From: Omnitrophica bacterium RIFCSPLOWO2_12_FULL_50_11
Lineage (GTDB): Bacteria > Omnitrophota > Omnitrophia > Omnitrophales > Danuiimicrobiaceae
Assembly: GCA_001804315.1 (NCBI GenBank)
Contig: MHFT01000010.1
Span: 1-24,904, forward strand
Direction: 5' to 3'
Length of the DNA: 24,904 bases
Program-made: the position numbers and the translations under genes
Notes under the pieces: generated by a model
Seen by the model: the letters and a program-made list of their open reading frames with translations, nothing else
Told to the model about the DNA's origin: nothing
The model's database searches: none
In this document: piece by piece, positions 1 through 24,904 of the stretch
How the letters are laid out: each line of letters begins with the position of its first letter
How positions within the stretch are numbered: position 1 is the stretch's first letter

Positions 1-2249
1 AGTTCCATCTTTTTCTCTTTCATTCGGTCGGTCACCTCGGCGAACTCAATCTGGATGATTTTTTCCAGATCCTCCCGGGTCAGCTGGTGGAAAACGATCA
101 TGTCATCAACGCGGTTCAAAAACTCAGGCCGAAATGTCTTCTTCGCTTCGTCCACAAATTTTGTTTTCATACCGTCGTACGTCTCTTGCTCCGACTTCGC
201 CTTAAAGCCGAGATCCCCGTGGCGCTTCCAAAGGTCGACCCCGATATTGGACGTCATAATTAAAACCGTGTTCCGGAAATCCACCCGACGACCAAAGGAG
301 TCCGTCAAACGGCCGTCTTCCATCACCTGGAGCAGAATGTTAAAGACATCTGGATGTGCTTTTTCCACTTCATCCATAAGCACAACCGAATAAGGCCGCC
401 GCCTCACCTTCTCGGTCAACTGACCTCCTTCCTCATACCCCACATAGCCGGGAGGCGCTCCCACAAGACGGGAAACATTAAATTTCTCACTGTATTCGGA
501 CATGTCAATTTGAACCATCGCATCCGGATCACCGAACATGAACTCCGCAAGCGCACGCGCCAGAAGTGTTTTTCCCACACCGGTCGGCCCCATGAAGATG
601 AAATTACCAATGGGGCGCCTCGGATTCCGAAGACCCGACCGCGAACGACGAACCGCATGCGCAATCGCTTTAATCGCTTCGTCTTGACCAATTACCTTCT
701 TGTGGAGCTCCTCTTCCATTCGGAGCAGCCGAGCCGTTTCCTTTTCCTCCAGACGTTGGAGCGGAACCCCGGTCATCTTTGAAACAATGTAGGCTATCTC
801 TTCTTCGCCCACCGAAACTTCGATCTCAGATTTGGATTCCTTCCAGCTTTTTTTAATTCTGTTGAGCTCCTCTTTGGCTTTGCGCTCTTCATCGCGCAGT
901 TTGGCTGCTTTTTCGAAGTCCTGCGCCTTAATCGCTGCCTCCTTCTCCATCTTGACCTCTTCAATCCGCGCCTCATGTTTCTTTAAATCTTTCGGCAGCC
1001 GGGTAACGGAGAGCCGCGCGCGGGATCCTGCTTCGTCAATTAAGTCAATCGCTTTGTCCGGCAAAAATCTGCCGCTAATGTATCGATCCGACATTTTGGC
1101 AGCTGCTTCCAAAGCCTCGTCTGTCAATTTCACCCGGTGGTGGGCCTCATACCGGTCCCGTAACCCTTTCAGAATCTCGACCGTTTCGTCGACCGTAGGT
1201 GGATCCACATTAATCGTCTGAAATCGTCGCGCGAGCGCGGCATCTTTTTCAATGTACTTTCGATATTCGTCGAGCGTCGTGGCACCAATGCATTGGATCT
1301 CACCGCGCGACAGCGCTGGCTTTAAGATGTTCGACGCGTCAATGGCACCCTCTGCCCCACCCGCCCCGACGAGTGTGTGAAGCTCGTCAATAAAAATGAT
1401 CACGTTTTCAGCGCGGCGAATTTCGTCCATGACGCCTTTAATTCGCTCTTCAAACTGGCCGCGGTACTTGGTCCCCGCCACCATGAGTGCTAAGTCGAGA
1501 ACGACAATCCGCTTGTCCAGTAAAACTTCGGGCACGTCATTGGCAACGATCCGCTGAGCTAAGCCTTCTACAATTGCTGTTTTGCCGACGCCTGCTTCTC
1601 CTAACAAGACCGGATTATTTTTCGTTCGCCGCGCAAGAATCTGAATGACGCGTTCAATTTCATCGAGACGGTTCACCACCGTATCCAATTTACCCGCCCG
1701 CGCGAGAGAAGATAAATCTCGTCCAAAGGCGTCCAAGGCAGGCGTTTTTGTCTTCGTTCCTTTCGCAGTGCCTGGACCGGATGGAAAACCGCCTCCCTCG
1801 TGCGAAGGAGCCGATGAACCCAAAAGTTTAATCACTTCGGAACGCACTTTGTTCAAGTCCAAGCCGACATTCATGAGCACATGACTTGCCACACCTTCTC
1901 CCTCCTTGATGAGACCGAGGAGCAAGTGTTCGGTTCCAATGTAGTTGTGACCCAGTCTTCTTGCTTCATCCATGGCAAGTTCAATCACCTTCTTCGCCTT
2001 GGGTGTAAACGGGATGTCCCCAGAAACAATGGTGCTGGGACCAAATTGCACCAATTTCTCGACCTCAAGACGAATCGTGTCGAGCGAAAGCCCTAAATTT
2101 TGCAATACCGCTGCGGCCACACTTTCTCCTTCTTTAATTAAACCGAGTAAGATATGTTCCGTCCCAATGTAATCGTGATTAAAACGCTTCGCTTCTTCTT
2201 TTGCGAGAATAATGACTTTTCGTGCACGTTCTGTAAAACGGTCAAACAT
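1..2249 (-). CDS. clpC: ATP-dependent Clp protease ATP-binding subunit ClpC (Clp_N repeats, two AAA+ modules, UVR-like linker); 3' end runs off the window
   Basis: Minus-strand translation from ATG at 2249..2247 gives [46 protein letters not shown]... with Walker A GEAGVGKT and [17 protein letters not shown] lies 5 nt upstream. No stop codon before position 1. Confidence 0.95.
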
Positions 2250-2275
2250 TTGTCCCTCCCGACATCCGTTTCATC

Positions 2276-2413
2276 GATTAAACTGACCCCTCGGGGAGTT
2301 TTTTTCTCCTTCCTGAGGGGTCATCCTGAGCGAAGCGAAGGATCTTGCGAGATCCTTCGGCCCTTCGGGCCTCAGGATGACGGGTCGGGAAACTCCCGAC
2401 CCGTCAATTAAAC
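2276..2413. repeat. Hairpin-rich interspersed element R1 (MITE/REP-like). Terminal inverted repeats GATTAAACTGACCCCTCGGGGAGTTT / GGGAAACTCCCGACCCGTCAATTAAAC; inverted core GTCATCCTGAG...GAAGGATCTTGCGAGATCCTTC...CTCAGGATGAC
   Basis: Nested inverted repeats read directly from the sequence. It fills nearly the whole mcsB-clpC spacer and its right TIR overlaps the mcsB stop. Related copies sit at 3488, 8645 and 22383. Confidence 0.7.
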
Positions 2414-3481
2414 TAACTCCACGTCCTTCAACCGTGTCCGCAGCAATTCAGCTCGCTTGTAGTCTCGTTCCGCCGTTTTCAAAGTTACCGAACTTAACTT
2501 CTGCAGATGGGCGGGTTGCATGTACAAGAACAGTGCATTTAAATTTTTCTTACTCAAATTCTTAATAAATCCAACATCCACCCCCAACCGCATCAAAGAC
2601 AACAACCCAAGCGTTTCAGCGCTCGACATGAGCCGCGCAGATTTAAGGGCTCCGACGGCGCGCCAGATTTGATCTTCCAGTTTTGCCCGGCGCTTCTCTA
2701 CAAGATGGCTCCTTGCTTCCTTTTCATGTTCGATCACTTGCCGCATGACGCGGTCCAAGCCGTCGACAATTTCCTCTTCGGCTTGGCCGAGTGTCATCTG
2801 ATTTGAAAACTGAAAAAAATTACCGCTTGCCTGCGTTCCCTCCCCAAAAAAACCACGCGCCGTCAAGTTAAGTTTCGAGAGCGCCTGCAAAATTTTGTTC
2901 ACTTGTTTCGTCATCATCAACCCGGCCAGATGCACCATACACGAAGCACGAAGTCCTGTGCCCACATTGGTCGGACACGCCGTCAAATACCCAAGACTCT
3001 CGTGAAACGAATAGGAAAGCCTCTTGTCAAGAGCAGAATCCACTTTGTCAACGAGGCGCCATGCCTCAATTAAATTCAAACCCGATTGAAGCACTTGAAC
3101 CCGCAAATGGTCTTCTTCGAGCACCATGATGCTTATAACTTCATTGCGGCTTACGGCCAACCCCCGTTCGCCTTGATCGGCCGCATGCTCTCGGCTGATC
3201 AAGTGGCGCTCGAGCAAAAATTGCATGTCCAAATCTTTCAGGTTCTTGTAATCAAAAAAATATGAGTCCTTGAGCATGGGCAGGCTGACAACCGCTTTTT
3301 CTACCTCGTCAAGCAGTTGTCGTTGCCGAGCTTCCTCCAACCTTTCCGAAAACGCGTATCCGCTCAGATTTCGGGCGAGCCGGATCCGAGAACTCAGCAC
3401 AATATCATTTTCCGGTCCGGTTCCTCGTAGCCATTCACAGGTTGACGTTAAAAGTTCATTCAGTTCTTTAGTTGGTTCCAT
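2408..3481 (-). CDS. mcsB: Protein arginine kinase McsB (phosphagen/guanidino kinase family)
   Basis: Phosphagen-kinase signature CPTNVGTGLRAS. Lies between mcsA and clpC as in Firmicutes. ATG at 3481; a TTG two codons upstream at 3487 is the alternative start. Confidence 0.88.
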   Translation of the reverse strand: MEPTKELNELLTSTCEWLRGTGPENDIVLSSRIRLARNLSGYAFSERLEEARQRQLLDEVEKAVVSLPMLKDSYFFDYKNLKDLDMQFLLERHLISREHAADQGERGLAVSRNEVISIMVLEEDHLRVQVLQSGLNLIEAWRLVDKVDSALDKRLSYSFHESLGYLTACPTNVGTGLRASCMVHLAGLMMTKQVNKILQALSKLNLTARGFFGEGTQASGNFFQFSNQMTLGQAEEEIVDGLDRVMRQVIEHEKEARSHLVEKRRAKLEDQIWRAVGALKSARLMSSAETLGLLSLMRLGVDVGFIKNLSKKNLNALFLYMQPAHLQKLSSVTLKTAERDYKRAELLRTRLKDVELV

Positions 3482-3487
3482 AATCAA

Positions 3488-3653
3488 GCGTCATTCTGAG
3501 GCAGCATACCAGGCCCTTGCCGAAGTCGCCAAAAGGCATCGGCGACCCGCCAGCACTTTGTGGCGGGAATCCCGACTGAGATCCTTCGCGGCACTTCGCG
3601 TTGGTTTGCTTTCCGCTCAGGATGACGAGACGACGAAAAACGTCGACTCGTCA
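3488..3653. repeat. Interspersed hairpin element R2, a variant of R1: GCGTCATTCTGAG ... GAGATCCTTCGCGGCACTTCGCG ... CGCTCAGGATGAC plus a terminal hairpin GACGAGACGACGAAAAACGTCGACTCGTC
   Basis: Shares the GTCAT(T/C)CTGAG / CTCAGGATGAC inverted core and the GAGATCCTTCG motif with R1, R3 and R4. It fills the mcsA-mcsB spacer and its last hairpin overlaps the mcsA stop codon. Confidence 0.6.
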
Positions 3654-4166
3654 CTTTTGTTTTTTATCCGACTTCTTCACTCTTTCTTCCAGCTGATGGA
3701 TCCGGTCCCGGATCTGAGCGGCCTCTTCAAACGTTTCAGCTGCGATGCATTTTTTCAAGCGCTCGTGGAGGTCTCGCAATTCAACGGACCATTTCATTTC
3801 ACCTGTCGCTTTTGCGGGTACCTTCCCGACATGGCGTAGCTCACGCTGAACCCGTTTCAGGAGCGGTGTGAGCACCCGCTCAAAAAACCGGTAGCAATCC
3901 GCACAGCCCAAACGTCCCGTTCTTCCAAAGTCCTCATACGACATGCTACAAGTTTTACAGGTGAGCTTTTCTCCTGCTTCGTCGCGACCGGTCACGCCGA
4001 TATCAGACAGACTCGCCAAAAGTTTATTGAAATCAAAATGGGTCTTAAAATCGGAGCCTTTTTGCTCCGCACAACTTTCGCACAAATGGACTTCCACCAT
4101 CTGATTGTTCATAATTTCCGTCAAATGAATCGTGGCCTCGTTCTGTCCACACGCATTGCAAATCAT
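3651..4166 (-). CDS. mcsA: McsA, activator of protein arginine kinase (N-terminal CxxC zinc fingers plus UVR-like motif)
   Basis: MICNACGQNEATIHLTEI...CESCAEQKG...CKTCSMSYEDF...LGCADCY cysteine pairs, and a C-terminal UVR-like helix (FEEAAQIRDRIHQLE). It sits immediately upstream of mcsB. Confidence 0.82.
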   Translation of the reverse strand: MICNACGQNEATIHLTEIMNNQMVEVHLCESCAEQKGSDFKTHFDFNKLLASLSDIGVTGRDEAGEKLTCKTCSMSYEDFGRTGRLGCADCYRFFERVLTPLLKRVQRELRHVGKVPAKATGEMKWSVELRDLHERLKKCIAAETFEEAAQIRDRIHQLEERVKKSDKKQK

Positions 4167-4174
4167 CTGTCGCC

Positions 4175-5104
4175 CTAGAACGTATACCGGATCCCATCGC
4201 GCTTCGTGAGGTCACGAAATGCGCTCATGAGTTTTCGGGTCATTTTCCCAGGTTTTCCCGTCCCAATCTTGCGGCCGTCCACCTTAACCACCGGCACTAC
4301 CTCAGCCGCCGTACCGGTCAAAAAAACTTCGTCTGCGTTAAAGAGGTCATGCCGCGTGAGCACACGTTCCTGACAGGGGATGTCATTCCGTAAGGCGAGA
4401 TCCATGATCGCCTGCCGTGTAATCCCTCTTAAAACGCCGACATAAGTCGGCGGCGTCTGGAGAATCCCGTTTTTGACCATGAAAATGTTGTCGCCGGTGC
4501 ACTCCGCAACGTAGCCAGCGTCATTGAGCATGAGCGCTTCCTTGTAATTGGAGTTCGATGCCTCAAGCTTTGCCAGAATATTGTTGAGATAATTGAGCGA
4601 CTTGAGCGCCGGATTGATCGCTTCTGGAATGTTCCGTACCGTCGGAACCGTGATAATGTCCATTCCATTTCGGTAAAATGACTCCGGATAGAGAATAATC
4701 TTATCCGTAATGATAAAGATATTCGGCTTCTCACACAAACGGGGATCGAGGCCTAGGTCTCCCTCGCCGCGCGTCACCACGACTCGAATGTAGGAGTCGC
4801 GGAGCCGATTCCGTTTCAACGTCTCCACAATCGCCTCCGTCAACTCTTCACTAGAAAGCGGAACTCGAAGCATGATCGAATGAGCGGACTCGCCCAGTCG
4901 CGTCAGGTGTTCTTCCAATTTGAAAACGAGACAGTTGTAGGCACGGATTCCCTCGAACGCACCGTCGCCGTACAAAAGCCCGTGATCAAAAACGGAAATT
5001 TTTGCTTCTCGCTTTGGTACAAACTCGCCGTTCAAATAAACGTGAAGCTCCGTGGGCGACGTTCGCAGCCCTTTTCCCGATTTTCCAAAACTTTTTGAAC
5101 TCAT
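4175..5104 (-). CDS. ilvE: Branched-chain amino acid aminotransferase (class IV PLP enzyme)
   Basis: YLNGEFV...VFDHGLLYGDGAFEGIRAYN...ITRQAI... are typical IlvE/class IV motifs. Its ATG overlaps the lolD stop (ATGA). Confidence 0.88.
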   Translation of the reverse strand: MSSKSFGKSGKGLRTSPTELHVYLNGEFVPKREAKISVFDHGLLYGDGAFEGIRAYNCLVFKLEEHLTRLGESAHSIMLRVPLSSEELTEAIVETLKRNRLRDSYIRVVVTRGEGDLGLDPRLCEKPNIFIITDKIILYPESFYRNGMDIITVPTVRNIPEAINPALKSLNYLNNILAKLEASNSNYKEALMLNDAGYVAECTGDNIFMVKNGILQTPPTYVGVLRGITRQAIMDLALRNDIPCQERVLTRHDLFNADEVFLTGTAAEVVPVVKVDGRKIGTGKPGKMTRKLMSAFRDLTKRDGIRYTF

Positions 5105-5784
5105 GGTGAGATGCCTCCGACTTTCGAAATGTTCTGAACCAAACCTTCATGTAATCGATACACGCGGTCGCTCTTTTGAGCAAAGCTTTCTTCGTGCGTC
5201 ACAATACAAAAGGTTTGCCCTCTTTCATTCAATTTGAAAATCAGCTCATGAACCGTATTGGCCGTCTCCTCATCCAAATTGCCCGTCGGTTCATCGCAAA
5301 AAACAATGTCCGGTTCGTTGACGAGTGAACGTGCGATTGCTACGCGCTGTTGTTCACCGCCCGAGAGCTCACTGGGCAAATGGCCTCGCCGCTGCCACAA
5401 GCCAACCTCTTTAAGCAATGTATCGGCTCGTCTTGAATCGCGCTTACCCCGAATCCAACTCGGCAGAACAACATTTTCTTCGACCGTCAGTTCCGGAAGC
5501 AAATGGTAAAACTGAAAAACGAAACCAACTTTTTGATTCCGATACCTTGCAAGCGCTGCTTCGCCTAACGTGCTGATGTCATCACCTTCAAACTCCACGC
5601 TTCCCTTCGTCGGCCGGTCTAAACCGCCCAACAGGTGAAGCAGAGTCGACTTACCGGTCCCTGACCGACCCACAATAAAAACGAGTTCACCCCGTATGAT
5701 CTCTAAATCAACGCCACGAAGGACGTGAAGCGGACCATTCGGTCCTTTGTAGTCCTTCGCGAGACCGATAGCCTTCAACATCAT
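5101..5784 (-). CDS. lolD: Lipoprotein-releasing system ATP-binding protein LolD (ABC ATPase)
   Basis: Walker [10 protein letters not shown], signature [15 protein letters not shown], Walker [13 protein letters not shown]. It is immediately downstream of a LolC/E-type permease gene. Confidence 0.82.
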
Positions 5785-5823
5785 CCCCCACCACCTGGTT
5801 TCCGGAGAATAAATGCTGGGGGC

Positions 5824-7104
5824 TTACTCATAACGCAACGCTTGCACCGGACTTAGATTCGCTGCGTAGTGCGCTGGATAGAGGCCTGCCAAAAGCGACA
5901 TCAGGAGCGCAAATGCCACGATCACAATCACATCCGGAGTATTCACTTGTGCCGGTATCTGGTCAAAATAATAAATGTCACTTGGAAAAACAGAAATTCC
6001 AAACGTCCGCTCCAAAAAATCAGAAACCGGATTCAAATTCATTGCAAGAGCCAGTCCGCTAGCAGTTCCGACGAACACGCCCGACAATCCGACGACCAAT
6101 CCTTGAACCAGGAAAATCCGTCGGACCGCACCACGCGTTGCGCCAAGCGCCCTCATAATGCCAATGTCCTTCGTCTTTTCCATGACCGTCATGATTAAGG
6201 TCGACACGATGTTAAAAGCGGCAACCAAAATAATGAGAGAAAGCAAGACCGTCATCACATTTTTTTCAACCTGTAAGGCTGAAAAAAATGTACGGTTCAA
6301 ATCGATCCAGCTTCGAACCACATATCCAGTTCCGAACAATCCTTGAAGGGGACCTTTCAGCTTTTCCGCAAAACCGACGTCAGCGAGCCTGAGCCCGATA
6401 CCCGTGACATGGTCATCCAGCCGATAAAGTTCTTGTCCTCTGGTCAAATGAACCAGCACCAAACCAGAGTCGAAATCGCTCATGCCGAGTTGAAAGATAC
6501 CTGAAACCACAAACGGAAGACTTCGCGCTCGCTTCACGACTTCTTTGAGAGATTCCTCATCCATCGCGGGCGAAATGATGGTTACCACGTCGCCGACCTC
6601 AACGCGCAACCGCTCGGCCAGGCTTGAACCAATCACTGCACGACCGATCCGTTTCTGGTGCGCCGGATCAATCGAGACATCCACTTCCGTAAAATCAAGC
6701 GTCCCGCGGCGCAAATGTTTTTCAAAAAGCATCAACGGTTCGCGTTCGGGATCAATCGCTTTAAGCACGATGCCAACCGCATTCCGGTCTGAGCGGATGA
6801 TCGCTTGACCTTCCACATAAGGAGCGATGGCGGTGATTTCAGAGCCTCCCCCCAACTTGATCGTTTCGATCACAGCATCCAAATTGCCGACGCCACCAAT
6901 CTTTTCCAATCGGATGTGCGGCTGGACACCGACAATTTTCGTTTTCAGCTCTCGGTCAAAACCGCTCATCACGGCCAAAACGACGATGAGCGCCATGACG
7001 CCGACCGCCACACCCAAAACGGAAATCACCGAAATCAAGGAGACGAAACCATGGCGCCTTCCTTTCAGCACGTGTTTCATCGCAATAAAGAATTCGAACT
7101 TCAC
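5824..7104 (-). CDS. lolC: Lipoprotein-releasing system permease LolC/E family (FtsX/MacB-like, large periplasmic loop)
   Basis: N-terminus MKFEFFIAMKHVLKGRRHGFVSLISVISVLGVAVGV..MSGFDRELKTKI matches the LolC/E pattern. It has a C-terminal FtsX 4-TM bundle and overlaps the lysS stop by 4 nt. Confidence 0.8.
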   Translation of the reverse strand: MKFEFFIAMKHVLKGRRHGFVSLISVISVLGVAVGVMALIVVLAVMSGFDRELKTKIVGVQPHIRLEKIGGVGNLDAVIETIKLGGGSEITAIAPYVEGQAIIRSDRNAVGIVLKAIDPEREPLMLFEKHLRRGTLDFTEVDVSIDPAHQKRIGRAVIGSSLAERLRVEVGDVVTIISPAMDEESLKEVVKRARSLPFVVSGIFQLGMSDFDSGLVLVHLTRGQELYRLDDHVTGIGLRLADVGFAEKLKGPLQGLFGTGYVVRSWIDLNRTFFSALQVEKNVMTVLLSLIILVAAFNIVSTLIMTVMEKTKDIGIMRALGATRGAVRRIFLVQGLVVGLSGVFVGTASGLALAMNLNPVSDFLERTFGISVFPSDIYYFDQIPAQVNTPDVIVIVAFALLMSLLAGLYPAHYAANLSPVQALRYE

Positions 7105-8576
7105 ACTCCCTCCCCTTTTTCCCCATGTGGCGTAGTCAGATTTAAGTAGGAAACAGGTCTCAGCTGCGGAAATAAGATCACGTCACGAATAGACGGTGAA
7201 TTCGTAAGCAGCATAACGAGTCGGTCAATACCAATCCCAAGGCCACCCGCTGGAGGCATAGCGTACTCCAAGGCCGTCAGAAAATCTTCATCCAATTTCT
7301 TGTCGACGCCGATGATTTCCTTTTGCGCCATCAAACGTTCTCGCTGCTCGAATGGGTCGTTTAATTCCGAAAAAGCATTAGCAATTTCCATTCGCGCCAC
7401 ATACAACTCAAAACGTTCCACCACACCTTGATCATCTGTTCTCCGCTTCGCAAGCGGTGTCGTCACTGCCGGATAGTCAACTACAAATGTCGGATCGACC
7501 AACTCAGGCTCTACAAAACGGTCAAACGCTTCGTTTAGCTGATCTACCTCTTCTGGAAATTGATCAATAGGTATGCCAACTTCCCCGGCAAGTGATGAAA
7601 TCTTCCCACGCCGCCAATCCACGCCGCTTTTCTCTTTAAGTTCGTCGTAAAACGAAATGCGCTTCCAGGGTCTTTTAAAACCAATGTGGTACTCTCCGAA
7701 AGAAATCGTTTCACTTTGGCACACTTTACGCACCATAGTTGTAACGAGCTCCTCAGTCAGCACCATCATTGATTCGTAATTGGCATAAGCCTGATAAAGC
7801 TCTAGCATGGTGAATTCTGGATTGTGCTGGCTGGAAAGACCTTCGTTCCTAAAATTCCGATTCATCTCAAACACTTTTGAAAATCCACCCACCAAAAGGC
7901 GCTTTAAATAAAGTTCGGGCGCAACGCGAAGATAAAGATGCGTATCGAGCGCTTCATGATGTGTAACGAAGGGACGAGCCCGCGCGCCTCCCGGAATAGG
8001 CTGCATCATCGGAGTTTCCACTTCCGTAAAGCCGCGTTCCTCAAGGAACGATCGAATCTCACGCATTAACTGGCTCCTCTTGCGGAACACGTCTCGGACA
8101 CCTTCACTCATCATGAGATCCAAATATCGTTGACGATACCGAGCCTCTACGTCCCGAAGGCCGTGCCGCTTCTCAGGAAGCGTTCGGACAATTTTGGCAA
8201 GCAGCACAAAGCGTTCTACTTTAATTGATCTCTCACCCTTTTGCGTGATGAAAAGTGCACCCTCAATCCCCAGAATGTCACCAAGATCAAGCGATTCAAA
8301 AAATCCAAATTGCTCCTTGCCAACCAGATCGTATTTGACATAAATCTGGATTTTTTCGGTCTCATCCCTCACATCGGCAAAAGCGGACTTCCCATGCAGA
8401 CGACGTGTCATCACCCGGCCTGCGACTTTAACCTGCCTACCATCCTGAAACGGTTCCAAAAGATCCCGAATGATATCTGTGGGCACAAACCCATCCGAAT
8501 AAAGAGAAACGCCCTTCGCTTTTAAGCCCCTAATTTTACCCAGCCGTTCCTTCAATACTTCGGATGAGGAATCCAC
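7101..8576 (-). CDS. lysS: Lysine--tRNA ligase (class II)
   Basis: N-terminal OB-fold anticodon-binding domain followed by a class II aaRS catalytic core (FRNEG, GGLGIGIDRLVMLLT). SD GAGGT lies 4 nt upstream of the ATG. Confidence 0.93.
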   Translation of the reverse strand: MDSSSEVLKERLGKIRGLKAKGVSLYSDGFVPTDIIRDLLEPFQDGRQVKVAGRVMTRRLHGKSAFADVRDETEKIQIYVKYDLVGKEQFGFFESLDLGDILGIEGALFITQKGERSIKVERFVLLAKIVRTLPEKRHGLRDVEARYRQRYLDLMMSEGVRDVFRKRSQLMREIRSFLEERGFTEVETPMMQPIPGGARARPFVTHHEALDTHLYLRVAPELYLKRLLVGGFSKVFEMNRNFRNEGLSSQHNPEFTMLELYQAYANYESMMVLTEELVTTMVRKVCQSETISFGEYHIGFKRPWKRISFYDELKEKSGVDWRRGKISSLAGEVGIPIDQFPEEVDQLNEAFDRFVEPELVDPTFVVDYPAVTTPLAKRRTDDQGVVERFELYVARMEIANAFSELNDPFEQRERLMAQKEIIGVDKKLDEDFLTALEYAMPPAGGLGIGIDRLVMLLTNSPSIRDVILFPQLRPVSYLNLTTPHGEKGEGV

Positions 8577-8644
8577 GGAAATACCTCAGCTGTAAGAAGT
8601 TACGAACACGTACAATCGTTTACAAAATAAAGAGTAGCAAAAAA

Positions 8645-8770
8645 AGCGCGTCATTCTGAGACGGCGATACAGGACAAAGTCGGAGATCCCTGAACGAGAT
8701 CCTTCAGTCGGCCTACGGCCTCCTTCAGGATGAGCCATCGGACTCTCCTAAAAGGCCCCCGATGGCTCAT
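8645..8770. repeat. Interspersed hairpin element R3: GCGTCATTCTGAG...GGAGATCC...GAGATCCTTCAG...GGCCTACGGCC...CTTCAGGATGAG plus a 13-bp-stem terminal hairpin GATGAGCCATCGG/CCGATGGCTCATC
   Basis: Same core motifs as R1, R2 and R4. It sits in the lysS upstream region. Confidence 0.6.
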
Positions 8771-8927
8771 CTTACTACGTGATGTGGACAGTGTCAATGA
8801 ACCTGAGTGCTTACGACTCTGCTTAAATGATGGCGTGACGCCAAGTTGCAGCAAGTCCGTGATAAGCAAGCCTAAACTCAATTTCAGACTCAATTTCTGC
8901 GTGACAAAGCCGATGAGCATTGGTAGA

Positions 8928-9500
8928 ATGCCGCTCTTCATGCCGGTTCCGAAAAGGTCAGATCCAACGCTCATCAAAGCCCGTTCCGTATCCCCACCGT
9001 CGATTCTCCATTTACTCAGGCTGCTCGTGCTTCTTACCGTATTTGGTAGTTTCGTTTCAACACCGCCGCTGGGCGCGCAGTCAAGCAAGACACCTCAAGA
9101 ACTTTTATTGACCCCTATGAATGAAATCAATCAAGATCCTTATTTCGGCTGGGTTCTCGCGCAAAGAGACCGCGGCGCAGCGGTTGAGACAGCGAAGATT
9201 GAATACTTAATTGAGCGGATTCGGAAATCGCCTTACCTTTTTATCCGCAATCGAGTCGAATATTCAGCAGCCGAAGCGGCACGACATCTCACTTGGAAAT
9301 ACGAGCATGCACGCCGGTACGCGCTGACCGCACACGATTTCATCCGACACCTCGCAACGCGGTCGCTCGAATCGGGCCTCCTCTACCTCGTCAAACTTCC
9401 GAATGGAACCACGTATCCGGTGAAAGAACTCCTCGAAAATGAGCTTTTCGCACTCGAACAATCTCTCAACAAGAAACAACCCGCACACGTCCCGTTTTAG
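8928..9500 (+). CDS. Secreted/periplasmic protein, DUF5329-like (signal peptide ...LLVLLTVFGSFVSTPPLGAQS)
   Basis: The ORF track's 5' extension to 8730 overlaps repeat R3 and has no start signals. In-frame ATGs at 8913, 8928 and 8940 precede a hydrophobic signal-like segment. The C-terminal block IEYLIERIRKSPYLFIRN..YSAAEAARHL..KYE resembles the DUF5329 family. GTGACA-16-TAGAAT promoter-like boxes lie at 8901/8924. Confidence 0.5.
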   Translation: MPLFMPVPKRSDPTLIKARSVSPPSILHLLRLLVLLTVFGSFVSTPPLGAQSSKTPQELLLTPMNEINQDPYFGWVLAQRDRGAAVETAKIEYLIERIRKSPYLFIRNRVEYSAAEAARHLTWKYEHARRYALTAHDFIRHLATRSLESGLLYLVKLPNGTTYPVKELLENELFALEQSLNKKQPAHVPF

Positions 9501-9505
9501 TCCGG

Positions 9506-9740
9506 TTTTCTCATCAATTTGGCGGATTGATGAGAAAATCGCTTTGGACGCACGAAGTTGCGTCCACATGCACGCACGGGATGATCGACATCCCGGCGTG
9601 CAGTGCTGGCCCATAAAGGGCCGGCAAAGTTTTGCGCCCCTCTCAAAACGGGGCGCAAAAGACAACCCCTGTGGTACAAATGGACAAGCCTATTTGCACC
9701 ACAACCTCTTCGAGGGCATTTCTCATTGGCGATGAGAAAT
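9506..9740. other. Cluster of six stem-loops in the convergent intergenic region (candidate structured RNA or protein-binding array)
   Basis: Hairpins at 9506-9538 (13-bp stem TTTTCTCATCAAT/ATTGATGAGAAAA), 9546-9565, 9571-9600, 9608-9622, 9630-9660 (11-bp stem TTTTGCGCCCC/GGGGCGCAAAA), 9705-9716 (CCTC-TTCG-GAGG) and 9718-9740 (ATTTCTCAT/ATGAGAAAT). Confidence 0.4.
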
Positions 9741-9753
9741 GCGGGTTAGCTGC

Positions 9754-12180
9754 TCAGGCCAAGCGTTCGAAAAACTTCGTTTCTAGTTCCTCGAGGCTTC
9801 TGAGAACTCCTGCGTAAGCGCGCCCGATGGCTTCCTCAAAACTTTTCCCCTTCGCCAGATACAAGATGAAACTGCGGAAACGACTTGCCCCGTACGTTTC
9901 AATCAGATACCGGACGAAAGCCTGCGATTCGCCGTAGTAAACGTTCGCTGCACCTCGAGTTTGCTGTTTGGGATCGACAATCGTGAGCAATTTGAGCGGG
10001 AGGAGCTTTCCTTGTGCCGCTGCCAGTTTGACGGCACGATTCAAGTCCTCTCGTTCCTCATCTTCCTGAGCAAGTGCGAAACCCTCGTGCAGCCACGTGG
10101 GCACGTTCCTATGTTCGCCGGTCAGCTCGTAAAGCACCAGATGCGCCACCTCGTGCGGAAGCGTCGAACTGAAAAAATGCCGCGATCCCAGGTACGTTGT
10201 GATCAACTTTTTTCCGTAATCGGCGTCACCTGCTGCCCAACTCGGTGCGCCACGTTTCTGTTGAAACATCTCCTGGTTCTCAAAAATAAAAATCCGAACG
10301 CGGCCGTCCTCCTGCCAACCTCGTTTCGGACCGTCATCATCCAATCGTTTCAAGATGCGGCCAAGATTTTCTTCGGCGTGCACCAAAACCTTCTGAGAAA
10401 GATCGAAATCTCTGGTCTTCAGGTAAACATTAAAGTGATCTCCCTTAAGCTCCACCCACTCATCTTCCCGTAACGGTTCCTCGTGTTCAGGTTTGATGTG
10501 CTCAAGAACACCGGAGTGCACAAGTAGGGACGGATCGGTCTCCTCCAAATCACGGTGGTGAAGCCTTGCGTCATCTTGAGAAAAGCACGGACAACTGAAC
10601 ACAAAGAGGGCGAAAAATAAAGACGCAAGTTGCCTTCCTCTCGTACGAGCAGAAACAATGGCAAAGGATACAATGAGAACGAACAAGCAAAAAAGAGGAA
10701 ACAAATGCCCACCCTGCTGGTACACCGTCCTCGCCCTTGGAAGCAGCACAGTACGCACGAGCCCGCCGGCGACAAATGTGTCATGCCTATGGGTGTCTTC
10801 AACACGATCGACGACCTCGCCTGTAAAACTCACAAAAGCAGAAACGCCGGTGTTCGCAGCGCGGACAACGGGCACCCCATTTTCAATGGCTCTAAAAATC
10901 GATGCTTGAAGATGTTGGTACGCTGCCGCACTCTTTGAAAACCAAGCGTCGTTGGTCAACACCACGAGAAACTGTGCTCCTCGTTCGACCGCCCGCCGCG
11001 CAAGCGACGGAAAAGTGTCCTCGAAGCAAATGAGCGGCGAAAAGCGCTTCGAATTTTCTAACACAAATACGCTCACATCTTCACCCGCCCGGTAATCCCC
11101 CACGCCGAGCGAATCCGCGAGGCGCTCCAAACCAAACATACCGAAAAACGGCCGCCACGGCACATATTCACCAAACGGAACCAAGCGGACTTTGTCGTAG
11201 CGCGCTTCGAGCCCGGATCCACGTTCCACCAGAAAAACGCTGTTGTAAGATCCTCCTAAAACATCCAAATAAGGACTTCCCAAAACCATCGGAACGTTGA
11301 GCTCTTTTTGAAATTTCAATATTTCCTCACGTTTCGGATCCAAATTAAAGTAACCTGGAAACGCAGCCTCGGGCCAAAGAATTAGCTCGGGCTTGTCATG
11401 TCCCACAAACCGCGTGAGGGCAAGGTGCGTTTCGAGAATCTCCGCTTTCCGTCCTGGATCCCATTTCACGTCCTGCGCAATATTTCCTTGAATCACCGCA
11501 AGTCGAATCTCATCTCCACGGACTGTTGGCTCGTTTCCACGACCAAGGAAAAAAGAACTCGCCAGGATGACAACGAGCGCACCAGTACCAACGGTACCAG
11601 GTACAGAAGGGACAGGTTCACCGAACCTGTCCCTTCTGTACCTGGTACCGAGAAACTGCACCACAAAAAAAATCCCAACATTGACAAACATGACGAGCCA
11701 CGAAACACCGAACGCCCCCACAAAAGCTGCGATCCGTGCAATGCCAAGGTTGGATGTCTGGCTGTACGCCAGTAAATTCCAGCCGAAACCCCAAACGGGA
11801 ATCTCGGTCCGCACCCACTCGAGAACAGCCCACGCCGATGGAATCAGAAAAAGAAAGGCGAAGCGCTGCTTCGATTTCCATACCGAACAAAACACAACGC
11901 CAAAGAGGCCAAAATAAAACGCGTACAAAAAAGCAACAAACACCCAGCCAAAGTACGTGACGTGACGAAGCCACTCCACAGAGGCAAAGAAAAAGAGGAA
12001 ACCCGTCAAGTAGAAGAAACTGAACGCATCGCGCACACGCTCAAGCCGCGCACTCAGACAGAAGATGGGTACAAAAGCAATCCAAGCGAGCCACGAAAAT
12101 GAGAATTTTGGAAAGGAAAGAATAAGGAGCAGAGCGGCGGTCAGCGAACAAACAGTGCCGTGGTACGCGTTTAGCGTCAC
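9754..12180 (-). CDS. lnt: Apolipoprotein N-acyltransferase (Lnt, CN-hydrolase) fused to an extra TM helix and a C-terminal ~290-aa HExxH zinc-peptidase-like (peptidase MA-like) domain
   Basis: N-terminal half: multi-TM region plus nitrilase-fold motifs IRLAVIQGNI, WPEAAFPGYF, SPLICFEDTFP, VLTNDAWFSKSAAAYQH, RAANTGVSAFV. Then a TM/signal-like LFFALFVFSCPCF. Then a soluble domain with HEVAHLVLYELTG ... WLHEGFALAQ (HExxH + EGxA). Proposed start is GTG at 12180 with SD GGGGGGGAGGAA. The ORF-track extension to 12336 overlaps secA and is unlikely. Confidence 0.8.
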   Translation of the reverse strand: MTLNAYHGTVCSLTAALLLILSFPKFSFSWLAWIAFVPIFCLSARLERVRDAFSFFYLTGFLFFFASVEWLRHVTYFGWVFVAFLYAFYFGLFGVVFCSVWKSKQRFAFLFLIPSAWAVLEWVRTEIPVWGFGWNLLAYSQTSNLGIARIAAFVGAFGVSWLVMFVNVGIFFVVQFLGTRYRRDRFGEPVPSVPGTVGTGALVVILASSFFLGRGNEPTVRGDEIRLAVIQGNIAQDVKWDPGRKAEILETHLALTRFVGHDKPELILWPEAAFPGYFNLDPKREEILKFQKELNVPMVLGSPYLDVLGGSYNSVFLVERGSGLEARYDKVRLVPFGEYVPWRPFFGMFGLERLADSLGVGDYRAGEDVSVFVLENSKRFSPLICFEDTFPSLARRAVERGAQFLVVLTNDAWFSKSAAAYQHLQASIFRAIENGVPVVRAANTGVSAFVSFTGEVVDRVEDTHRHDTFVAGGLVRTVLLPRARTVYQQGGHLFPLFCLFVLIVSFAIVSARTRGRQLASLFFALFVFSCPCFSQDDARLHHRDLEETDPSLLVHSGVLEHIKPEHEEPLREDEWVELKGDHFNVYLKTRDFDLSQKVLVHAEENLGRILKRLDDDGPKRGWQEDGRVRIFIFENQEMFQQKRGAPSWAAGDADYGKKLITTYLGSRHFFSSTLPHEVAHLVLYELTGEHRNVPTWLHEGFALAQEDEEREDLNRAVKLAAAQGKLLPLKLLTIVDPKQQTRGAANVYYGESQAFVRYLIETYGASRFRSFILYLAKGKSFEEAIGRAYAGVLRSLEELETKFFERLA
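11594..11649. repeat. Perfect 56-bp palindrome (27-bp arms GGTACCAGGTACAGAAGGGACAGGTTC / GAACCTGTCCCTTCTGTACCTGGTACC, 3-nt centre) lying in-frame inside the lnt CDS
   Basis: Read directly from the sequence. It encodes the polar peptide GTRYRRDRFGEPVPSVPGT between two hydrophobic Lnt segments. Confidence 0.9.
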
Positions 12181-12259
12181 TTCCTCCCCCCCTTGTTCGC
12201 CACAACGCGTTGGCGGAATCCGTCCCAAAACGCTTTGTGGCGAACAAGGGGGGGAGGAA
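12181..12259 (-). promoter_or_regulatory. Hairpin with a 25-bp perfect stem (TTCCTCCCCCCCTTGTTCGCCACAA ... TTGTGGCGAACAAGGGGGGGAGGAA, 29-nt loop) in the secA-lnt spacer; on the mRNA its 3' arm contains the lnt SD and abuts the GTG start
   Basis: Inverted repeat verified base by base. Minus-strand transcript reads 5'-UUCCUCCCCCCC...GGGGGGGAGGAA-GUG. Confidence 0.6.
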
Positions 12260-12293
12260 AAATCGCTAAACAGATACGTGCCGTGAAACACTT

Positions 12294-14957
12294 TTATCCG
12301 CCGTGGCACTTCTTGTACTTCTTTCCGCTTCCGCAAGGGCAGGGTTCGTTGCGGCCGATCTTAGCTTGACTTCGCCGAAAGGTCGCCGGACGGTCAGCCG
12401 ATTCTCGACGACGCCGGCCGCCAGTGTCAGGAACCGGCTCAGCCCCCGGAGCAAAATCATGTGTCCCTAGACGACCCATTTGCTGATCTTGCAGCAAGGC
12501 CGATGGCCCAACACCAGCGTCGAACCCGCTAGCTTCGGGATGCAGATATTCCTGGCGGCTTGGACTTATTACCGTCGACACTTTCTCCTCACGCACGGCT
12601 TGAACCTTGAAGAGGAACTCGATCGCCTCTTCCTTAATGGAAGAAACCATCTCCTCAAACATTTGAAACGACTCCTGCTTGTACTCGACGAGGGGATTGC
12701 GCTGGCCGTAGGCCCGGAGGTAAATCCCCTCGCGAAGCTCATCGATCGAACGAAGATGTTCTTTCCACTTGGAATCGATCACGTGAAGGAGAATGTAACG
12801 GCTTAAAAAGTGGATCCTGTCTTTTCCAAACTTTTCTTCCCGGCTCCGGTACGCTGCTTTTACTTTTTCAACGATTTCCTCCCGAAACGCGTCAAATGTG
12901 TCTTTCGTAAAATAAGGATCCTCCACGTCAATCCCACACTTCGCACGGAGCGCTGTTCTCAATCCTTCGCCGCTGCGTTCTTCTTCGCGGATCTCTGGGT
13001 TCATGTATTTCAGAATCAGCTCGTCGGCAAAATTTTCGATCATTTCGATCACGTGATCGGTCAAATCGGCGCTTTCCAGCACCCGGTTTCGTTCCTCGTA
13101 AATGATCTCTCTTTGCCGGTTCATCACGTCGTCGTATTCCAGAAGATGCTTGCGAATCTCAAAGTTTCGTCCTTCTACGCGCCTTTGTGCCGTTTCCACC
13201 GCGCGCGTGACAAGCGGATGCTGAATCTCCTGACCTTCCTCCATCCCAAGACGCTGCATCAAACCGGAAATCTTGTCCGATCCAAAAATCCGCATCAGAT
13301 CATCTTCAAGCGAAAGGTAAAACTTGGAGCTGCCAGGATCACCCTGCCGGCCTGTGCGGCCGCGCAGCTGATTGTCAATACGCCGCGCTTCATGCCGTTC
13401 CGTGCCCGTCACGGCCAAGCCCCCTTTTTGCGCCACACTTTCCCCCAAAACAATATCGGTCCCCCTGCCGGCCATGTTCGTCGCGATTGTAATCGCGCCC
13501 GGTTGACCTGCCCGCGCAACGATTTCGGCTTCCTGCTCGTGGTACTTGGCGTTCAGCACCGTGTGCGCAAGGCCGCGCCGCTTGAGCATTTGACTCAAGT
13601 GTTCCGACTTCTCGATGGATATCGTACCCACCAAAACCGGCCGGCTTTGGTTGTGAATCTCAGCAATTTCCTCGACGATCGCATTAAACTTTTCGCGTTC
13701 GGTGCGGTAAATGCAATCGGGGTGGTTGTGGCGGATGAGCGGCCGATTGGTTGGAATGACAAGCACCTCGAGCTTGTAAATTTTTTCGAATTCAGCCGCT
13801 TCGGTCGCCGCGGTTCCCGTCATACCGGCGAGTTTTTTGTACATGCGGAAATAATTCTGAAAGGTAATCGTTGCAAGCGTTTGATTTTCCCGCTCGATCT
13901 TGACGCGCTCTTTGGCTTCAAGCGCTTGATGCAGTCCATCCGAAAAGCGGCGTCCGGGCATTAAGCGCCCCGTAAACTCATCGACGATGACAACTTTGCC
14001 GTCCTTGACCATGTAATCCACGTCGCGCCTGAAAAGCACGTGCGCCCGAAGGGCTTGACTAATGTGGTGGATGACATCGATTTGCGTATTTTCATAAATA
14101 TTTTCAACATTCAAAAGCGACTCGCAGCGCGCAATTCCTTCTTCTTTGAGCGTCGCGGTATTCGCTTTTTCGTCCACCTCGTAATGGACACTTTTTTCGA
14201 GCCGTGGAATGATTCTGTCGATCTGGTAGTATTTTTCCGTCGACTCCTCAGCCGGACCAGAAATAATGAGCGGCGTTCGCGCTTCATCGACTAAGATGGA
14301 GTCGACTTCGTCTACAATCGCGTAATGAAGTTTGCGCTGGACGCGGTCACGCACATCGGTCACCATGTTGTCTCTTAGATAATCGAACCCAAATTCATTG
14401 TTCGTGCCGTAGGTAATGTCCGACTGGTATGCCAACTGACGCGCTGCTGGATCCATCTCGTGCTGAATGACGCCAACCGTTAAACCCAAAAATTCGTAGA
14501 TCGGTCCCATCCAAAACCGGTCTCGTTTGGCGAGGTAGTCATTGACGGTCACCAAATGAACCCCTTTCTCCGTGAGTGCGTTCAGATAAATGGGCAAGGT
14601 GGCGACGAGCGTTTTTCCTTCTCCAGTCGCCATCTCGGCAATCATGCCCCGATGAAGCGCCAGGCCGCCCACGAGCTGACAGTCAAAGTGCCGCATCTTG
14701 ATCGCTCGACGCGACGCTTCCCGGACGACTGCAAATGCTTCCGGAAGCAAATCGTCAAGCTTCTCGCCTTTTGACAAACGAGCGCGGAATTCGTCTGTTT
14801 TCGCCCGCAGCGCTTCGTCTGAAAGTGCTTTCACGGACGGCTCAAGCAAGTTGATTTGATCCACGACCGGCTGCATGCTTTTTAGGATCCGATCGTTTCG
14901 CGAACCGAAGACTTTGGTTAACACGGCGGCTGCGCCGCCAAGAATTTTCATCAACAT
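12294..14957 (-). CDS. secA: Preprotein translocase ATPase SecA (with C-terminal zinc-binding [14 protein letters not shown])
   Basis: [24 protein letters not shown]-terminus, DEAD-like motor motifs and the C-terminal Zn finger. It starts 14 bp downstream of the prfB stop. Confidence 0.95.
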
Positions 14958-14971
14958 TTGCTTTTACGACA

Positions 14972-16091
14972 TTACGTCTTTTTCGATTGTTCCCGTGCCT
15001 CGTGTTTTAAATACGCCTCGATGAAATCGTCAAGCTCCCCGTCCATGACTGCTTGACCGTTTGAGGTTTCGTAATTCGTTCGGTGGTCTTTGACCAATGT
15101 GTACGGATGGAACACGTAAGAGCGAATTTGCGAGCCCCACGCAATTTCCTTTTTTTCGCCGTACTGCGTTTTGAGCTTTCGCTCCTCTTCCTCGCGCTTT
15201 TTGGCGTACAACCGCGCCTTTAAAATTTTCATTGCCACTTGTTTGTTTTGGTGCTGCGAACGTTCATTCTGACACTGGGCGACAATTCCTGTCGGAAGGT
15301 GCGTAATGCGCACGGCGCTTGACGTTTTATTCACGTGCTGACCGCCCGCACCTCCTGCGCGGAACGTGTCAATGCGCAAATCTTTCTCGTTGACTGAAAT
15401 GTCCATTTCTTCCTCGACTTCCGCAATCACATCCACTGAGGCAAACGAAGTGTGGCGTCTTTTATTAGCGTCAAAGGGTGAGATGCGCACGAGGCGGTGG
15501 ACACCGCGCTCAGCCTTGAGGTACCCGTAAGCGTAAGGTCCTCGGACAAAAAAGGTGGCGCTTTTGGTTCCCGCTTCCTCACCTGCAAGTGAATCCGCAA
15601 GTTGGACGGAAAAGTCCCGATTTTCTGCCCACCGCACGTACATGCGAAGAAGCATCTGTGCCCAATCGCAGGATTCCGTTCCGCCCGCGCCGGCATTGAT
15701 GCTCACAATCGCGCTGTTGGCATCGAGCGGACCGGAAAGAAGCCTCTGAAACTCAAGCATCTCAACTTCACGCTCGACCTTTTTGAAGTCTCCCTCGAGC
15801 TCTTTTAAGGACGCGTCATCGTCACCGACAATGCTCAAGAGTTCTCCGAGGTCTTTTACCTCCTGGTGTGACTTTTTCCACGGATCAATGAGCCGCTTGA
15901 GCGATTTGAGCTGGTTGACAGAGTTTTTCGCCTCGGCAGGAGCGTCCCAAAAATCCGGCTGGGACATCTTTTCGTTTAAAGACTGGATTTCACGTTCTTT
16001 TCGGTCGAGGTCAAAGATACCCCCTAATCTCTTCGAGCTTCGCGCCCGTTTGTTGGATGGATTTTGCAAGATTTTCGATTCGTTCTTTCAT
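14972..16091 (-). CDS. prfB: Peptide chain release factor 2, expressed through a programmed +1 ribosomal frameshift
   Basis: Frame 1 is MKERIENLAKSIQQTGAKLEEIRGYL then UGA. The shift site on the minus strand, AGGGGG UAU CUU UGA C, spans about 16010-16025. Frame 2 continues FDLDRKEREIQ... through GGQ (RAGGAGGQHVNKT) to 14972. Confidence 0.92.
16004..16025 (-). other. prfB +1 frameshift cassette: internal SD AGGGGG, slippery CUU, in-frame UGA followed by C
   Basis: Sequence AGGGGGTATCTTTGAC on the minus strand. The ORF-track entry 16011..16196 ends at this UGA. Confidence 0.9.
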
Positions 16092-16124
16092 GCGTGACCT
16101 CGTAGTTACGCCCCGATGAGTAAA

Positions 16125-16147
16125 CCCCGCACCAATATGGTGCGGGG
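16125..16147 (-). other. Stem-loop in the prfB 5' leader (9-bp stem CCCCGCACC/GGUGCGGGG followed by UUUAC); leader structure or weak upstream terminator
   Basis: Inverted repeat read from the sequence. It lies about 35 nt upstream of the prfB ATG. Confidence 0.35.
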
Positions 16148-16183
16148 CAAAGGGACTAATGACGTAAGACAAGACGACACCAT

Positions 16184-16212
16184 AGCTTAGCAGCAACGGC
16201 TACTGCTGTCAA
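16184..16212 (-). promoter_or_regulatory. Candidate sigma70 promoter for prfB-secA-lnt: TTGACA - 17 nt - TGnTAAGCT
   Basis: Minus-strand TTGACA (16212..16207) and TAAGCT (16189..16184) with an upstream TG. This gives a leader of about 85 nt to the prfB ATG. Confidence 0.5.
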
Positions 16213-16357
16213 ACAACCACAGAGTTCTCTGGCTGTCAACACAAACAACGGAGGAAAAATCATCCACGCTGTGCCCCATGGCGTTGAGCCGTGATGTGCT
16301 CAAGCTGCTGGCGGGTGCGTTTCAATTCTAATGCTAATTTCTTTTCGTCGGGAAGCG

Positions 16358-16972
16358 TCATCCGGCCTTATTGCGGGAAAGGGTGACGCGCTCGTAGAAC
16401 CGAGAGCTAATCTGACGATCAAGCTGGCGGACCGACCACCCGCCGCGCAGGGCTTCCACTTCGTAGAACTTGCGTGCGTGAGCAGTCCTTACCGTAAGAA
16501 GCCGGACATAATGAGACCAGGAAAGTGGAAAAATGGCCGCAAGGGCTTCCACATCCAATTTACTCAATCGTGTTGAGGATTTCTCAACAGACACTCGAGA
16601 TTTGCTAGACACCGTCTGGCAGATTCGAGATTTGCGAGACAGTGTCTGGCCAATTTGAGCAGGCGGGTAGGACAGGTAAAATTCACGCATCTGCTGAAGA
16701 TTCTGACGTGAAAAGCCTCGGCCGAATTTTTTGGTTAAATCTCGCGACAGATTTTCAAGAATTGCTTCCCCATATTCAGCCCGCTTTCGGCCTTTTTGTT
16801 CGTATTCGACAACGCGCCGACTGATCTCCCAGTACGTAGCCGTCAATATGGCATTTACAGAGCCGGCAACTTGGTGCCTGGCTTCTTCCAGAAGCCGCTG
16901 AATTCCGCCGAGAAACCGCTGGTATCCCTGCAAAACAGATTCAGATTTTAACCGTTTCATAATGCGTGGCAT
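16358..16972 (-). pseudogene. Degenerate YhcG/DUF1016-family (PDDEXK nuclease) gene; the N-terminal domain is retained and the nuclease core is deleted
   Basis: The YhcG N-terminal domain pattern (RLLEEARHQVAGSVNAILTATYWEISRRVVEYEQ...YGEAILENLSRDLTKKFGRGFSRQNLQQMREFYLSYP ... LSWSHYVRLL...GWSVRQLDRQI) stops after ...FYER. Only about 260 bp remain before prfB. A possible C-terminal remnant (ELKRTRQQLE) sits just downstream in another frame. Likely start is M50 at 16972 (SD GGGAGG, 10-nt spacer). Confidence 0.55.
16596..16655. repeat. Two tandem copies of a 30-nt unit (CGAGATTTGCTAGACACCGTCTGGCAGATT / CGAGATTTGCGAGACAGTGTCTGGCCAATT) inside the DUF1016 remnant
   Basis: Direct repeat, 26/30 identical. 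It encodes a repeated QT(L/V)S(R/S)KSR(I/V) peptide. An adjacent hairpin TGTTGAGgatttCTCAACA lies at 16571-16589. Confidence 0.7.
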
Positions 16973-17237
16973 TTTAACATACCTCCCTTTGAGAATCCTG
17001 ATTTTTTGGTCTAGGATCATCGAGGATTCAGATAGAACTTTGAGGGAGGCGGGTCGCTTGGCAGGCCGAAGAACTCTTTCCTCCTGCACCGCCTTTAAAA
17101 AGCGGCAATATGAATCCAAGAAGAATTCGAGGATCTGTGCATCGATTCAGGGATACAATACTTTCGGCCCTCAGATCGTTGGCTCGCTCGGGAAAAGATA
17201 CCTCAGGGGAACAAACTCCGTAGCCGATAATAATCTT

Positions 17238-17825
17238 ATGAAGAAAATATGGTCATGCGGTTTGCTGATACTGTTAGTGGGATGTTCGGTTCAAAATCCA
17301 AAGGACACCGAACGGGCTATGGCAGTCGCAAGCGAGTTTATAACACTGCTTTATCAATCCAATGACAATGTAAGTCGAGCATTCGCTTTAACATCAAACA
17401 ATTATCAAGTGGTTTCAAATGAAGGAATGACCCGAACGCTGCGGGATGTCGCAGGCGAAATTGTCGGAAATTATCAAAGACACGATCAAGGTACCGATGT
17501 GACTCGTTTGCTCGCACCCGATGCACCTTCCAATGGAAGAGTTATACGGTTTAACGTTGCTTATGAAAACGACCCTGAAGGCCAGCTATTGGTTACCATG
17601 ATAAAAGAAGGCGGTGTGTGGAAGGTCATGGGCTTCAATATCAACTCTCCAAAAATTGCTGGCCTTCAGGGTGACCCTGAAGGCCAGCTATTGGTTACCA
17701 TGATAAAAGAAGGCGGTGTGTGGAAGGTCATGGGCTTCAATATCAACTCTCCAAAAATTGCTGAGAGCCAAGCACGAGGAACGCTGCAACAACCTCCTGG
17801 TGGCAACCCGACGACGGCAACGTAA
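17238..17825 (+). CDS. Lipoprotein (signal peptide MKKIWSCGLLILLVGC with lipobox) with an NTF2/DUF4878-like fold and an internal perfect tandem duplication
   Basis: ATG at 17238 is preceded by a -10-like GATAAT 6 nt upstream. It has a lipobox LVGC. The ORF-track 5' extension to 16962 lacks coding signal. Confidence 0.65.
   Translation: MKKIWSCGLLILLVGCSVQNPKDTERAMAVASEFITLLYQSNDNVSRAFALTSNNYQVVSNEGMTRTLRDVAGEIVGNYQRHDQGTDVTRLLAPDAPSNGRVIRFNVAYENDPEGQLLVTMIKEGGVWKVMGFNINSPKIAGLQGDPEGQLLVTMIKEGGVWKVMGFNINSPKIAESQARGTLQQPPGGNPTTAT
17571..17763 (+). repeat. In-frame tandem duplication, period 102 bp (34 aa), two units 100% identical over 91 nt
   Basis: gaccctgaaggccagctattggttaccatgataaaagaaggcggtgtgtggaaggtcatgggcttcaatatcaactctccaaaaattgctg occurs at 17571-17661 and again at 17673-17763. 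It encodes DPEGQLLVTMIKEGGVWKVMGFNINSPKIA twice. Confidence 0.95.
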
Positions 17826-18142
17826 TCCAGAGAAACCGCGAAAGGAATCCTTTGGTCAATAAAGTTGCCTTAACTTTCAGGAACCTGACCCCAAACTGTC
17901 CGTTCCATTTACCATAACCCAATTATCGGAAATAAGTTTTCCCTGTAAATATTGGTCTCGAATGAACGGTATTTTTTAAAAAAACAGAAAAGATGCTGAC
18001 CTGGTTACGCAATCAGATGAAACAAGGGACTTATCAAAATTCAGCCGTTCTTCCTGATTTATCCGAAGAGGAGATACCGCAAAGAGGAGTAAGTCACTCT
18101 CGGCAATTTGAAGAACAACATCAAACGAAGGAGGATTTTCAA

Positions 18143-19006
18143 ATGATCAATTATATCTCGGGACTTGTCTTTACGATTTTGTTCGTCATTGGCGGAGCCA
18201 TTGCGTGGAACATTTACCTGGCTGATCCGACGCTCGCCGTTTGGTTTTCAATTGTTTGGTTCGTCGGAGATGTCATTATCGCACAAGCCATTCAACTGGC
18301 AGCGCAGTGGGAAAAAGGGGTTATCTTCCGGCTTGGCAAGTTCTCAAGCGTTAAAGGCCCAGGTATTTTCTTGATTATCCCCATCATCGATCAAGTCAAA
18401 ATGGTGGACCTCAGAATCCTCGCCATGGATATTCCGGCTCAACAAGTGATCACCAGGGACAACGTCCCCGTAAAAATAAACGGCGTCCTCTTTTTCAAAG
18501 TTCAAAACGCAGCCGACGCGATCATCAAAGTTCAAGATTATCGCTACGCCATCGGCCAATATGCGCAAACCTCGCTTCGTGATGTGATCGGACAGATGAC
18601 CCTCGATCAATTATTGGTAGAACGCGAAGAAATCGGAAAAAGCATTGAATCCAATGTGGAGAAAGACACACGTGATTGGGGACTGGAAGTAACGGGCATT
18701 CGAATGCAAGACGTCGACATGCCTGAAGAGCTTAAAAAAATGATGTCACGCCAAGCGTCAGCGGAACGCGAAAAACGAGCCACCATTACAAAAGCCGAAG
18801 GCGACAGAGAGGCCGCGATCAATCTTGCGGTGGCCGCGAGAACCATGACAGAGAGCCCCGGTGCGATGCAGTTGAGAACCCTTCAAACTGTTGACGGCCT
18901 TGGTCCTACCGCATCCAATACGGTCGTTCTTGCCGTTCCCGTAAACATCATGGAAGCAGTTGATCAGTTAACTCAAGCCTTAAAAACTAAAAACCAGAAA
19001 TCTTAA
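18143..19006 (+). CDS. SPFH/band-7 (stomatin/flotillin-like) membrane protein
   Basis: N-terminal TM, then an SPFH core (IFRLGKF...IPIIDQV...DVPVKINGVLFFKVQNA...) and a coiled-coil tail. ATG at 18143 has a strong SD AAGGAGGA 8 nt upstream. The ORF-track extension to 17993 is unlikely. Confidence 0.85.
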   Translation: MINYISGLVFTILFVIGGAIAWNIYLADPTLAVWFSIVWFVGDVIIAQAIQLAAQWEKGVIFRLGKFSSVKGPGIFLIIPIIDQVKMVDLRILAMDIPAQQVITRDNVPVKINGVLFFKVQNAADAIIKVQDYRYAIGQYAQTSLRDVIGQMTLDQLLVEREEIGKSIESNVEKDTRDWGLEVTGIRMQDVDMPEELKKMMSRQASAEREKRATITKAEGDREAAINLAVAARTMTESPGAMQLRTLQTVDGLGPTASNTVVLAVPVNIMEAVDQLTQALKTKNQKS

Positions 19007-19035
19007 AACTTGGACTGGGTAACCAAGGGTAAGTC

Positions 19036-19425
19036 GTGAAAAAAACAATTCTAGGGGCGATAATTGCTCTTTCAACTGCTTTGGCGATTGAATTGCCTCT
19101 CATGTTCAATTTAGAATTCACGCCTTTGCGCATCGTTAGAAATGTCGTCATGTATATTCCTCAATTTTTTGCCACCATGATTCATCTTTGGACGTTTTTC
19201 GGCATCAGTCCGAAGGCGTTTCACACGCTTACCCCAATCATGCAAACCCCATTTAACCTTTTCTTCTGGACTCTGATAGGAGGTGCAATAGGAAAGTGGA
19301 TGACAACGAAGCGTAACGCTTTGGTTTTCTTTTTAGTGGCTCTTCCGGTATGCTTTCTTGCAATGCTCATCTTTACAGTGGTTGTAAGTTTTGTTGTTAT
19401 TTATTCAGTGAAAGGCCGAGTCTAA
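19036..19425 (+). CDS. Small polytopic membrane protein (about 4 TM), unknown function
   Basis: GTG start. Strongly hydrophobic throughout. It lies 30 bp downstream of the SPFH gene and is AT-rich like its neighbours. Confidence 0.55.
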   Translation: MKKTILGAIIALSTALAIELPLMFNLEFTPLRIVRNVVMYIPQFFATMIHLWTFFGISPKAFHTLTPIMQTPFNLFFWTLIGGAIGKWMTTKRNALVFFLVALPVCFLAMLIFTVVVSFVVIYSVKGRV

Positions 19426-19578
19426 CCTTAATCGTCGATCGACATTCGCTCATTTGAATTTCTTCCAAGCGCTTCTTGCTATCCTATTGTGGATCGTGAT
19501 ATGGATTGGTTCCTACCTGGCTTTGATCGGTTCACTCCTCTTGGTTGCTAAATCCTTTGCTTGAGTAGGGCAAAAACA

Positions 19579-20097
19579 ATGGATGAATTCTTGACAAGCA
19601 ATTGGCAATTTGAATCTGAACTTTTGACTGAAAAACCAAGACCTGTATCCTATCGATTGTTTTTTTACAATAATTTCGAGGACTACTTCCTGCTTGGTGC
19701 GACCGGTTTCATGAGTTTGCTTTTAGGTTGGTTTGTCGTCACACATGTAAGGCTTGATTCCTTTCTGATCTTTCTGTTATTTGTCCTGCCTTTTCTCTAC
19801 TTGATCTTTTCTATAAGAAAGGAATTATCGATTCATAAGTATTTAACAGCACAGGGAGACCCGATTTGTGGTAAGGTCGAAAAGTATAGTTTATTTCGTT
19901 GGAGTGCCAGAAAGCATCGCCTACAACCCTTTGTCAGCTATGAATATCAAGGCAGGCATTATTTTGAGAAGGTGGTCGGTACCACCGCGTGGTGGTCAGG
20001 CGTCACAAAAGGACGCAATATCACCCTTTTAGTGGATCCTAATAATCCTCACATTTGTGCCATCTATGTTTCCATGCGCTATAAAGCCAAAAAGTGA
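19579..20097 (+). CDS. Membrane protein, DUF3592-like
   Basis: Two TM segments, then a beta-rich domain ending ...GRNITLLVDPNNPHICAIY, resembling DUF3592 C-termini. The start is ATG 19579 or TTG 19561. Confidence 0.55.
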   Translation: MDEFLTSNWQFESELLTEKPRPVSYRLFFYNNFEDYFLLGATGFMSLLLGWFVVTHVRLDSFLIFLLFVLPFLYLIFSIRKELSIHKYLTAQGDPICGKVEKYSLFRWSARKHRLQPFVSYEYQGRHYFEKVVGTTAWWSGVTKGRNITLLVDPNNPHICAIYVSMRYKAKK

Positions 20098-20876
20098 CCT
20101 CCGCAAAAACGATCACGAAATTCGTTTTGGCGTCAAGTTTGGGCTTGTGGCTAATCAGCTTTTTTCAAAAAGACCGTTTTCCGGATAAATCGGCCATTTT
20201 GCCAGAACTTTCTCGCCCACCCATTCAAACTGAAACTGATGCCCAGCCGTTTGAAATTCAGCGAAGAGGTGTGACCTATCGAGTCACGCCGATGCACGAC
20301 TATGAATTATATGGCATGGTGGTTTCTGAGAATGACTTCCGAGATTTTTGGGAAAAAGTACACGAGGATCTGAAAGATCATATCAACGTAAAGGATTTGT
20401 GCGTCATTTGGGGTCCGAATGTTGAATCTGGAATCTATCAGAAACTAGAATTCAGCTCAGGCGAATGGACTTGTTATTATGAGTGGAAGACGGGATCTGA
20501 CCGCGAATCTTGGGCTCAGTTTCAACCCAACGCGCTTTCCAACAACCATTTGCTTTCAGACAAAAGTGAGATTCTGGCGAAGACCGCACTAGCGAAACGA
20601 GGAGACCAAATTCATTTTAAAGGTCATTTAGTTAAGTACAGTTCAAATTTCATGAAGGCACCAAGGATTTCAAGTACCGTTAGAGAAGACAACGGTTGCG
20701 AAGTCGTCTATTTGACCCAGCTTGAAATACTCAAGAAGGCGAATCGTTTCTGGAGGTCTCTATTTTCATTGTCTGGTCGCGTGGCGTTGGTTTGTATCAT
20801 TCTGTTTATGAGCCACTTTCTTATCGAAATTGGCAAGGTCGTAAAGCACGAAGGGCGGAAGCAAAATGGGGACTGA
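20094..20876 (+). CDS. Hypothetical membrane-anchored protein (N- and C-terminal TM segments)
   Basis: GTG start overlapping the upstream stop (GTGA). No family recognised. Same AT-rich composition as the island. Confidence 0.5.
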   Translation: MTSAKTITKFVLASSLGLWLISFFQKDRFPDKSAILPELSRPPIQTETDAQPFEIQRRGVTYRVTPMHDYELYGMVVSENDFRDFWEKVHEDLKDHINVKDLCVIWGPNVESGIYQKLEFSSGEWTCYYEWKTGSDRESWAQFQPNALSNNHLLSDKSEILAKTALAKRGDQIHFKGHLVKYSSNFMKAPRISSTVREDNGCEVVYLTQLEILKKANRFWRSLFSLSGRVALVCIILFMSHFLIEIGKVVKHEGRKQNGD

Positions 20877-20880
20877 TAGG

Positions 20881-20916
20881 CAATTTTCGGAGCGCTCCGA
20901 AAATTGTGTTATTTTG
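20881..20916 (+). terminator. Candidate intrinsic terminator of the island operon: perfect 26-bp palindrome CAATTTTCGGAGC/GCTCCGAAAATTG followed by TGTTATTTTG
   Basis: It begins 5 nt after the stop at 20876. Stem plus T-rich tract. Confidence 0.5.
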
Positions 20917-21098
20917 ATACACCCTCAAAGCATCGTAAGGGTAAGTCTTATCATAAGATAGATCGTGAGCGAGCTTCAGAATGACCTTTTCTCCGTAGGG
21001 TGCGCGCACAGCCCTGAAAAAGGAAAAGGGAAGATGTCATGCCACCTTTTTGTGCCGTTTCGGTACCGCTGGTGAAGGGACAATCAAAGAATCAATGG

Positions 21099-21166
21099 CA
21101 CGTGCGGCGGAGGGCCGCGTCATTCCTTCCAGGCGGGCCAGGACTTCAAGCGGCGTATTTCGGAAC
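21099..21166. repeat. Direct repeat copy S1: a diverged duplicate (about 90% identical over 68 bp) of the uvrC 3' coding end found at 22598-22665
   Basis: CACGTGCGGCGGAGGGCCGCGTCATTCCTTCCAGGCGGGCCAGGACTTCAAGCGGCGTATTTCGGAAC versus CACGTGAGGCTGAAGGCCGCGTCATCCCTTTCAAGCGGGCAAGGACTTCAAGCGGCGTATTTCGGAGC. S1 still translates on the minus strand as RNTPLEVLARLEGMTRPSAAR but has no upstream ORF. Confidence 0.85.
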
Positions 21167-21177
21167 CCCCTAAAAAG

Positions 21178-21206
21178 TTGACATAGGTTATTCTACCGCG
21201 TAAAAT
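21178..21206 (+). promoter_or_regulatory. Sigma70-type promoter TTGACA - 17 nt - TAAAAT ending 6 nt before the ATG at 21213 (leaderless transcript predicted)
   Basis: TTGACA 21178-21183, TAAAAT 21201-21206. There is no room for an SD. Confidence 0.65.
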
Positions 21207-21212
21207 AACCTC

Positions 21213-22364
21213 ATGCTTATGATTCCCCGAGGGCTCGGTCCACTCCTGGCCAAGTCGAAGCGGAGCCTCTTACTCCTTGGCCCGCGACAGACAGGAAAAT
21301 CGACTCTGATTCAAAGCCTCAAACCCGAGCTTACGATCAATTTGGCCCACGAGCCGACCTACTTGGAATTCTCCCGAAACCCGCGAGAGCTTGAGGAGCG
21401 CCTCGCCGCCCGCCCTTACAGAACCGTCTTTGTGGATGAGGTTCAGCGCCTCCCGAGCCTTCTCAACACCCTCCAAGCGATCCTCGATGAGCAAGGACAG
21501 CAGATGAAGTTCTACATGACCGGTTCAAGCGCAAGGAAACTCAAACGGGGCGGGGCCAATTTGCTGCCCGGACGCATCCACACCTATCTCCTTGGACCGT
21601 TAACGGCCCGAGAAATGGGCTACAAGATGAAAACCCAGGAGGCCCTTTCCACAGGGACGCTTCCTGGAATTTGGACCGAACCGCATCGGCAGGAGAAGGA
21701 AAAAGTTTTACGCTCTTACGCAGCCGTTTACCTCAAGGAGGAGATCCAGGCCGAGGCCCTCACCCGGGCGGTGGAGGGGTTTTCGCGCTTCCTCTTTGTG
21801 GCCGCGGCTGAGGCGGGAAAGTTCCTGGACCTTTCCAAGCTCGCTTCCCAGGCTGCGATCCCGCGGCAATCGGCCGTGCGGTATTTTGAGATCCTCGAAG
21901 ACACGCTCCTCGTGCGCCGTTCGGAACCGTTCAGCCGCTCCGAAAGAAGGCGGCTCATTCAAAGCCCCCGATTTTTCTTTTTCGACACCGGGGTGCTGAA
22001 TGGCCTTTTGGAAAATTTTTCGCCCTCGCCTGACAGGATCGGGATGCTCTTTGAACACCTTGTCTTTAATCAAATCGTTCATAGCGCTGCCGCTCAAGAC
22101 ATGCCCGTGCGCCTCGCCTCCTACCGAACCGAGCATGGGGCAGAAGTGGATTTCATCCTGGAATGGAAGGGGGAAGTTTGGGCTGTCGAAGTAAAGGCCT
22201 CCTCCCAGATTCGAACTTCCGATTTAAGGGGCTTGGCGAGCTTTGCCGACTACTACAAAAAGAGACACCGCCCGGTAGTGGTTTATTTAGGGTCTGCCTT
22301 GAAAAGAGTCGGAAAAATTGACGTCTTCCCCTGGCTCGATTTCCTCAAGGAGGCCAGTCTTTAA
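21213..22364 (+). CDS. AAA-family ATPase of the COG1373/DUF4143 type
   Basis: Walker A LLLGPRQTGKSTL, Walker B VFVDEVQ, and the C-terminal DUF4143-like region (FEHLVFNQIV...WAVEVK). Confidence 0.88.
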   Translation: MLMIPRGLGPLLAKSKRSLLLLGPRQTGKSTLIQSLKPELTINLAHEPTYLEFSRNPRELEERLAARPYRTVFVDEVQRLPSLLNTLQAILDEQGQQMKFYMTGSSARKLKRGGANLLPGRIHTYLLGPLTAREMGYKMKTQEALSTGTLPGIWTEPHRQEKEKVLRSYAAVYLKEEIQAEALTRAVEGFSRFLFVAAAEAGKFLDLSKLASQAAIPRQSAVRYFEILEDTLLVRRSEPFSRSERRRLIQSPRFFFFDTGVLNGLLENFSPSPDRIGMLFEHLVFNQIVHSAAAQDMPVRLASYRTEHGAEVDFILEWKGEVWAVEVKASSQIRTSDLRGLASFADYYKKRHRPVVVYLGSALKRVGKIDVFPWLDFLKEASL

Positions 22365-22382
22365 AGTTCTTCCCATAAATAT

Positions 22383-22471
22383 CTGAGGGCCGAAGGCCAG
22401 AAGGATCTCTGAGATCCTTCGCTCCGCTCAGGATGACCCCTCGGGGGAGTTTTTCAGTCTTCCCGAGGAGT
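22383..22471. repeat. Interspersed hairpin element R4: a truncated copy of R1 in inverted orientation (…GAAGGATCTCTGAGATCCTTCGCTCCGCTCAGGATGACCCCTCGGGGGAGTTTTTCAGTCTTCCCGAGGAGTC)
   Basis: Its reverse complement aligns with the R1 core and left TIR. It starts 19 nt after the ATPase stop. Confidence 0.65.
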
Positions 22472-22571
22472 CAACTCAAATATTAAAACTAAGAACCAAA
22501 AGCCTTCAACACAGAAAGGTGCCACGTGCCTTCGTTTTTAGATGATACACAAAAGCCTGAATCCGTTTCGA

Positions 22572-24014
22572 CTAAGCTCGACGCAAAAACTCAAGGACAC
22601 GTGAGGCTGAAGGCCGCGTCATCCCTTTCAAGCGGGCAAGGACTTCAAGCGGCGTATTTCGGAGCTCTTCGAGCGAGGCAAAGGACTGAAGCAAGATTTT
22701 CTTCCGTTTTTCACCGATGCCCTCGATGCGGTCAAGAAGAGAACGCGTGAGCTGCTTTTCTTTAAGCCGCCGGTGGTACGTAATCGCAAATCGGTGCGCT
22801 TCATCACGGATCTTCTGAAGAAGCCTGAGGGCTGCCGAGTTCGGCTCGAGCGCAACGGGCACATTCGATTTCGGCGAATGAACCAGTTCGAACCGCTTGG
22901 CAAGCGAAATGACCTCCACGTCCGAACAATCCTCCGATTTGAGCACCTCGTGCGCTCGATTTAAATGCCCGCGGCCGCCGTCAATCATGATTAAGTCCGG
23001 AAGCGCACTTTCTCTGCCTTCCTTCACACCCACAATCATCCGCCGAACCGCTTCGCAAATCATCGCATAGTCATCGATGCCGGTAACCCCTTTAATTTTG
23101 TATCGGCGGTACTCAAGTTTATGGGTAAGCTCACGGAAGAAACATACTTTCGAGGCCACCGCTTCGTCTCCCTGAATATTGGAAACGTCGAAACAAATAA
23201 TTTTTTCCGGCAGTCGATCAAGCTTCAACGCTTGTTTCAATTCCAAGGTCCCGCGCAGGCCGATTCCGCCTTCTGGGCGTCTCAGATCAAATCGCTTCTT
23301 TCGAAACCATCCAAGCGCTTCAATCTGCTCTTTAAAAAATTGAGCATCTTCAAAGCGGTATTCCAATGCAGCCTGTTTCATCTTCTCCGCAATGTAATCG
23401 ATTAAGCTCTGCCGCCCGCCGCTTAAAAACTCTTTCATGTGCTTGACGAGCGAATCGTATTCGGGTTTCACTGCCGGTTTAATGCACGGCGCGATGCATT
23501 GGCCGATGTGATAATAAAGACAGGCCCGTTTCGGAAGCGTCCGGCATTTCCGAATCGGAAAGATGCTGTTGAACACACGCACAACTTCGCGAAGGAGCTT
23601 CGCGTCTGTGTAAGGACCGTAATAAGCAGCTTTCCTATCTTTTCGATTGCGCGTGACGAGCAAGCGTGGAAACTCGTCCCCCGTAAGCTTGAGCAGTGGG
23701 TAACTCTTGTCATCTCGCAGCTGCGTGTTGTAGCGCGGATGGTGTTTCCGCACAAGCTGGGCCTCAAGCAAAAGTGCATCCATTTCCGTCTGAGTTTCAA
23801 TCGTCTCGACATCAACGATTCGCCCGAGCAGGACTTCGATTTTTGGTGAGACACCCCGATTCTTGAGGTACGACCGGACGCGCTTCCTTAAATTGCCAGC
23901 TTTTCCAATGTAGAGGAGCCCTCCTCCTTTGCCCTTAAACAGATAAACACCGGATGTTTGCGGAAGCGCTTCAATTTTTTCCCGAAGACGATCACGAGCG
24001 TCAGAATTTGACAT
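22572..24014 (-). CDS. uvrC: Excinuclease ABC subunit C (GIY-YIG, UVR, RNase H-like, C-terminal HhH)
   Basis: GVYLFKGKGGGLLYIGKAGNLRKRVRSY (GIY-YIG), UVR helix ...RFEDAQFFKEQIEAL, and C-terminal IEGIGEKRKKILLQSFASLEELRNTPLEVLARLKGMTRPSASRVLEFL. SD GAGGAA lies 5 nt upstream. Confidence 0.9.
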   Translation of the reverse strand: MSNSDARDRLREKIEALPQTSGVYLFKGKGGGLLYIGKAGNLRKRVRSYLKNRGVSPKIEVLLGRIVDVETIETQTEMDALLLEAQLVRKHHPRYNTQLRDDKSYPLLKLTGDEFPRLLVTRNRKDRKAAYYGPYTDAKLLREVVRVFNSIFPIRKCRTLPKRACLYYHIGQCIAPCIKPAVKPEYDSLVKHMKEFLSGGRQSLIDYIAEKMKQAALEYRFEDAQFFKEQIEALGWFRKKRFDLRRPEGGIGLRGTLELKQALKLDRLPEKIICFDVSNIQGDEAVASKVCFFRELTHKLEYRRYKIKGVTGIDDYAMICEAVRRMIVGVKEGRESALPDLIMIDGGRGHLNRAHEVLKSEDCSDVEVISLAKRFELVHSPKSNVPVALEPNSAALRLLQKIRDEAHRFAITYHRRLKEKQLTRSLLDRIEGIGEKRKKILLQSFASLEELRNTPLEVLARLKGMTRPSASRVLEFLRRA

Positions 24015-24129
24015 GGTTTTCCTCGTGTGTTACCTTATGCGGCCGTACATCACGGTCACATGAGTACCAGGTTACGGAAAGGACCCGGTACGAGTGTCTT
24101 TAGTGTAACAAAAAGGAGTGCAATTTCGA

Positions 24130-24399
24130 ATGCCGAATACACGGTCCGCTGCTAAACGCATGAGAAGTAATGAGTGGAGGCACGCACAGAATCTGGGCGT
24201 GCGTTCCGAGTTGGAGACACGGTGGAAGAAATTGGTAGCACTCAGTCAGAAGAAAGGTGAACCGAATGACGGGGGACTAAAGGAACGGGCTCGAATCCTC
24301 GTTTCCAAATTGGACAAAGCCGCTGTTCACGGTGTCATCCCCTACGGACGCGCCGATCGAAAAAAAGCCCGCATCGCAAAACTGCTGAGTAAAAAATAA
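24130..24399 (+). CDS. rpsT: 30S ribosomal protein S20
   Basis: MPNTRSAAKRMRSNEWRHAQN... matches the S20 N-terminus. SD AAAGGAG is upstream. The GTG at 24118 overlaps the SD, so ATG 24130 is preferred. Confidence 0.88.
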   Translation: MPNTRSAAKRMRSNEWRHAQNLGVRSELETRWKKLVALSQKKGEPNDGGLKERARILVSKLDKAAVHGVIPYGRADRKKARIAKLLSKK

Positions 24400-24404
24400 C
24401 CACG

Positions 24405-24437
24405 CCAAAACTGTAGGGGCGCCCCTTGTGGGCGCCC
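24405..24437 (-). terminator. GC hairpin (GGGCGCCC-CTTGT-GGGCGCCC) between convergent rpsT and holA. The U-tract is on the minus strand, so this is a likely holA terminator and possibly bidirectional.
   Basis: 8-bp all-GC stem at 24417-24437. The minus-strand flank is UACAGUUUUGG. Confidence 0.45.
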
Positions 24438-24473
24438 GAGATGACAGCGAACGGACGCGCACAAGGCCCGCCC

Positions 24474-24904
24474 CTACGATTGCCCAACAGTGGCGAGGAA
24501 TGTTTCCATCGCAATCGTAGGCTCGCAGGCGCCGGTTTTGACCTTCCAATCAGTTTCCCACAGTTCGTTGAGAAGCTGCTCGAGTGTTTCGAGGTCAAAC
24601 TGTCGCACTTGATTGAGGAACACTTGAAGGCGAAAAGGCGGAATCCTGACCGCCCGAGCGACGTCGTCGCGGCTTCCCCCACGCGCCAAAATTTTCTTTG
24701 CCTGCCAAATCCGCTTAAGCTGCCAATGGATGAGCCCAATGGTACTGACCACATCACCGCTTAAATCACAGAAATAATGCAAAATCTTGATCGCTTCGCT
24801 CGTATCCTTCCGGGCAAGTGCATCAGCCAAATCAAACGGTTCATACCGGAGCCATTCGATCGCGAGTTTTTCGACCGCTCTTTCATCAATGGTCTCACCG
24901 TCCG
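24474..24904 (-). CDS. holA: DNA polymerase III delta subunit, C-terminal part (5' end beyond the window)
   Basis: The C-terminal region ...LKRIWQAKKILARGGSRDDVARAVRIPPFRLQVFLNQVRQFDLETLEQLLNELWETDWKVKTG is typical of HolA. It is convergent with rpsT, a common neighbourhood. Confidence 0.7.
   Translation of the reverse strand, partial: DGETIDERAVEKLAIEWLRYEPFDLADALARKDTSEAIKILHYFCDLSGDVVSTIGLIHWQLKRIWQAKKILARGGSRDDVARAVRIPPFRLQVFLNQVRQFDLETLEQLLNELWETDWKVKTGACEPTIAMETFLATVGQS

Follow-up and report, generated by a model that had tools for sequence, protein, structure and literature searches.

The mcsA-mcsB-clpC stress operon considered here belongs to a member of the Omnitrophota, not to a Firmicute, and both of its spacers are occupied by hairpin-forming elements: R1 in the 158 nt between mcsB and clpC, and R2 in the 169 nt between mcsA and mcsB. 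The question raised by this locus is what these elements are, and whether they are there for the sake of the operon. We address it with a window of 24.9 kb (24,904 nt, the whole stretch of DNA that was analysed), with further host DNA, and with other genomes. The hairpin DNA in both spacers is most likely a known sort of genomic repeat and not an operon-specific regulator.

The conserved unit is an oriented arm of ~25 nt, GTC-ATCCT-GA-GCGNAGC-GA-AGGAT-C, that constitutes a covarying hairpin. The arms mostly occur as inverted pairs, and in this genome a GC-rich hairpin precedes each forward arm. The features of the operon and of the two other copies in the window, R3 and R4, are as follows.

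Ending at 2250, minus strand: 5′ part of clpC.
2277-2413: R1, in the mcsB-clpC spacer.
2277-2283: left direct repeat of R1, ATTAAAC, which reads GTTTAAT on the operon strand (read from the sequence).
2285-2322, plus strand: module B of R1, a GC-rich hairpin directly upstream of the plus-strand arm (fold).
2320-2344, plus strand: forward arm of R1, GTC ATCCT GA GCGAAGC GA AGGAT C (covariance model).
2351-2381, minus (operon) strand: forward arm of R1, GTC ATCCT GA GGCCCGAAGGGCC GA AGGAT C (covariance model and fold).
2378-2406, minus strand: module C of R1, a GC-rich hairpin directly upstream of the minus-strand arm (fold).
2407-2413: right direct repeat of R1, ATTAAAC, containing the mcsB stop codon TAA (2408-2410).
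2408-3481, minus strand: mcsB.
3488-3653: R2, in the mcsA-mcsB spacer.
3490-3527, plus strand: decayed arm of R2, GTCATTCTGAG...CGAAGTC (motif match).
3528-3578: nested internal hairpins of R2 (fold).
3579-3626, minus strand: operon-strand forward arm of R2, with a long apical insertion (covariance model).
3623-3653, minus strand: hairpin of R2 upstream of the operon-strand arm, containing the mcsA stop codon TGA (3651-3653).
3651-4166, minus strand: mcsA.
~8650-8771: R3, decayed, in the divergent intergenic region of lysS and DUF5329 (motif and covariance model).
22383-22477: R4, between a convergent AAA_14/DUF4143 gene and a uvrC-like gene.
22383-22407, plus strand: 5′-truncated arm of R4.
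22412-22437, minus strand: intact arm of R4 (covariance model).
22435-22472: module-B-like hairpin of R4 (alignment to R1).

An earlier, sequence-only reading had described R1 and R2 as filling both operon spacers, with the right end of R1 overlapping the mcsB stop and the terminal hairpin of R2 overlapping the mcsA stop, and the coordinates above bear out all three points. The terminal inverted repeats that it assigned to R1, on the other hand, have weak mutual complementarity, each being one half of its own hairpin (module B or module C); the true flanks of R1 are the 7-nt direct repeats. The 3′ end of module B provides the GTC of the plus-strand arm, the minus-strand arm has a longer apical stem, and the loop between the two arms is 4-6 nt. 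R1 contains an almost unbroken stem of ~22 bp. In R2, the decayed arm has lost its lower stem, stops 8 nt short of the start codon of mcsB and gives no significant covariance-model match at 3490-3527. The segment 3528-3578 recurs in a related copy that lies at a second locus in this population (contig L006), and the homology breakpoint of that copy falls inside R2.

With at most one mismatch allowed, GTCATYCTGAG has nine matches in the window, compared to 0.91 expected from shuffles, and GAGATCCTTCG has six compared to 0.75 expected. These matches group at the four sites R1 to R4, and the arm covariance model finds five arms in the window: two in R1, at 2316-2348(+) (43.1 bits, E 3e-9) and 2347-2385(-) (30.4 bits, E 9e-6), one in R2 at 3576-3630(-) (35.1 bits, E 5e-7), one in R4 at 22409-22441(-) (41.9 bits, E 7e-9), and the decayed one of R3 at 8694-8733(-) (17.3 bits, E 0.03). 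The four-copy family that had been proposed is thus real, with motif matches in excess of shuffles and covariance-model arms at all four sites. The four intact arms all read GTC-AT...AT-C, while the minus-strand arm of R3 starts with CTC and is adjoined by a hairpin at 8729-8771. Hairpins related to module B of R1 adjoin the arms of R3 and R4; when modules B and C were searched for with two mismatches allowed, the matches beyond the window were mostly noise. The four elements and their five arms are all intergenic and lie within 32.5 kb of host DNA, no further arms being found in the 7.6 kb adjoining the window. It can be mentioned that six-frame lists of ORFs contain spurious peptides, such as 'HPERSEGS' and 'RFAQDD', that originate from the arm sequence.

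The same arrangement of R1 and R2 is present on five contigs from five samples, at ≥99.9% identity, and is therefore not an assembly artefact; the samples with this contig are ERZ4903185, ERZ4903125, ERZ28563641, ERZ27254754 and ERZ4903137. We compared it with six syntenic relatives, whose McsB proteins are 74-80% identical. In these, the called mcsA-mcsB junctions extend from genes overlapping by 4 nt up to a gap of 29 nt (in relative L212, the use of an in-frame ATG further upstream would give 11 nt), with five of the six lying between a 4-nt overlap and a gap of a few nt, and the mcsB-clpC spacer is 25-33 nt. Both elements were looked for at both junctions and are absent in all six relatives. 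Given these compact junctions, R1 and R2 must be regarded as insertions. If R1 is deleted together with one copy of ATTAAAC, a mcsB-clpC spacer of 28 nt is obtained, close to the values of the relatives. Two of the relatives, L007 and L010, do contain arms of the same family according to the covariance model, but elsewhere than at these junctions. R1-R4 probably entered intergenic DNA after this lineage had split from its sequenced relatives. The insertion claim of the sequence-only reading, for which empty sites in relatives were the check, is in this way supported at both junctions; its Firmicutes framing of the operon has to be corrected as to the host phylum.

The nested stem-loops described earlier are recovered by folding. 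As RNA, the R1 spacer is predicted to fold at -83.8 kcal/mol (z = -6.1) and the R2 spacer at -77.7 kcal/mol (z = -4.1), and as single-stranded DNA (ssDNA) R1 gives -48.1 kcal/mol, with z = -10 for either strand. In the ssDNA fold predicted for inverted arms, the arms are base-paired to one another and do not form separate hairpins. The minimal arm alone has -2.7 kcal/mol and z = -0.13, i.e. with nearest-neighbour parameters its stability is not above that of shuffles. The hairpin of the arm is visible in its covariation: of 392 arms, 353 have complementary bases at the variable stem triplet, compared to a mean of 141 in shuffles, and in the arm alignment 98.2% of cells are paired, with double-sided changes in five of seven pairs, some columns being fixed by the way in which the arms were collected. 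As ssDNA, an arm would fold into a stem of 5 bp, an internal 2x2 loop made up of two G/A mismatches, and an apical mini-hairpin GCGNAGC, which is a known mini-hairpin DNA motif (PMC13037366). The two mismatches are probably tandem sheared G-A pairs, an assignment of our own that lies outside the models of the tools used.

A 21-base arm signature, AGATCCTTCG-N(3-30)-CTCAGGATGAC, matches at least 119 genome stretches, which come from more than 15 phyla, where by our estimate ~8 would be expected by chance, and in these phyla the arms stand beside unrelated genes. In five of the at least 119 loci listed, an arm is adjoined by an ORF of ~95 aa with a GIY-YIG domain (PF01541), and in all four loci with positions inspected this ORF abuts arms or sits between them. 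The reverse test gave the same association: among 80 metagenomic GIY-YIG homologues, 38 have an arm no more than 200 nt away and 22 have arms on both sides, and arms number 2.6 per kb close to the gene as compared to 0.12 per kb far away. One such gene is found in an Omnitrophota metagenome-assembled genome (L122); its protein shares 52% identity (E 2e-32) with a 94-aa ORF of N. gonorrhoeae that has 16 NTS-type hairpin repeats around it in 3.3 kb, nine of which match the published consensus exactly. A four-helix-bundle (23S IVS) protein had been considered for the ORF between arms and was ruled out, the ORF being GIY-YIG. The label YhbQ/UPF0213-like is approximate for this ORF, since UPF0213 structures are distant (E 6e-9), and NCBIfam has no specific model for it.

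These data bear directly on the possibility that the elements are classical MITEs, i.e. gene-less derivatives of an insertion sequence that are mobilized by a DDE-type transposase, with the inverted arms of ~26 bp serving as double-stranded terminal inverted repeats and with target-site duplications. The elements are indeed small and have no coding capacity, their arms have that length and are inverted, the relatives have empty sites, and AT-rich direct repeats flank both R1 (7 nt) and R4 (6 nt, AAATAT at 22377-22382 and 22478-22483). However, in R1 and R2 the element ends lie outside the arms, there is no duplication at R2 and R3, and none was seen by eye in a handful of copies from other genomes. 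Moreover, a double-stranded terminal repeat has no need of the covarying hairpin that is present within each arm. The gene type identified between or abutting arms, in an unsystematic survey of neighbouring ORFs, is the ~95-aa GIY-YIG nuclease and no known transposase, and a parent insertion sequence with a transposase and the same ends was not found among these genes. We consider a MITE origin to be very improbable.

The gonococcal ORF leads to a published nuclease-repeat system. SsnA binds its NTS repeats only as ssDNA and cuts just upstream of the hairpin (Chenal et al. 2025, Nat Commun 16:2388, PMC11893778), with cleavage depending on the GTC 5′ of the palindrome and binding on the C 3′ of it (PMC11893778). 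The arms studied here share with NTS/SRM the GTC(A/T)(C/T) 5′ and the C 3′ of the palindrome in an oriented hairpin repeat, the apical GCG..AGC mini-hairpin, and the intergenic location, often as inverted pairs; at the gonococcal ssnA locus, plus/minus NTS pairs are ~78 nt apart. In other genomes, both also flank a single-domain GIY-YIG gene of ~94 aa in an arm-gene-arm layout. They differ in that the arms have a conserved 2x2 G/A loop (GA opposite GA) in the stem, whereas NTS/SRM is a continuous GC-rich helix, and in the Omnitrophota host and the extra GC-rich hairpin before each forward arm. The published SRM search pattern, HGTCWYN(0-2)YYVSBRHN(0-5)WNVSBRGN(0-2)RNCYNB, has nine matches at the gonococcal ssnA locus, which served as positive control, but none in the window (0.1 expected from shuffles) and none near any of the 80 related GIY-YIG genes. 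It fails on the present arms because of the G/A internal loop, and since the GTC and C flanks are kept, we class the arms as a variant of the NTS/SRM repeats. In contrast to the published system, the present elements have no nuclease gene in the window; neither there nor in the adjoining 7.6 kb was an ssn gene found, and the cognate nuclease of the host is accordingly assumed. With this taken into account, we consider it likely that R1-R4 are Ssn-related hairpin repeats of NTS/SRM type, inserted in the intergenic DNA of this Omnitrophota lineage. The earlier suggestion of a dispersed family was thus correct as to repeat insertions, which are however not MITEs with the terminal repeats given but inverted pairs of an oriented NTS/SRM-type arm.

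Other dispersed repeats were compared as well, a literature search for the motif string having returned primer coincidences only. REP/BIME elements, served by a RAYT (Y1 HUH) transposase, are also extragenic hairpin repeats with mosaic build and alternating orientation; REPs are recognised as ssDNA hairpins by RAYT (Nunvar et al. 2010, PMC2817692), and the small nuclease gene is itself flanked by repeats in both cases. The architecture of the present elements is BIME-like, and the analogy has been made by the Ssn authors themselves (PMC11893778). On the other hand, the arms begin with GTCAT and do not have the GTAG signature of REPs, and the associated gene identified is of the GIY-YIG superfamily and not Y1, which leaves hardly any probability for a REP/BIME assignment. 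The dRS3 repeats and intergenic mosaic elements of Neisseria are likewise intergenic mosaic blocks bounded by short inverted hairpin repeats (PMC11893778), but the elements here are of another sequence class, in another host, and form shorter blocks, with only the 4-6 nt loop between the arms of R1.

By homology with SsnA, it is most likely that a small single-domain GIY-YIG nuclease (Ssn family), with its gene in another part of the genome, would bind the folded arm only as ssDNA, which could arise in replication, repair or DNA uptake, and would then nick a few bases upstream of the arm. Of the two fresh insertions in the operon, R1 has a short AT-rich flanking duplication, as has R4 elsewhere in the window. 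Together with the arm-gene-arm layout in other genomes, these short direct repeats suggest nuclease-dependent mobility. A more far-reaching and tentative idea, which we think is possible but rather doubtful, is that the GA-type arm, GTC-ATYCT-GA-GCGNAGC-GA-AGRAT-C, represents a large class of Ssn sites across bacteria that has its own nuclease clade and is missed by the SRM pattern.

It is important to consider also what the elements could do at the RNA level. R1 and R2 would be co-transcribed, with predicted RNA stems of ~22 bp or more; their insertion would necessarily remove any stop/start coupling between mcsA and mcsB, and the Shine-Dalgarno sequence of clpC would stay intact. Effects of this sort on operons are found for REP elements in E. 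coli, which can alter both the stability of mRNAs and translation of the gene upstream, and for the Correia elements of Neisseria. The latter are MITEs, short insertions with inverted repeats that are transcribed as part of operons and whose RNA stems are cut by RNase III; they have true terminal inverted repeats and a TA duplication, and we know of no link between them and Ssn. Stem cutting of this sort is the kind of effect that had been proposed for the present elements. An RNA-level effect on the operon is plausible. The stronger proposal is that R1 and R2 are, or have become, regulators that set the levels of McsA, McsB and ClpC as RNase III/E processing sites or 3′-end stabilisers. For this speak, in addition to the precedents, the co-transcription, which is unavoidable if the operon is intact, the very stable predicted folds of both spacers, the nearly unbroken stem in R1, the position of R1 abutting the mcsB stop and of R2 overlapping that of mcsA, and the compact mcsA-mcsB junctions in five of six relatives, which suggest a coupling that is lost here. 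However, both elements are missing from the six relatives, copies are located also in divergent (R3) and convergent (R4) intergenic regions and beside unrelated genes in more than 15 phyla, all of which argues against an RNA role as the reason for their existence. Furthermore, Rfam 15 has no match in the whole window at the gathering score and only chance-level matches at E ≤ 10 in 2200-3720, terminator- and promoter-like sites are not in excess over shuffles, and the conserved positions are those required by a DNA nuclease without RNA binding (PMC11893778). We therefore regard the regulator proposal as unlikely, and for the operon the finding is probably an ordinary one, R1 and R2 being tolerated selfish or host-domesticated DNA.

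The assignment of R1-R4 as NTS/SRM-type repeats would mean that a puzzling and very widespread intergenic sequence can be placed in a published nuclease-repeat system, that this NTS/SRM-Ssn system extends to the Omnitrophota, and that the published search pattern overlooks a major variant of it. The pairs of filled and empty sites in a conserved and normally tight stress operon offer a clean natural case for repeat insertion, and equally for the effect of a structured insert of ~160 nt on operon expression. If, in addition, the GA-type arms do form a class of their own, R1 and R2 would be snapshots of an active, nuclease-dependent hairpin transposition, and the multiplication of NTS/SRM repeats would become directly testable.

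The sequence-only reading described hairpin-rich, MITE/REP-like elements in both spacers of the mcsA-mcsB-clpC operon, and both of its motifs are indeed over-represented in the window. With at most one mismatch, GTCATYCTGAG has 9 matches against 0.9 expected, and the second motif, GAGATCCTTCG, has 6 against 0.75. These matches fall in four clusters, the repeat copies R1 to R4, two of which occupy the operon spacers (mcsB-clpC, 158 nt; mcsA-mcsB, 169 nt):

ends at 2250, minus strand: clpC, 5' part
2277-2413: R1, in the mcsB-clpC spacer
2408-3481, minus strand: mcsB
3488-3653: R2, in the mcsA-mcsB spacer
3651-4166, minus strand: mcsA-like UVR-domain gene
about 8650-8771: R3, between the divergent lysS and DUF5329 genes
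22383-22477: R4, between the convergent AAA_14/DUF4143 and uvrC-like genes
22572-24014, minus strand: uvrC-like gene

The two operon spacers are structured, as claimed (RNA fold against shuffles, z = -6.1 and -4.1), and R1 folded as ssDNA gives z = -10 with both strands alike. The mcsB and mcsA stop codons lie inside the elements, also as stated. The sole inaccurate detail concerns the terminal inverted repeats of R1, each of which is a hairpin in its own right (2285-2322 and 2378-2406). Direct repeats border R1 (7 nt, ATTAAAC) and R4 (6 nt); none was found at R2 or R3. The same arrangement is present at ≥99.9% identity in five contigs from five samples, all from wastewater/anammox-type metagenomes, and is therefore no assembly artefact. 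Among McsB homologues with a source name, the closest are from Candidatus Omnitrophica/Omnitrophota.

The gene order ilvE-like, mcsA, mcsB, clpC is common to six relatives (McsB 74-80% identical), and when their operons were compared for empty sites, as the earlier reading had proposed, all six proved to have compact junctions. At one extreme the called mcsA and mcsB overlap by 4 nt, at the other they lie 29 nt apart, the latter gap (in comparison sequence L212) being 11 nt if an in-frame upstream ATG is the start. The mcsB-clpC junctions measure 25-33 nt and carry a GGAG-type ribosome-binding site. This comparison establishes that R1 and R2 are insertions in the host lineage. If R1 and one of its two flanking repeats are taken out, the 28-nt spacer that remains still has the clpC Shine-Dalgarno sequence, like those of the relatives. 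The finding is genuine and was well described, and the outline of a dispersed, inserted hairpin repeat was right.

None of the three operon genes is shortened (171, 357 and 816 aa, lengths also found in the relatives), and the clpC ribosome-binding site is undisturbed by R1. R2 must break the mcsA-mcsB stop/start coupling that the compact junctions of the relatives suggest; the mcsB start lies 8 nt past its end, without a Shine-Dalgarno sequence. The inserts are presumably co-transcribed and folded in the mRNA, and a putative, secondary role of the elements at the RNA level in the operon is possible; a scan of the elements gave no evidence of terminators or promoters. In a contig from another sample (L006 1-1183, logan SRR2090155_725574), mcsB (99.5% identical DNA) has MazE-like genes next to it in place of mcsA. 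The breakpoint lies inside R2, where the left arm is related but different; either the repeat mediated a rearrangement or the assembly is chimeric at this point.

We now turn to the repeat itself. Comparison of the window copies with copies from elsewhere defines the conserved unit as an oriented arm and not the whole element: GTC/AT-nnn/GA/GC-GNA-GC/GA/n'n'n'-AT/C. Of 392 arms gathered without demanding complementarity, 353 have a complementary variable triplet (shuffles: mean 141, maximum 162), and at least 11 Watson-Crick triplet types occur. In an 88-arm alignment, where GTCAT, GA, GA and AT are fixed by the collecting pattern and only the other columns count as covariation evidence, 98.2% of cells pair (slid controls 17-53%) and changes on both sides are seen in 5 of 7 pairs, which establishes the hairpin. 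Its apex, GCGNAGC, is referred to as a classic mini-hairpin DNA motif in PMC13037366, and is often swapped for longer covarying stems, such as GCCC-GAA-GGGC in the second arm of R1. The GA dinucleotides on the two sides of the apex lie opposite one another and so make up a 2x2 G/A internal loop, and these positions are probably tandem sheared G-A pairs. In nearest-neighbour folding, which takes the G/A positions as an internal loop, the minimal arm reaches only -2.7 kcal/mol.

Arms usually come as inverted pairs with 4-80 nt between them, so that the elements resemble long palindromes; in the predicted ssDNA fold of such a pair the arms pair with each other. Searching with a covariance model built on the arm gives four clear hits and a decayed one in the window, no hit in another 7.6 kb of the host contig, and arm pairs at other positions in two relatives (L007 and L010). 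Directly 5' of every forward arm in the host there is a 27-40-nt GC-rich hairpin whose 3' end provides the GTC of the arm. Two other long hairpins, at 12169-12271 between lnt and secA (43-nt arms, 88% complementary) and at 24413-24477 (26-nt arms, starting GTAG), fall outside this GA-type family, in which GA stands opposite GA in the stem.

The closest known system is the NTS repeat of Neisseria, CGTCATTCCCGCGMAVGCGGGAATCYRG, whose relatives in other bacteria are named Ssn-related motifs, SRM (Chenal et al. 2025, PMC11893778). According to that work, these intergenic hairpin repeats lie on either side of ssnA, a 94-aa single-domain GIY-YIG gene, in an IS-like NTS-ssnA-NTS layout likened to REP/RAYT. 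The hairpin is bound by SsnA in ssDNA form alone, with cleavage a few nt upstream, RNA and dsDNA being excluded as substrates; the three bases that precede the palindrome on its 5' side are important for cutting, and the C that follows it for binding. One effect of the system, in N. meningitidis, is reduced transformation by NTS-bearing DNA (PMC11893778).

The window arms have the GTC...C frame, AT-closed stem and GCG..AGC apex of NTS, and the inverted-pair geometry is also present at the gonococcal ssnA locus. However, the published degenerate SRM pattern has 0 matches in the window and 0/80 near related GIY-YIG genes, against 9 at the gonococcal ssnA locus used as positive control, because it expects a continuous GC-rich helix where the window arms have two G/A mismatches. 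The arms are therefore a variant of the SRM kind, and not members by the published operational definition.

The associated gene supports this assignment. An ORF of about 95 aa with a GIY-YIG domain (PF01541, E 1e-16 to 1e-18) adjoins an arm in 5 of the 119 signature matches listed, one of them (L122) in an Omnitrophota MAG; at the four loci with positions inspected it lies between or directly against arms. In the reverse test, with 80 metagenomic homologues of this protein, an arm lies within 200 nt of the gene in 38 and on both sides in 22, most commonly as an upstream forward and a downstream inverted arm. The arms are concentrated around the gene, at 2.6 per kb, against 0.12 per kb at distances above 400 nt. 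The L122 protein matches a 94-aa N. gonorrhoeae ORF (52% identity over 90 residues, E 2e-32), far within the homology criterion of PMC11893778 (E < 1e-10); the 3.3 kb around this ORF contain 16 NTS-type hairpin repeats, and 9 of these are the exact published consensus. The nearest solved structures, of UPF0213 proteins, are more distant. An association of the arm with Ssn-family genes across phyla is thereby established. The gonococcal comparison drew on PLSDB NZ_CP119140.1 and NZ_CP119142.1, 2.17-Mb records labelled plasmids but evidently chromosomes. On a Planktothrix agardhii plasmid (L211; NZ_LR882964, 17850-20113), an Ssn-like GIY-YIG gene has GA-type arms on both sides and is flanked by an MmeI-type restriction-modification gene and the DISARM gene drmA, a defence-gene neighbourhood.

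Among species-representative genomes, at least 119 stretches contain the 21-base signature AGATCCTTCG-N(3-30)-CTCAGGATGAC (about 8 by chance, our own estimate). The matches listed include Acidobacteriota, Chloroflexota, Bacillota, Bacteroidota, Patescibacteria, Planctomycetota, Pseudomonadota, Gemmatimonadota, Cyanobacteriota, Nitrospirota, Bdellovibrionota, Fibrobacterota, Omnitrophota and others, and cultured isolates of Hymenobacter and Mucilaginibacter also appear. Nucleotide conservation this broad is not expected of ordinary species-specific REPs or MITEs. A 50-aa gene called across R3 on the contig record (8586-8738, minus strand) and recurrent arm-derived peptides in six-frame ORFs of other genomes ('HPERSEGS', 'LRSLRMT', 'RFAQDD'; L021, L052 and L087 lists) are likely spurious database proteins.

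Some further features of the window are also worth recording. The AAA_14/DUF4143 ATPase gene together with R4 looks like an insertion of about 1.4 kb at the uvrC end that duplicated the gene terminus, because an 86% identical copy (21085-21164) of the uvrC-like 3' end (22584-22663) lies upstream of the ATPase gene. Two 100% identical 91-nt copies (17571-17661 and 17673-17763), 102 nt or 34 codons apart inside an ORF without Pfam match (16962-17825, plus strand), point to a tandem duplication that is in frame and very recent, or else to an assembly artefact. The region 17000-21000 (GC 0.41-0.47, against about 0.50-0.57 elsewhere in the window), whose genes include a DUF1016 N-terminal domain protein, a Band 7 protein and a DUF3592 protein, may be acquired DNA. 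A perfect palindrome with 28-nt arms (11592-11650) lies in lnt between the LNT_N and CN_hydrolase domains, and the protein aligns continuously with Lnt of relatives.

By homology with the published system, a cognate Ssn would recognise the arm as ssDNA only and nick upstream. The repeats may spread by a nuclease-dependent route. We infer that the host has such a nuclease, although no Ssn-type gene is present in the 32.5 kb of its DNA examined. R1 to R4 belong to a variant class of Ssn-type (NTS/SRM-like) repeats. The type of system was already known, having been published in 2025; what is new is the phylum and a stem architecture that escapes the published search pattern. Useful by-products are the evidence for a large GA-type class of repeats and the clean pairs of filled and empty sites.

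What the first reader, a model, noticed from the sequence alone, without database searches (positions are those of the whole stretch)
11594..11649. Perfect 56-bp palindrome embedded in-frame inside the lnt coding sequence
GGTACCAGGTACAGAAGGGACAGGTTC-ACC-GAACCTGTCCCTTCTGTACCTGGTACC has 27-bp arms with 100% complementarity. It lies within the Lnt ORF and is read through as GTRYRRDRFGEPVPSVPGT. It sits exactly between two hydrophobic stretches (…IFFVVQFLG | insert | VGTGALVVILASSFFLG…).

Protein-level selection cannot maintain a perfect palindrome. This looks like a recent in-frame insertion of a palindromic element, comparable to Rickettsia palindromic elements or Correia elements, into a tolerated loop of an essential lipoprotein-maturation enzyme. 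Alternatively it is a nucleic-acid-level signal such as an RNase III site or a cruciform.

The secA-lnt spacer carries a second, unrelated long perfect hairpin 530 bp away, which makes the locus doubly unusual.
Basis: seen in the sequence. Interest (0 to 1): 0.7.

Follow-up and report, generated by a model that had tools for sequence, protein, structure and literature searches.

The report
Hairpin-forming inverted duplication inside lnt
A perfect 59-bp DNA hairpin inside an essential lipoprotein-maturation gene of an uncultured groundwater bacterium is most likely a recent copying accident that pasted a reversed copy of about eight neighbouring codons into a tolerant protein loop, not a mobile element or a proven signal.

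Summary
The palindrome is real in the sequence and slightly larger than reported: 28-nt arms (11592-11619 / 11623-11650), 100% complementary, 3-nt loop, far beyond chance. It is read through in frame on the minus strand inside lnt. The window is a whole contig of the Rifle aquifer MAG Omnitrophica bacterium RIFCSPLOWO2_12_FULL_50_11.

It is not an inserted palindromic element. No second copy was found in the contig or in three public collections. One arm encodes the conserved basic loop after TM6 (GTRYRRDRF, matching xTRKKSE in relatives). Only the other arm (EPVPSVPG, 7-10 codons) is extra.

Deleting 24 nt (11596-11619) restores an ortholog-like length and leaves a 7-nt inverted repeat, CGGTACC...GGTACCG, that could prime a replication template switch. 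This is the known "1-4-3-2" type of event that creates a perfect hairpin in one step.

An independent MEGAHIT assembly is identical over 7.9 kb except for 16 differences confined to 11584-11633. Twelve of its 13 substitutions copy a neighbouring base, the Illumina dephasing signature at inverted repeats. That supports a physical hairpin.

An artefact is not excluded. No evidence of function was found. Ordinary-to-mildly interesting: a new instance of a known mutational process.

The parts
11592..11650 (.). Perfect palindrome: 28-nt arms with a 3-nt loop (59 bp)
   Evidence: the repeat finder I2; own scan; RNA and DNA folds
11623..11650 (-). Native arm. On the coding (minus) strand it reads CGGTACCAGGTACAGAAGGGACAGGTTC and encodes (L)GTRYRRDRF, the conserved basic cytoplasmic loop after TM6
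   Evidence: Aligns with xTRKKSE / QNRGKTG / HRGRDRK of the closest orthologues; translation
11596..11619 (-). Inferred new material: 24 nt, the exact reverse complement of 11623-11646, encoding EPVPSVPG. Placement is ambiguous by 3 nt (11596-11619 to 11599-11622). In-frame alternatives of 21-30 nt are not excluded
   Evidence: Reconstruction script. Distance from the anchor N to the TM7 block is 39 residues against a mode of 32 in 119 orthologues
11620..11622 (.). 3-nt loop (ACC on +, GGT on the coding strand = Gly)
11592..11598 (.). CGGTACC. With GGTACCG at 11644-11650 it forms the 7-nt inverted repeat (containing KpnI sites) that would have flanked a 21-nt spacer in the reconstructed ancestor. 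This is the candidate priming microhomology for the template switch
   Evidence: Reconstructed ancestor CAACGGTACCGAACCTGTCCCTTCTGTACCTGGTACCGAG; inference
9754..12180 (-). lnt (apolipoprotein N-acyltransferase) fused to a Peptidase_MA_2 domain. The probable start is GTG 12180, behind a GGAGG Shine-Dalgarno sequence. GenBank OGX06736.1 starts at ATG 12291
   Evidence: Pfam LNT_N 8.8e-30, CN_hydrolase 3.3e-25, Peptidase_MA_2 3.5e-16; PDB Lnt hits at E about 1e-25; cluster member P0121
11665..11672 (-). U8 run on the mRNA (codons AUU UUU UUU = in-frame U UUU UUU), 14 nt upstream of the main stem. The -1 frame ends at a UGA in the hairpin loop
   Evidence: Any functional link is speculative

Best explanation
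The palindrome is a real, evolutionarily recent inverted duplication made by a short-range template switch during DNA replication or repair.

Proposed ancestor (inferred). The ancestral lnt encoded ...FLGTRYRRDRFGTVGTGALVV... from ...C GGTACC AGGTACAGAAGGGACAGGTTC GGTACC G.... That is a 7-nt inverted repeat (CGGTACC / GGTACCG) around a 21-nt spacer.

Proposed event (inferred). A nascent 3' end ending in CGGTACC paired with the other GGTACCG on the opposite strand. It copied the spacer backwards and then returned to its template. This inserted about 24 nt (7-10 codons) that are the exact reverse complement of the neighbouring native codons. A 7-bp quasi-palindrome became a 28-bp perfect one in a single event, type '1-4-3-2' in the four-point model.

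Why it survives (inferred). The insertion kept the reading frame and contained no stop codon. It landed in the length-variable cytoplasmic TM6-TM7 loop of Lnt, away from the periplasmic catalytic domain, so the enzyme tolerates it.

The palindrome has no dedicated function. Any effects on the mRNA (ribosome slowing, RNase III sensitivity) would be side effects.

Shown: the palindrome, its uniqueness, which arm is native, the extra length, the structural location, and the error signature in a second assembly. Inferred: the ancestral sequence, the switch mechanism, recency and neutrality.
For: - The inserted 24 nt equal the reverse complement of the sequence 3 nt away. Removing them leaves an intact 853-codon ORF with an ortholog-like loop.
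- The coding-direction first arm aligns with the conserved basic motif of the closest orthologues. The second arm aligns with gaps. Loop length is 39 against a mode of 32.
- No other copy was found anywhere searched.
- Relatives with insertions at the same loop have no DNA palindrome, so the hairpin is lineage-specific and not conserved.
- The AF2 model (pLDDT 90.9) puts the extra residues in the least confident, non-helical stretch between two TM helices. TM7 leads straight into the nitrilase domain, so this loop is on the opposite, cytoplasmic face. In E. coli Lnt the equivalent loop is the short KRNWRP.
- Independent MEGAHIT contig L001 is identical over about 7.9 kb, except for 16 differences all within 11584-11633, with a length difference of 1 nt. 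Twelve of 13 substitutions are to a neighbouring base (p about 4e-5). This is the pattern described for Illumina dephasing at inverted repeats (PMC3141275). A molecule spanning both flanks and a hairpin of this length was therefore sequenced independently.
- The contig comes from a read-mapping-curated assembly (PMC5079060).
- Template switching is documented to create perfect hairpins in one event, in bacteria and eukaryotes (PMC5453318; PMC8794818; PMC7202029).
Against: - No ancestral allele lacking the insertion was found. The nearest orthologue is only 58% identical in protein, so the event is reconstructed, not observed.
- The return junction has no microhomology. Alternatively, a 27-nt insertion followed by a 3-nt central deletion must be assumed.
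- Raw reads were not available.
- The same contig carries a second fold-back junction (17654-17692, with a 102-nt tandem duplication) that two other assemblies lack. This shows that the assembly or its library can contain unreproduced fold-back structures.
- Only two assemblies cover the site, and they may share samples.
- Perfect symmetry could also be maintained by repeated template switching, so recency is not proven.
Confidence: 0.6

Rival explanations
1. Sequencing or assembly artefact. The genome has no perfect palindrome here, or only a shorter or imperfect one. The perfect symmetry was produced by fold-back chimeric reads, by de Bruijn-graph collapse of the two arms, or by the Velvet local re-assembly step used to curate these MAGs.
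For: - The only other assembly covering the site (L001) disagrees with the window exactly here and is frameshifted.
- The same contig has another fold-back junction with a 102-nt duplication that is absent from L001 and L003.
- Other assemblies break or turn chimeric at hairpins in this region: L003 and L004 at 12169-12271, and L001 ends at 9550 beside hairpin 9503-9541.
- Curation included local Velvet re-assembly.
- The MAG name suggests coverage of only about 11x (naming convention, my inference).
Against: - L001 has the same length (+1 nt), and its differences are neighbour-base smears of the window's sequence, including through the centre. It therefore reads the same template rather than a palindrome-free allele.
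- A clean ancestral path, if present, should have been preferred by MEGAHIT.
- The 59-bp structure is shorter than the 150-nt reads and than k = 100.
- The window's version preserves the frame and has no stop, whereas L001's does not.
- L001 differs from the window by a SNP elsewhere, which suggests a different sample.
Confidence: 0.17
2. A selected nucleic-acid signal, whatever its mutational origin. Candidates are an mRNA hairpin serving as an RNase III site, a translational pause or -1 frameshift stimulator downstream of the in-frame U UUU UUU run, or a cruciform or protein-binding DNA site tuning Lnt dosage.
For: - The 28-bp perfect stem at -66 kcal/mol exceeds the roughly 20 bp of dsRNA generally needed by RNase III (established knowledge).
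- An in-frame slippery U8 run lies 14 nt upstream, and the -1 frame stops at a UGA in the loop.
- A second very strong hairpin sequesters the lnt Shine-Dalgarno sequence and start codon 530 nt upstream.
Against: - There is no conservation. Relatives have no palindrome at this site.
- No Rfam family reaches threshold. Only generic sub-threshold miRNA-hairpin matches appear.
- There is no U-tract, so it is not a terminator.
- The spacing to the slippery run (14 nt) is longer than the canonical 5-9 nt.
- Perfect symmetry with zero compensated changes gives no covariation evidence.
Confidence: 0.08
3. In-frame insertion of a mobile palindromic element (RPE-like, Correia/MITE-like or REP-like).
For: It is in frame, lies in a tolerated loop, and has palindromic termini.
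Against: - It is single-copy in everything searchable.
- One arm is native coding sequence.
- Only 21-30 nt are new.
- There is no target-site duplication.
- It is far shorter than RPE (about 100-150 bp) or Correia (about 100-155 bp) elements (sizes from established knowledge).
Confidence: 0.03

Closest known systems
Template-switch mutations (quasipalindrome-associated mutations; four-point model type 1-4-3-2). Sources: Ripley 1982; Dutra & Lovett 2006; Loytynoja & Goldman 2017 (PMC5453318); Monttinen & Loytynoja 2022 (PMC8794818)
   Same: The new sequence is an exact reverse complement of adjacent sequence. A short pre-existing inverted repeat can prime the switch. A perfect hairpin of tens of bases is created in one step. 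It can occur in coding sequence and add residues (compare yeast, PMC8604942).
   Different: The ancestral allele was not observed here. The classical bacterial cases correct existing near-perfect repeats by a few bases, whereas this one would extend a 7-bp repeat to 28 bp by copying the spacer. The return junction lacks microhomology.
Rickettsia palindromic elements (RPE)
   Same: Palindromic DNA read through in frame inside an essential gene, adding a peptide segment in a tolerated position.
   Different: RPEs are multi-copy families of about 100-150 bp that are wholly foreign to the host gene. This is single-copy and 59 bp, and half of it is the gene's own conserved sequence.
Correia elements / MITEs / REP-BIME
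   Same: Short inverted-repeat DNA able to form hairpins and to be RNase III substrates when transcribed.
   Different: Those are dispersed repeats with target-site duplications (TA for Correia) and are mostly intergenic. None of these features is present here.
Illumina sequence-specific errors at inverted repeats (Nakamura et al. 2011, PMC3141275)
   Same: This explains the aberrant version of the locus in the second assembly. Miscalls copy preceding or neighbouring bases, start inside the repeat, and run in one direction.
   Different: It concerns the L001 contig, not the window's sequence itself.

Membership tests
Template-switch-generated inverted repeat (TSM / quasipalindrome mutation) | The novel segment is the exact reverse complement of a nearby segment | tested here: met
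   11596-11619 equals the reverse complement of 11623-11646, 24/24
Template-switch-generated inverted repeat (TSM / quasipalindrome mutation) | Comparison with a closely related (ancestral) sequence shows a cluster of changes or an indel explained by one switch event | not testable with these tools
   No close relative exists. The best orthologue has 58% protein identity. Only length and motif comparison was possible
Template-switch-generated inverted repeat (TSM / quasipalindrome mutation) | Pre-existing short inverted repeat or microhomology at the switch points | tested here: inconclusive
   The reconstructed ancestor has CGGTACC/GGTACCG (7 nt) at the first switch. There is no microhomology at the return. 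The reconstruction is not unique (21-30 nt)
Rickettsia palindromic element-like insertion | Member of a multi-copy dispersed repeat family | tested here: not met
   No second copy in the window, GTDB representatives, JGI metagenomes, IMG/VR, 89 fetched loci or plasmids. Caveat: the other contigs of this MAG could not be searched
Rickettsia palindromic element-like insertion | The whole element is an insertion relative to orthologues | tested here: not met
   One arm encodes the conserved basic loop present in orthologues. Only about 7-8 residues are extra
Rickettsia palindromic element-like insertion | Read through in frame without disrupting the host protein | tested here: met
   The ORF is continuous, and the nearly invariant Lnt columns, including WPE, YDK and CFE, are present
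Correia / MITE | Terminal inverted repeats flanked by a target-site duplication (TA for Correia) | tested here: not met
   The flanks are ...CCAA|CGGTACC...GGTACCG|AGAA... with no direct repeat
Intrinsic terminator | G+C-rich hairpin followed by a U-tract | tested here: not met
   Not called by the scan. No T-run follows on either strand
Known RNA family (Rfam) | Score at or above the gathering threshold | tested here: not met
   0 hits at gathering threshold. Only sub-threshold eukaryotic miRNA-precursor models, i.e. generic hairpins
-1 programmed ribosomal frameshift cassette | In-frame X XXY YYZ slippery heptamer | tested here: met
   AUU UUU UUU in the lnt frame
-1 programmed ribosomal frameshift cassette | Stimulatory structure 5-9 nt downstream, conserved among relatives | tested here: not met
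   The main stem starts 14 nt downstream. Relatives have no hairpin here
RNase III substrate | About 20 bp or more of uninterrupted dsRNA; cleavage in vivo | not testable with these tools
   A 28-bp perfect stem is predicted. Cleavage requires 5'-end mapping

The most novel reading that the evidence does not exclude
The hairpin is not a neutral scar but a newly born cis-regulatory element created by template switching. It would be a 28-bp mRNA stem placed 14 nt after an in-frame U UUU UUU run, with the -1 frame ending at a UGA in its loop. It would act with the Shine-Dalgarno-sequestering hairpin upstream of lnt to set Lnt dosage by ribosome pausing or frameshifting, or by RNase III cleavage. 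A related reading is that this Omnitrophota lineage has unusually active fold-back mutagenesis that adds in-frame peptide segments to proteins.
Probability: 0.06. Interest if true: 0.6.

Novelty: new member of a known kind. Interest (0 to 1): 0.27.

Why it matters
If real, this is a clean natural bacterial example of one template-switch event doing two things at once. It creates a long perfect hairpin, and it adds about eight residues to an essential membrane enzyme. That illustrates how non-B DNA mutagenesis can generate protein insertions and potential RNA structures de novo.

Practically, it is a caution for MAG users. Strong hairpins are places where independent assemblies of the same population disagree, frameshift or break. 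An error-laden contig there produced a truncated lnt gene call (P0001).

It does not open a new biological question by itself.

Tried and rejected
- Mobile-element hypothesis. I searched the arm or sub-arm in the window, GTDB representative genomes, JGI metagenomes, IMG/VR, all fetched loci and plasmids. Only two chance matches in unrelated contexts appeared. Rejected.
- Known RNA families. Rfam at gathering threshold gave nothing. The permissive search gave only generic miRNA-hairpin matches. Rejected.
- Terminator. There is no U-tract. Rejected.
- A hot spot for palindromic insertions in the TM6-TM7 loop. I fetched DNA of three orthologues with insertions there plus the closest orthologue. 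No palindromes were found. Rejected.
- The variant in contig L001 as a real ancestral or diverged allele. Rejected because the flanks are 100% identical, the allele is frameshifted, and 12 of 13 substitutions copy a neighbouring base.
- A mixture of two orientations of an invertible 21-nt segment mis-joined by the assembler. Rejected by inspection: the junction GGTTC-ACC-GAACC exists in neither orientation, and L001 reads through the centre.
- Search for more assemblies or closer relatives covering the site. An N-terminal protein search found nothing above 59% identity. Contigs carrying the identical SecA end in the spacer hairpin. The genome-contig scan found no same-species genome. This was a dead end, so the ancestral state could not be observed.
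- Protelomerase, dif or recombinase sites were considered from memory only. Such sites are not expected inside a CDS, and this palindrome has an asymmetric 3-nt centre. Not pursued.
Full report
**Observation**

The window carries a perfect inverted repeat with 28-nt arms (11592-11619 and 11623-11650) and a 3-nt loop, 59 bp in total.

It is far outside chance.
- In 30 dinucleotide-preserving shuffles the longest perfect stem with a loop of 20 nt or less was 12.
- In 352 kb from 83 related lnt loci the longest was 16.
- The arm has no third match in the window even with 3 mismatches.
- As RNA it folds at -66.3 kcal/mol (z = -10.3). As single-stranded DNA it folds at -35.8 kcal/mol (z = -14).

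**Context**

The palindrome lies on the minus strand inside ORF 9754..12336. Pfam identifies this ORF as LNT_N plus CN_hydrolase (Lnt) with a C-terminal Peptidase_MA_2 domain. Solved Lnt structures match at E of about 1e-25. secA lies immediately upstream.

The reading frame passes through the palindrome as ...FFVVQFLGTRYRRDRFGEPVPSVPGTVGTGALVVILA....

An exact look-up shows the window is the entire 24,904-bp contig that encodes OGX06736.1 of 'Omnitrophica bacterium RIFCSPLOWO2_12_FULL_50_11'. This is a Rifle aquifer MAG. It was assembled from 150-bp Illumina pairs with IDBA-UD (k 40-100). It was curated by read mapping with local Velvet re-assembly (PMC5079060).

**Is it a mobile palindromic element?**

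No further copy of the arm or of sub-arms was found.
- GTDB representative genomes: none.
- JGI metagenomes: one chance 19-mer in an unrelated high-GC contig.
- IMG/VR: one chance 18-mer with no palindrome.
- The 89 fetched loci and plasmids: none.

There is no target-site duplication.

More importantly, the palindrome is not all insert. In an alignment of 120 Lnt proteins, the first arm in coding direction (GTRYRRDRF) aligns with the conserved basic motif that follows TM6 in the closest Omnitrophota orthologues (RTRKKSE, QNRGKTG, HRGRDRK). The second arm (EPVPSVPG) aligns with gaps.

The distance from the invariant Asn of TM6 to the TM7 block is 39 residues here, against a mode of 32 in 119 orthologues. 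Only about 7-8 residues are extra.

The RPE/Correia interpretation therefore fails three of its defining features: copy number, whole-element insertion, and size or target-site duplication. It meets only the in-frame feature.

**Reconstruction**

Removing 24 nt at + 11596-11619 has several consequences.
- These 24 nt are exactly the reverse complement of 11623-11646, which lies 3 nt away.
- An intact ORF remains, encoding ...FLGTRYRRDRFGTVGTGALVV..., with an ortholog-like loop.
- The resulting 'ancestor' reads CGGTACC-21 nt-GGTACCG. This is a 7-nt inverted repeat built on two KpnI sites around a 21-nt spacer.

A nascent strand ending in CGGTACC can pair with the other GGTACCG on the opposite strand. 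It can then copy the spacer in reverse and return to its template.

In the four-point model this is a 1-4-3-2 event, the class that creates inverted repeats (PMC5453318). Such events are documented to create perfect stems in a single step (PMC8794818). They have long been studied at quasipalindromes in E. coli (PMC7202029).

Two caveats apply.
- The reconstruction is not unique. In-frame solutions of 21-30 nt exist.
- The return junction has no microhomology, unless a 27-nt insertion was followed by a 3-nt central deletion.

**Is it physically real?**

Only one other public assembly covers the site: ENA ERZ4903185 k141_3645438 (L001). It is 100% identical to the window over about 7.9 kb, except for 16 differences that all fall within 11584-11633.

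In L001 the region is 1 nt longer, which frameshifts lnt. That explains the truncated 642-aa gene call P0001.

The differences are not biological-looking. Twelve of 13 substitutions change a base to its neighbour's identity (p of about 4e-5 under random substitution). They nearly double the homopolymer content.

My reading, which is an inference, is that MEGAHIT bridged a coverage gap with a poor read that traversed a real hairpin. That read still has the same length and the same underlying sequence, including the centre. This argues that flank-palindrome-flank exists on single molecules in a sample that also differs by a SNP elsewhere.

Against this, the window carries another fold-back junction. 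At 17654-17692, 19-nt arms join two copies of a 102-nt in-frame tandem duplication. L001 and L003 lack this structure. In addition, other assemblies break or turn chimeric at the spacer hairpin.

I therefore keep about 17% on an artefact.

**Location in the protein**

An AlphaFold2 model built from 60 homologues has mean pLDDT 90.9 and pTM 0.92. Numbering below is from the GTG at 12180.
- A helix spans residues 151-179 (TM6).
- A non-helical stretch spans 180-192 and has the lowest confidence in the protein (block means 61-72).
- A helix spans 193-212 (TM7) and leads directly into the nitrilase domain.

The extra residues E188-G195 form the end of that loop and the first turn of TM7. Because TM7 exits to the periplasmic catalytic domain, the loop is on the cytoplasmic face. 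This fits its Arg-rich sequence. In E. coli Lnt the equivalent loop is the short KRNWRP.

Several Omnitrophota Lnt proteins have unrelated insertions of 8-40 residues at this exact point, so the site tolerates length changes. Their DNA shows no palindrome there. The hairpin is therefore lineage-specific and not conserved.

**Function**

I found nothing that indicates a selected nucleic-acid role.
- No U-tract follows the hairpin.
- No Rfam family reaches threshold. Sub-threshold hits are generic eukaryotic miRNA hairpin models.
- There is no conservation.

A 28-bp perfect stem would be a good RNase III substrate (established knowledge). An in-frame U UUU UUU run lies 14 nt upstream, and the -1 frame ends at a UGA in the loop. 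However, the spacing is longer than canonical frameshift cassettes, and nothing supports selection. I treat these as possible side effects and as the basis of the low-probability novel reading.

**Verdict**

The best explanation (about 0.6) is a recent template-switch inverted duplication of native codons, tolerated in the cytoplasmic TM6-TM7 loop and without dedicated function.

It is a new instance of a known mutational mechanism. Interest is modest (0.27). Its main value is as a clean bacterial example and as a warning about hairpin-associated assembly errors in MAGs.

Noticed in passing
window 12169-12271 (secA-lnt spacer, minus strand): A very strong hairpin: 43-nt arms, 88% complementary, 25 nt of them perfect, -88 kcal/mol as RNA with z = -10.5. 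Its 3' arm contains the lnt Shine-Dalgarno sequence (GGGGGGGAGGAA) and the GTG start at 12180. Its 5' arm is an anti-SD copy (TTCCTCCCCCCC). Long hairpins just upstream of lnt recur with unrelated sequences in other Omnitrophota (L015 1350-1426, L064 1392-1478, L017, L049). This suggests a recurrent secA terminator or an lnt translational control element.
   Followed up: partly
window 17571-17774 (inside + strand ORF 16962..17825): A 102-nt (34-codon, in-frame) tandem duplication relative to two independent assemblies, L001 and L003. The copies are joined by an 11-nt inverted copy of the unit's start. This makes a 15-nt perfect (19-nt at 95%) palindrome with a 1-nt loop at 17654-17692. It is either a second template-switch or structural variant, or a mis-assembly in this contig.
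   Followed up: partly
L001 10001-11929; L003 6700-6791; L004 end; L001 end (= window 9550): Other public assemblies of the same population fail at hairpins. L001 is error-laden and frameshifted at the lnt palindrome, giving a truncated lnt call (P0001). L003 turns chimeric at the C7/G7 tract of the spacer hairpin. L004 ends inside it. L001 ends beside hairpin 9503-9541.
   Followed up: partly
window 9754-10620 (minus strand): Lnt is fused in one ORF to a C-terminal Peptidase_MA_2 domain (HEVAH motif), preceded by an extra hydrophobic segment. The same fusion occurs in P0002 and P0003. In L008 the peptidase is a separate downstream gene, so a conserved lnt-peptidase_MA linkage exists in some Omnitrophota.
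   Followed up: partly
window 12181-12291 (minus strand): The GenBank protein OGX06736.1 (845 aa) starts at ATG 12291 and translates the spacer hairpin (MFHGTYLFSDFSSPPCSPQ...). Homologues begin near GTG 12180, which follows a GGAGG. The deposited start is probably about 37 codons too far upstream.
   Followed up: partly
L011 1606-1633 (lnt of Omnitrophica bacterium RIFCSPLOWO2_01_FULL_45_10b): Another perfect palindrome inside an lnt coding sequence of a different Rifle Omnitrophica: AAAACGCCGCGCTTAAGCGCGGCGTTTT, 14+14 nt with no loop. It encodes KTPRLSAAF in a loop near the N-terminus and shows no length change relative to the window's protein.
   Followed up: no
window 24413-24477, 20881-20906 and 2378-2406: Further inverted repeats not examined. 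One is a GC-rich 26-nt-arm repeat (85%) near the contig end. One is a 13+13 zero-loop perfect palindrome, CAATTTTCGGAGCGCTCCGAAAATTG. One is a 13-nt-stem hairpin.
   Followed up: no

What the first reader, a model, noticed from the sequence alone, without database searches (positions are those of the whole stretch)
9754..12180. Lnt fused to a C-terminal HExxH metallopeptidase-like periplasmic domain, in a lipoprotein-pathway neighbourhood
The first ~520 aa are a canonical apolipoprotein N-acyltransferase: polytopic TM plus CN-hydrolase motifs. Instead of stopping, the frame continues through an extra hydrophobic helix (LFFALFVFSCPCF) into a ~290-aa soluble domain carrying HEVAHLVLYELTG and a downstream WLHEGFALAQ. 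This matches the HExxH + EGxA arrangement of peptidase-MA-like gluzincins.

Such an architecture would tether a zinc peptidase to the enzyme that completes lipoprotein triacylation. lolCDE lies 2.6 kb away.

This could represent an undescribed coupling of lipoprotein acylation with a proteolytic or quality-control step. Less interestingly, a frameshift or assembly error could have fused two genes.
Basis: partly seen in the sequence, partly recalled or inferred. Interest (0 to 1): 0.6.

Follow-up and report, generated by a model that had tools for sequence, protein, structure and literature searches.

The report
Lnt fused to periplasmic zinc peptidase
In an uncultured Omnitrophota bacterium, the enzyme that adds the third fatty acid to lipoproteins (Lnt) is joined in one reading frame to an exported zinc-peptidase domain; the fusion is real and recurs in relatives, but nothing yet shows that the peptidase acts on lipoproteins.

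Summary
An uninterrupted minus-strand ORF (12180→9754, 808 aa) encodes a complete Lnt, a ninth hydrophobic helix, a disordered linker and a 243-aa Peptidase_MA_2 domain.

- **Lnt half:** LNT_N and CN_hydrolase match. TIGR00546 scores 314 bits against a cutoff of 133. The E271/K330/C385 triad is present.

It is not an assembly artefact. A second assembly has the same junction. Orthologues 47–50% identical, from several other MAGs, are also fused. In other relatives the two genes are separate but abut (TAA|ATG, or a 4-nt overlap), and there the peptidase has a normal Sec signal peptide. The fusion therefore arose by loss of the stop codon, and the old signal peptide became TM9.

The proposed coupling to lipoprotein processing is unproven.
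- Most Omnitrophota Lnt lack the domain.
- Two close relatives carry the peptidase without an adjacent lnt.
- The lnt…lolCDE synteny exists with or without the peptidase.
- More distant family members sit in type II secretion operons (gspF–X–gspG) or in the cell-wall dcw cluster.

This is a rare, undescribed Lnt architecture whose peptidase half most likely has a general cell-envelope role.

The parts
9754..12180 (-). Whole fused ORF lnt::peptidase (808 aa from GTG 12180; stop codon 9754-9756)
11677..12138 (-). LNT_N polytopic membrane domain (aa 15-168; TM1-TM6)
   Evidence: Pfam PF20154 8.8e-30; hydropathy; AF2 helices
10801..11505 (-). Periplasmic CN_hydrolase (nitrilase-like) catalytic domain of Lnt (aa 226-460). 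Triad codons: E271 (11368-11370), K330 (11191-11193), C385 (11026-11028).
   Evidence: Pfam PF00795 3.3e-25; invariant columns in A1; alignment to E. coli Lnt 5vrg
10648..10704 (-). TM8, the last helix of canonical Lnt (aa 493-511)
   Evidence: hydropathy 2.68; helix 491-512 in the AF2 model
10633..10647 (-). Cytoplasmic loop RTRGR (aa 512-516). The DNA AGAGGAAGG here is homologous to the RBS in front of the stand-alone peptidase gene of relative L001.
10576..10632 (-). TM9 (aa 517-535, QLASLFFALFVFSCPCFSQ): the former Sec signal peptide of the peptidase, now an internal signal-anchor
   Evidence: hydropathy 1.43; homologous to the N-terminal signal peptides of stand-alone homologues; helix 517-529 in AF2
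10483..10575 (-). Acidic disordered linker (aa 536-566)
   Evidence: pLDDT <50 for residues 530-566; dN/dS 0.33 against 0.09 for the domain; absent in P0002/P0003
9757..10482 (-). Peptidase_MA_2 gluzincin domain (aa 567-808). Key codons: H676-E677-x-x-H680 (10141-10155), third zinc ligand E699 (10084-10086), conserved Tyr749 (9934-9936).
8913..9500 (+). Convergent DUF5329 gene (start approximate; has a signal-peptide-like N-terminus). It co-occurs with the peptidase in five lineages of the close subfamily.
   Evidence: Pfam PF17263 3.9e-18; tblastn co-occurrence in L001, L002, L026, L027
12169..12271 (-). Very stable hairpin between the secA stop and the lnt start. It sequesters the GGAGG Shine-Dalgarno sequence and the GTG start codon.
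   Evidence: inverted repeat I1; RNA fold -85.5 kcal/mol, z = -10.7

Best explanation
This is a genuine, expressed two-enzyme fusion. It arose when the stop codon of lnt was lost in front of an abutting, co-transcribed gene for a small Sec-exported zinc peptidase.

**Lnt half.** Eight TM helices plus a periplasmic nitrilase-like domain carrying the E-K-C triad. It should N-acylate apolipoproteins as usual.

**Topology.** After TM8 a 5-residue positively charged loop (RTRGR) stays in the cytoplasm. The former signal peptide inserts as TM9 (N-in, C-out) and exports the C-terminal 273 residues.

**Peptidase half.** It is a thermolysin-like gluzincin. H676, H680 and E699 would bind zinc, E677 would act as the general base, and Tyr749 is the equivalent of the M1 transition-state Tyr. 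The domain hangs on a disordered acidic linker of about 31–37 aa at the outer face of the inner membrane. Alternatively it is released there by signal peptidase I, since small residues persist at -3/-1 after TM9 in all fused forms.

**Substrate.** Unknown. The family is repeatedly embedded in envelope-biogenesis operons: type II secretion (gspF-X-gspG), dcw (murG-X-murC) and lnt. The most likely role is therefore a general periplasmic envelope-protein or peptide-processing activity. On this reading the fusion mainly gives co-expression and inner-membrane localisation, not a step dedicated to lipoprotein acylation.

**Shown:** the ORF, the domains, the conserved catalytic residues, the fold, purifying selection, and the fused, split and unlinked states in relatives.

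**Inferred:** topology, activity, cleavage and substrate class.
For: **The fusion is real**
- Continuous ORF with three Pfam domains. The lnt equivalog scores above its cutoff. The triad is aligned to E. coli Lnt.
- A second assembly, L028, is 99.8% identical and has the same junction.
- P0002 and P0003 are fused too. They are 50% identical to each other and 46-49% to the window, and the P0003 cluster includes fused members from further MAGs and 10 JGI contigs.

**How it arose**
- Split but abutting forms exist: L002 has lnt TAA|ATG pep, and L027 has a 4-nt overlap.
- Stand-alone homologues carry classical N-terminal signal peptides.
- DNA homology with L001 begins exactly at its RBS+GTG. In the window the same bases are translated as RGRQLA, and there is no in-frame start there.

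**The peptidase looks active**
- H, E, H, W, E, G and Y are invariant in 48 homologues.
- dN/dS is 0.09.

**Topology and tether**
- Hydropathy and positive-inside pattern.
- Full-length AF2 gives pTM 0.68 with the linker at pLDDT <50, so it predicts a flexible tether and no docked interface.

**Family context**
- gspF-X-gspG in 27 of 40 loci; murG-X-murC in another.
Against: - No biochemical or expression data exist.
- Topology and zinc binding are predictions.
- TM9 is only moderately hydrophobic (1.43) and has modest pLDDT (61-72).
- Adjacency or fusion with lnt in 5 of 7 lineages of the close subfamily, together with at least two fusion/fission events, could mean a real functional link with Lnt. 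My 'general envelope role' reading would undervalue that.
- The mycobacterial Lnt-Ppm1 fusion is a precedent in which the fused partner does act on lipoproteins (PMC3850990).
- AF2 with only about 4 fused sequences cannot exclude a domain interface.
Confidence: 0.72

Rival explanations
1. Dedicated coupling. The tethered peptidase acts on Lnt's substrates or products, for example by trimming, shedding or degrading mis-acylated lipoproteins at the periplasmic face before Lol extraction. On this view the fusion is a 'Rosetta stone' for a new step in lipoprotein maturation.
For: - In the close subfamily (at least 45% identity) the peptidase is fused to lnt or directly abuts it in 5 of 7 lineages: the window, P0002, P0003, L002 and L027.
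- Fused forms fall in two separate places in the tree, and one fusion has been kept across 50% sequence divergence.
- Both active sites face the periplasm.
- There is a precedent: in M. tuberculosis Rv2051c, Lnt is fused to Ppm synthase, which also serves lipoprotein modification and is a separate adjacent gene in M. smegmatis (PMC3850990).
Against: - Of the 120 best Lnt hits, 117 have no peptidase domain.
- L001 and L026 keep the peptidase without an adjacent lnt.
- The nearest Lnt relatives have an aldo-keto reductase in that slot.
- Wider family members are in T2SS or dcw operons and never near lnt.
- No docked interface is predicted, and the linker is long and disordered.
- No lipobox is conserved at the junction.
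Confidence: 0.18
2. Polyprotein. The fusion is only a translational vehicle. Signal peptidase I cleaves after TM9, which is a former cleavable signal peptide. This releases a free periplasmic peptidase identical in function to the stand-alone homologues and leaves Lnt with one extra helix. The explanation overlaps with the best one and differs only in the final state of the protein.
For: - Stand-alone homologues have typical SPase-I signal peptides that end just before the conserved W-x-x-x-G-x-HF motif.
- All three fused forms keep small residues at -3/-1 after the hydrophobic core: window CFS|QDD, P0002 AFA|EAG, P0003 SAA|GE.
- Cleavage at an internal signal peptide of a membrane polyprotein has a precedent in Bradyrhizobium FbcH cytochrome b-c1 (from memory, not checked here).
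Against: - No cleavage predictor or experiment was available.
- Proline and cysteine near the putative site in the window (SCPCFS) are not ideal.
- The long linker would be unnecessary if the domain were released, although the stand-alone P0121/P0122 have it too.
Confidence: 0.3
3. Artefact or decaying gene. A sequencing or assembly error, or a recent inactivating mutation, joined two genes, and the C-terminal part is not functional in this organism.
For: - In this particular lineage the fusion is seen only in the window and in the 99.8%-identical L028.
- The closest other lineage (L001, 80% aa identity) has a stand-alone gene.
- L028 shows error-like sequence elsewhere in lnt, at the palindrome.
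Against: - Two different assemblies give an identical junction.
- Independent fused orthologues exist in several MAGs.
- There is no alternative in-frame start for the peptidase in the window, yet the domain is under strong purifying selection (dN/dS 0.09) with all catalytic residues intact.
Confidence: 0.04

Closest known systems
Apolipoprotein N-acyltransferase Lnt (E. coli / P. aeruginosa; PDB 5N6H, 5XHQ, 5VRG, 5N6M; TIGR00546)
   Same: The N-terminal 515 aa match: LNT_N membrane domain, a periplasmic CN_hydrolase domain between TM7 and TM8, and the E-K-C triad (WPE / YDK / ICFE). The equivalog score is well above the cutoff.
   Different: Canonical Lnt ends a few residues after TM8 in the cytoplasm. 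Here a ninth TM helix, a linker and a 243-aa zinc-peptidase domain follow. E. coli Tyr388 is Phe in this clade.
Mycobacterium tuberculosis Ppm1 / Rv2051c (Lnt fused to polyprenol-monophosphomannose synthase)
   Same: It is the only described Lnt fusion I could document. A second enzyme is fused C-terminally to Lnt, and the two are separate adjacent genes in related species (M. smegmatis MSMEG_3860/3859) (PMC3850990).
   Different: The partner there is a glycosyltransferase-type Ppm synthase and is not exported, and its link to lipoprotein glycosylation is experimentally supported. Here the partner is an exported gluzincin peptidase of unknown substrate.
Pfam PF13485 Peptidase_MA_2: small Sec-exported proteins of about 260 aa, including the subfamily embedded in T2SS operons (gspF-X-gspG)
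   Same: The C-terminal domain is a full-length member: 60 bits against 32.4, 3844 relatives at E<1e-3, and the same HExxH…WLxEGxA…Y signature.
   Different: Almost all relatives are free-standing with their own signal peptide. Among the best 150 cluster representatives only P0002 is of Lnt length. No family member appears to be characterised.
M1 aminopeptidases (ColAP 3CIA, LTA4H, PepN, ERAP1)
   Different: There is no GxMEN exopeptidase motif, no N-terminal beta-sandwich domain and no C-terminal helical domain. It is therefore not an M1 member and is probably not an aminopeptidase.
M9 collagenase peptidase domains (Grimontia hollisae 7WSS; ColT 4AR8; ColG 2Y3U) and M30 lugdulysin (7BB8)
   Different: Sequence identity is 12-18% and there is no Pfam M9 or M30 hit. 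The activator and accessory domains are absent.
BepA (E. coli periplasmic M48 metalloprotease with TPR domain)
   Same: A functional analogy only: a periplasmic HExxH protease devoted to envelope biogenesis and quality control. Several Peptidase_MA_2 relatives are fused to TPR repeats or are followed by a TPR gene.
   Different: BepA belongs to a different family (M48, not MA_2). No homology was detected, and BepA is not membrane-tethered to a biosynthetic enzyme.

Membership tests
Lnt (apolipoprotein N-acyltransferase, TIGR00546) | Whole-protein score above the curated equivalog cutoff | tested here: met
   314.5 bits against a cutoff of 132.9
Lnt (apolipoprotein N-acyltransferase, TIGR00546) | N-terminal polytopic membrane domain (LNT_N) followed by a CN_hydrolase domain | tested here: met
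   PF20154 8.8e-30; PF00795 3.3e-25
Lnt (apolipoprotein N-acyltransferase, TIGR00546) | Catalytic triad Glu-Lys-Cys (E. coli E267/K335/C387) | tested here: met
   E271, K330 and C385 are invariant in A1 and aligned to E. coli Lnt. The essential W237 and E343 equivalents (W240, E338) are also invariant. Y388 is Phe.
Lnt (apolipoprotein N-acyltransferase, TIGR00546) | Eight TM helices with the nitrilase domain in the periplasm and the C-terminus in the cytoplasm | tested here: inconclusive
   Hydropathy, positive-inside pattern and AF2 helices agree with the known topology. These are predictions only.
Lnt (apolipoprotein N-acyltransferase, TIGR00546) | N-acylation of diacylglyceryl-Cys apolipoproteins | not testable with these tools
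   Needs complementation of an lnt depletion strain or an in vitro assay.
Peptidase_MA_2 (PF13485), clan MA(E) gluzincins | Pfam score above the gathering threshold | tested here: met
   60-63 bits against 32.4
Peptidase_MA_2 (PF13485), clan MA(E) gluzincins | HExxH plus a downstream Glu as third zinc ligand | tested here: met
   H676-E-x-x-H680 and E699 (spacing x18), invariant in 48 homologues
Peptidase_MA_2 (PF13485), clan MA(E) gluzincins | Thermolysin-like fold (mixed beta-sheet N-subdomain plus helical C-subdomain around the active-site helix) | tested here: met
Peptidase_MA_2 (PF13485), clan MA(E) gluzincins | Zinc-dependent peptide-bond hydrolysis | not testable with these tools
   Needs purified domain.
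M1 aminopeptidases | HExxH-x18-E and catalytic Tyr | tested here: met
   Spacing x18. Y749 aligns with the 'PY' Tyr of ColAP 3CIA.
M1 aminopeptidases | GxMEN exopeptidase motif | tested here: not met
   No G.MEN anywhere in the protein
M1 aminopeptidases | N-terminal beta-sandwich and C-terminal helical domains; Pfam Peptidase_M1 | tested here: not met
   The domain is only 243 aa. There is no PF01433 hit in the window protein.
M9 collagenases / M30 hyicolysins | Sequence-profile membership (Pfam/MEROPS family) | tested here: not met
   No M9 or M30 Pfam hit at E<=1. The resemblance is structural only.
Bacterial lipoprotein (was the fused domain once a lipoprotein, i.e. an Lnt substrate?) | Conserved lipobox [LVI][ASTVI][GAS]C at the end of the signal-peptide-like helix | tested here: not met
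   The window has VFSC. P0002, P0003, P0121, P0122 and P0123 lack an equivalent Cys, and only 10 of 165 relatives show a lipobox-like string.

The most novel reading that the evidence does not exclude
The tethered gluzincin is a previously unknown fourth activity of the lipoprotein maturation pathway in some Omnitrophota. It would act on Lnt substrates or products at the outer face of the inner membrane, for example by clearing mis-processed apolipoproteins or releasing the protein moiety of lipoproteins destined for secretion. The same enzyme family would perform an analogous clearing or processing job for other inner-membrane-anchored, periplasm-facing precursors, such as pseudopilins in T2SS operons. 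That would explain why the family is plugged into lnt, gspF-gspG and dcw operons.
Probability: 0.15. Interest if true: 0.75.

Novelty: new variant of a known kind. Interest (0 to 1): 0.45.

Why it matters
Lnt is an essential, well-studied enzyme, and the only fusion partner I could document for it is the mycobacterial Ppm synthase. A recurrent fusion or tight adjacency with an exported zinc peptidase gives a concrete, testable lead in two directions.

- Some diderm bacteria may couple lipoprotein triacylation with periplasmic proteolysis.
- The uncharacterised PF13485 family of small secreted gluzincins turns out to be embedded in envelope-biogenesis operons (lnt, T2SS, dcw) and now has a context to guide experiments.

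If the link is only co-expression, the case is still a clean natural example of a Sec signal peptide being converted into an internal signal-anchor by loss of a stop codon. Practically, these proteins are annotated only as 'apolipoprotein N-acyltransferase' in GenBank and UniProt, which hides the second enzyme.

Tried and rejected
1. **'Lnt fused to its own substrate'.** I noticed that VFSC after TM9 fits the PROSITE lipobox. I rejected the idea because the Cys is not conserved in any other fused or split orthologue, and lipoboxes are rare in the family.
2. **Assembly or frameshift artefact.** Rejected on the evidence.
3. **Internal translation start for the C-domain.** The RBS-like AGAGGAAGG is there. 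However, the GTG used in L001 is GCG in the window, and no in-frame start follows before the middle of the hydrophobic core.
4. **lolCDE proximity as evidence of coupling.** Rejected, because the same synteny occurs without the peptidase.
5. **Looking for lnt next to distant Peptidase_MA_2 genes** in Verrucomicrobiota, Anaerolineales and metagenome loci. None was found.
6. **Docked Lnt-peptidase interface by AF2.** None was predicted (pTM 0.68, disordered linker). Coordinates and PAE are not returned, so geometry could not be examined.
7. **Literature searches.** Searches for Peptidase_MA_2, PF13485, Lnt fusion/domain architecture, and Lnt in Omnitrophota found nothing relevant.
8. **AFDB Foldseek library** was unavailable.
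9. **Tool limitation.** The search for homologous proteins with the C-domain failed to return the known fused proteins P0001-P0003. Those searches therefore cannot be used to count fusions.
10. **Copies of the intragenic palindrome and the upstream hairpin** elsewhere in the window or in the loci. None was found.
Full report
**1. What is in the sequence.**

The minus strand carries one uninterrupted ORF ending at 9754. The longest version starts at a TTG at 12336. However, the GTG at 12180 is preceded by GGAGG and gives an N-terminus that matches orthologues. I therefore use 12180→9754, which is 808 aa.

- Pfam finds LNT_N (8.8e-30), CN_hydrolase (3.3e-25) and Peptidase_MA_2 (3.5e-16; 60 bits against a gathering score of 32.4).
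- The NCBIfam Lnt equivalog TIGR00546 scores 314.5 bits against a cutoff of 132.9.
- The Lnt part aligns to E. coli and P. aeruginosa Lnt crystal-structure sequences (E ~1e-25). The triad is in place: WPE (E271), YDK (K330) and ICFE (C385).
- The window is the 24,904-bp contig of MAG 'Omnitrophica bacterium RIFCSPLOWO2_12_FULL_50_11'. GenBank annotates the ORF simply as an 845-aa apolipoprotein N-acyltransferase.

**2. Anatomy of the junction.**

Hydropathy and the full-length AlphaFold2 model agree on this order:

- TM8, aa 493-511
- a five-residue loop, RTRGR
- a moderately hydrophobic helix TM9, aa 517-535
- a stretch with pLDDT <50, aa 530-566
- a compact domain, aa 567-808

Lnt's C-terminus is cytoplasmic in the solved structures (established knowledge). 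TM9 therefore runs N-in/C-out, and the peptidase domain is predicted to be periplasmic, on the same side as the Lnt active site. The full-length model has pLDDT 87 but pTM 0.68. This means two confident domains with no confident mutual orientation, that is, a flexible tether.

**3. The C-terminal domain is a bona fide gluzincin.**

- In an alignment of 48 homologues down to about 20% identity, the only invariant residues are H, E, H (HExxH), W, E, G (WLxEG) and one Tyr.
- The spacing is HExxH-x18-E, as in M1 aminopeptidases. The Tyr aligns with the 'PY' catalytic Tyr of cold-active aminopeptidase 3CIA, which is the only PDB sequence hit (E 0.0056).
- The AF2 model of the domain is very confident (pLDDT 94.8, pTM 0.92).
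- It lacks the GxMEN motif and the flanking domains of M1 enzymes. It is therefore M1-like in catalytic chemistry but not an M1 member, and more likely an endopeptidase.
- dN/dS between the window and its 80%-identical stand-alone relative is 0.09 for the domain and 0.33 for TM9 plus linker.

**4. Real fusion or artefact?**

- A second assembly (L028, ENA ERZ4903185) is 99.8% identical over 10 kb and has an identical junction. Its only differences lie in an error-prone palindrome elsewhere in lnt.
- P0002 (793 aa) and P0003 (775 aa) have the same three-domain architecture at 46-49% identity to the window and 50% to each other. The P0003 cluster has further fused members from additional Rifle MAGs and ten JGI contigs.
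- The window has no in-frame start codon that could make the peptidase separately.
- The artefact hypothesis is therefore rejected, at about 4% residual probability.

**5. How the fusion arose.**

The syntenic block prfB-secA-lnt-X-lysS-lolCE-lolD-ilvE is conserved in this Omnitrophota clade. The content of slot X varies:

| Locus | Arrangement |
|---|---|
| L002 (GCA_023247075) | lnt TAA\|ATG peptidase, no spacer; the peptidase begins with a textbook signal peptide (MNKRFLWIGILYLLVANPFGFA\|KGE) |
| L027 | the two genes overlap by 4 nt |
| L001 (80% identical peptidase) | peptidase follows secA directly; lnt is absent from the locus |
| L026 | a different set of genes precedes the peptidase |
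| L004, L005, L006, L071 | X is an aldo-keto reductase; no peptidase |

In L001, DNA homology with the window resumes exactly at L001's RBS+GTG (GAGAAGAGGACAACTGGTG). In the window the same bases are read through as R-G-R-Q-L-A. The window's fusion is therefore best explained by loss of the lnt stop, which turned the peptidase's RBS, start and signal peptide into loop plus TM9.

NJ trees put the window's peptidase with the lnt-less P0121/P0122 and put P0002+P0003 elsewhere. At least two fusion/fission events occurred, but the deep branches are short and the direction of change is an inference.

**6. Does the peptidase work with Lnt?**

For:
- In 5 of 7 lineages of the close subfamily the peptidase is fused to lnt or directly adjacent to it.
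- Fusion has recurred.
- Both active sites face the periplasm.
- M. tuberculosis Rv2051c sets a precedent: Lnt is fused to Ppm synthase, which is a separate neighbour in M. smegmatis, and both serve lipoprotein modification (PMC3850990).

Against:
- 117 of the 120 best Lnt hits, all Omnitrophota-like, have no such domain.
- Two close lineages keep the peptidase without a neighbouring lnt.
- The exhaustive representative search finds 3844 relatives (468 at E<1e-10). Among the best 150 only one is of Lnt length, and the rest are ~260-aa proteins with Sec signal peptides.
- In the metagenome scan, 27 of 40 non-fused loci (27-38% identity) have the gene wedged between gspF and gspG of a type II secretion-like operon: gspE(MshEN+PilZ)-gspF-X-gspG-pseudopilins-gspJ-gspK.
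- A 33%-identical Omnitrophota copy sits between murG and murC in the dcw cluster with overlapping stops and starts.
- None of these, nor the Verrucomicrobiota and Anaerolineales relatives, is near lnt.
- No conserved lipobox exists at the junction.

I conclude that the family is a modular periplasmic peptidase recruited into several envelope-biogenesis operons, and that the lnt link is one such recruitment. A dedicated lipoprotein-processing role remains possible (about 15-20%).

**7. Most likely mechanism.**

- Lnt inserts co-translationally. *(Inferred from established Sec/Lnt biology.)*
- TM9 acts as an internal signal-anchor that exports the C-terminal 273 residues. *(Inferred and from homology of TM9 to signal peptides.)*
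- The domain binds zinc through H676/H680/E699 and hydrolyses peptide bonds, with E677 as base and Y749 stabilising the transition state. *(Inferred from invariance and fold.)*
- The domain stays tethered through a linker of about 31-37 aa, or is clipped off by signal peptidase I at CFS|QDD. The equivalent sites are AFA|EA in P0002 and SAA|GE in P0003. I give cleavage about 30%.

**8. Novelty.**

The architecture is present in public databases but labelled only as Lnt. Full-text searches found no description of it or of PF13485 biology. Both domains belong to known families, so I rate it a new variant of a known kind. The interest is moderate (0.45). It is a clean, recurrent and unexplained fusion involving an essential envelope enzyme, but it is rare, confined to uncultured Omnitrophota, and its functional meaning is still open.

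Noticed in passing
L030-L055, L060 (e.g. L034:542-6240): A subfamily of ~286-aa Peptidase_MA_2 proteins (27-38% identical to the window domain) is embedded between gspF and gspG in type II secretion-like operons: gspE with MshEN+PilZ, gspF, X, gspG, pseudopilins, gspJ, gspK. This holds for 27 of 40 metagenome loci. I found no description of a gluzincin at this position in T2SS operons.
   Followed up: partly
L070:8001-8786: A 33%-identical Omnitrophota homologue (P0290) sits inside the dcw cell-wall cluster between murG and murC. Its stop and start codons overlap those of the neighbours, which suggests translational coupling with peptidoglycan synthesis genes.
   Followed up: no
window 11592-11650 (-): A perfect 28-nt inverted repeat with a 3-nt loop lies inside the lnt coding sequence. 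It encodes GTRYRRDRFGEPVPSVPGT in the cytoplasmic TM6-TM7 loop, which is a 7-aa insertion relative to other Lnt. The near-identical assembly L028 is garbled and frameshifted exactly here. The arrangement is reminiscent of in-frame palindromic element insertions. No other copy was found in the window or in the fetched loci.
   Followed up: partly
window 12169-12271 (-): An extremely stable hairpin lies between the secA stop and the lnt start (24 perfect bp, 43-nt arms; -85.5 kcal/mol, z -10.7). It buries the GGAGG Shine-Dalgarno sequence and the GTG start of lnt, so it could be a translational or attenuation control or a REP-like element. L001 has a different hairpin at the same position after secA. 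The GenBank 845-aa start would translate through this hairpin.
   Followed up: partly
window 8913-9500 (+); L001:6878-7366, L002:7224-7709, L026:8212-8727, L027:1957-2406: A small DUF5329 protein with a signal-peptide-like N-terminus is encoded convergently just downstream of the peptidase (or of peptidase+TPR) in five lineages. It is absent where the peptidase is absent (L004/L005/L071) and absent from the P0002/P0003 loci. It may be a partner or inhibitor.
   Followed up: partly
window 16358-22364: A low-GC stretch (41-47% against ~51%) lies between uvrC and prfB. It encodes DUF1016, a Band_7/SPFH protein, DUF3592, AAA_14/DUF4143 and unannotated ORFs. In L001, L004 and L005, uvrC and prfB are adjacent, so this looks like an inserted island.
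   Followed up: no
L071 and L026 (both JGI sample 3300076214): L071 ends with secA-lnt-AKR-DUF1016-BrnT/CopG toxin-antitoxin and a >1210-aa ORF that runs off the contig. L026 starts with a >1222-aa ORF fragment, followed by AbiEii, the peptidase, TPR/PMT_2, DUF5329, lysS and lolCE. They may be neighbouring contigs of one genome, in which a defence/mobile island split lnt from the peptidase.
   Followed up: no
L002:5428-7227, L026:6361-8196; P0127, P0298, P0301, P0303, P0305, P0311, P0312: Peptidase_MA_2 is recurrently followed by a large TPR protein (one of them with a PMT_2 domain) or fused to TPR repeats. This echoes the peptidase+TPR design of BepA.
   Followed up: no
window 2408-4166 (-): McsB-like ATP:guanido phosphotransferase (protein arginine kinase) and a UVR-motif McsA-like gene lie downstream of ilvE. 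This pair is best known from Firmicutes protein quality control.
   Followed up: no
The search for homologous proteins queried with the C-terminal domain or its alignment did not return the fused proteins P0001-P0003, even though two of them were in the query alignment. Counts of fused versus unfused forms from that tool are therefore unreliable.
   Followed up: yes

What the first reader, a model, noticed from the sequence alone, without database searches (positions are those of the whole stretch)
12181..12259. 25-bp perfect-stem hairpin that base-pairs the lnt Shine-Dalgarno and abuts its GTG start, 34 nt after the secA stop
The minus-strand transcript reads 5'-UUCCUCCCCCCCUUGUUCGCCACAA-(29 nt loop)-UUGUGGCGAACAAGGGGGGGAGGAA-GUG. 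The 3' arm is the only SD candidate for Lnt (GGGGGGGAGGAA). It is fully paired to a poly-C/anti-SD 5' arm. The 25-bp duplex is long enough to be an RNase III substrate.

This suggests a translational gate on lnt, such as a thermosensor, a site needing helicase or ribosome stand-by, or a decoupling from secA. It could also be a processing site that splits the prfB-secA-lnt transcript.
Basis: partly seen in the sequence, partly recalled or inferred. Interest (0 to 1): 0.65.

Follow-up and report, generated by a model that had tools for sequence, protein, structure and literature searches.

The report
Mobile palindromic repeat inserted in lnt start
The hairpin is real and extremely stable, but it is one copy of a small repeated palindromic DNA element that landed in the first codons of lnt. 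It is not a control device that evolved for lnt, so it is a fairly ordinary selfish-DNA insertion in an unusual place.

Summary
There is a perfect 25-bp stem with a 29-nt loop, 34 nt after the secA stop and abutting a GTG. The core folds at -64.7 kcal/mol.

The hairpin is the centre of a 115-nt near-palindrome (12163-12277) flanked by an 8-nt direct repeat, CACGGCAC. Related copies (85-94% identical) lie at unrelated operon junctions in other metagenome contigs: mtnA-like to thiolase, and glycosyltransferase to HAD hydrolase. In those copies the GTG is not conserved, and GGAGG is kept in only one of the two. So it is a MITE-like repeat, not an lnt-specific riboregulator.

Deleting the element plus one repeat copy (123 nt, 41 codons, stop-free) restores a normal Lnt N-terminus. 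That N-terminus starts at a GTG (12291) 2 nt after the secA stop. Lnt is therefore probably still translated from that coupled start, straight through the hairpin. The element-borne GTG at 12180 would need about 53 kcal/mol of unfolding, or RNase III cleavage.

A thermosensor and an intrinsic terminator are rejected.

Relatives carry unrelated hairpins at the same secA-lnt junction, so some selected role for a hairpin there is not excluded.

Novelty: a new member of a known kind. Interest is low to moderate.

The parts
12294..12296 (-). secA stop codon TAA
   Evidence: ORF 12294-14957 matches SecA_DEAD, SecA_PP_bind, SecA_SW and a terminal SEC-C motif.
12289..12291 (-). In-frame GTG 2 nt after the secA stop. 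This is the inferred pre-insertion (ancestral) lnt start, preceded by a weak SD-like GGCGGA.
   Evidence: The frame is open from here through the hairpin. Removing the element plus one direct repeat gives (M)FHGTVCSLTAALLLILSFPKFS, a normal Lnt N-terminus. Opening cost is 11.5 kcal/mol in isolation.
12278..12285 (-). Left copy of the 8-nt direct repeat CACGGCAC (putative target-site duplication)
   Evidence: A symmetric 8-mer repeat has P of about 6e-4 in shuffled flanks.
12163..12277 (-). 115-nt near-palindromic repeat element, GTATCTGTTTAGCG...CGCTAAACGCGTAC. The two halves match at 44/57 positions.
   Evidence: One search gives the boundaries and half identity. Related copies are in L094 (85%) and L115 (94% over 67 nt).
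12264..12271 (-). Outer stem, 5' side: GUUUAGCG
   Evidence: Pairs with 12169-12176 in the minimum-free-energy fold. Conserved in L094.
12235..12259 (-). 5' arm of the perfect 25-bp stem (C-rich, anti-SD-like UUCCUCCCCCCC...)
12206..12234 (-). 29-nt loop with its own 5-bp stem (GCGUU/AACGC). It is inverted relative to the outer parts in the L094 copy.
   Evidence: for the fold. for loop identity to L094: 25/29 flipped against 14/29 in the same orientation.
12181..12205 (-). 3' arm of the stem (G-rich, SD-like GGGGGGGAGGAA)
   Evidence: P(unpaired) is 0.002.
12178..12180 (-). It sits in a 3x3 internal loop between the main stem and the outer stem.
   Evidence: The same position is CTG in L094 and GTT in L115.
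12169..12176 (-). Outer stem, 3' side: CGCUAAAC (codons 2-4 after GTG 12180)
12155..12162 (-). Right copy of the 8-nt direct repeat CACGGCAC. It encodes the second HGT of ...AYHGTVCS...
9754..12180 (-). lnt fused to a C-terminal Peptidase_MA_2 domain. The ORF extends to 12291 if the ancestral start is used.
   Evidence: Pfam LNT_N, CN_hydrolase and Peptidase_MA_2. Homologues P0002-P0120. N-terminal alignment.

Best explanation
The hairpin is the folded form of a 115-nt, almost fully palindromic, non-coding repeat element (MITE-like) in an Omnitrophota genome. The element inserted with an 8-bp target duplication (CACGGCAC) into codons 3-5 of lnt. The original lnt GTG start lies 2 nt after the secA stop.

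Because the element is a palindrome, its transcript always has a C-rich, anti-SD-like 5' arm and a G-rich, SD-like 3' arm, whichever way it inserts. The 'SD paired to anti-SD next to a GTG' is therefore a property of the element, not an adaptation of lnt.

The insertion adds exactly 123 nt (41 codons) and has no stop codon. The most likely way Lnt is still made is as follows. Ribosomes that finish secA re-initiate at the old GTG (12291). They then translate through the hairpin, unwinding it with the ribosome's own helicase activity. The product is Lnt with a 41-residue cytoplasmic N-terminal insertion.

The very stable stem probably also lowers lnt output relative to secA. It may serve as an RNase III site or a 3'-end protector for the secA message.

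- Shown: the structure, the repeat family, the direct repeat, the in-frame arithmetic and the restored N-terminus.
- Inferred: transposition as the origin, which start codon is used, and any effect on expression.
For: **It is a repeat at unrelated loci.**
- L094 positions 3097-3203 are 85% identical to the window element. That copy fills the whole spacer between an IF-2B/mtnA-like gene and a thiolase.
- L115 positions 2274-2339 are 94% identical over 67 nt. That copy lies between a GT2 glycosyltransferase and a HAD hydrolase, in a contig with 43% GC against 50% for the window.
- A fourth trace appears in the spurious ORF P0121.

**The start signals are not conserved.** The GTG is CTG in L094 and GTT in L115. 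GGAGG is lost in L094.

**Insertion signature.** An 8-nt direct repeat lies at symmetric positions, with P of about 6e-4.

**The excised site looks like a normal gene start.** Removing 123 nt (41 codons) restores TAAAAGTG-TTT-CAC-GGC-ACT..., which reads MFHGTVCSLTAALLLIL. This fits homologue N-termini. Relatives without hairpins have secA-lnt junctions with spacers of 5-36 nt.

**The element is compatible with coding sequence.** The core has no stop codon in any of six frames. Only 1.7% of composition-matched random palindromes share this.

**Energetics favour the upstream start.** GTG 12180 needs about 52.7 kcal/mol to open, against 11.5 for GTG 12291.

**The genome is rich in such repeats.**
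- Other repeat families are shared between the window and L094.
- The junction hairpin of relative L084 is itself repeated 3 kb away in the same locus.
- In relative L006 the lnt frame is open through its own hairpin to an ATG that overlaps the secA stop. No canonical start lies after that hairpin.

**Stem changes between copies mostly keep pairing.** C7/G7 becomes C6/G6, and C-G or U-A pairs become U·G. One bulged A is the exception.
Against: - Only three DNA copies were found, and only one lies in about 31 kb of this genome. Copy number per genome is therefore unknown.
- The direct repeat is seen only in the window copy.
- No autonomous transposase partner was identified.
- The window copy does carry both GGAGG and a GTG in frame. 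That could be an adaptive gain of a new start.
- The frame being open has a prior of about 1/3, so it does not by itself prove use of GTG 12291.
- The four closest relatives with the same synteny all have some unrelated hairpin at this junction. That junction spacer is the most structured spacer in each locus. This hints at selection for a hairpin at this position rather than pure selfish insertion.
- No expression data exist.
Confidence: 0.6

Rival explanations
1. A dedicated translational gate on lnt. Lnt starts at GTG 12180 using the GGGGGGGAGGAA SD. The 5' arm sequesters that SD. Expression would then need a helicase, a stand-by mechanism or RNase III cleavage of the stem to free the ribosome-binding site.
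For: - The SD-like run and the GTG are adjacent, and both are specific to the window copy.
- The Lnt N-terminus from GTG 12180 is only 8-9 residues longer than in homologues.
- The 25-bp duplex meets the length commonly given for RNase III substrates.
- RNase III cleavage of repeat hairpins in mRNA is documented for Correia elements (PMC2649163, PMC10969869).
Against: - The element is not lnt-specific.
- The opening cost of about 53 kcal/mol makes unaided initiation implausible.
- GGAGG is only 2 nt from the GTG.
- An upstream coupled start exists with the frame open.
- There is no covariation evidence, because no close relative has the same hairpin.
Confidence: 0.2
2. An intercistronic mRNA element kept by selection at the secA-lnt junction, whatever its origin. 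A stable hairpin after secA would protect the prfB-secA message from 3' exonucleases, or partly block transcription or translation into lnt. That would set a high SecA to low Lnt ratio. Different lineages would have recruited different palindromic repeats for the same job.
For: - 9 of 17 secA-lnt junctions carry strong hairpins of unrelated sequence (z below -2.8). All 5 members of the closest clade do.
- In L086, L087 and L088 the junction spacer is the most structured spacer in the locus. In L087 and L088 the others have z near 0.
- REP and ERIC elements have known effects on mRNA stability (PMC10969869 for ERIC; REP from general knowledge).
Against: - 8 of 17 junctions have only 5-36-nt spacers and no strong hairpin.
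- The excised window site has no hairpin.
- In L084 the same repeat also sits in another spacer.
- The sample of spacers is small.
- Tolerance of insertions at this spot would give the same pattern.
Confidence: 0.3
3. An intrinsic transcription terminator or attenuator between secA and lnt.
For: It is a very stable G+C-rich hairpin directly after a highly expressed gene.
Against: - No U-tract follows the stem on either strand. The minus strand continues GUGACGCUAAAC and the plus strand continues AAAAUCGC.
- The terminator scan does not list it.
- The 29-nt loop is atypical for a terminator.
Confidence: 0.04
4. An RNA thermometer, or an assembly or amplification artefact such as a fold-back chimera.
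For: - An SD paired in a stem is the architecture of RNA thermometers.
- Contigs L002 and L003 garble or stop inside the hairpin.
Against: - The stem is still folded at 95 C, at -16.9 kcal/mol.
- The sequence is identical in L001, and as far as the contig reaches in L003.
- Diverged copies exist at other loci in independent data sets.
Confidence: 0.02

Closest known systems
Correia repeat-enclosed elements (CREE/NEMIS) of Neisseria
   Same: - Non-coding element of about 100-150 nt with inverted repeats of about 25 bp.
- Sits at gene junctions and 5' of genes, and is co-transcribed.
- Its inverted repeats form an mRNA hairpin that RNase III binds or cleaves, changing expression of the neighbouring gene (PMC2649163, PMC10969869).
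   Different: - No sequence relation.
- Correia elements duplicate TA and carry IHF and promoter sites.
- This element has an 8-bp direct repeat, is palindromic almost throughout, has C-rich and G-rich (anti-SD/SD-like) arms, and so far looks low-copy.
- RNase III cleavage is untested here.
Rickettsia palindromic elements (RPE)
   Same: Palindromic repeats that insert in frame into protein-coding genes without stops, so the host protein gains a peptide insertion (PMC10969869). Here 123 nt (41 codons) are inserted. The core has no stop in six frames.
   Different: - RPEs are about 150 bp, belong to other sequence families, and are found in Rickettsia.
- Here only one of three copies lies inside an ORF's original limits. 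The other two sit at gene junctions.
ERIC/IRU and REP/BIME intergenic palindromes of enterobacteria
   Same: Imperfect palindromes in transcribed spacers of operons. They fold in mRNA and alter the stability or expression of flanking cistrons (ERIC: PMC10969869; REP: general knowledge).
   Different: - REPs are about 35 nt, number in the hundreds, and are linked to RAYT transposases.
- ERIC is 127 bp with a different sequence.
- No RAYT or comparable copy number is shown here.
MITEs derived from IS66-family insertion sequences
   Same: IS66 elements make 8-bp direct repeats and have 20-30-bp terminal inverted repeats that start GTAAGCG (PMC11946415; 8-bp repeats also in PMC3281130). The window element has an 8-nt direct repeat. 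Its ends read GTACGCG (6/7) and GTATCTG (4/7).
   Different: The resemblance is short and partial. No IS66-type transposase with matching ends was sought or found. This is a lead, not a classification.
Cis-acting SD-sequestering hairpins (RNA thermometers, structures that enforce translational coupling, RNase III-activated leaders such as E. coli adhE or phage lambda N)
   Same: The ribosome-binding region is base-paired to an upstream complementary strand.
   Different: - Those structures are gene-specific, imperfect, and tuned to melt or to be opened by the upstream ribosome.
- This one is a perfect 25-bp stem stable to above 95 C.
- It lies 34 nt beyond the upstream stop and is shared with unrelated genes.

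Membership tests
MITE-like palindromic repeat | Small, non-coding element (under about 300-500 bp) | tested here: met
   115 nt, with no ORF of its own. Rfam gives only sub-threshold matches to generic long hairpins.
MITE-like palindromic repeat | Terminal inverted repeats | tested here: met
   The halves match at 44/57. This includes the GTA termini, an 8-bp outer block and 25 perfect bp.
MITE-like palindromic repeat | Copies at unrelated genomic locations | tested here: met
   The window copy lies between secA and lnt. The L094 copy lies between an mtnA-like gene and a thiolase. The L115 copy lies between a glycosyltransferase and a HAD hydrolase. P0121 gives a further trace. Copy number within one genome was not established: there is 1 copy in about 31 kb.
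MITE-like palindromic repeat | Target-site duplication flanking the element | tested here: inconclusive
   An 8-nt CACGGCAC repeat flanks the window copy (P about 6e-4). None is detectable at L094 or L115.
MITE-like palindromic repeat | A cognate autonomous insertion sequence with the same ends | not tested
There is only a partial likeness to IS66 ends (PMC11946415).
Lnt-specific translational riboregulator | Structure conserved at the orthologous position, with compensatory changes | tested here: not met
   Relatives carry unrelated hairpins or none at the secA-lnt junction. The homologous hairpin is found at non-orthologous loci instead.
RNA thermometer | Stem melts in the physiological temperature range | tested here: not met
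   -64.7 kcal/mol at 37 C, -36.7 at 70 C and -16.9 at 95 C.
Intrinsic terminator | G+C-rich hairpin with a short loop, followed by a U-run | tested here: not met
   No T-run follows on either strand. The scan does not report it. The loop is 29 nt.
RNase III processing site | At least about 20-22 bp of uninterrupted dsRNA within a transcript | tested here: met
   25 perfect pairs lie inside the prfB-secA-lnt co-directional unit. This meets the length criterion only.
RNase III processing site | Cleavage in vivo, and presence of rnc in the genome | not testable with these tools
   There are no transcript-end data. rnc is not in the 31 kb available.
REP/BIME (RAYT-associated) | Palindromes of about 20-40 nt in hundreds of copies, with a RAYT gene | tested here: not met
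   The element is 115 nt with 1 copy in about 31 kb. The size and density criteria fail on the sequence available. Presence of a RAYT gene was not tested.

The most novel reading that the evidence does not exclude
The family could be a portable 'anti-SD/SD clamp' that works in either orientation. Because it is palindromic, it always delivers a sequestered Shine-Dalgarno sequence at its 3' end when it lands in an operon junction. Hosts may have repeatedly recruited such repeats (here and, convergently, in other Omnitrophota) as insulators. These would uncouple a low-abundance downstream gene (lnt) from a high-abundance upstream one (secA). RNase III cleavage, or inversion of the loop (flip/flop isomers as seen between the window and L094), could act as the switch.
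Probability: 0.12. Interest if true: 0.6.

Novelty: new member of a known kind. Interest (0 to 1): 0.3.

Why it matters
- It corrects an attractive but wrong reading. A 'riboregulator' that pairs an SD sequence turns out to be generic repeat DNA.
- It affects annotation. The lnt start, and the gene calls in public assemblies, are disturbed by this palindrome and by a second one. One assembly calls a 642-aa Lnt that lacks its N-terminal domain.
- It documents a previously undescribed palindromic repeat family in Omnitrophota, an uncultivated phylum. The copy here sits in frame in the 5' end of the conserved lnt gene.
- It shows that the secA-lnt junction of this phylum repeatedly hosts unrelated hairpin repeats. 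That offers a natural test of whether such repeats are recruited to set expression ratios within operons.

Tried and rejected
**Searches that led nowhere**
- An exact 25-mer scan of JGI metagenome contigs gave 0 hits. Only the gapped two-arm pattern found a relative. The other 24 stretches from that scan are unrelated short matches.
- The same gapped pattern in viral contigs gave 0 hits.
It returned only relatives at 41% identity or less, and not the source genome. It did still supply secA-lnt junctions for comparison.
- The search of the 1.84-billion-protein library with the in-frame peptide gave only one hit, which matched in nine repeated stretches at 34% identity. I did not inspect it and treated it as unrelated.
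- P0121 has no DNA on record.
- Rfam gave nothing at gathering thresholds. At relaxed thresholds it gave only generic matches to miRNA-precursor hairpins.
- Extending the same genome by about 6 kb to the left and 1-2 kb to the right found no further copy.

**Ideas rejected**
- Thermosensor: rejected on stability.
- Intrinsic terminator: rejected.
- Integron attC site: considered by eye because of the GTTTAGC...GCTAAAC ends. Rejected because the order of the core sites is the reverse of attC, and each departs from the RYYYAAC/GTTRRRY consensus. This rests on inspection and general knowledge.
- Unfolding of the stem by the ribosome terminating at secA: rejected because the stop lies 34 nt upstream of the stem.
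- Covariation statistics: not attempted. Only three copies exist, and one of them is rearranged.

Full report
**1. What is there**

On the minus strand the window carries prfB (14972-16069), secA (12294-14957) and lnt. The lnt gene is fused to a C-terminal Peptidase_MA_2 domain. Lnt homologues are named Omnitrophica/Omnitrophota in public records. Apart from the same organism, the best are only 46-58% identical.

The reported hairpin is exactly as described. It has 25/25 complementary arms (12259-12235 and 12205-12181) and a 29-nt loop. It begins 34 nt after the secA TAA, and a GTG (12180-12178) follows directly.

The hairpin is part of a larger inverted repeat with 43-nt arms at 88% complementarity. 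This includes an 8-bp outer stem, GUUUAGCG/CGCUAAAC, that pairs codons 2-4 after the GTG. It also includes a 5-bp stem inside the loop.

The 151-nt context folds at -88 kcal/mol (z = -10.45). The 79-nt core folds at -64.7 kcal/mol.

The sequence is identical in an independent assembly of the same organism (L001). Two other contigs garble or stop inside it. It is therefore real, and it is hard to sequence through.

**2. Which start codon**

Homologue N-termini align with the residue T of ...GTVCSLTAALLLIL. No in-frame ATG, GTG or TTG lies between GTG 12180 and the first transmembrane helix. However, the lnt frame is open through the entire hairpin. Upstream of it lies an in-frame GTG at 12291-12289, only 2 nt after the secA stop.

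**3. It is a repeated element, not an lnt device**

An exact scan for the 25-mer found nothing. A gapped scan for the mid-stem of both arms found L094.

In L094 a copy 85% identical fills the whole spacer between an IF-2B/mtnA-like gene and a thiolase gene. The copy runs from the last base of the upstream stop codon to the thiolase ATG, and it folds equally well (z = -8.3).

I then queried the protein database with a six-frame peptide made from the element. This recovered a glycosyltransferase whose ORF reads into a third copy (L115). That copy is 94% identical over the loop plus the 3' arm. Its 5' arm is interrupted by a nested hairpin, and a HAD-hydrolase ATG follows 12 nt after the arm. The same query also recovered a spurious ORF (P0121) that crosses a fourth, nested copy.

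In these copies the window's GTG is CTG or GTT. GGAGG is lost in L094 (GAAGGGA).

L094 also shares two other non-coding repeats with the window, at 98% and 87% identity. It probably comes from the same lineage. L115 has 43% GC against 50% for the window, so the element occurs in more than one lineage.

**4. Insertion signature**

In the window the palindrome extends to GTA...TAC ends, giving 115 nt (12277-12163). It is flanked by the 8-nt direct repeat CACGGCAC (12285-12278 and 12162-12155). A symmetric 8-mer repeat arises in about 6e-4 of shuffled flanks.

The element plus one repeat copy is 123 nt, or 41 codons, with no stop. Removing it gives TAA-AA-GTG TTT CAC GGC ACT GTT..., which reads (M)FHGTVCSLTAALLLILSFPKFS. 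This is a normal Lnt N-terminus, starting 2 nt after the secA stop. Relatives without hairpins have similarly tight junctions, with spacers of 5-36 nt.

The 79-nt core has no stop codon in any of six frames. Only 1.7% of composition-matched random palindromes share this property.

The direct repeat is not visible at L094 or L115.

The ends (GTACGCG and GTATCTG) and the 8-bp repeat recall IS66-family ends (GTAAGCG with 8-bp repeats; PMC11946415, PMC3281130). This is only a lead.

**5. Differences between copies**

The C7/G7 run in the window is C6/G6 in L094. Other stem changes turn C-G or U-A pairs into U·G pairs. One bulged A appears in L094. Pairing is therefore largely kept, but there are too few events for statistics.

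The loop of L094 is inverted relative to the asymmetric outer parts. Loop identity is 25/29 when flipped and 14/29 in the same orientation. The 5' outer part scores 36 in the same orientation and 22 when flipped. This suggests inversion between the perfect arms (flip/flop isomers).

**6. Consequences for lnt**

In the isolated RNA the SD-like run has P(unpaired) of 0.002. Opening -15..+15 around GTG 12180 costs about 52.7 kcal/mol. Opening around GTG 12291 costs 11.5 kcal/mol. In the cell that region would also be cleared by the ribosome terminating at secA.

The stop is 34 nt from the stem, so by my estimate of ribosome reach the terminating ribosome cannot itself open the stem. The stem is still folded at 95 C, so a thermosensor is excluded. 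No U-run follows the stem, so it is not an intrinsic terminator.

The most economical route to Lnt is re-initiation at the old GTG 12291 followed by translation through the element. That would add 41 cytoplasmic residues before the first transmembrane helix. This step is inference.

Use of GTG 12180 would need the stem to be removed first. RNase III could do this, as documented for Correia-element hairpins (PMC2649163, PMC10969869).

**7. The junction in relatives**

The prfB-secA-lnt synteny is widespread. Of 17 junctions examined, 9 contain strong hairpins (z below -2.8), all unrelated in sequence. All 5 members of the closest clade have one.

In L086, L087 and L088 the junction spacer is the most structured spacer in the locus. 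In L084 the junction hairpin is itself a repeat found again 3 kb away. In L006 the lnt frame runs through its hairpin to an ATG that overlaps the secA stop.

This pattern fits a tolerated landing site for palindromic repeats. It also fits selection for a hairpin at this junction. I cannot separate the two readings.

**8. Comparison and verdict**

The element behaves like the known bacterial palindromic repeats and MITEs:
- like Correia/NEMIS in its hairpin within mRNA;
- like RPE in its in-frame, stop-free insertion;
- like ERIC/REP in its residence in operon spacers.

It has no sequence relation to any of them and no Rfam family. No paper in the library describes such repeats in Omnitrophota.

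It is a new member of a known kind. Interest is low to moderate.

Noticed in passing
window 11592-11650 (minus strand, inside lnt): A second perfect palindrome: 28-nt arms, 3-nt loop, 100% complementary. It lies in frame in the variable linker between the LNT_N and CN_hydrolase domains and encodes ...RYRRDRFGEPVPSVPG.... It can be read as a 45-nt palindrome plus a GGTACC repeat, 51 nt or 17 codons. In assembly L001 exactly this stretch is garbled, and the gene caller there started lnt after it (642 aa, no LNT_N domain). Its core GGGACAGGTTC also occurs in a 22-bp-stem hairpin in relative L084 at 8145-8200.
   Followed up: partly
window 9497-9749 (spacer between the convergent lnt and DUF5329 genes); L094 4361-4613: The whole 253-nt spacer folds into about seven consecutive hairpins (MFE -138 kcal/mol, z = -10.4). 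It is 98.4% identical to a stretch of L094 upstream of the mtnA-like gene. Contigs of the source organism break inside it: L116 starts at window 9648, and L001 ends just past lnt.
   Followed up: partly
window 20875-21006; L094 6180-6305, 5338-5396, 7193-7227: Another intergenic repeat of about 130 nt, containing a 26-nt palindrome. It has one copy in the window and three full or partial copies in L094 at 85-89% identity.
   Followed up: no
window 17572-17692: A 19-nt unit, ACCCTGAAGGCCAGCTATT, is present three times in alternating orientation. Assemblies L121-L123 align with an overlap of about 90 nt here, which suggests a copy-number difference or a collapse at this repeat.
   Followed up: no
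window 24413-24477: A REP-like imperfect palindrome, GTAGGGGCGCCCCTTGTGGGCGCCCG / CGGACGCGCACAAGGCCCGCCCCTAC. Assemblies L122 and L124 differ from the window exactly here by an insertion or deletion.
   Followed up: no
window 9754-10500 (C-terminal part of the lnt ORF): Lnt is fused to a C-terminal Peptidase_MA_2 domain of about 190 residues. The same fusion occurs in only two of the listed homologues (P0002, P0003).
   Followed up: no
L014 3696-3989; L005, L006, L011, L086, L087, L088 secA-lnt spacers: Unrelated hairpins built from short repeated motifs occupy the same junction in other Omnitrophota and allied genomes. Examples are TCCATAGTCCACAGT units forming a fold of about 290 nt in L014, GTACGGCGTACGGAG in L006, AAAGTCAAAAG in L086 and GTCATTGCGAGCGAAGCGAAGCAATC in L088.
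   Followed up: partly
L120 2651-3307 (JGI 3300025311): A strain variant of the source organism. It is identical to window 6022-3373 and then diverges into different genes.
   Followed up: no

What the first reader, a model, noticed from the sequence alone, without database searches (positions are those of the whole stretch)
21099..22665. Single-gene DUF4143 ATPase cassette bracketed by a 68-bp direct repeat that duplicates the 3' coding end of uvrC
The last ~68 nt of the uvrC ORF (22598-22665) are repeated with about 90% identity at 21099-21166. The mismatches are mostly synonymous or conservative on the uvrC frame (RNTPLEVLARLEGMTRPSAAR versus ...RLKGMTRPSASR). The upstream copy therefore derives from a functional uvrC 3' end, possibly from a different lineage, and now has no ORF attached.

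The 1.4 kb between the repeats contains its own strong promoter immediately after the repeat, a leaderless AAA ATPase gene, and a truncated R4 hairpin element. This is the signature of site-specific integration into the 3' end of a protein-coding gene, with the element restoring the target's end.

The surviving unit is too small to encode an integrase, so it is either a remnant or a mobilisable cassette.
Basis: seen in the sequence. Interest (0 to 1): 0.65.

Follow-up and report, generated by a model that had tools for sequence, protein, structure and literature searches.

The report
Defence-gene cassette inserted into uvrC's end
A single self-contained ATPase-nuclease gene (an untested anti-phage candidate) was inserted into the last 27 codons of the DNA-repair gene uvrC, and that stretch was duplicated so uvrC stays whole; this mode of insertion without an integrase is already known for restriction-modification genes.

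Summary
An 80-nt direct repeat (86% identity, E about 1e-22) brackets a 1.4-kb unit. The right copy is the last 27 codons of an intact uvrC; the left copy is an orphan.

The unit holds a consensus promoter, a leaderless AAA_14+DUF4143 ATPase-nuclease gene (PADLOC candidate PDC-S01), a truncated REP-like hairpin and a terminator. There is no integrase, transposase or tRNA gene in the 24.9-kb window.

Three relatives have uvrC directly followed by prfB-secA, so 6.5 kb here is inserted. The cassette has its own base composition.

The pattern recurs. 8 of 61 homologous ATPase genes carry flanking direct repeats of 35-209 nt, against 3 of 165 neighbouring genes. The repeats are unrelated to each other and span the stop or start codon of an adjacent gene. 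Cassettes 92-96% identical lie in different flanks.

This matches "insertion with long target duplication" (Nobusato 2000; Furuta 2010), not site-specific integration. How the duplication arose is unresolved: recombination of incoming DNA that carried a uvrC end, or a staggered break.

Verdict: a new member of a known kind, of moderate interest.

The parts
21085..21164 (-). Orphan copy of the uvrC 3' end (the displaced half of the target duplication). In the uvrC frame it reads RNTPLEVLARLEGMTRPSAARAIDSL and stays open to a stop near 21039. No gene body is attached.
   Evidence: The junction with the cassette at 21164/21165 is sharp. Similarity fades towards 21085, which corresponds to the hypervariable C-terminal tail of UvrC.
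21165..21215 (+). Left end of the cassette. It holds the sigma-70 consensus promoter (TTGACA 21178-21183, TAAAAT 21201-21206). It also holds a palindrome of about 35 bp that runs from the -35 element to the start codon, and the leaderless ATG at 21213.
   Evidence: 11 of 12 promoter positions; the palindrome CATGnGGnnAnnnTAC-nnn-GTAnnnTnnCCnCATG occurs in at least 33 of 46 homologues. 82.7% of cells are paired, against 27-42% when the pairing is slid, and 7 pairs show compensatory changes. The window's copy pairs at 11 of its inner 12 positions.
21213..22364 (+). 383-aa AAA_14 + DUF4143 ATPase-nuclease (PADLOC candidate PDC-S01). Walker A (G23..K29), Walker B (D75 E76) and the PD-(D/E)XK residues D313, E326 and K328 are all present.
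   Evidence: E 5.9e-66; pLDDT 87.5. GC 56% and GC3 66%, against 48-53% GC in core genes.
22383..22445 (.). It is an inverted copy of 2312-2375.
   Evidence: It accounts for part of the 219-nt gap between the ATPase stop and the repeat in this window, which is 0-80 nt in the homologous cassettes.
22516..22540 (+). Terminator-like hairpin plus T-run downstream of the ATPase gene, 30 nt from the uvrC stop codon.
22584..22663 (-). The copy of the repeat that is still part of uvrC (codons 451-476 of 480).
22572..24014 (-). uvrC, intact, 480 aa. It is the target gene.
16070..21084 (.). The rest of the 6.5-kb material that lies between uvrC and prfB only in this lineage. It holds a DUF1016_N (PDC-S02-like) fragment, a 287-aa ORF with a 102-nt tandem repeat, a Band_7 gene, a 129-aa ORF, a DUF3592 gene and a 260-aa ORF. 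Most of it has low GC (40-47%), so it was probably acquired separately from the ATPase cassette.
   Evidence: Relatives L013, L117 and L119 have uvrC directly followed by prfB.

Best explanation
A self-contained, horizontally mobile gene cassette was inserted into the 3' end of uvrC without an integrase, by 'insertion with long target duplication'. The cassette consists of a promoter with a palindromic operator-like site, a leaderless PDC-S01 ATPase-nuclease gene, and a short 3' tail.

About 80 nt of uvrC (its last 27 codons) is now present on both sides of the insert. The copy joined to the uvrC body keeps the repair gene intact. The other copy is a dead orphan.

Shown here: the anatomy, the insertion relative to related genomes, the absence of mobility genes, and the recurrence of the same pattern at unrelated targets for homologous cassettes.

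Inferred: how the duplication arose. My preferred route is that the incoming DNA already carried a uvrC 3' end from a related donor. It then integrated by a single homologous (Campbell-type, 'ends-in') crossover with the resident uvrC end, which produces the repeat directly. A long staggered break followed by fill-in is the alternative.

Also inferred: the gene's own role as an ATP-dependent nuclease, autoregulated at the palindrome and acting in defence or as an addiction module.
For: Anatomy.

Insertion:
- Relatives L013, L117 and L119 (UvrC 75-77% identical) share the gene order holA-rpsT-uvrC-prfB-secA-lnt-lysS-ftsX, with only 141-282 nt between uvrC and prfB. The window has 6.5 kb there.
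- The cassette has GC3 of 66%, against 48-60% in core genes and 43-48% in the adjacent block.

No mobility genes or tRNA.

Recurrence:
- Flanking direct repeats (E<1e-6, at least 30 nt) occur at 8 of 61 ATPase homologues against 3 of 165 neighbouring genes, Fisher p=0.0016. Two of the three control positives are one IS200-like transposase gene seen on two near-identical contigs.
- The repeats are unrelated in sequence. They span a neighbour's stop codon (L053 histidine kinase, L079 T2SSE ATPase) or start codon (L064 SIS-domain gene).

Discrete mobile unit:
- L065, L067 and L068 share 96% identity over 1229 nt, from about -47 to +36 relative to the gene, in different flanks.
- L064 and L072 share 94.6% identity over the cassette while their flanks are about 80% identical.
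- L076 and L077 share 92% identity over the cassette.

Homology carried by the insert:
- In L087 what appears to be the flanking gene's own reading frame (an IS481-like transposase by recollection; no family hit) continues past the upstream repeat into the 'insert'.
- In L072 the ATPase abuts the target gene with no orphan copy, which is a donor-like arrangement.
- In the window the mismatches follow the constraint gradient of UvrC.

Against: - No nucleotide-level empty site is available. The closest UvrC relative (85% identity, L114) lies on a contig that ends 26 nt after uvrC.
- All eight contigs of the same strain carry the insertion, so no polymorphism was seen.
- The substitution pattern does not reject a duplication made in place followed by drift. 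Pooled codon positions are 12/5/16, chi-square p=0.06. With the intact copy under selection, the observed share of non-synonymous changes (about 48%) is not far from the 59% expected.
- No donor arrangement with this ATPase next to uvrC was found among 82 loci.
- Only about 13% of homologous cassettes show repeats.
- A second Omnitrophota genome (L015) also has an orphan uvrC end downstream of uvrC. That could point to a uvrC-specific targeting system.
Confidence: 0.6

Rival explanations
1. Site-specific integration. An integrative element carrying a copy of the uvrC 3' end as attP was inserted by a tyrosine or serine recombinase. What remains is either a deletion remnant or a non-autonomous, cis-mobilisable cassette (CIME-like) that a recombinase encoded elsewhere moves in trans.
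For: - The direct repeats lie at the 3' end of a protein gene, and the gene is kept whole.
- The two copies differ mostly by synonymous or conservative changes.
- The 24 nt next to the uvrC-internal junction are identical in both copies.
- A distant Omnitrophota genome (L015) also has an orphan uvrC 3' end 2.3 kb downstream of uvrC.
Against: - No recombinase gene in 24.9 kb, nor in the 14.9-kb contig.
- Homologous cassettes sit at unrelated targets, with repeats of 35-209 nt and no shared core.
- No uvrC fragment lies next to any of 82 other cassettes.
- The uvrC junction in L015 is about 7 codons away from the one here, and its cargo is unrelated.
- The left ends of the cassettes vary in position.
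Confidence: 0.15
2. Autonomous single-gene mobile element. The ATPase-nuclease itself cuts the target with a long, variable stagger, preferentially at gene termini. The cassette is then inserted, and fill-in synthesis creates the long target duplication.
For: - Repeats are enriched at this family about 7-fold over neighbouring genes.
- The PD-(D/E)XK and Walker motifs are intact.
- The cassette is a compact, discrete unit with a portable promoter.
- Cassettes cluster or lie in tandem in 5 loci.
- Homologues are 63-77% identical in proteins whose source records name several different phyla.
- Furuta et al. proposed that double-strand breakage is the common factor for restriction-modification insertions (PMC2853133).
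Against: - No strand-transfer domain is evident. The fold search finds only AAA+ initiator-like similarity.
- The left boundary of the insert is not fixed.
- In L087, and apparently L055 (short contig, family unconfirmed), what appears to be the flanking gene's own sequence continues beyond the repeat into the 'insert'. A pure staggered-cut model does not predict this.
- L015 shows the same kind of orphan repeat around cargo that is not an ATPase.
- The repeat copies are already 3-24% diverged.
Confidence: 0.1
3. The repeat has no link to the insertion. It would be a leftover of a local segmental duplication or partial uvrC pseudogene, and the ATPase gene happens to lie between the copies.
For: Tandem duplication followed by recombination can give the same end product (discussed in PMC3457768). 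The window contains a 102-nt tandem duplication elsewhere.
Against: - The orphan copy ends exactly where the cassette promoter begins, and the other copy lies at the cassette's far end.
- The same bracketing recurs around homologous cassettes at other genes, far more often than around neighbouring genes.
- The cassette's base composition is foreign.
Confidence: 0.05

Closest known systems
Insertion with long target duplication of restriction-modification genes (Nobusato et al. 2000, Gene 259:99; Furuta, Abe and Kobayashi 2010, NAR, PMC2853133)
   Same: - Direct repeats of tens to hundreds of bp, variable in length and made of target sequence, flank a defence or nuclease gene unit.
- There is no integrase or transposase.
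- The repeats often span the stop or start codon of a neighbouring gene, so that gene stays intact.
- Single genes such as mcrA are among the cargo.
- Flanking repeats are significantly more frequent than around control genes.
   Different: - The cargo here is a PDC-S01 AAA_14-DUF4143 ATPase-nuclease, not a restriction-modification system.
- The host is an uncultured member of the Omnitrophota.
- The repeat copies are 14% diverged, whereas the published cases have near-identical copies together with an empty site in the same species.
- The mechanism is unknown in both cases.
Integrase-mediated genomic islands and cis-mobilisable elements (CIMEs) that integrate into the 3' ends of genes or tRNAs
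   Same: Direct repeats derived from the 3' end of the target gene, and the target gene's end is preserved.
   Different: No recombinase, no shared attachment core between related cassettes, unrelated targets, and variable repeat length and cassette boundary.
Campbell-type integration, or homology-facilitated illegitimate recombination, of transforming DNA (named from my own knowledge; not checked in the literature here)
   Same: A single stretch of homology carried by the incoming DNA would produce a direct duplication of that stretch around the insert. This explains copies that differ like alleles, and a flanking gene's own sequence that runs past the repeat (L087).
   Different: The donor configuration for this locus was not found. 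The homology is short (80 nt) and only 86% identical, which is poor substrate for RecA-dependent recombination.
PADLOC phage-defence candidate PDC-S01 (Payne et al., bioRxiv 10.1101/2024.01.29.577857; prevalence in PMC12988326)
   Same: HMM match at E 5.9e-66, the same ATPase + PD-(D/E)XK architecture, a single-gene unit, and a location beside another candidate fragment (PDC-S02-like).
   Different: Defence activity has not been validated for this candidate. In the 3 indexed papers that mention DUF4143, the 8 that mention COG1373 and the passages I read on PDC-S01 or PDCs, I found neither the flanking target duplications nor the conserved 35-bp promoter palindrome reported for this family.

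Membership tests
Insertion with long target duplication (Nobusato/Furuta/Kobayashi) | Direct repeats longer than 30 bp immediately flank the inserted unit. | tested here: met
   80 nt at 86% identity, 21085-21164 versus 22584-22663.
Insertion with long target duplication (Nobusato/Furuta/Kobayashi) | The repeat corresponds to a sequence present once at an empty site in a related genome. | tested here: inconclusive
   Met at the level of gene order and protein. L013, L117 and L119 have a single uvrC end directly followed by prfB. The relatives are only 75-77% identical, so no nucleotide-level empty site exists. The 85% relative lies on a contig that ends 26 nt after uvrC.
Insertion with long target duplication (Nobusato/Furuta/Kobayashi) | No integrase, transposase or other mobility gene in or next to the insert. 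| tested here: met
   Pfam, NCBIfam and PHROGs scans of the window's ORFs found none, and there is no tRNA gene.
Insertion with long target duplication (Nobusato/Furuta/Kobayashi) | The repeat is not a high-copy genome repeat. | tested here: inconclusive
   Only two copies occur in the 24.9-kb window, and the sequence is uvrC coding sequence. The rest of the genome is not available.
Site-specific integrative element / CIME | A recombinase gene in the element, or the same attachment core used by related elements. | tested here: not met
   No recombinase. Related cassettes lie at unrelated targets and share no core.
Site-specific integrative element / CIME | Recurrent use of the same target gene. 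| tested here: inconclusive
   L015 also has an orphan uvrC end, but its junction is displaced by about 7 codons and its cargo is different. 19 other uvrC loci show no such repeat.
PDC-S01 (PADLOC) | Match to the family HMM, with the AAA_14 + DUF4143 architecture. | tested here: met
   PDLC04790 at E 5.9e-66. PF13173 at 4.8e-22 and PF13635 at 4.1e-29.
PDC-S01 (PADLOC) | Catalytic motifs intact: Walker A, Walker B and D...ExK. | tested here: met
   The invariant alignment columns G23, G28, K29, D75, E76, D313, E326 and K328 are all present in the window's protein.
PDC-S01 (PADLOC) | Protects against phage. | not testable with these tools
   PMC12988326 states that validation is still pending for most PDCs.
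Integron gene cassette | A promoterless ORF followed by an attC site, arrayed next to intI/attI. | tested here: not met
   The cassette has its own consensus promoter. There is no IntI. The flanks are target-derived direct repeats, not attC sites.
IS element / transposon | Terminal inverted repeats, a short target duplication of fixed length, and a transposase. | tested here: not met
   No terminal inverted repeats at the cassette ends. The duplications are 35-209 nt and variable. There is no transposase.

The most novel reading that the evidence does not exclude
PDC-S01 (AAA_14-DUF4143) genes would be autonomous single-gene selfish elements rather than, or as well as, defence genes. [quoted passage not shown] The conserved 35-bp palindrome from the -35 element to the start codon would be their cis-acting control or recognition site. 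If so, the 'embedding' inside other defence systems that led to their prediction as defence candidates would partly be a by-product of this way of inserting.
Probability: 0.1. Interest if true: 0.85.

Novelty: new member of a known kind. Interest (0 to 1): 0.45.

Why it matters
PMC12988326 reports PDC-S01 as the fourth most common defence system detected across prokaryotes, yet its function and its mode of spread are unknown. This locus and about 80 homologous loci add three points.

- The gene travels as a minimal unit: promoter, palindrome, leaderless ORF.
- The cassette sits wedged against the termini of neighbouring genes.
- About 13% of copies carry long target-derived repeats, like those that Kobayashi's group described for restriction-modification systems.

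This extends that poorly understood, integrase-independent insertion mode to a second large class of nuclease genes and to uncultured phyla. It also gives a concrete test set for deciding between recombination of DNA that carries homology and nuclease-made staggered breaks.

For genome annotation, such orphan gene ends mark insertion scars. They should not be called as pseudogenes of the repair gene.

Tried and rejected
- Strain-level insertion polymorphism. Eight metagenome contigs encode the identical UvrC, and all are collinear with the window at 99.7% identity or more. No empty or alternative site was seen. L007 looked different in its gene calls but is the same sequence.
- A closer empty site. 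The 85%-identical UvrC (P0122, L114) and P0124 (L118) lie on contigs that stop 26 and 115 nt after uvrC.
- A third uvrC-end copy near prfB, which would mark the far end of a larger island: none.
- A donor configuration. The closest ATPase homologues (P0001 at 76-77% identity, P0005 at 72%) are not next to uvrC and have no repeats. tblastn of the uvrC end against 82 cassette loci found nothing.
- A search for a UvrC that ends with the orphan's tail (IVPSPAVPKRHKKVA).
- The synonymous versus non-synonymous test. It is suggestive (codon positions 12/5/16, p=0.06) but does not exclude an in-place duplication followed by drift.
- tRNA, Rfam, PHROGs and PDB sequence searches: no hits.
- NCBIfam could not confirm that the L087 repeat is an IS transposase 5' end. 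That identification rests on my memory of the ENLALRQQL motif.
- My A1 versus A2 identity profile for L064 used the wrong reading frame and is discarded. It did show that the 52-nt match lies downstream of the A2 stop codon.
- L050 and L051 'repeats' are low-complexity heptamer tracts and were excluded.
Full report
OBSERVATION

The repeat is real. Positions 21085-21164 and 22584-22663 align without gaps over 80 nt at 86% identity (69/80). BLAST E-values are 2e-23 and 8e-22. Apart from a 102-nt tandem repeat, it is the only long direct repeat in the window.

The right copy is codons 451-476 of a 480-aa minus-strand ORF (22572-24014) with GIY-YIG, UvrC_RNaseH and HhH domains, so it is uvrC.

In the same frame the left copy reads RNTPLEVLARLEGMTRPSAARAIDSL. 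It continues open to a stop near 21039 but has no gene body. Its uvrC-internal edge (21164) is sharp. Similarity decays towards the tail.

ANATOMY OF THE 1.4 kb BETWEEN THE COPIES

- 13 nt after the orphan copy comes TTGACA-17-TAAAAT at 21178-21206, matching 11 of 12 consensus positions.
- The ATG at 21213 lies 6 nt after the -10 element with no Shine-Dalgarno sequence, so the mRNA is leaderless (inferred from spacing).
- The 383-aa product has AAA_14 (E 4.8e-22) and DUF4143 (E 4.1e-29) domains. It matches PADLOC candidate PDC-S01 at E 5.9e-66.
- Walker A, Walker B and the PD-(D/E)XK residues D313, E326 and K328 fall in invariant alignment columns.
- An AlphaFold model (pLDDT 87.5) shows an AAA+ module, a helical and probably winged-helix middle part, and an alpha/beta C-terminal domain. 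Foldseek finds only AAA+ initiator-like similarity: Orc1/Cdc6, RuvB, MgsA and Cdn1, with low TM-scores. There is no solved homologue by sequence.
- Downstream of the gene lie a truncated inverted copy of a hairpin element also present at 2312-2391 and a terminator-like hairpin at 22516-22540.

IT IS AN INSERTION

The organism belongs to the Omnitrophota. Three relatives with UvrC 75-77% identical (L013, L117, L119) share the window's gene order: holA-rpsT-uvrC-prfB-secA-lnt-lysS-ftsX. In them only 141-282 nt separate uvrC from prfB. The window has 6.5 kb there (16070-22571).

That interval is a mosaic in base composition:
- the ATPase gene has 56% GC and GC3 of 66%;
- core genes have 48-53% GC;
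- the adjacent 129-aa, DUF3592 and 260-aa genes have 40-44% GC.

The ATPase cassette was therefore acquired separately from its neighbours.

No integrase, transposase, tRNA gene or Rfam family is present in the 24.9 kb.

Eight contigs from several metagenomes carry the same strain and the same arrangement, so no polymorphism was seen.

THE PATTERN RECURS IN THE GENE FAMILY

The ATPase has thousands of homologues. The top 120 listed are 63-77% identical, and their source names cover Omnitrophota, Patescibacteria, Elusimicrobia, Melainabacteria and Deltaproteobacteria.

I fetched 80 homologous metagenome loci and compared the upstream with the downstream flank of each gene.

- 8 of 61 testable ATPase genes have flanking direct repeats (E<1e-6, at least 30 nt). 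Among neighbouring genes the count is 3 of 165. Fisher p=0.0016.
- Two of the three control positives are one IS200-like transposase gene seen on two near-identical contigs (L043/L044), which is itself mobile.
- The repeats are 35-209 nt long, 76-97% identical, and unrelated to each other.

The repeats span gene termini:
- the stop codon of a convergent histidine kinase gene in L053, where the orphan even keeps the stop codon;
- the stop codon of a T2SSE ATPase gene in L079;
- the start codon of a SIS-domain gene in L064, where two successive cassettes are separated by copies of the target. There the second duplication covers both the 3' end of the first ATPase gene and the 5' end of the SIS gene, so both neighbours stay intact.

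No other cassette has a uvrC fragment beside it.

THE CASSETTE IS A DISCRETE UNIT

Near-identical cassettes occur in different flanks:
- L065, L067 and L068 are 96% identical over 1229 nt, from about 47 nt upstream of the ATG to about 36 nt after the stop codon, and then diverge.
- L064 and L072 are 94.6% identical over the cassette, while the syntenic flanking genes are only about 80% identical.
- L076 and L077 are 92% identical over the cassette.

The 35 nt ending in the start codon form a palindrome, CATGnGGnnAnnnTAC-nnn-GTAnnnTnnCCnCATG, that overlaps the -35 and -10 elements. It is present in at least 33 of 46 distinct homologues. 82.7% of cells pair, against 27-42% when the pairing is slid, and 7 pairs show compensatory changes. 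One caveat: the sequences were chosen for having at least 10 of 16 pairs.

I read the palindrome as an autoregulatory operator that travels with the gene. That reading is an inference.

WHAT IT IS

These features match 'insertion with long target duplication', described by Kobayashi's group for restriction-modification genes. The defining features in that work are:
- long, variable, target-derived direct repeats;
- no mobility gene;
- occurrence with single nuclease genes such as mcrA;
- flanking repeats significantly more frequent than around control genes (PMC2853133; also PMC3457768).

The mechanism is still unknown in that literature.

The site-specific reading fails its defining tests: there is no recombinase, no shared core, and the targets are unrelated.

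HOW THE DUPLICATION AROSE (INFERRED)

Two routes give the same end product.

(a) The incoming DNA already carried a uvrC 3' end from a related donor and integrated by one homologous crossover (Campbell or ends-in type).

(b) A long staggered break in uvrC was followed by fill-in synthesis.

I favour (a) for three reasons.
- In the window, 5 of 11 differences are synonymous and the replacements are mostly conservative. Eight of 11 mismatches fall in the 30 nt that encode the hypervariable tail, none falls in the 24 nt next to the junction, and there are no indels.
- In L087 what appears to be the flanking gene's own reading frame (my identification as a transposase 5' end got no family hit) continues beyond the upstream repeat into the 'insert'. 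A staggered cut does not predict this. L055 looks similar, but its contig is too short to be sure.
- L072 shows a donor-like arrangement, with the cassette abutting the target gene and no orphan copy.

The statistics are weak, however. Pooled codon positions are 12/5/16 (p=0.06). An in-place duplication followed by drift, allele replacement or gene conversion is not excluded.

OPEN POINT

A distant Omnitrophota chromosome (L015, CP070837) also carries an orphan uvrC 3' end (72 nt, 75% identity) 2.3 kb downstream of uvrC and before prfB-secA. It is fused to a partial duplicate of an MGMT-like gene, and no DUF4143 gene is nearby.

This shows two things. The uvrC-prfB junction is a recurrent insertion site in this phylum, and the duplication-making process is not specific to the ATPase cargo. 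It keeps a small probability alive for a uvrC-targeting system. Against that, the junction in L015 lies about 7 codons from the one here.

VERDICT

The finding is a new member of a known kind. The extension to PDC-S01 is of moderate interest because this is a very abundant, uncharacterised defence candidate that was originally predicted from being 'embedded' in other systems. In the 3 indexed papers that mention DUF4143, the 8 that mention COG1373 and the passages I read on PDC-S01 or PDCs, I found neither the extension nor the travelling palindromic promoter reported for this family.

Noticed in passing
window 21181-21215; homologous loci L034-L116: A palindrome of about 35 bp (CATGnGGnnAnnnTAC-nnn-GTAnnnTnnCCnCATG) runs from the -35 hexamer to the leaderless start codon of the ATPase gene. 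It is conserved in at least 33 of 46 homologues, and its arms covary (for example GTGGTTA/TAACCAC, GCGGGCA/TGCCCGC, GTGCTCA/TGAGCAC). It is probably an autoregulatory operator. In read-through transcripts it would fold into a hairpin that hides the AUG.
   Followed up: partly
L015 9313-9384 and 11723-11793 (CP070837.1, Candidatus Omnitrophota bin103): This is a second, independent orphan copy of a uvrC 3' end (72 nt, 75% identity). It lies 2.3 kb downstream of uvrC and before prfB-secA. It is fused in frame to a partial duplicate of an MGMT-like gene whose full copy lies 900 nt further on, with an alpha/beta hydrolase gene between the two MGMT copies. The structure looks like nested insertions with long duplications, and no DUF4143 gene is present.
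   Followed up: partly
L064 4798-7613 versus L072 1503-2797: Two ATPase cassettes lie in tandem, separated by three copies of the 5' end of a SIS-domain gene. The second duplication also includes the last 52 nt of the first ATPase gene. The related genome L072 has one cassette, 94.6% identical, and no orphan copy. The first cassette in L064 has ATA where the ATG start codon should be.
   Followed up: partly
window 17571-17661 and 17673-17763: A perfect 91-nt repeat with a period of 102 nt (34 codons) lies inside the 287-aa ORF at 16962-17825. Contigs L001, L002 and L003 of the same strain carry only one unit, so the copy number varies between populations.
   Followed up: partly
window 16358-17119 (-): This ORF is a DUF1016_N / PADLOC PDC-S02-like gene of 253 aa. 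No C-terminal nuclease domain was detected, and it overlaps the 287-aa ORF on the other strand. It is probably a truncated remnant of a second defence candidate in the same island. Gene calls on the L001 contig split it into 200-aa and 33-aa products.
   Followed up: no
window 2310-2391 and 22383-22445: A REP/MITE-like hairpin element of about 80 nt is present at least twice in 25 kb in opposite orientations. The copy inside the cassette spacer lacks one outer stem arm.
   Followed up: partly
window 11592-11650 and 12169-12271: A perfect 28-nt-arm palindrome with a 3-nt loop, and a hairpin with 43-nt arms (88% complementary), both lie inside or at the end of the 860-aa LNT_N/CN_hydrolase/Peptidase_MA_2 ORF (lnt-like), close to the secA stop codon. 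Perfect palindromes this long are unusual in coding sequence.
   Followed up: no
window 24405-24494: The hairpin region downstream of rpsT (arms 24413-24438 and 24452-24477) is a breakpoint or variable spot among contigs of the same strain. L002 and L004 align in two pieces that skip about 30-50 nt here.
   Followed up: no
L114 (ends 26 nt after uvrC) and L118 (ends 115 nt after uvrC): The contigs of two of the closest UvrC relatives both break just downstream of uvrC. This would be expected if the uvrC-prfB junction is variable or repeat-bearing in those populations too.
   Followed up: no
L115 5940-6001: In the locus of the closest ATPase homologue (76-77% identical), an upstream MFS transporter ORF reads through the cassette's -35 and -10 region and stops 9 nt before the ATPase ATG. 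A convergent gene ends 24 nt after the ATPase stop codon. The cassette is wedged between the two genes, and no repeat is detectable.
   Followed up: partly
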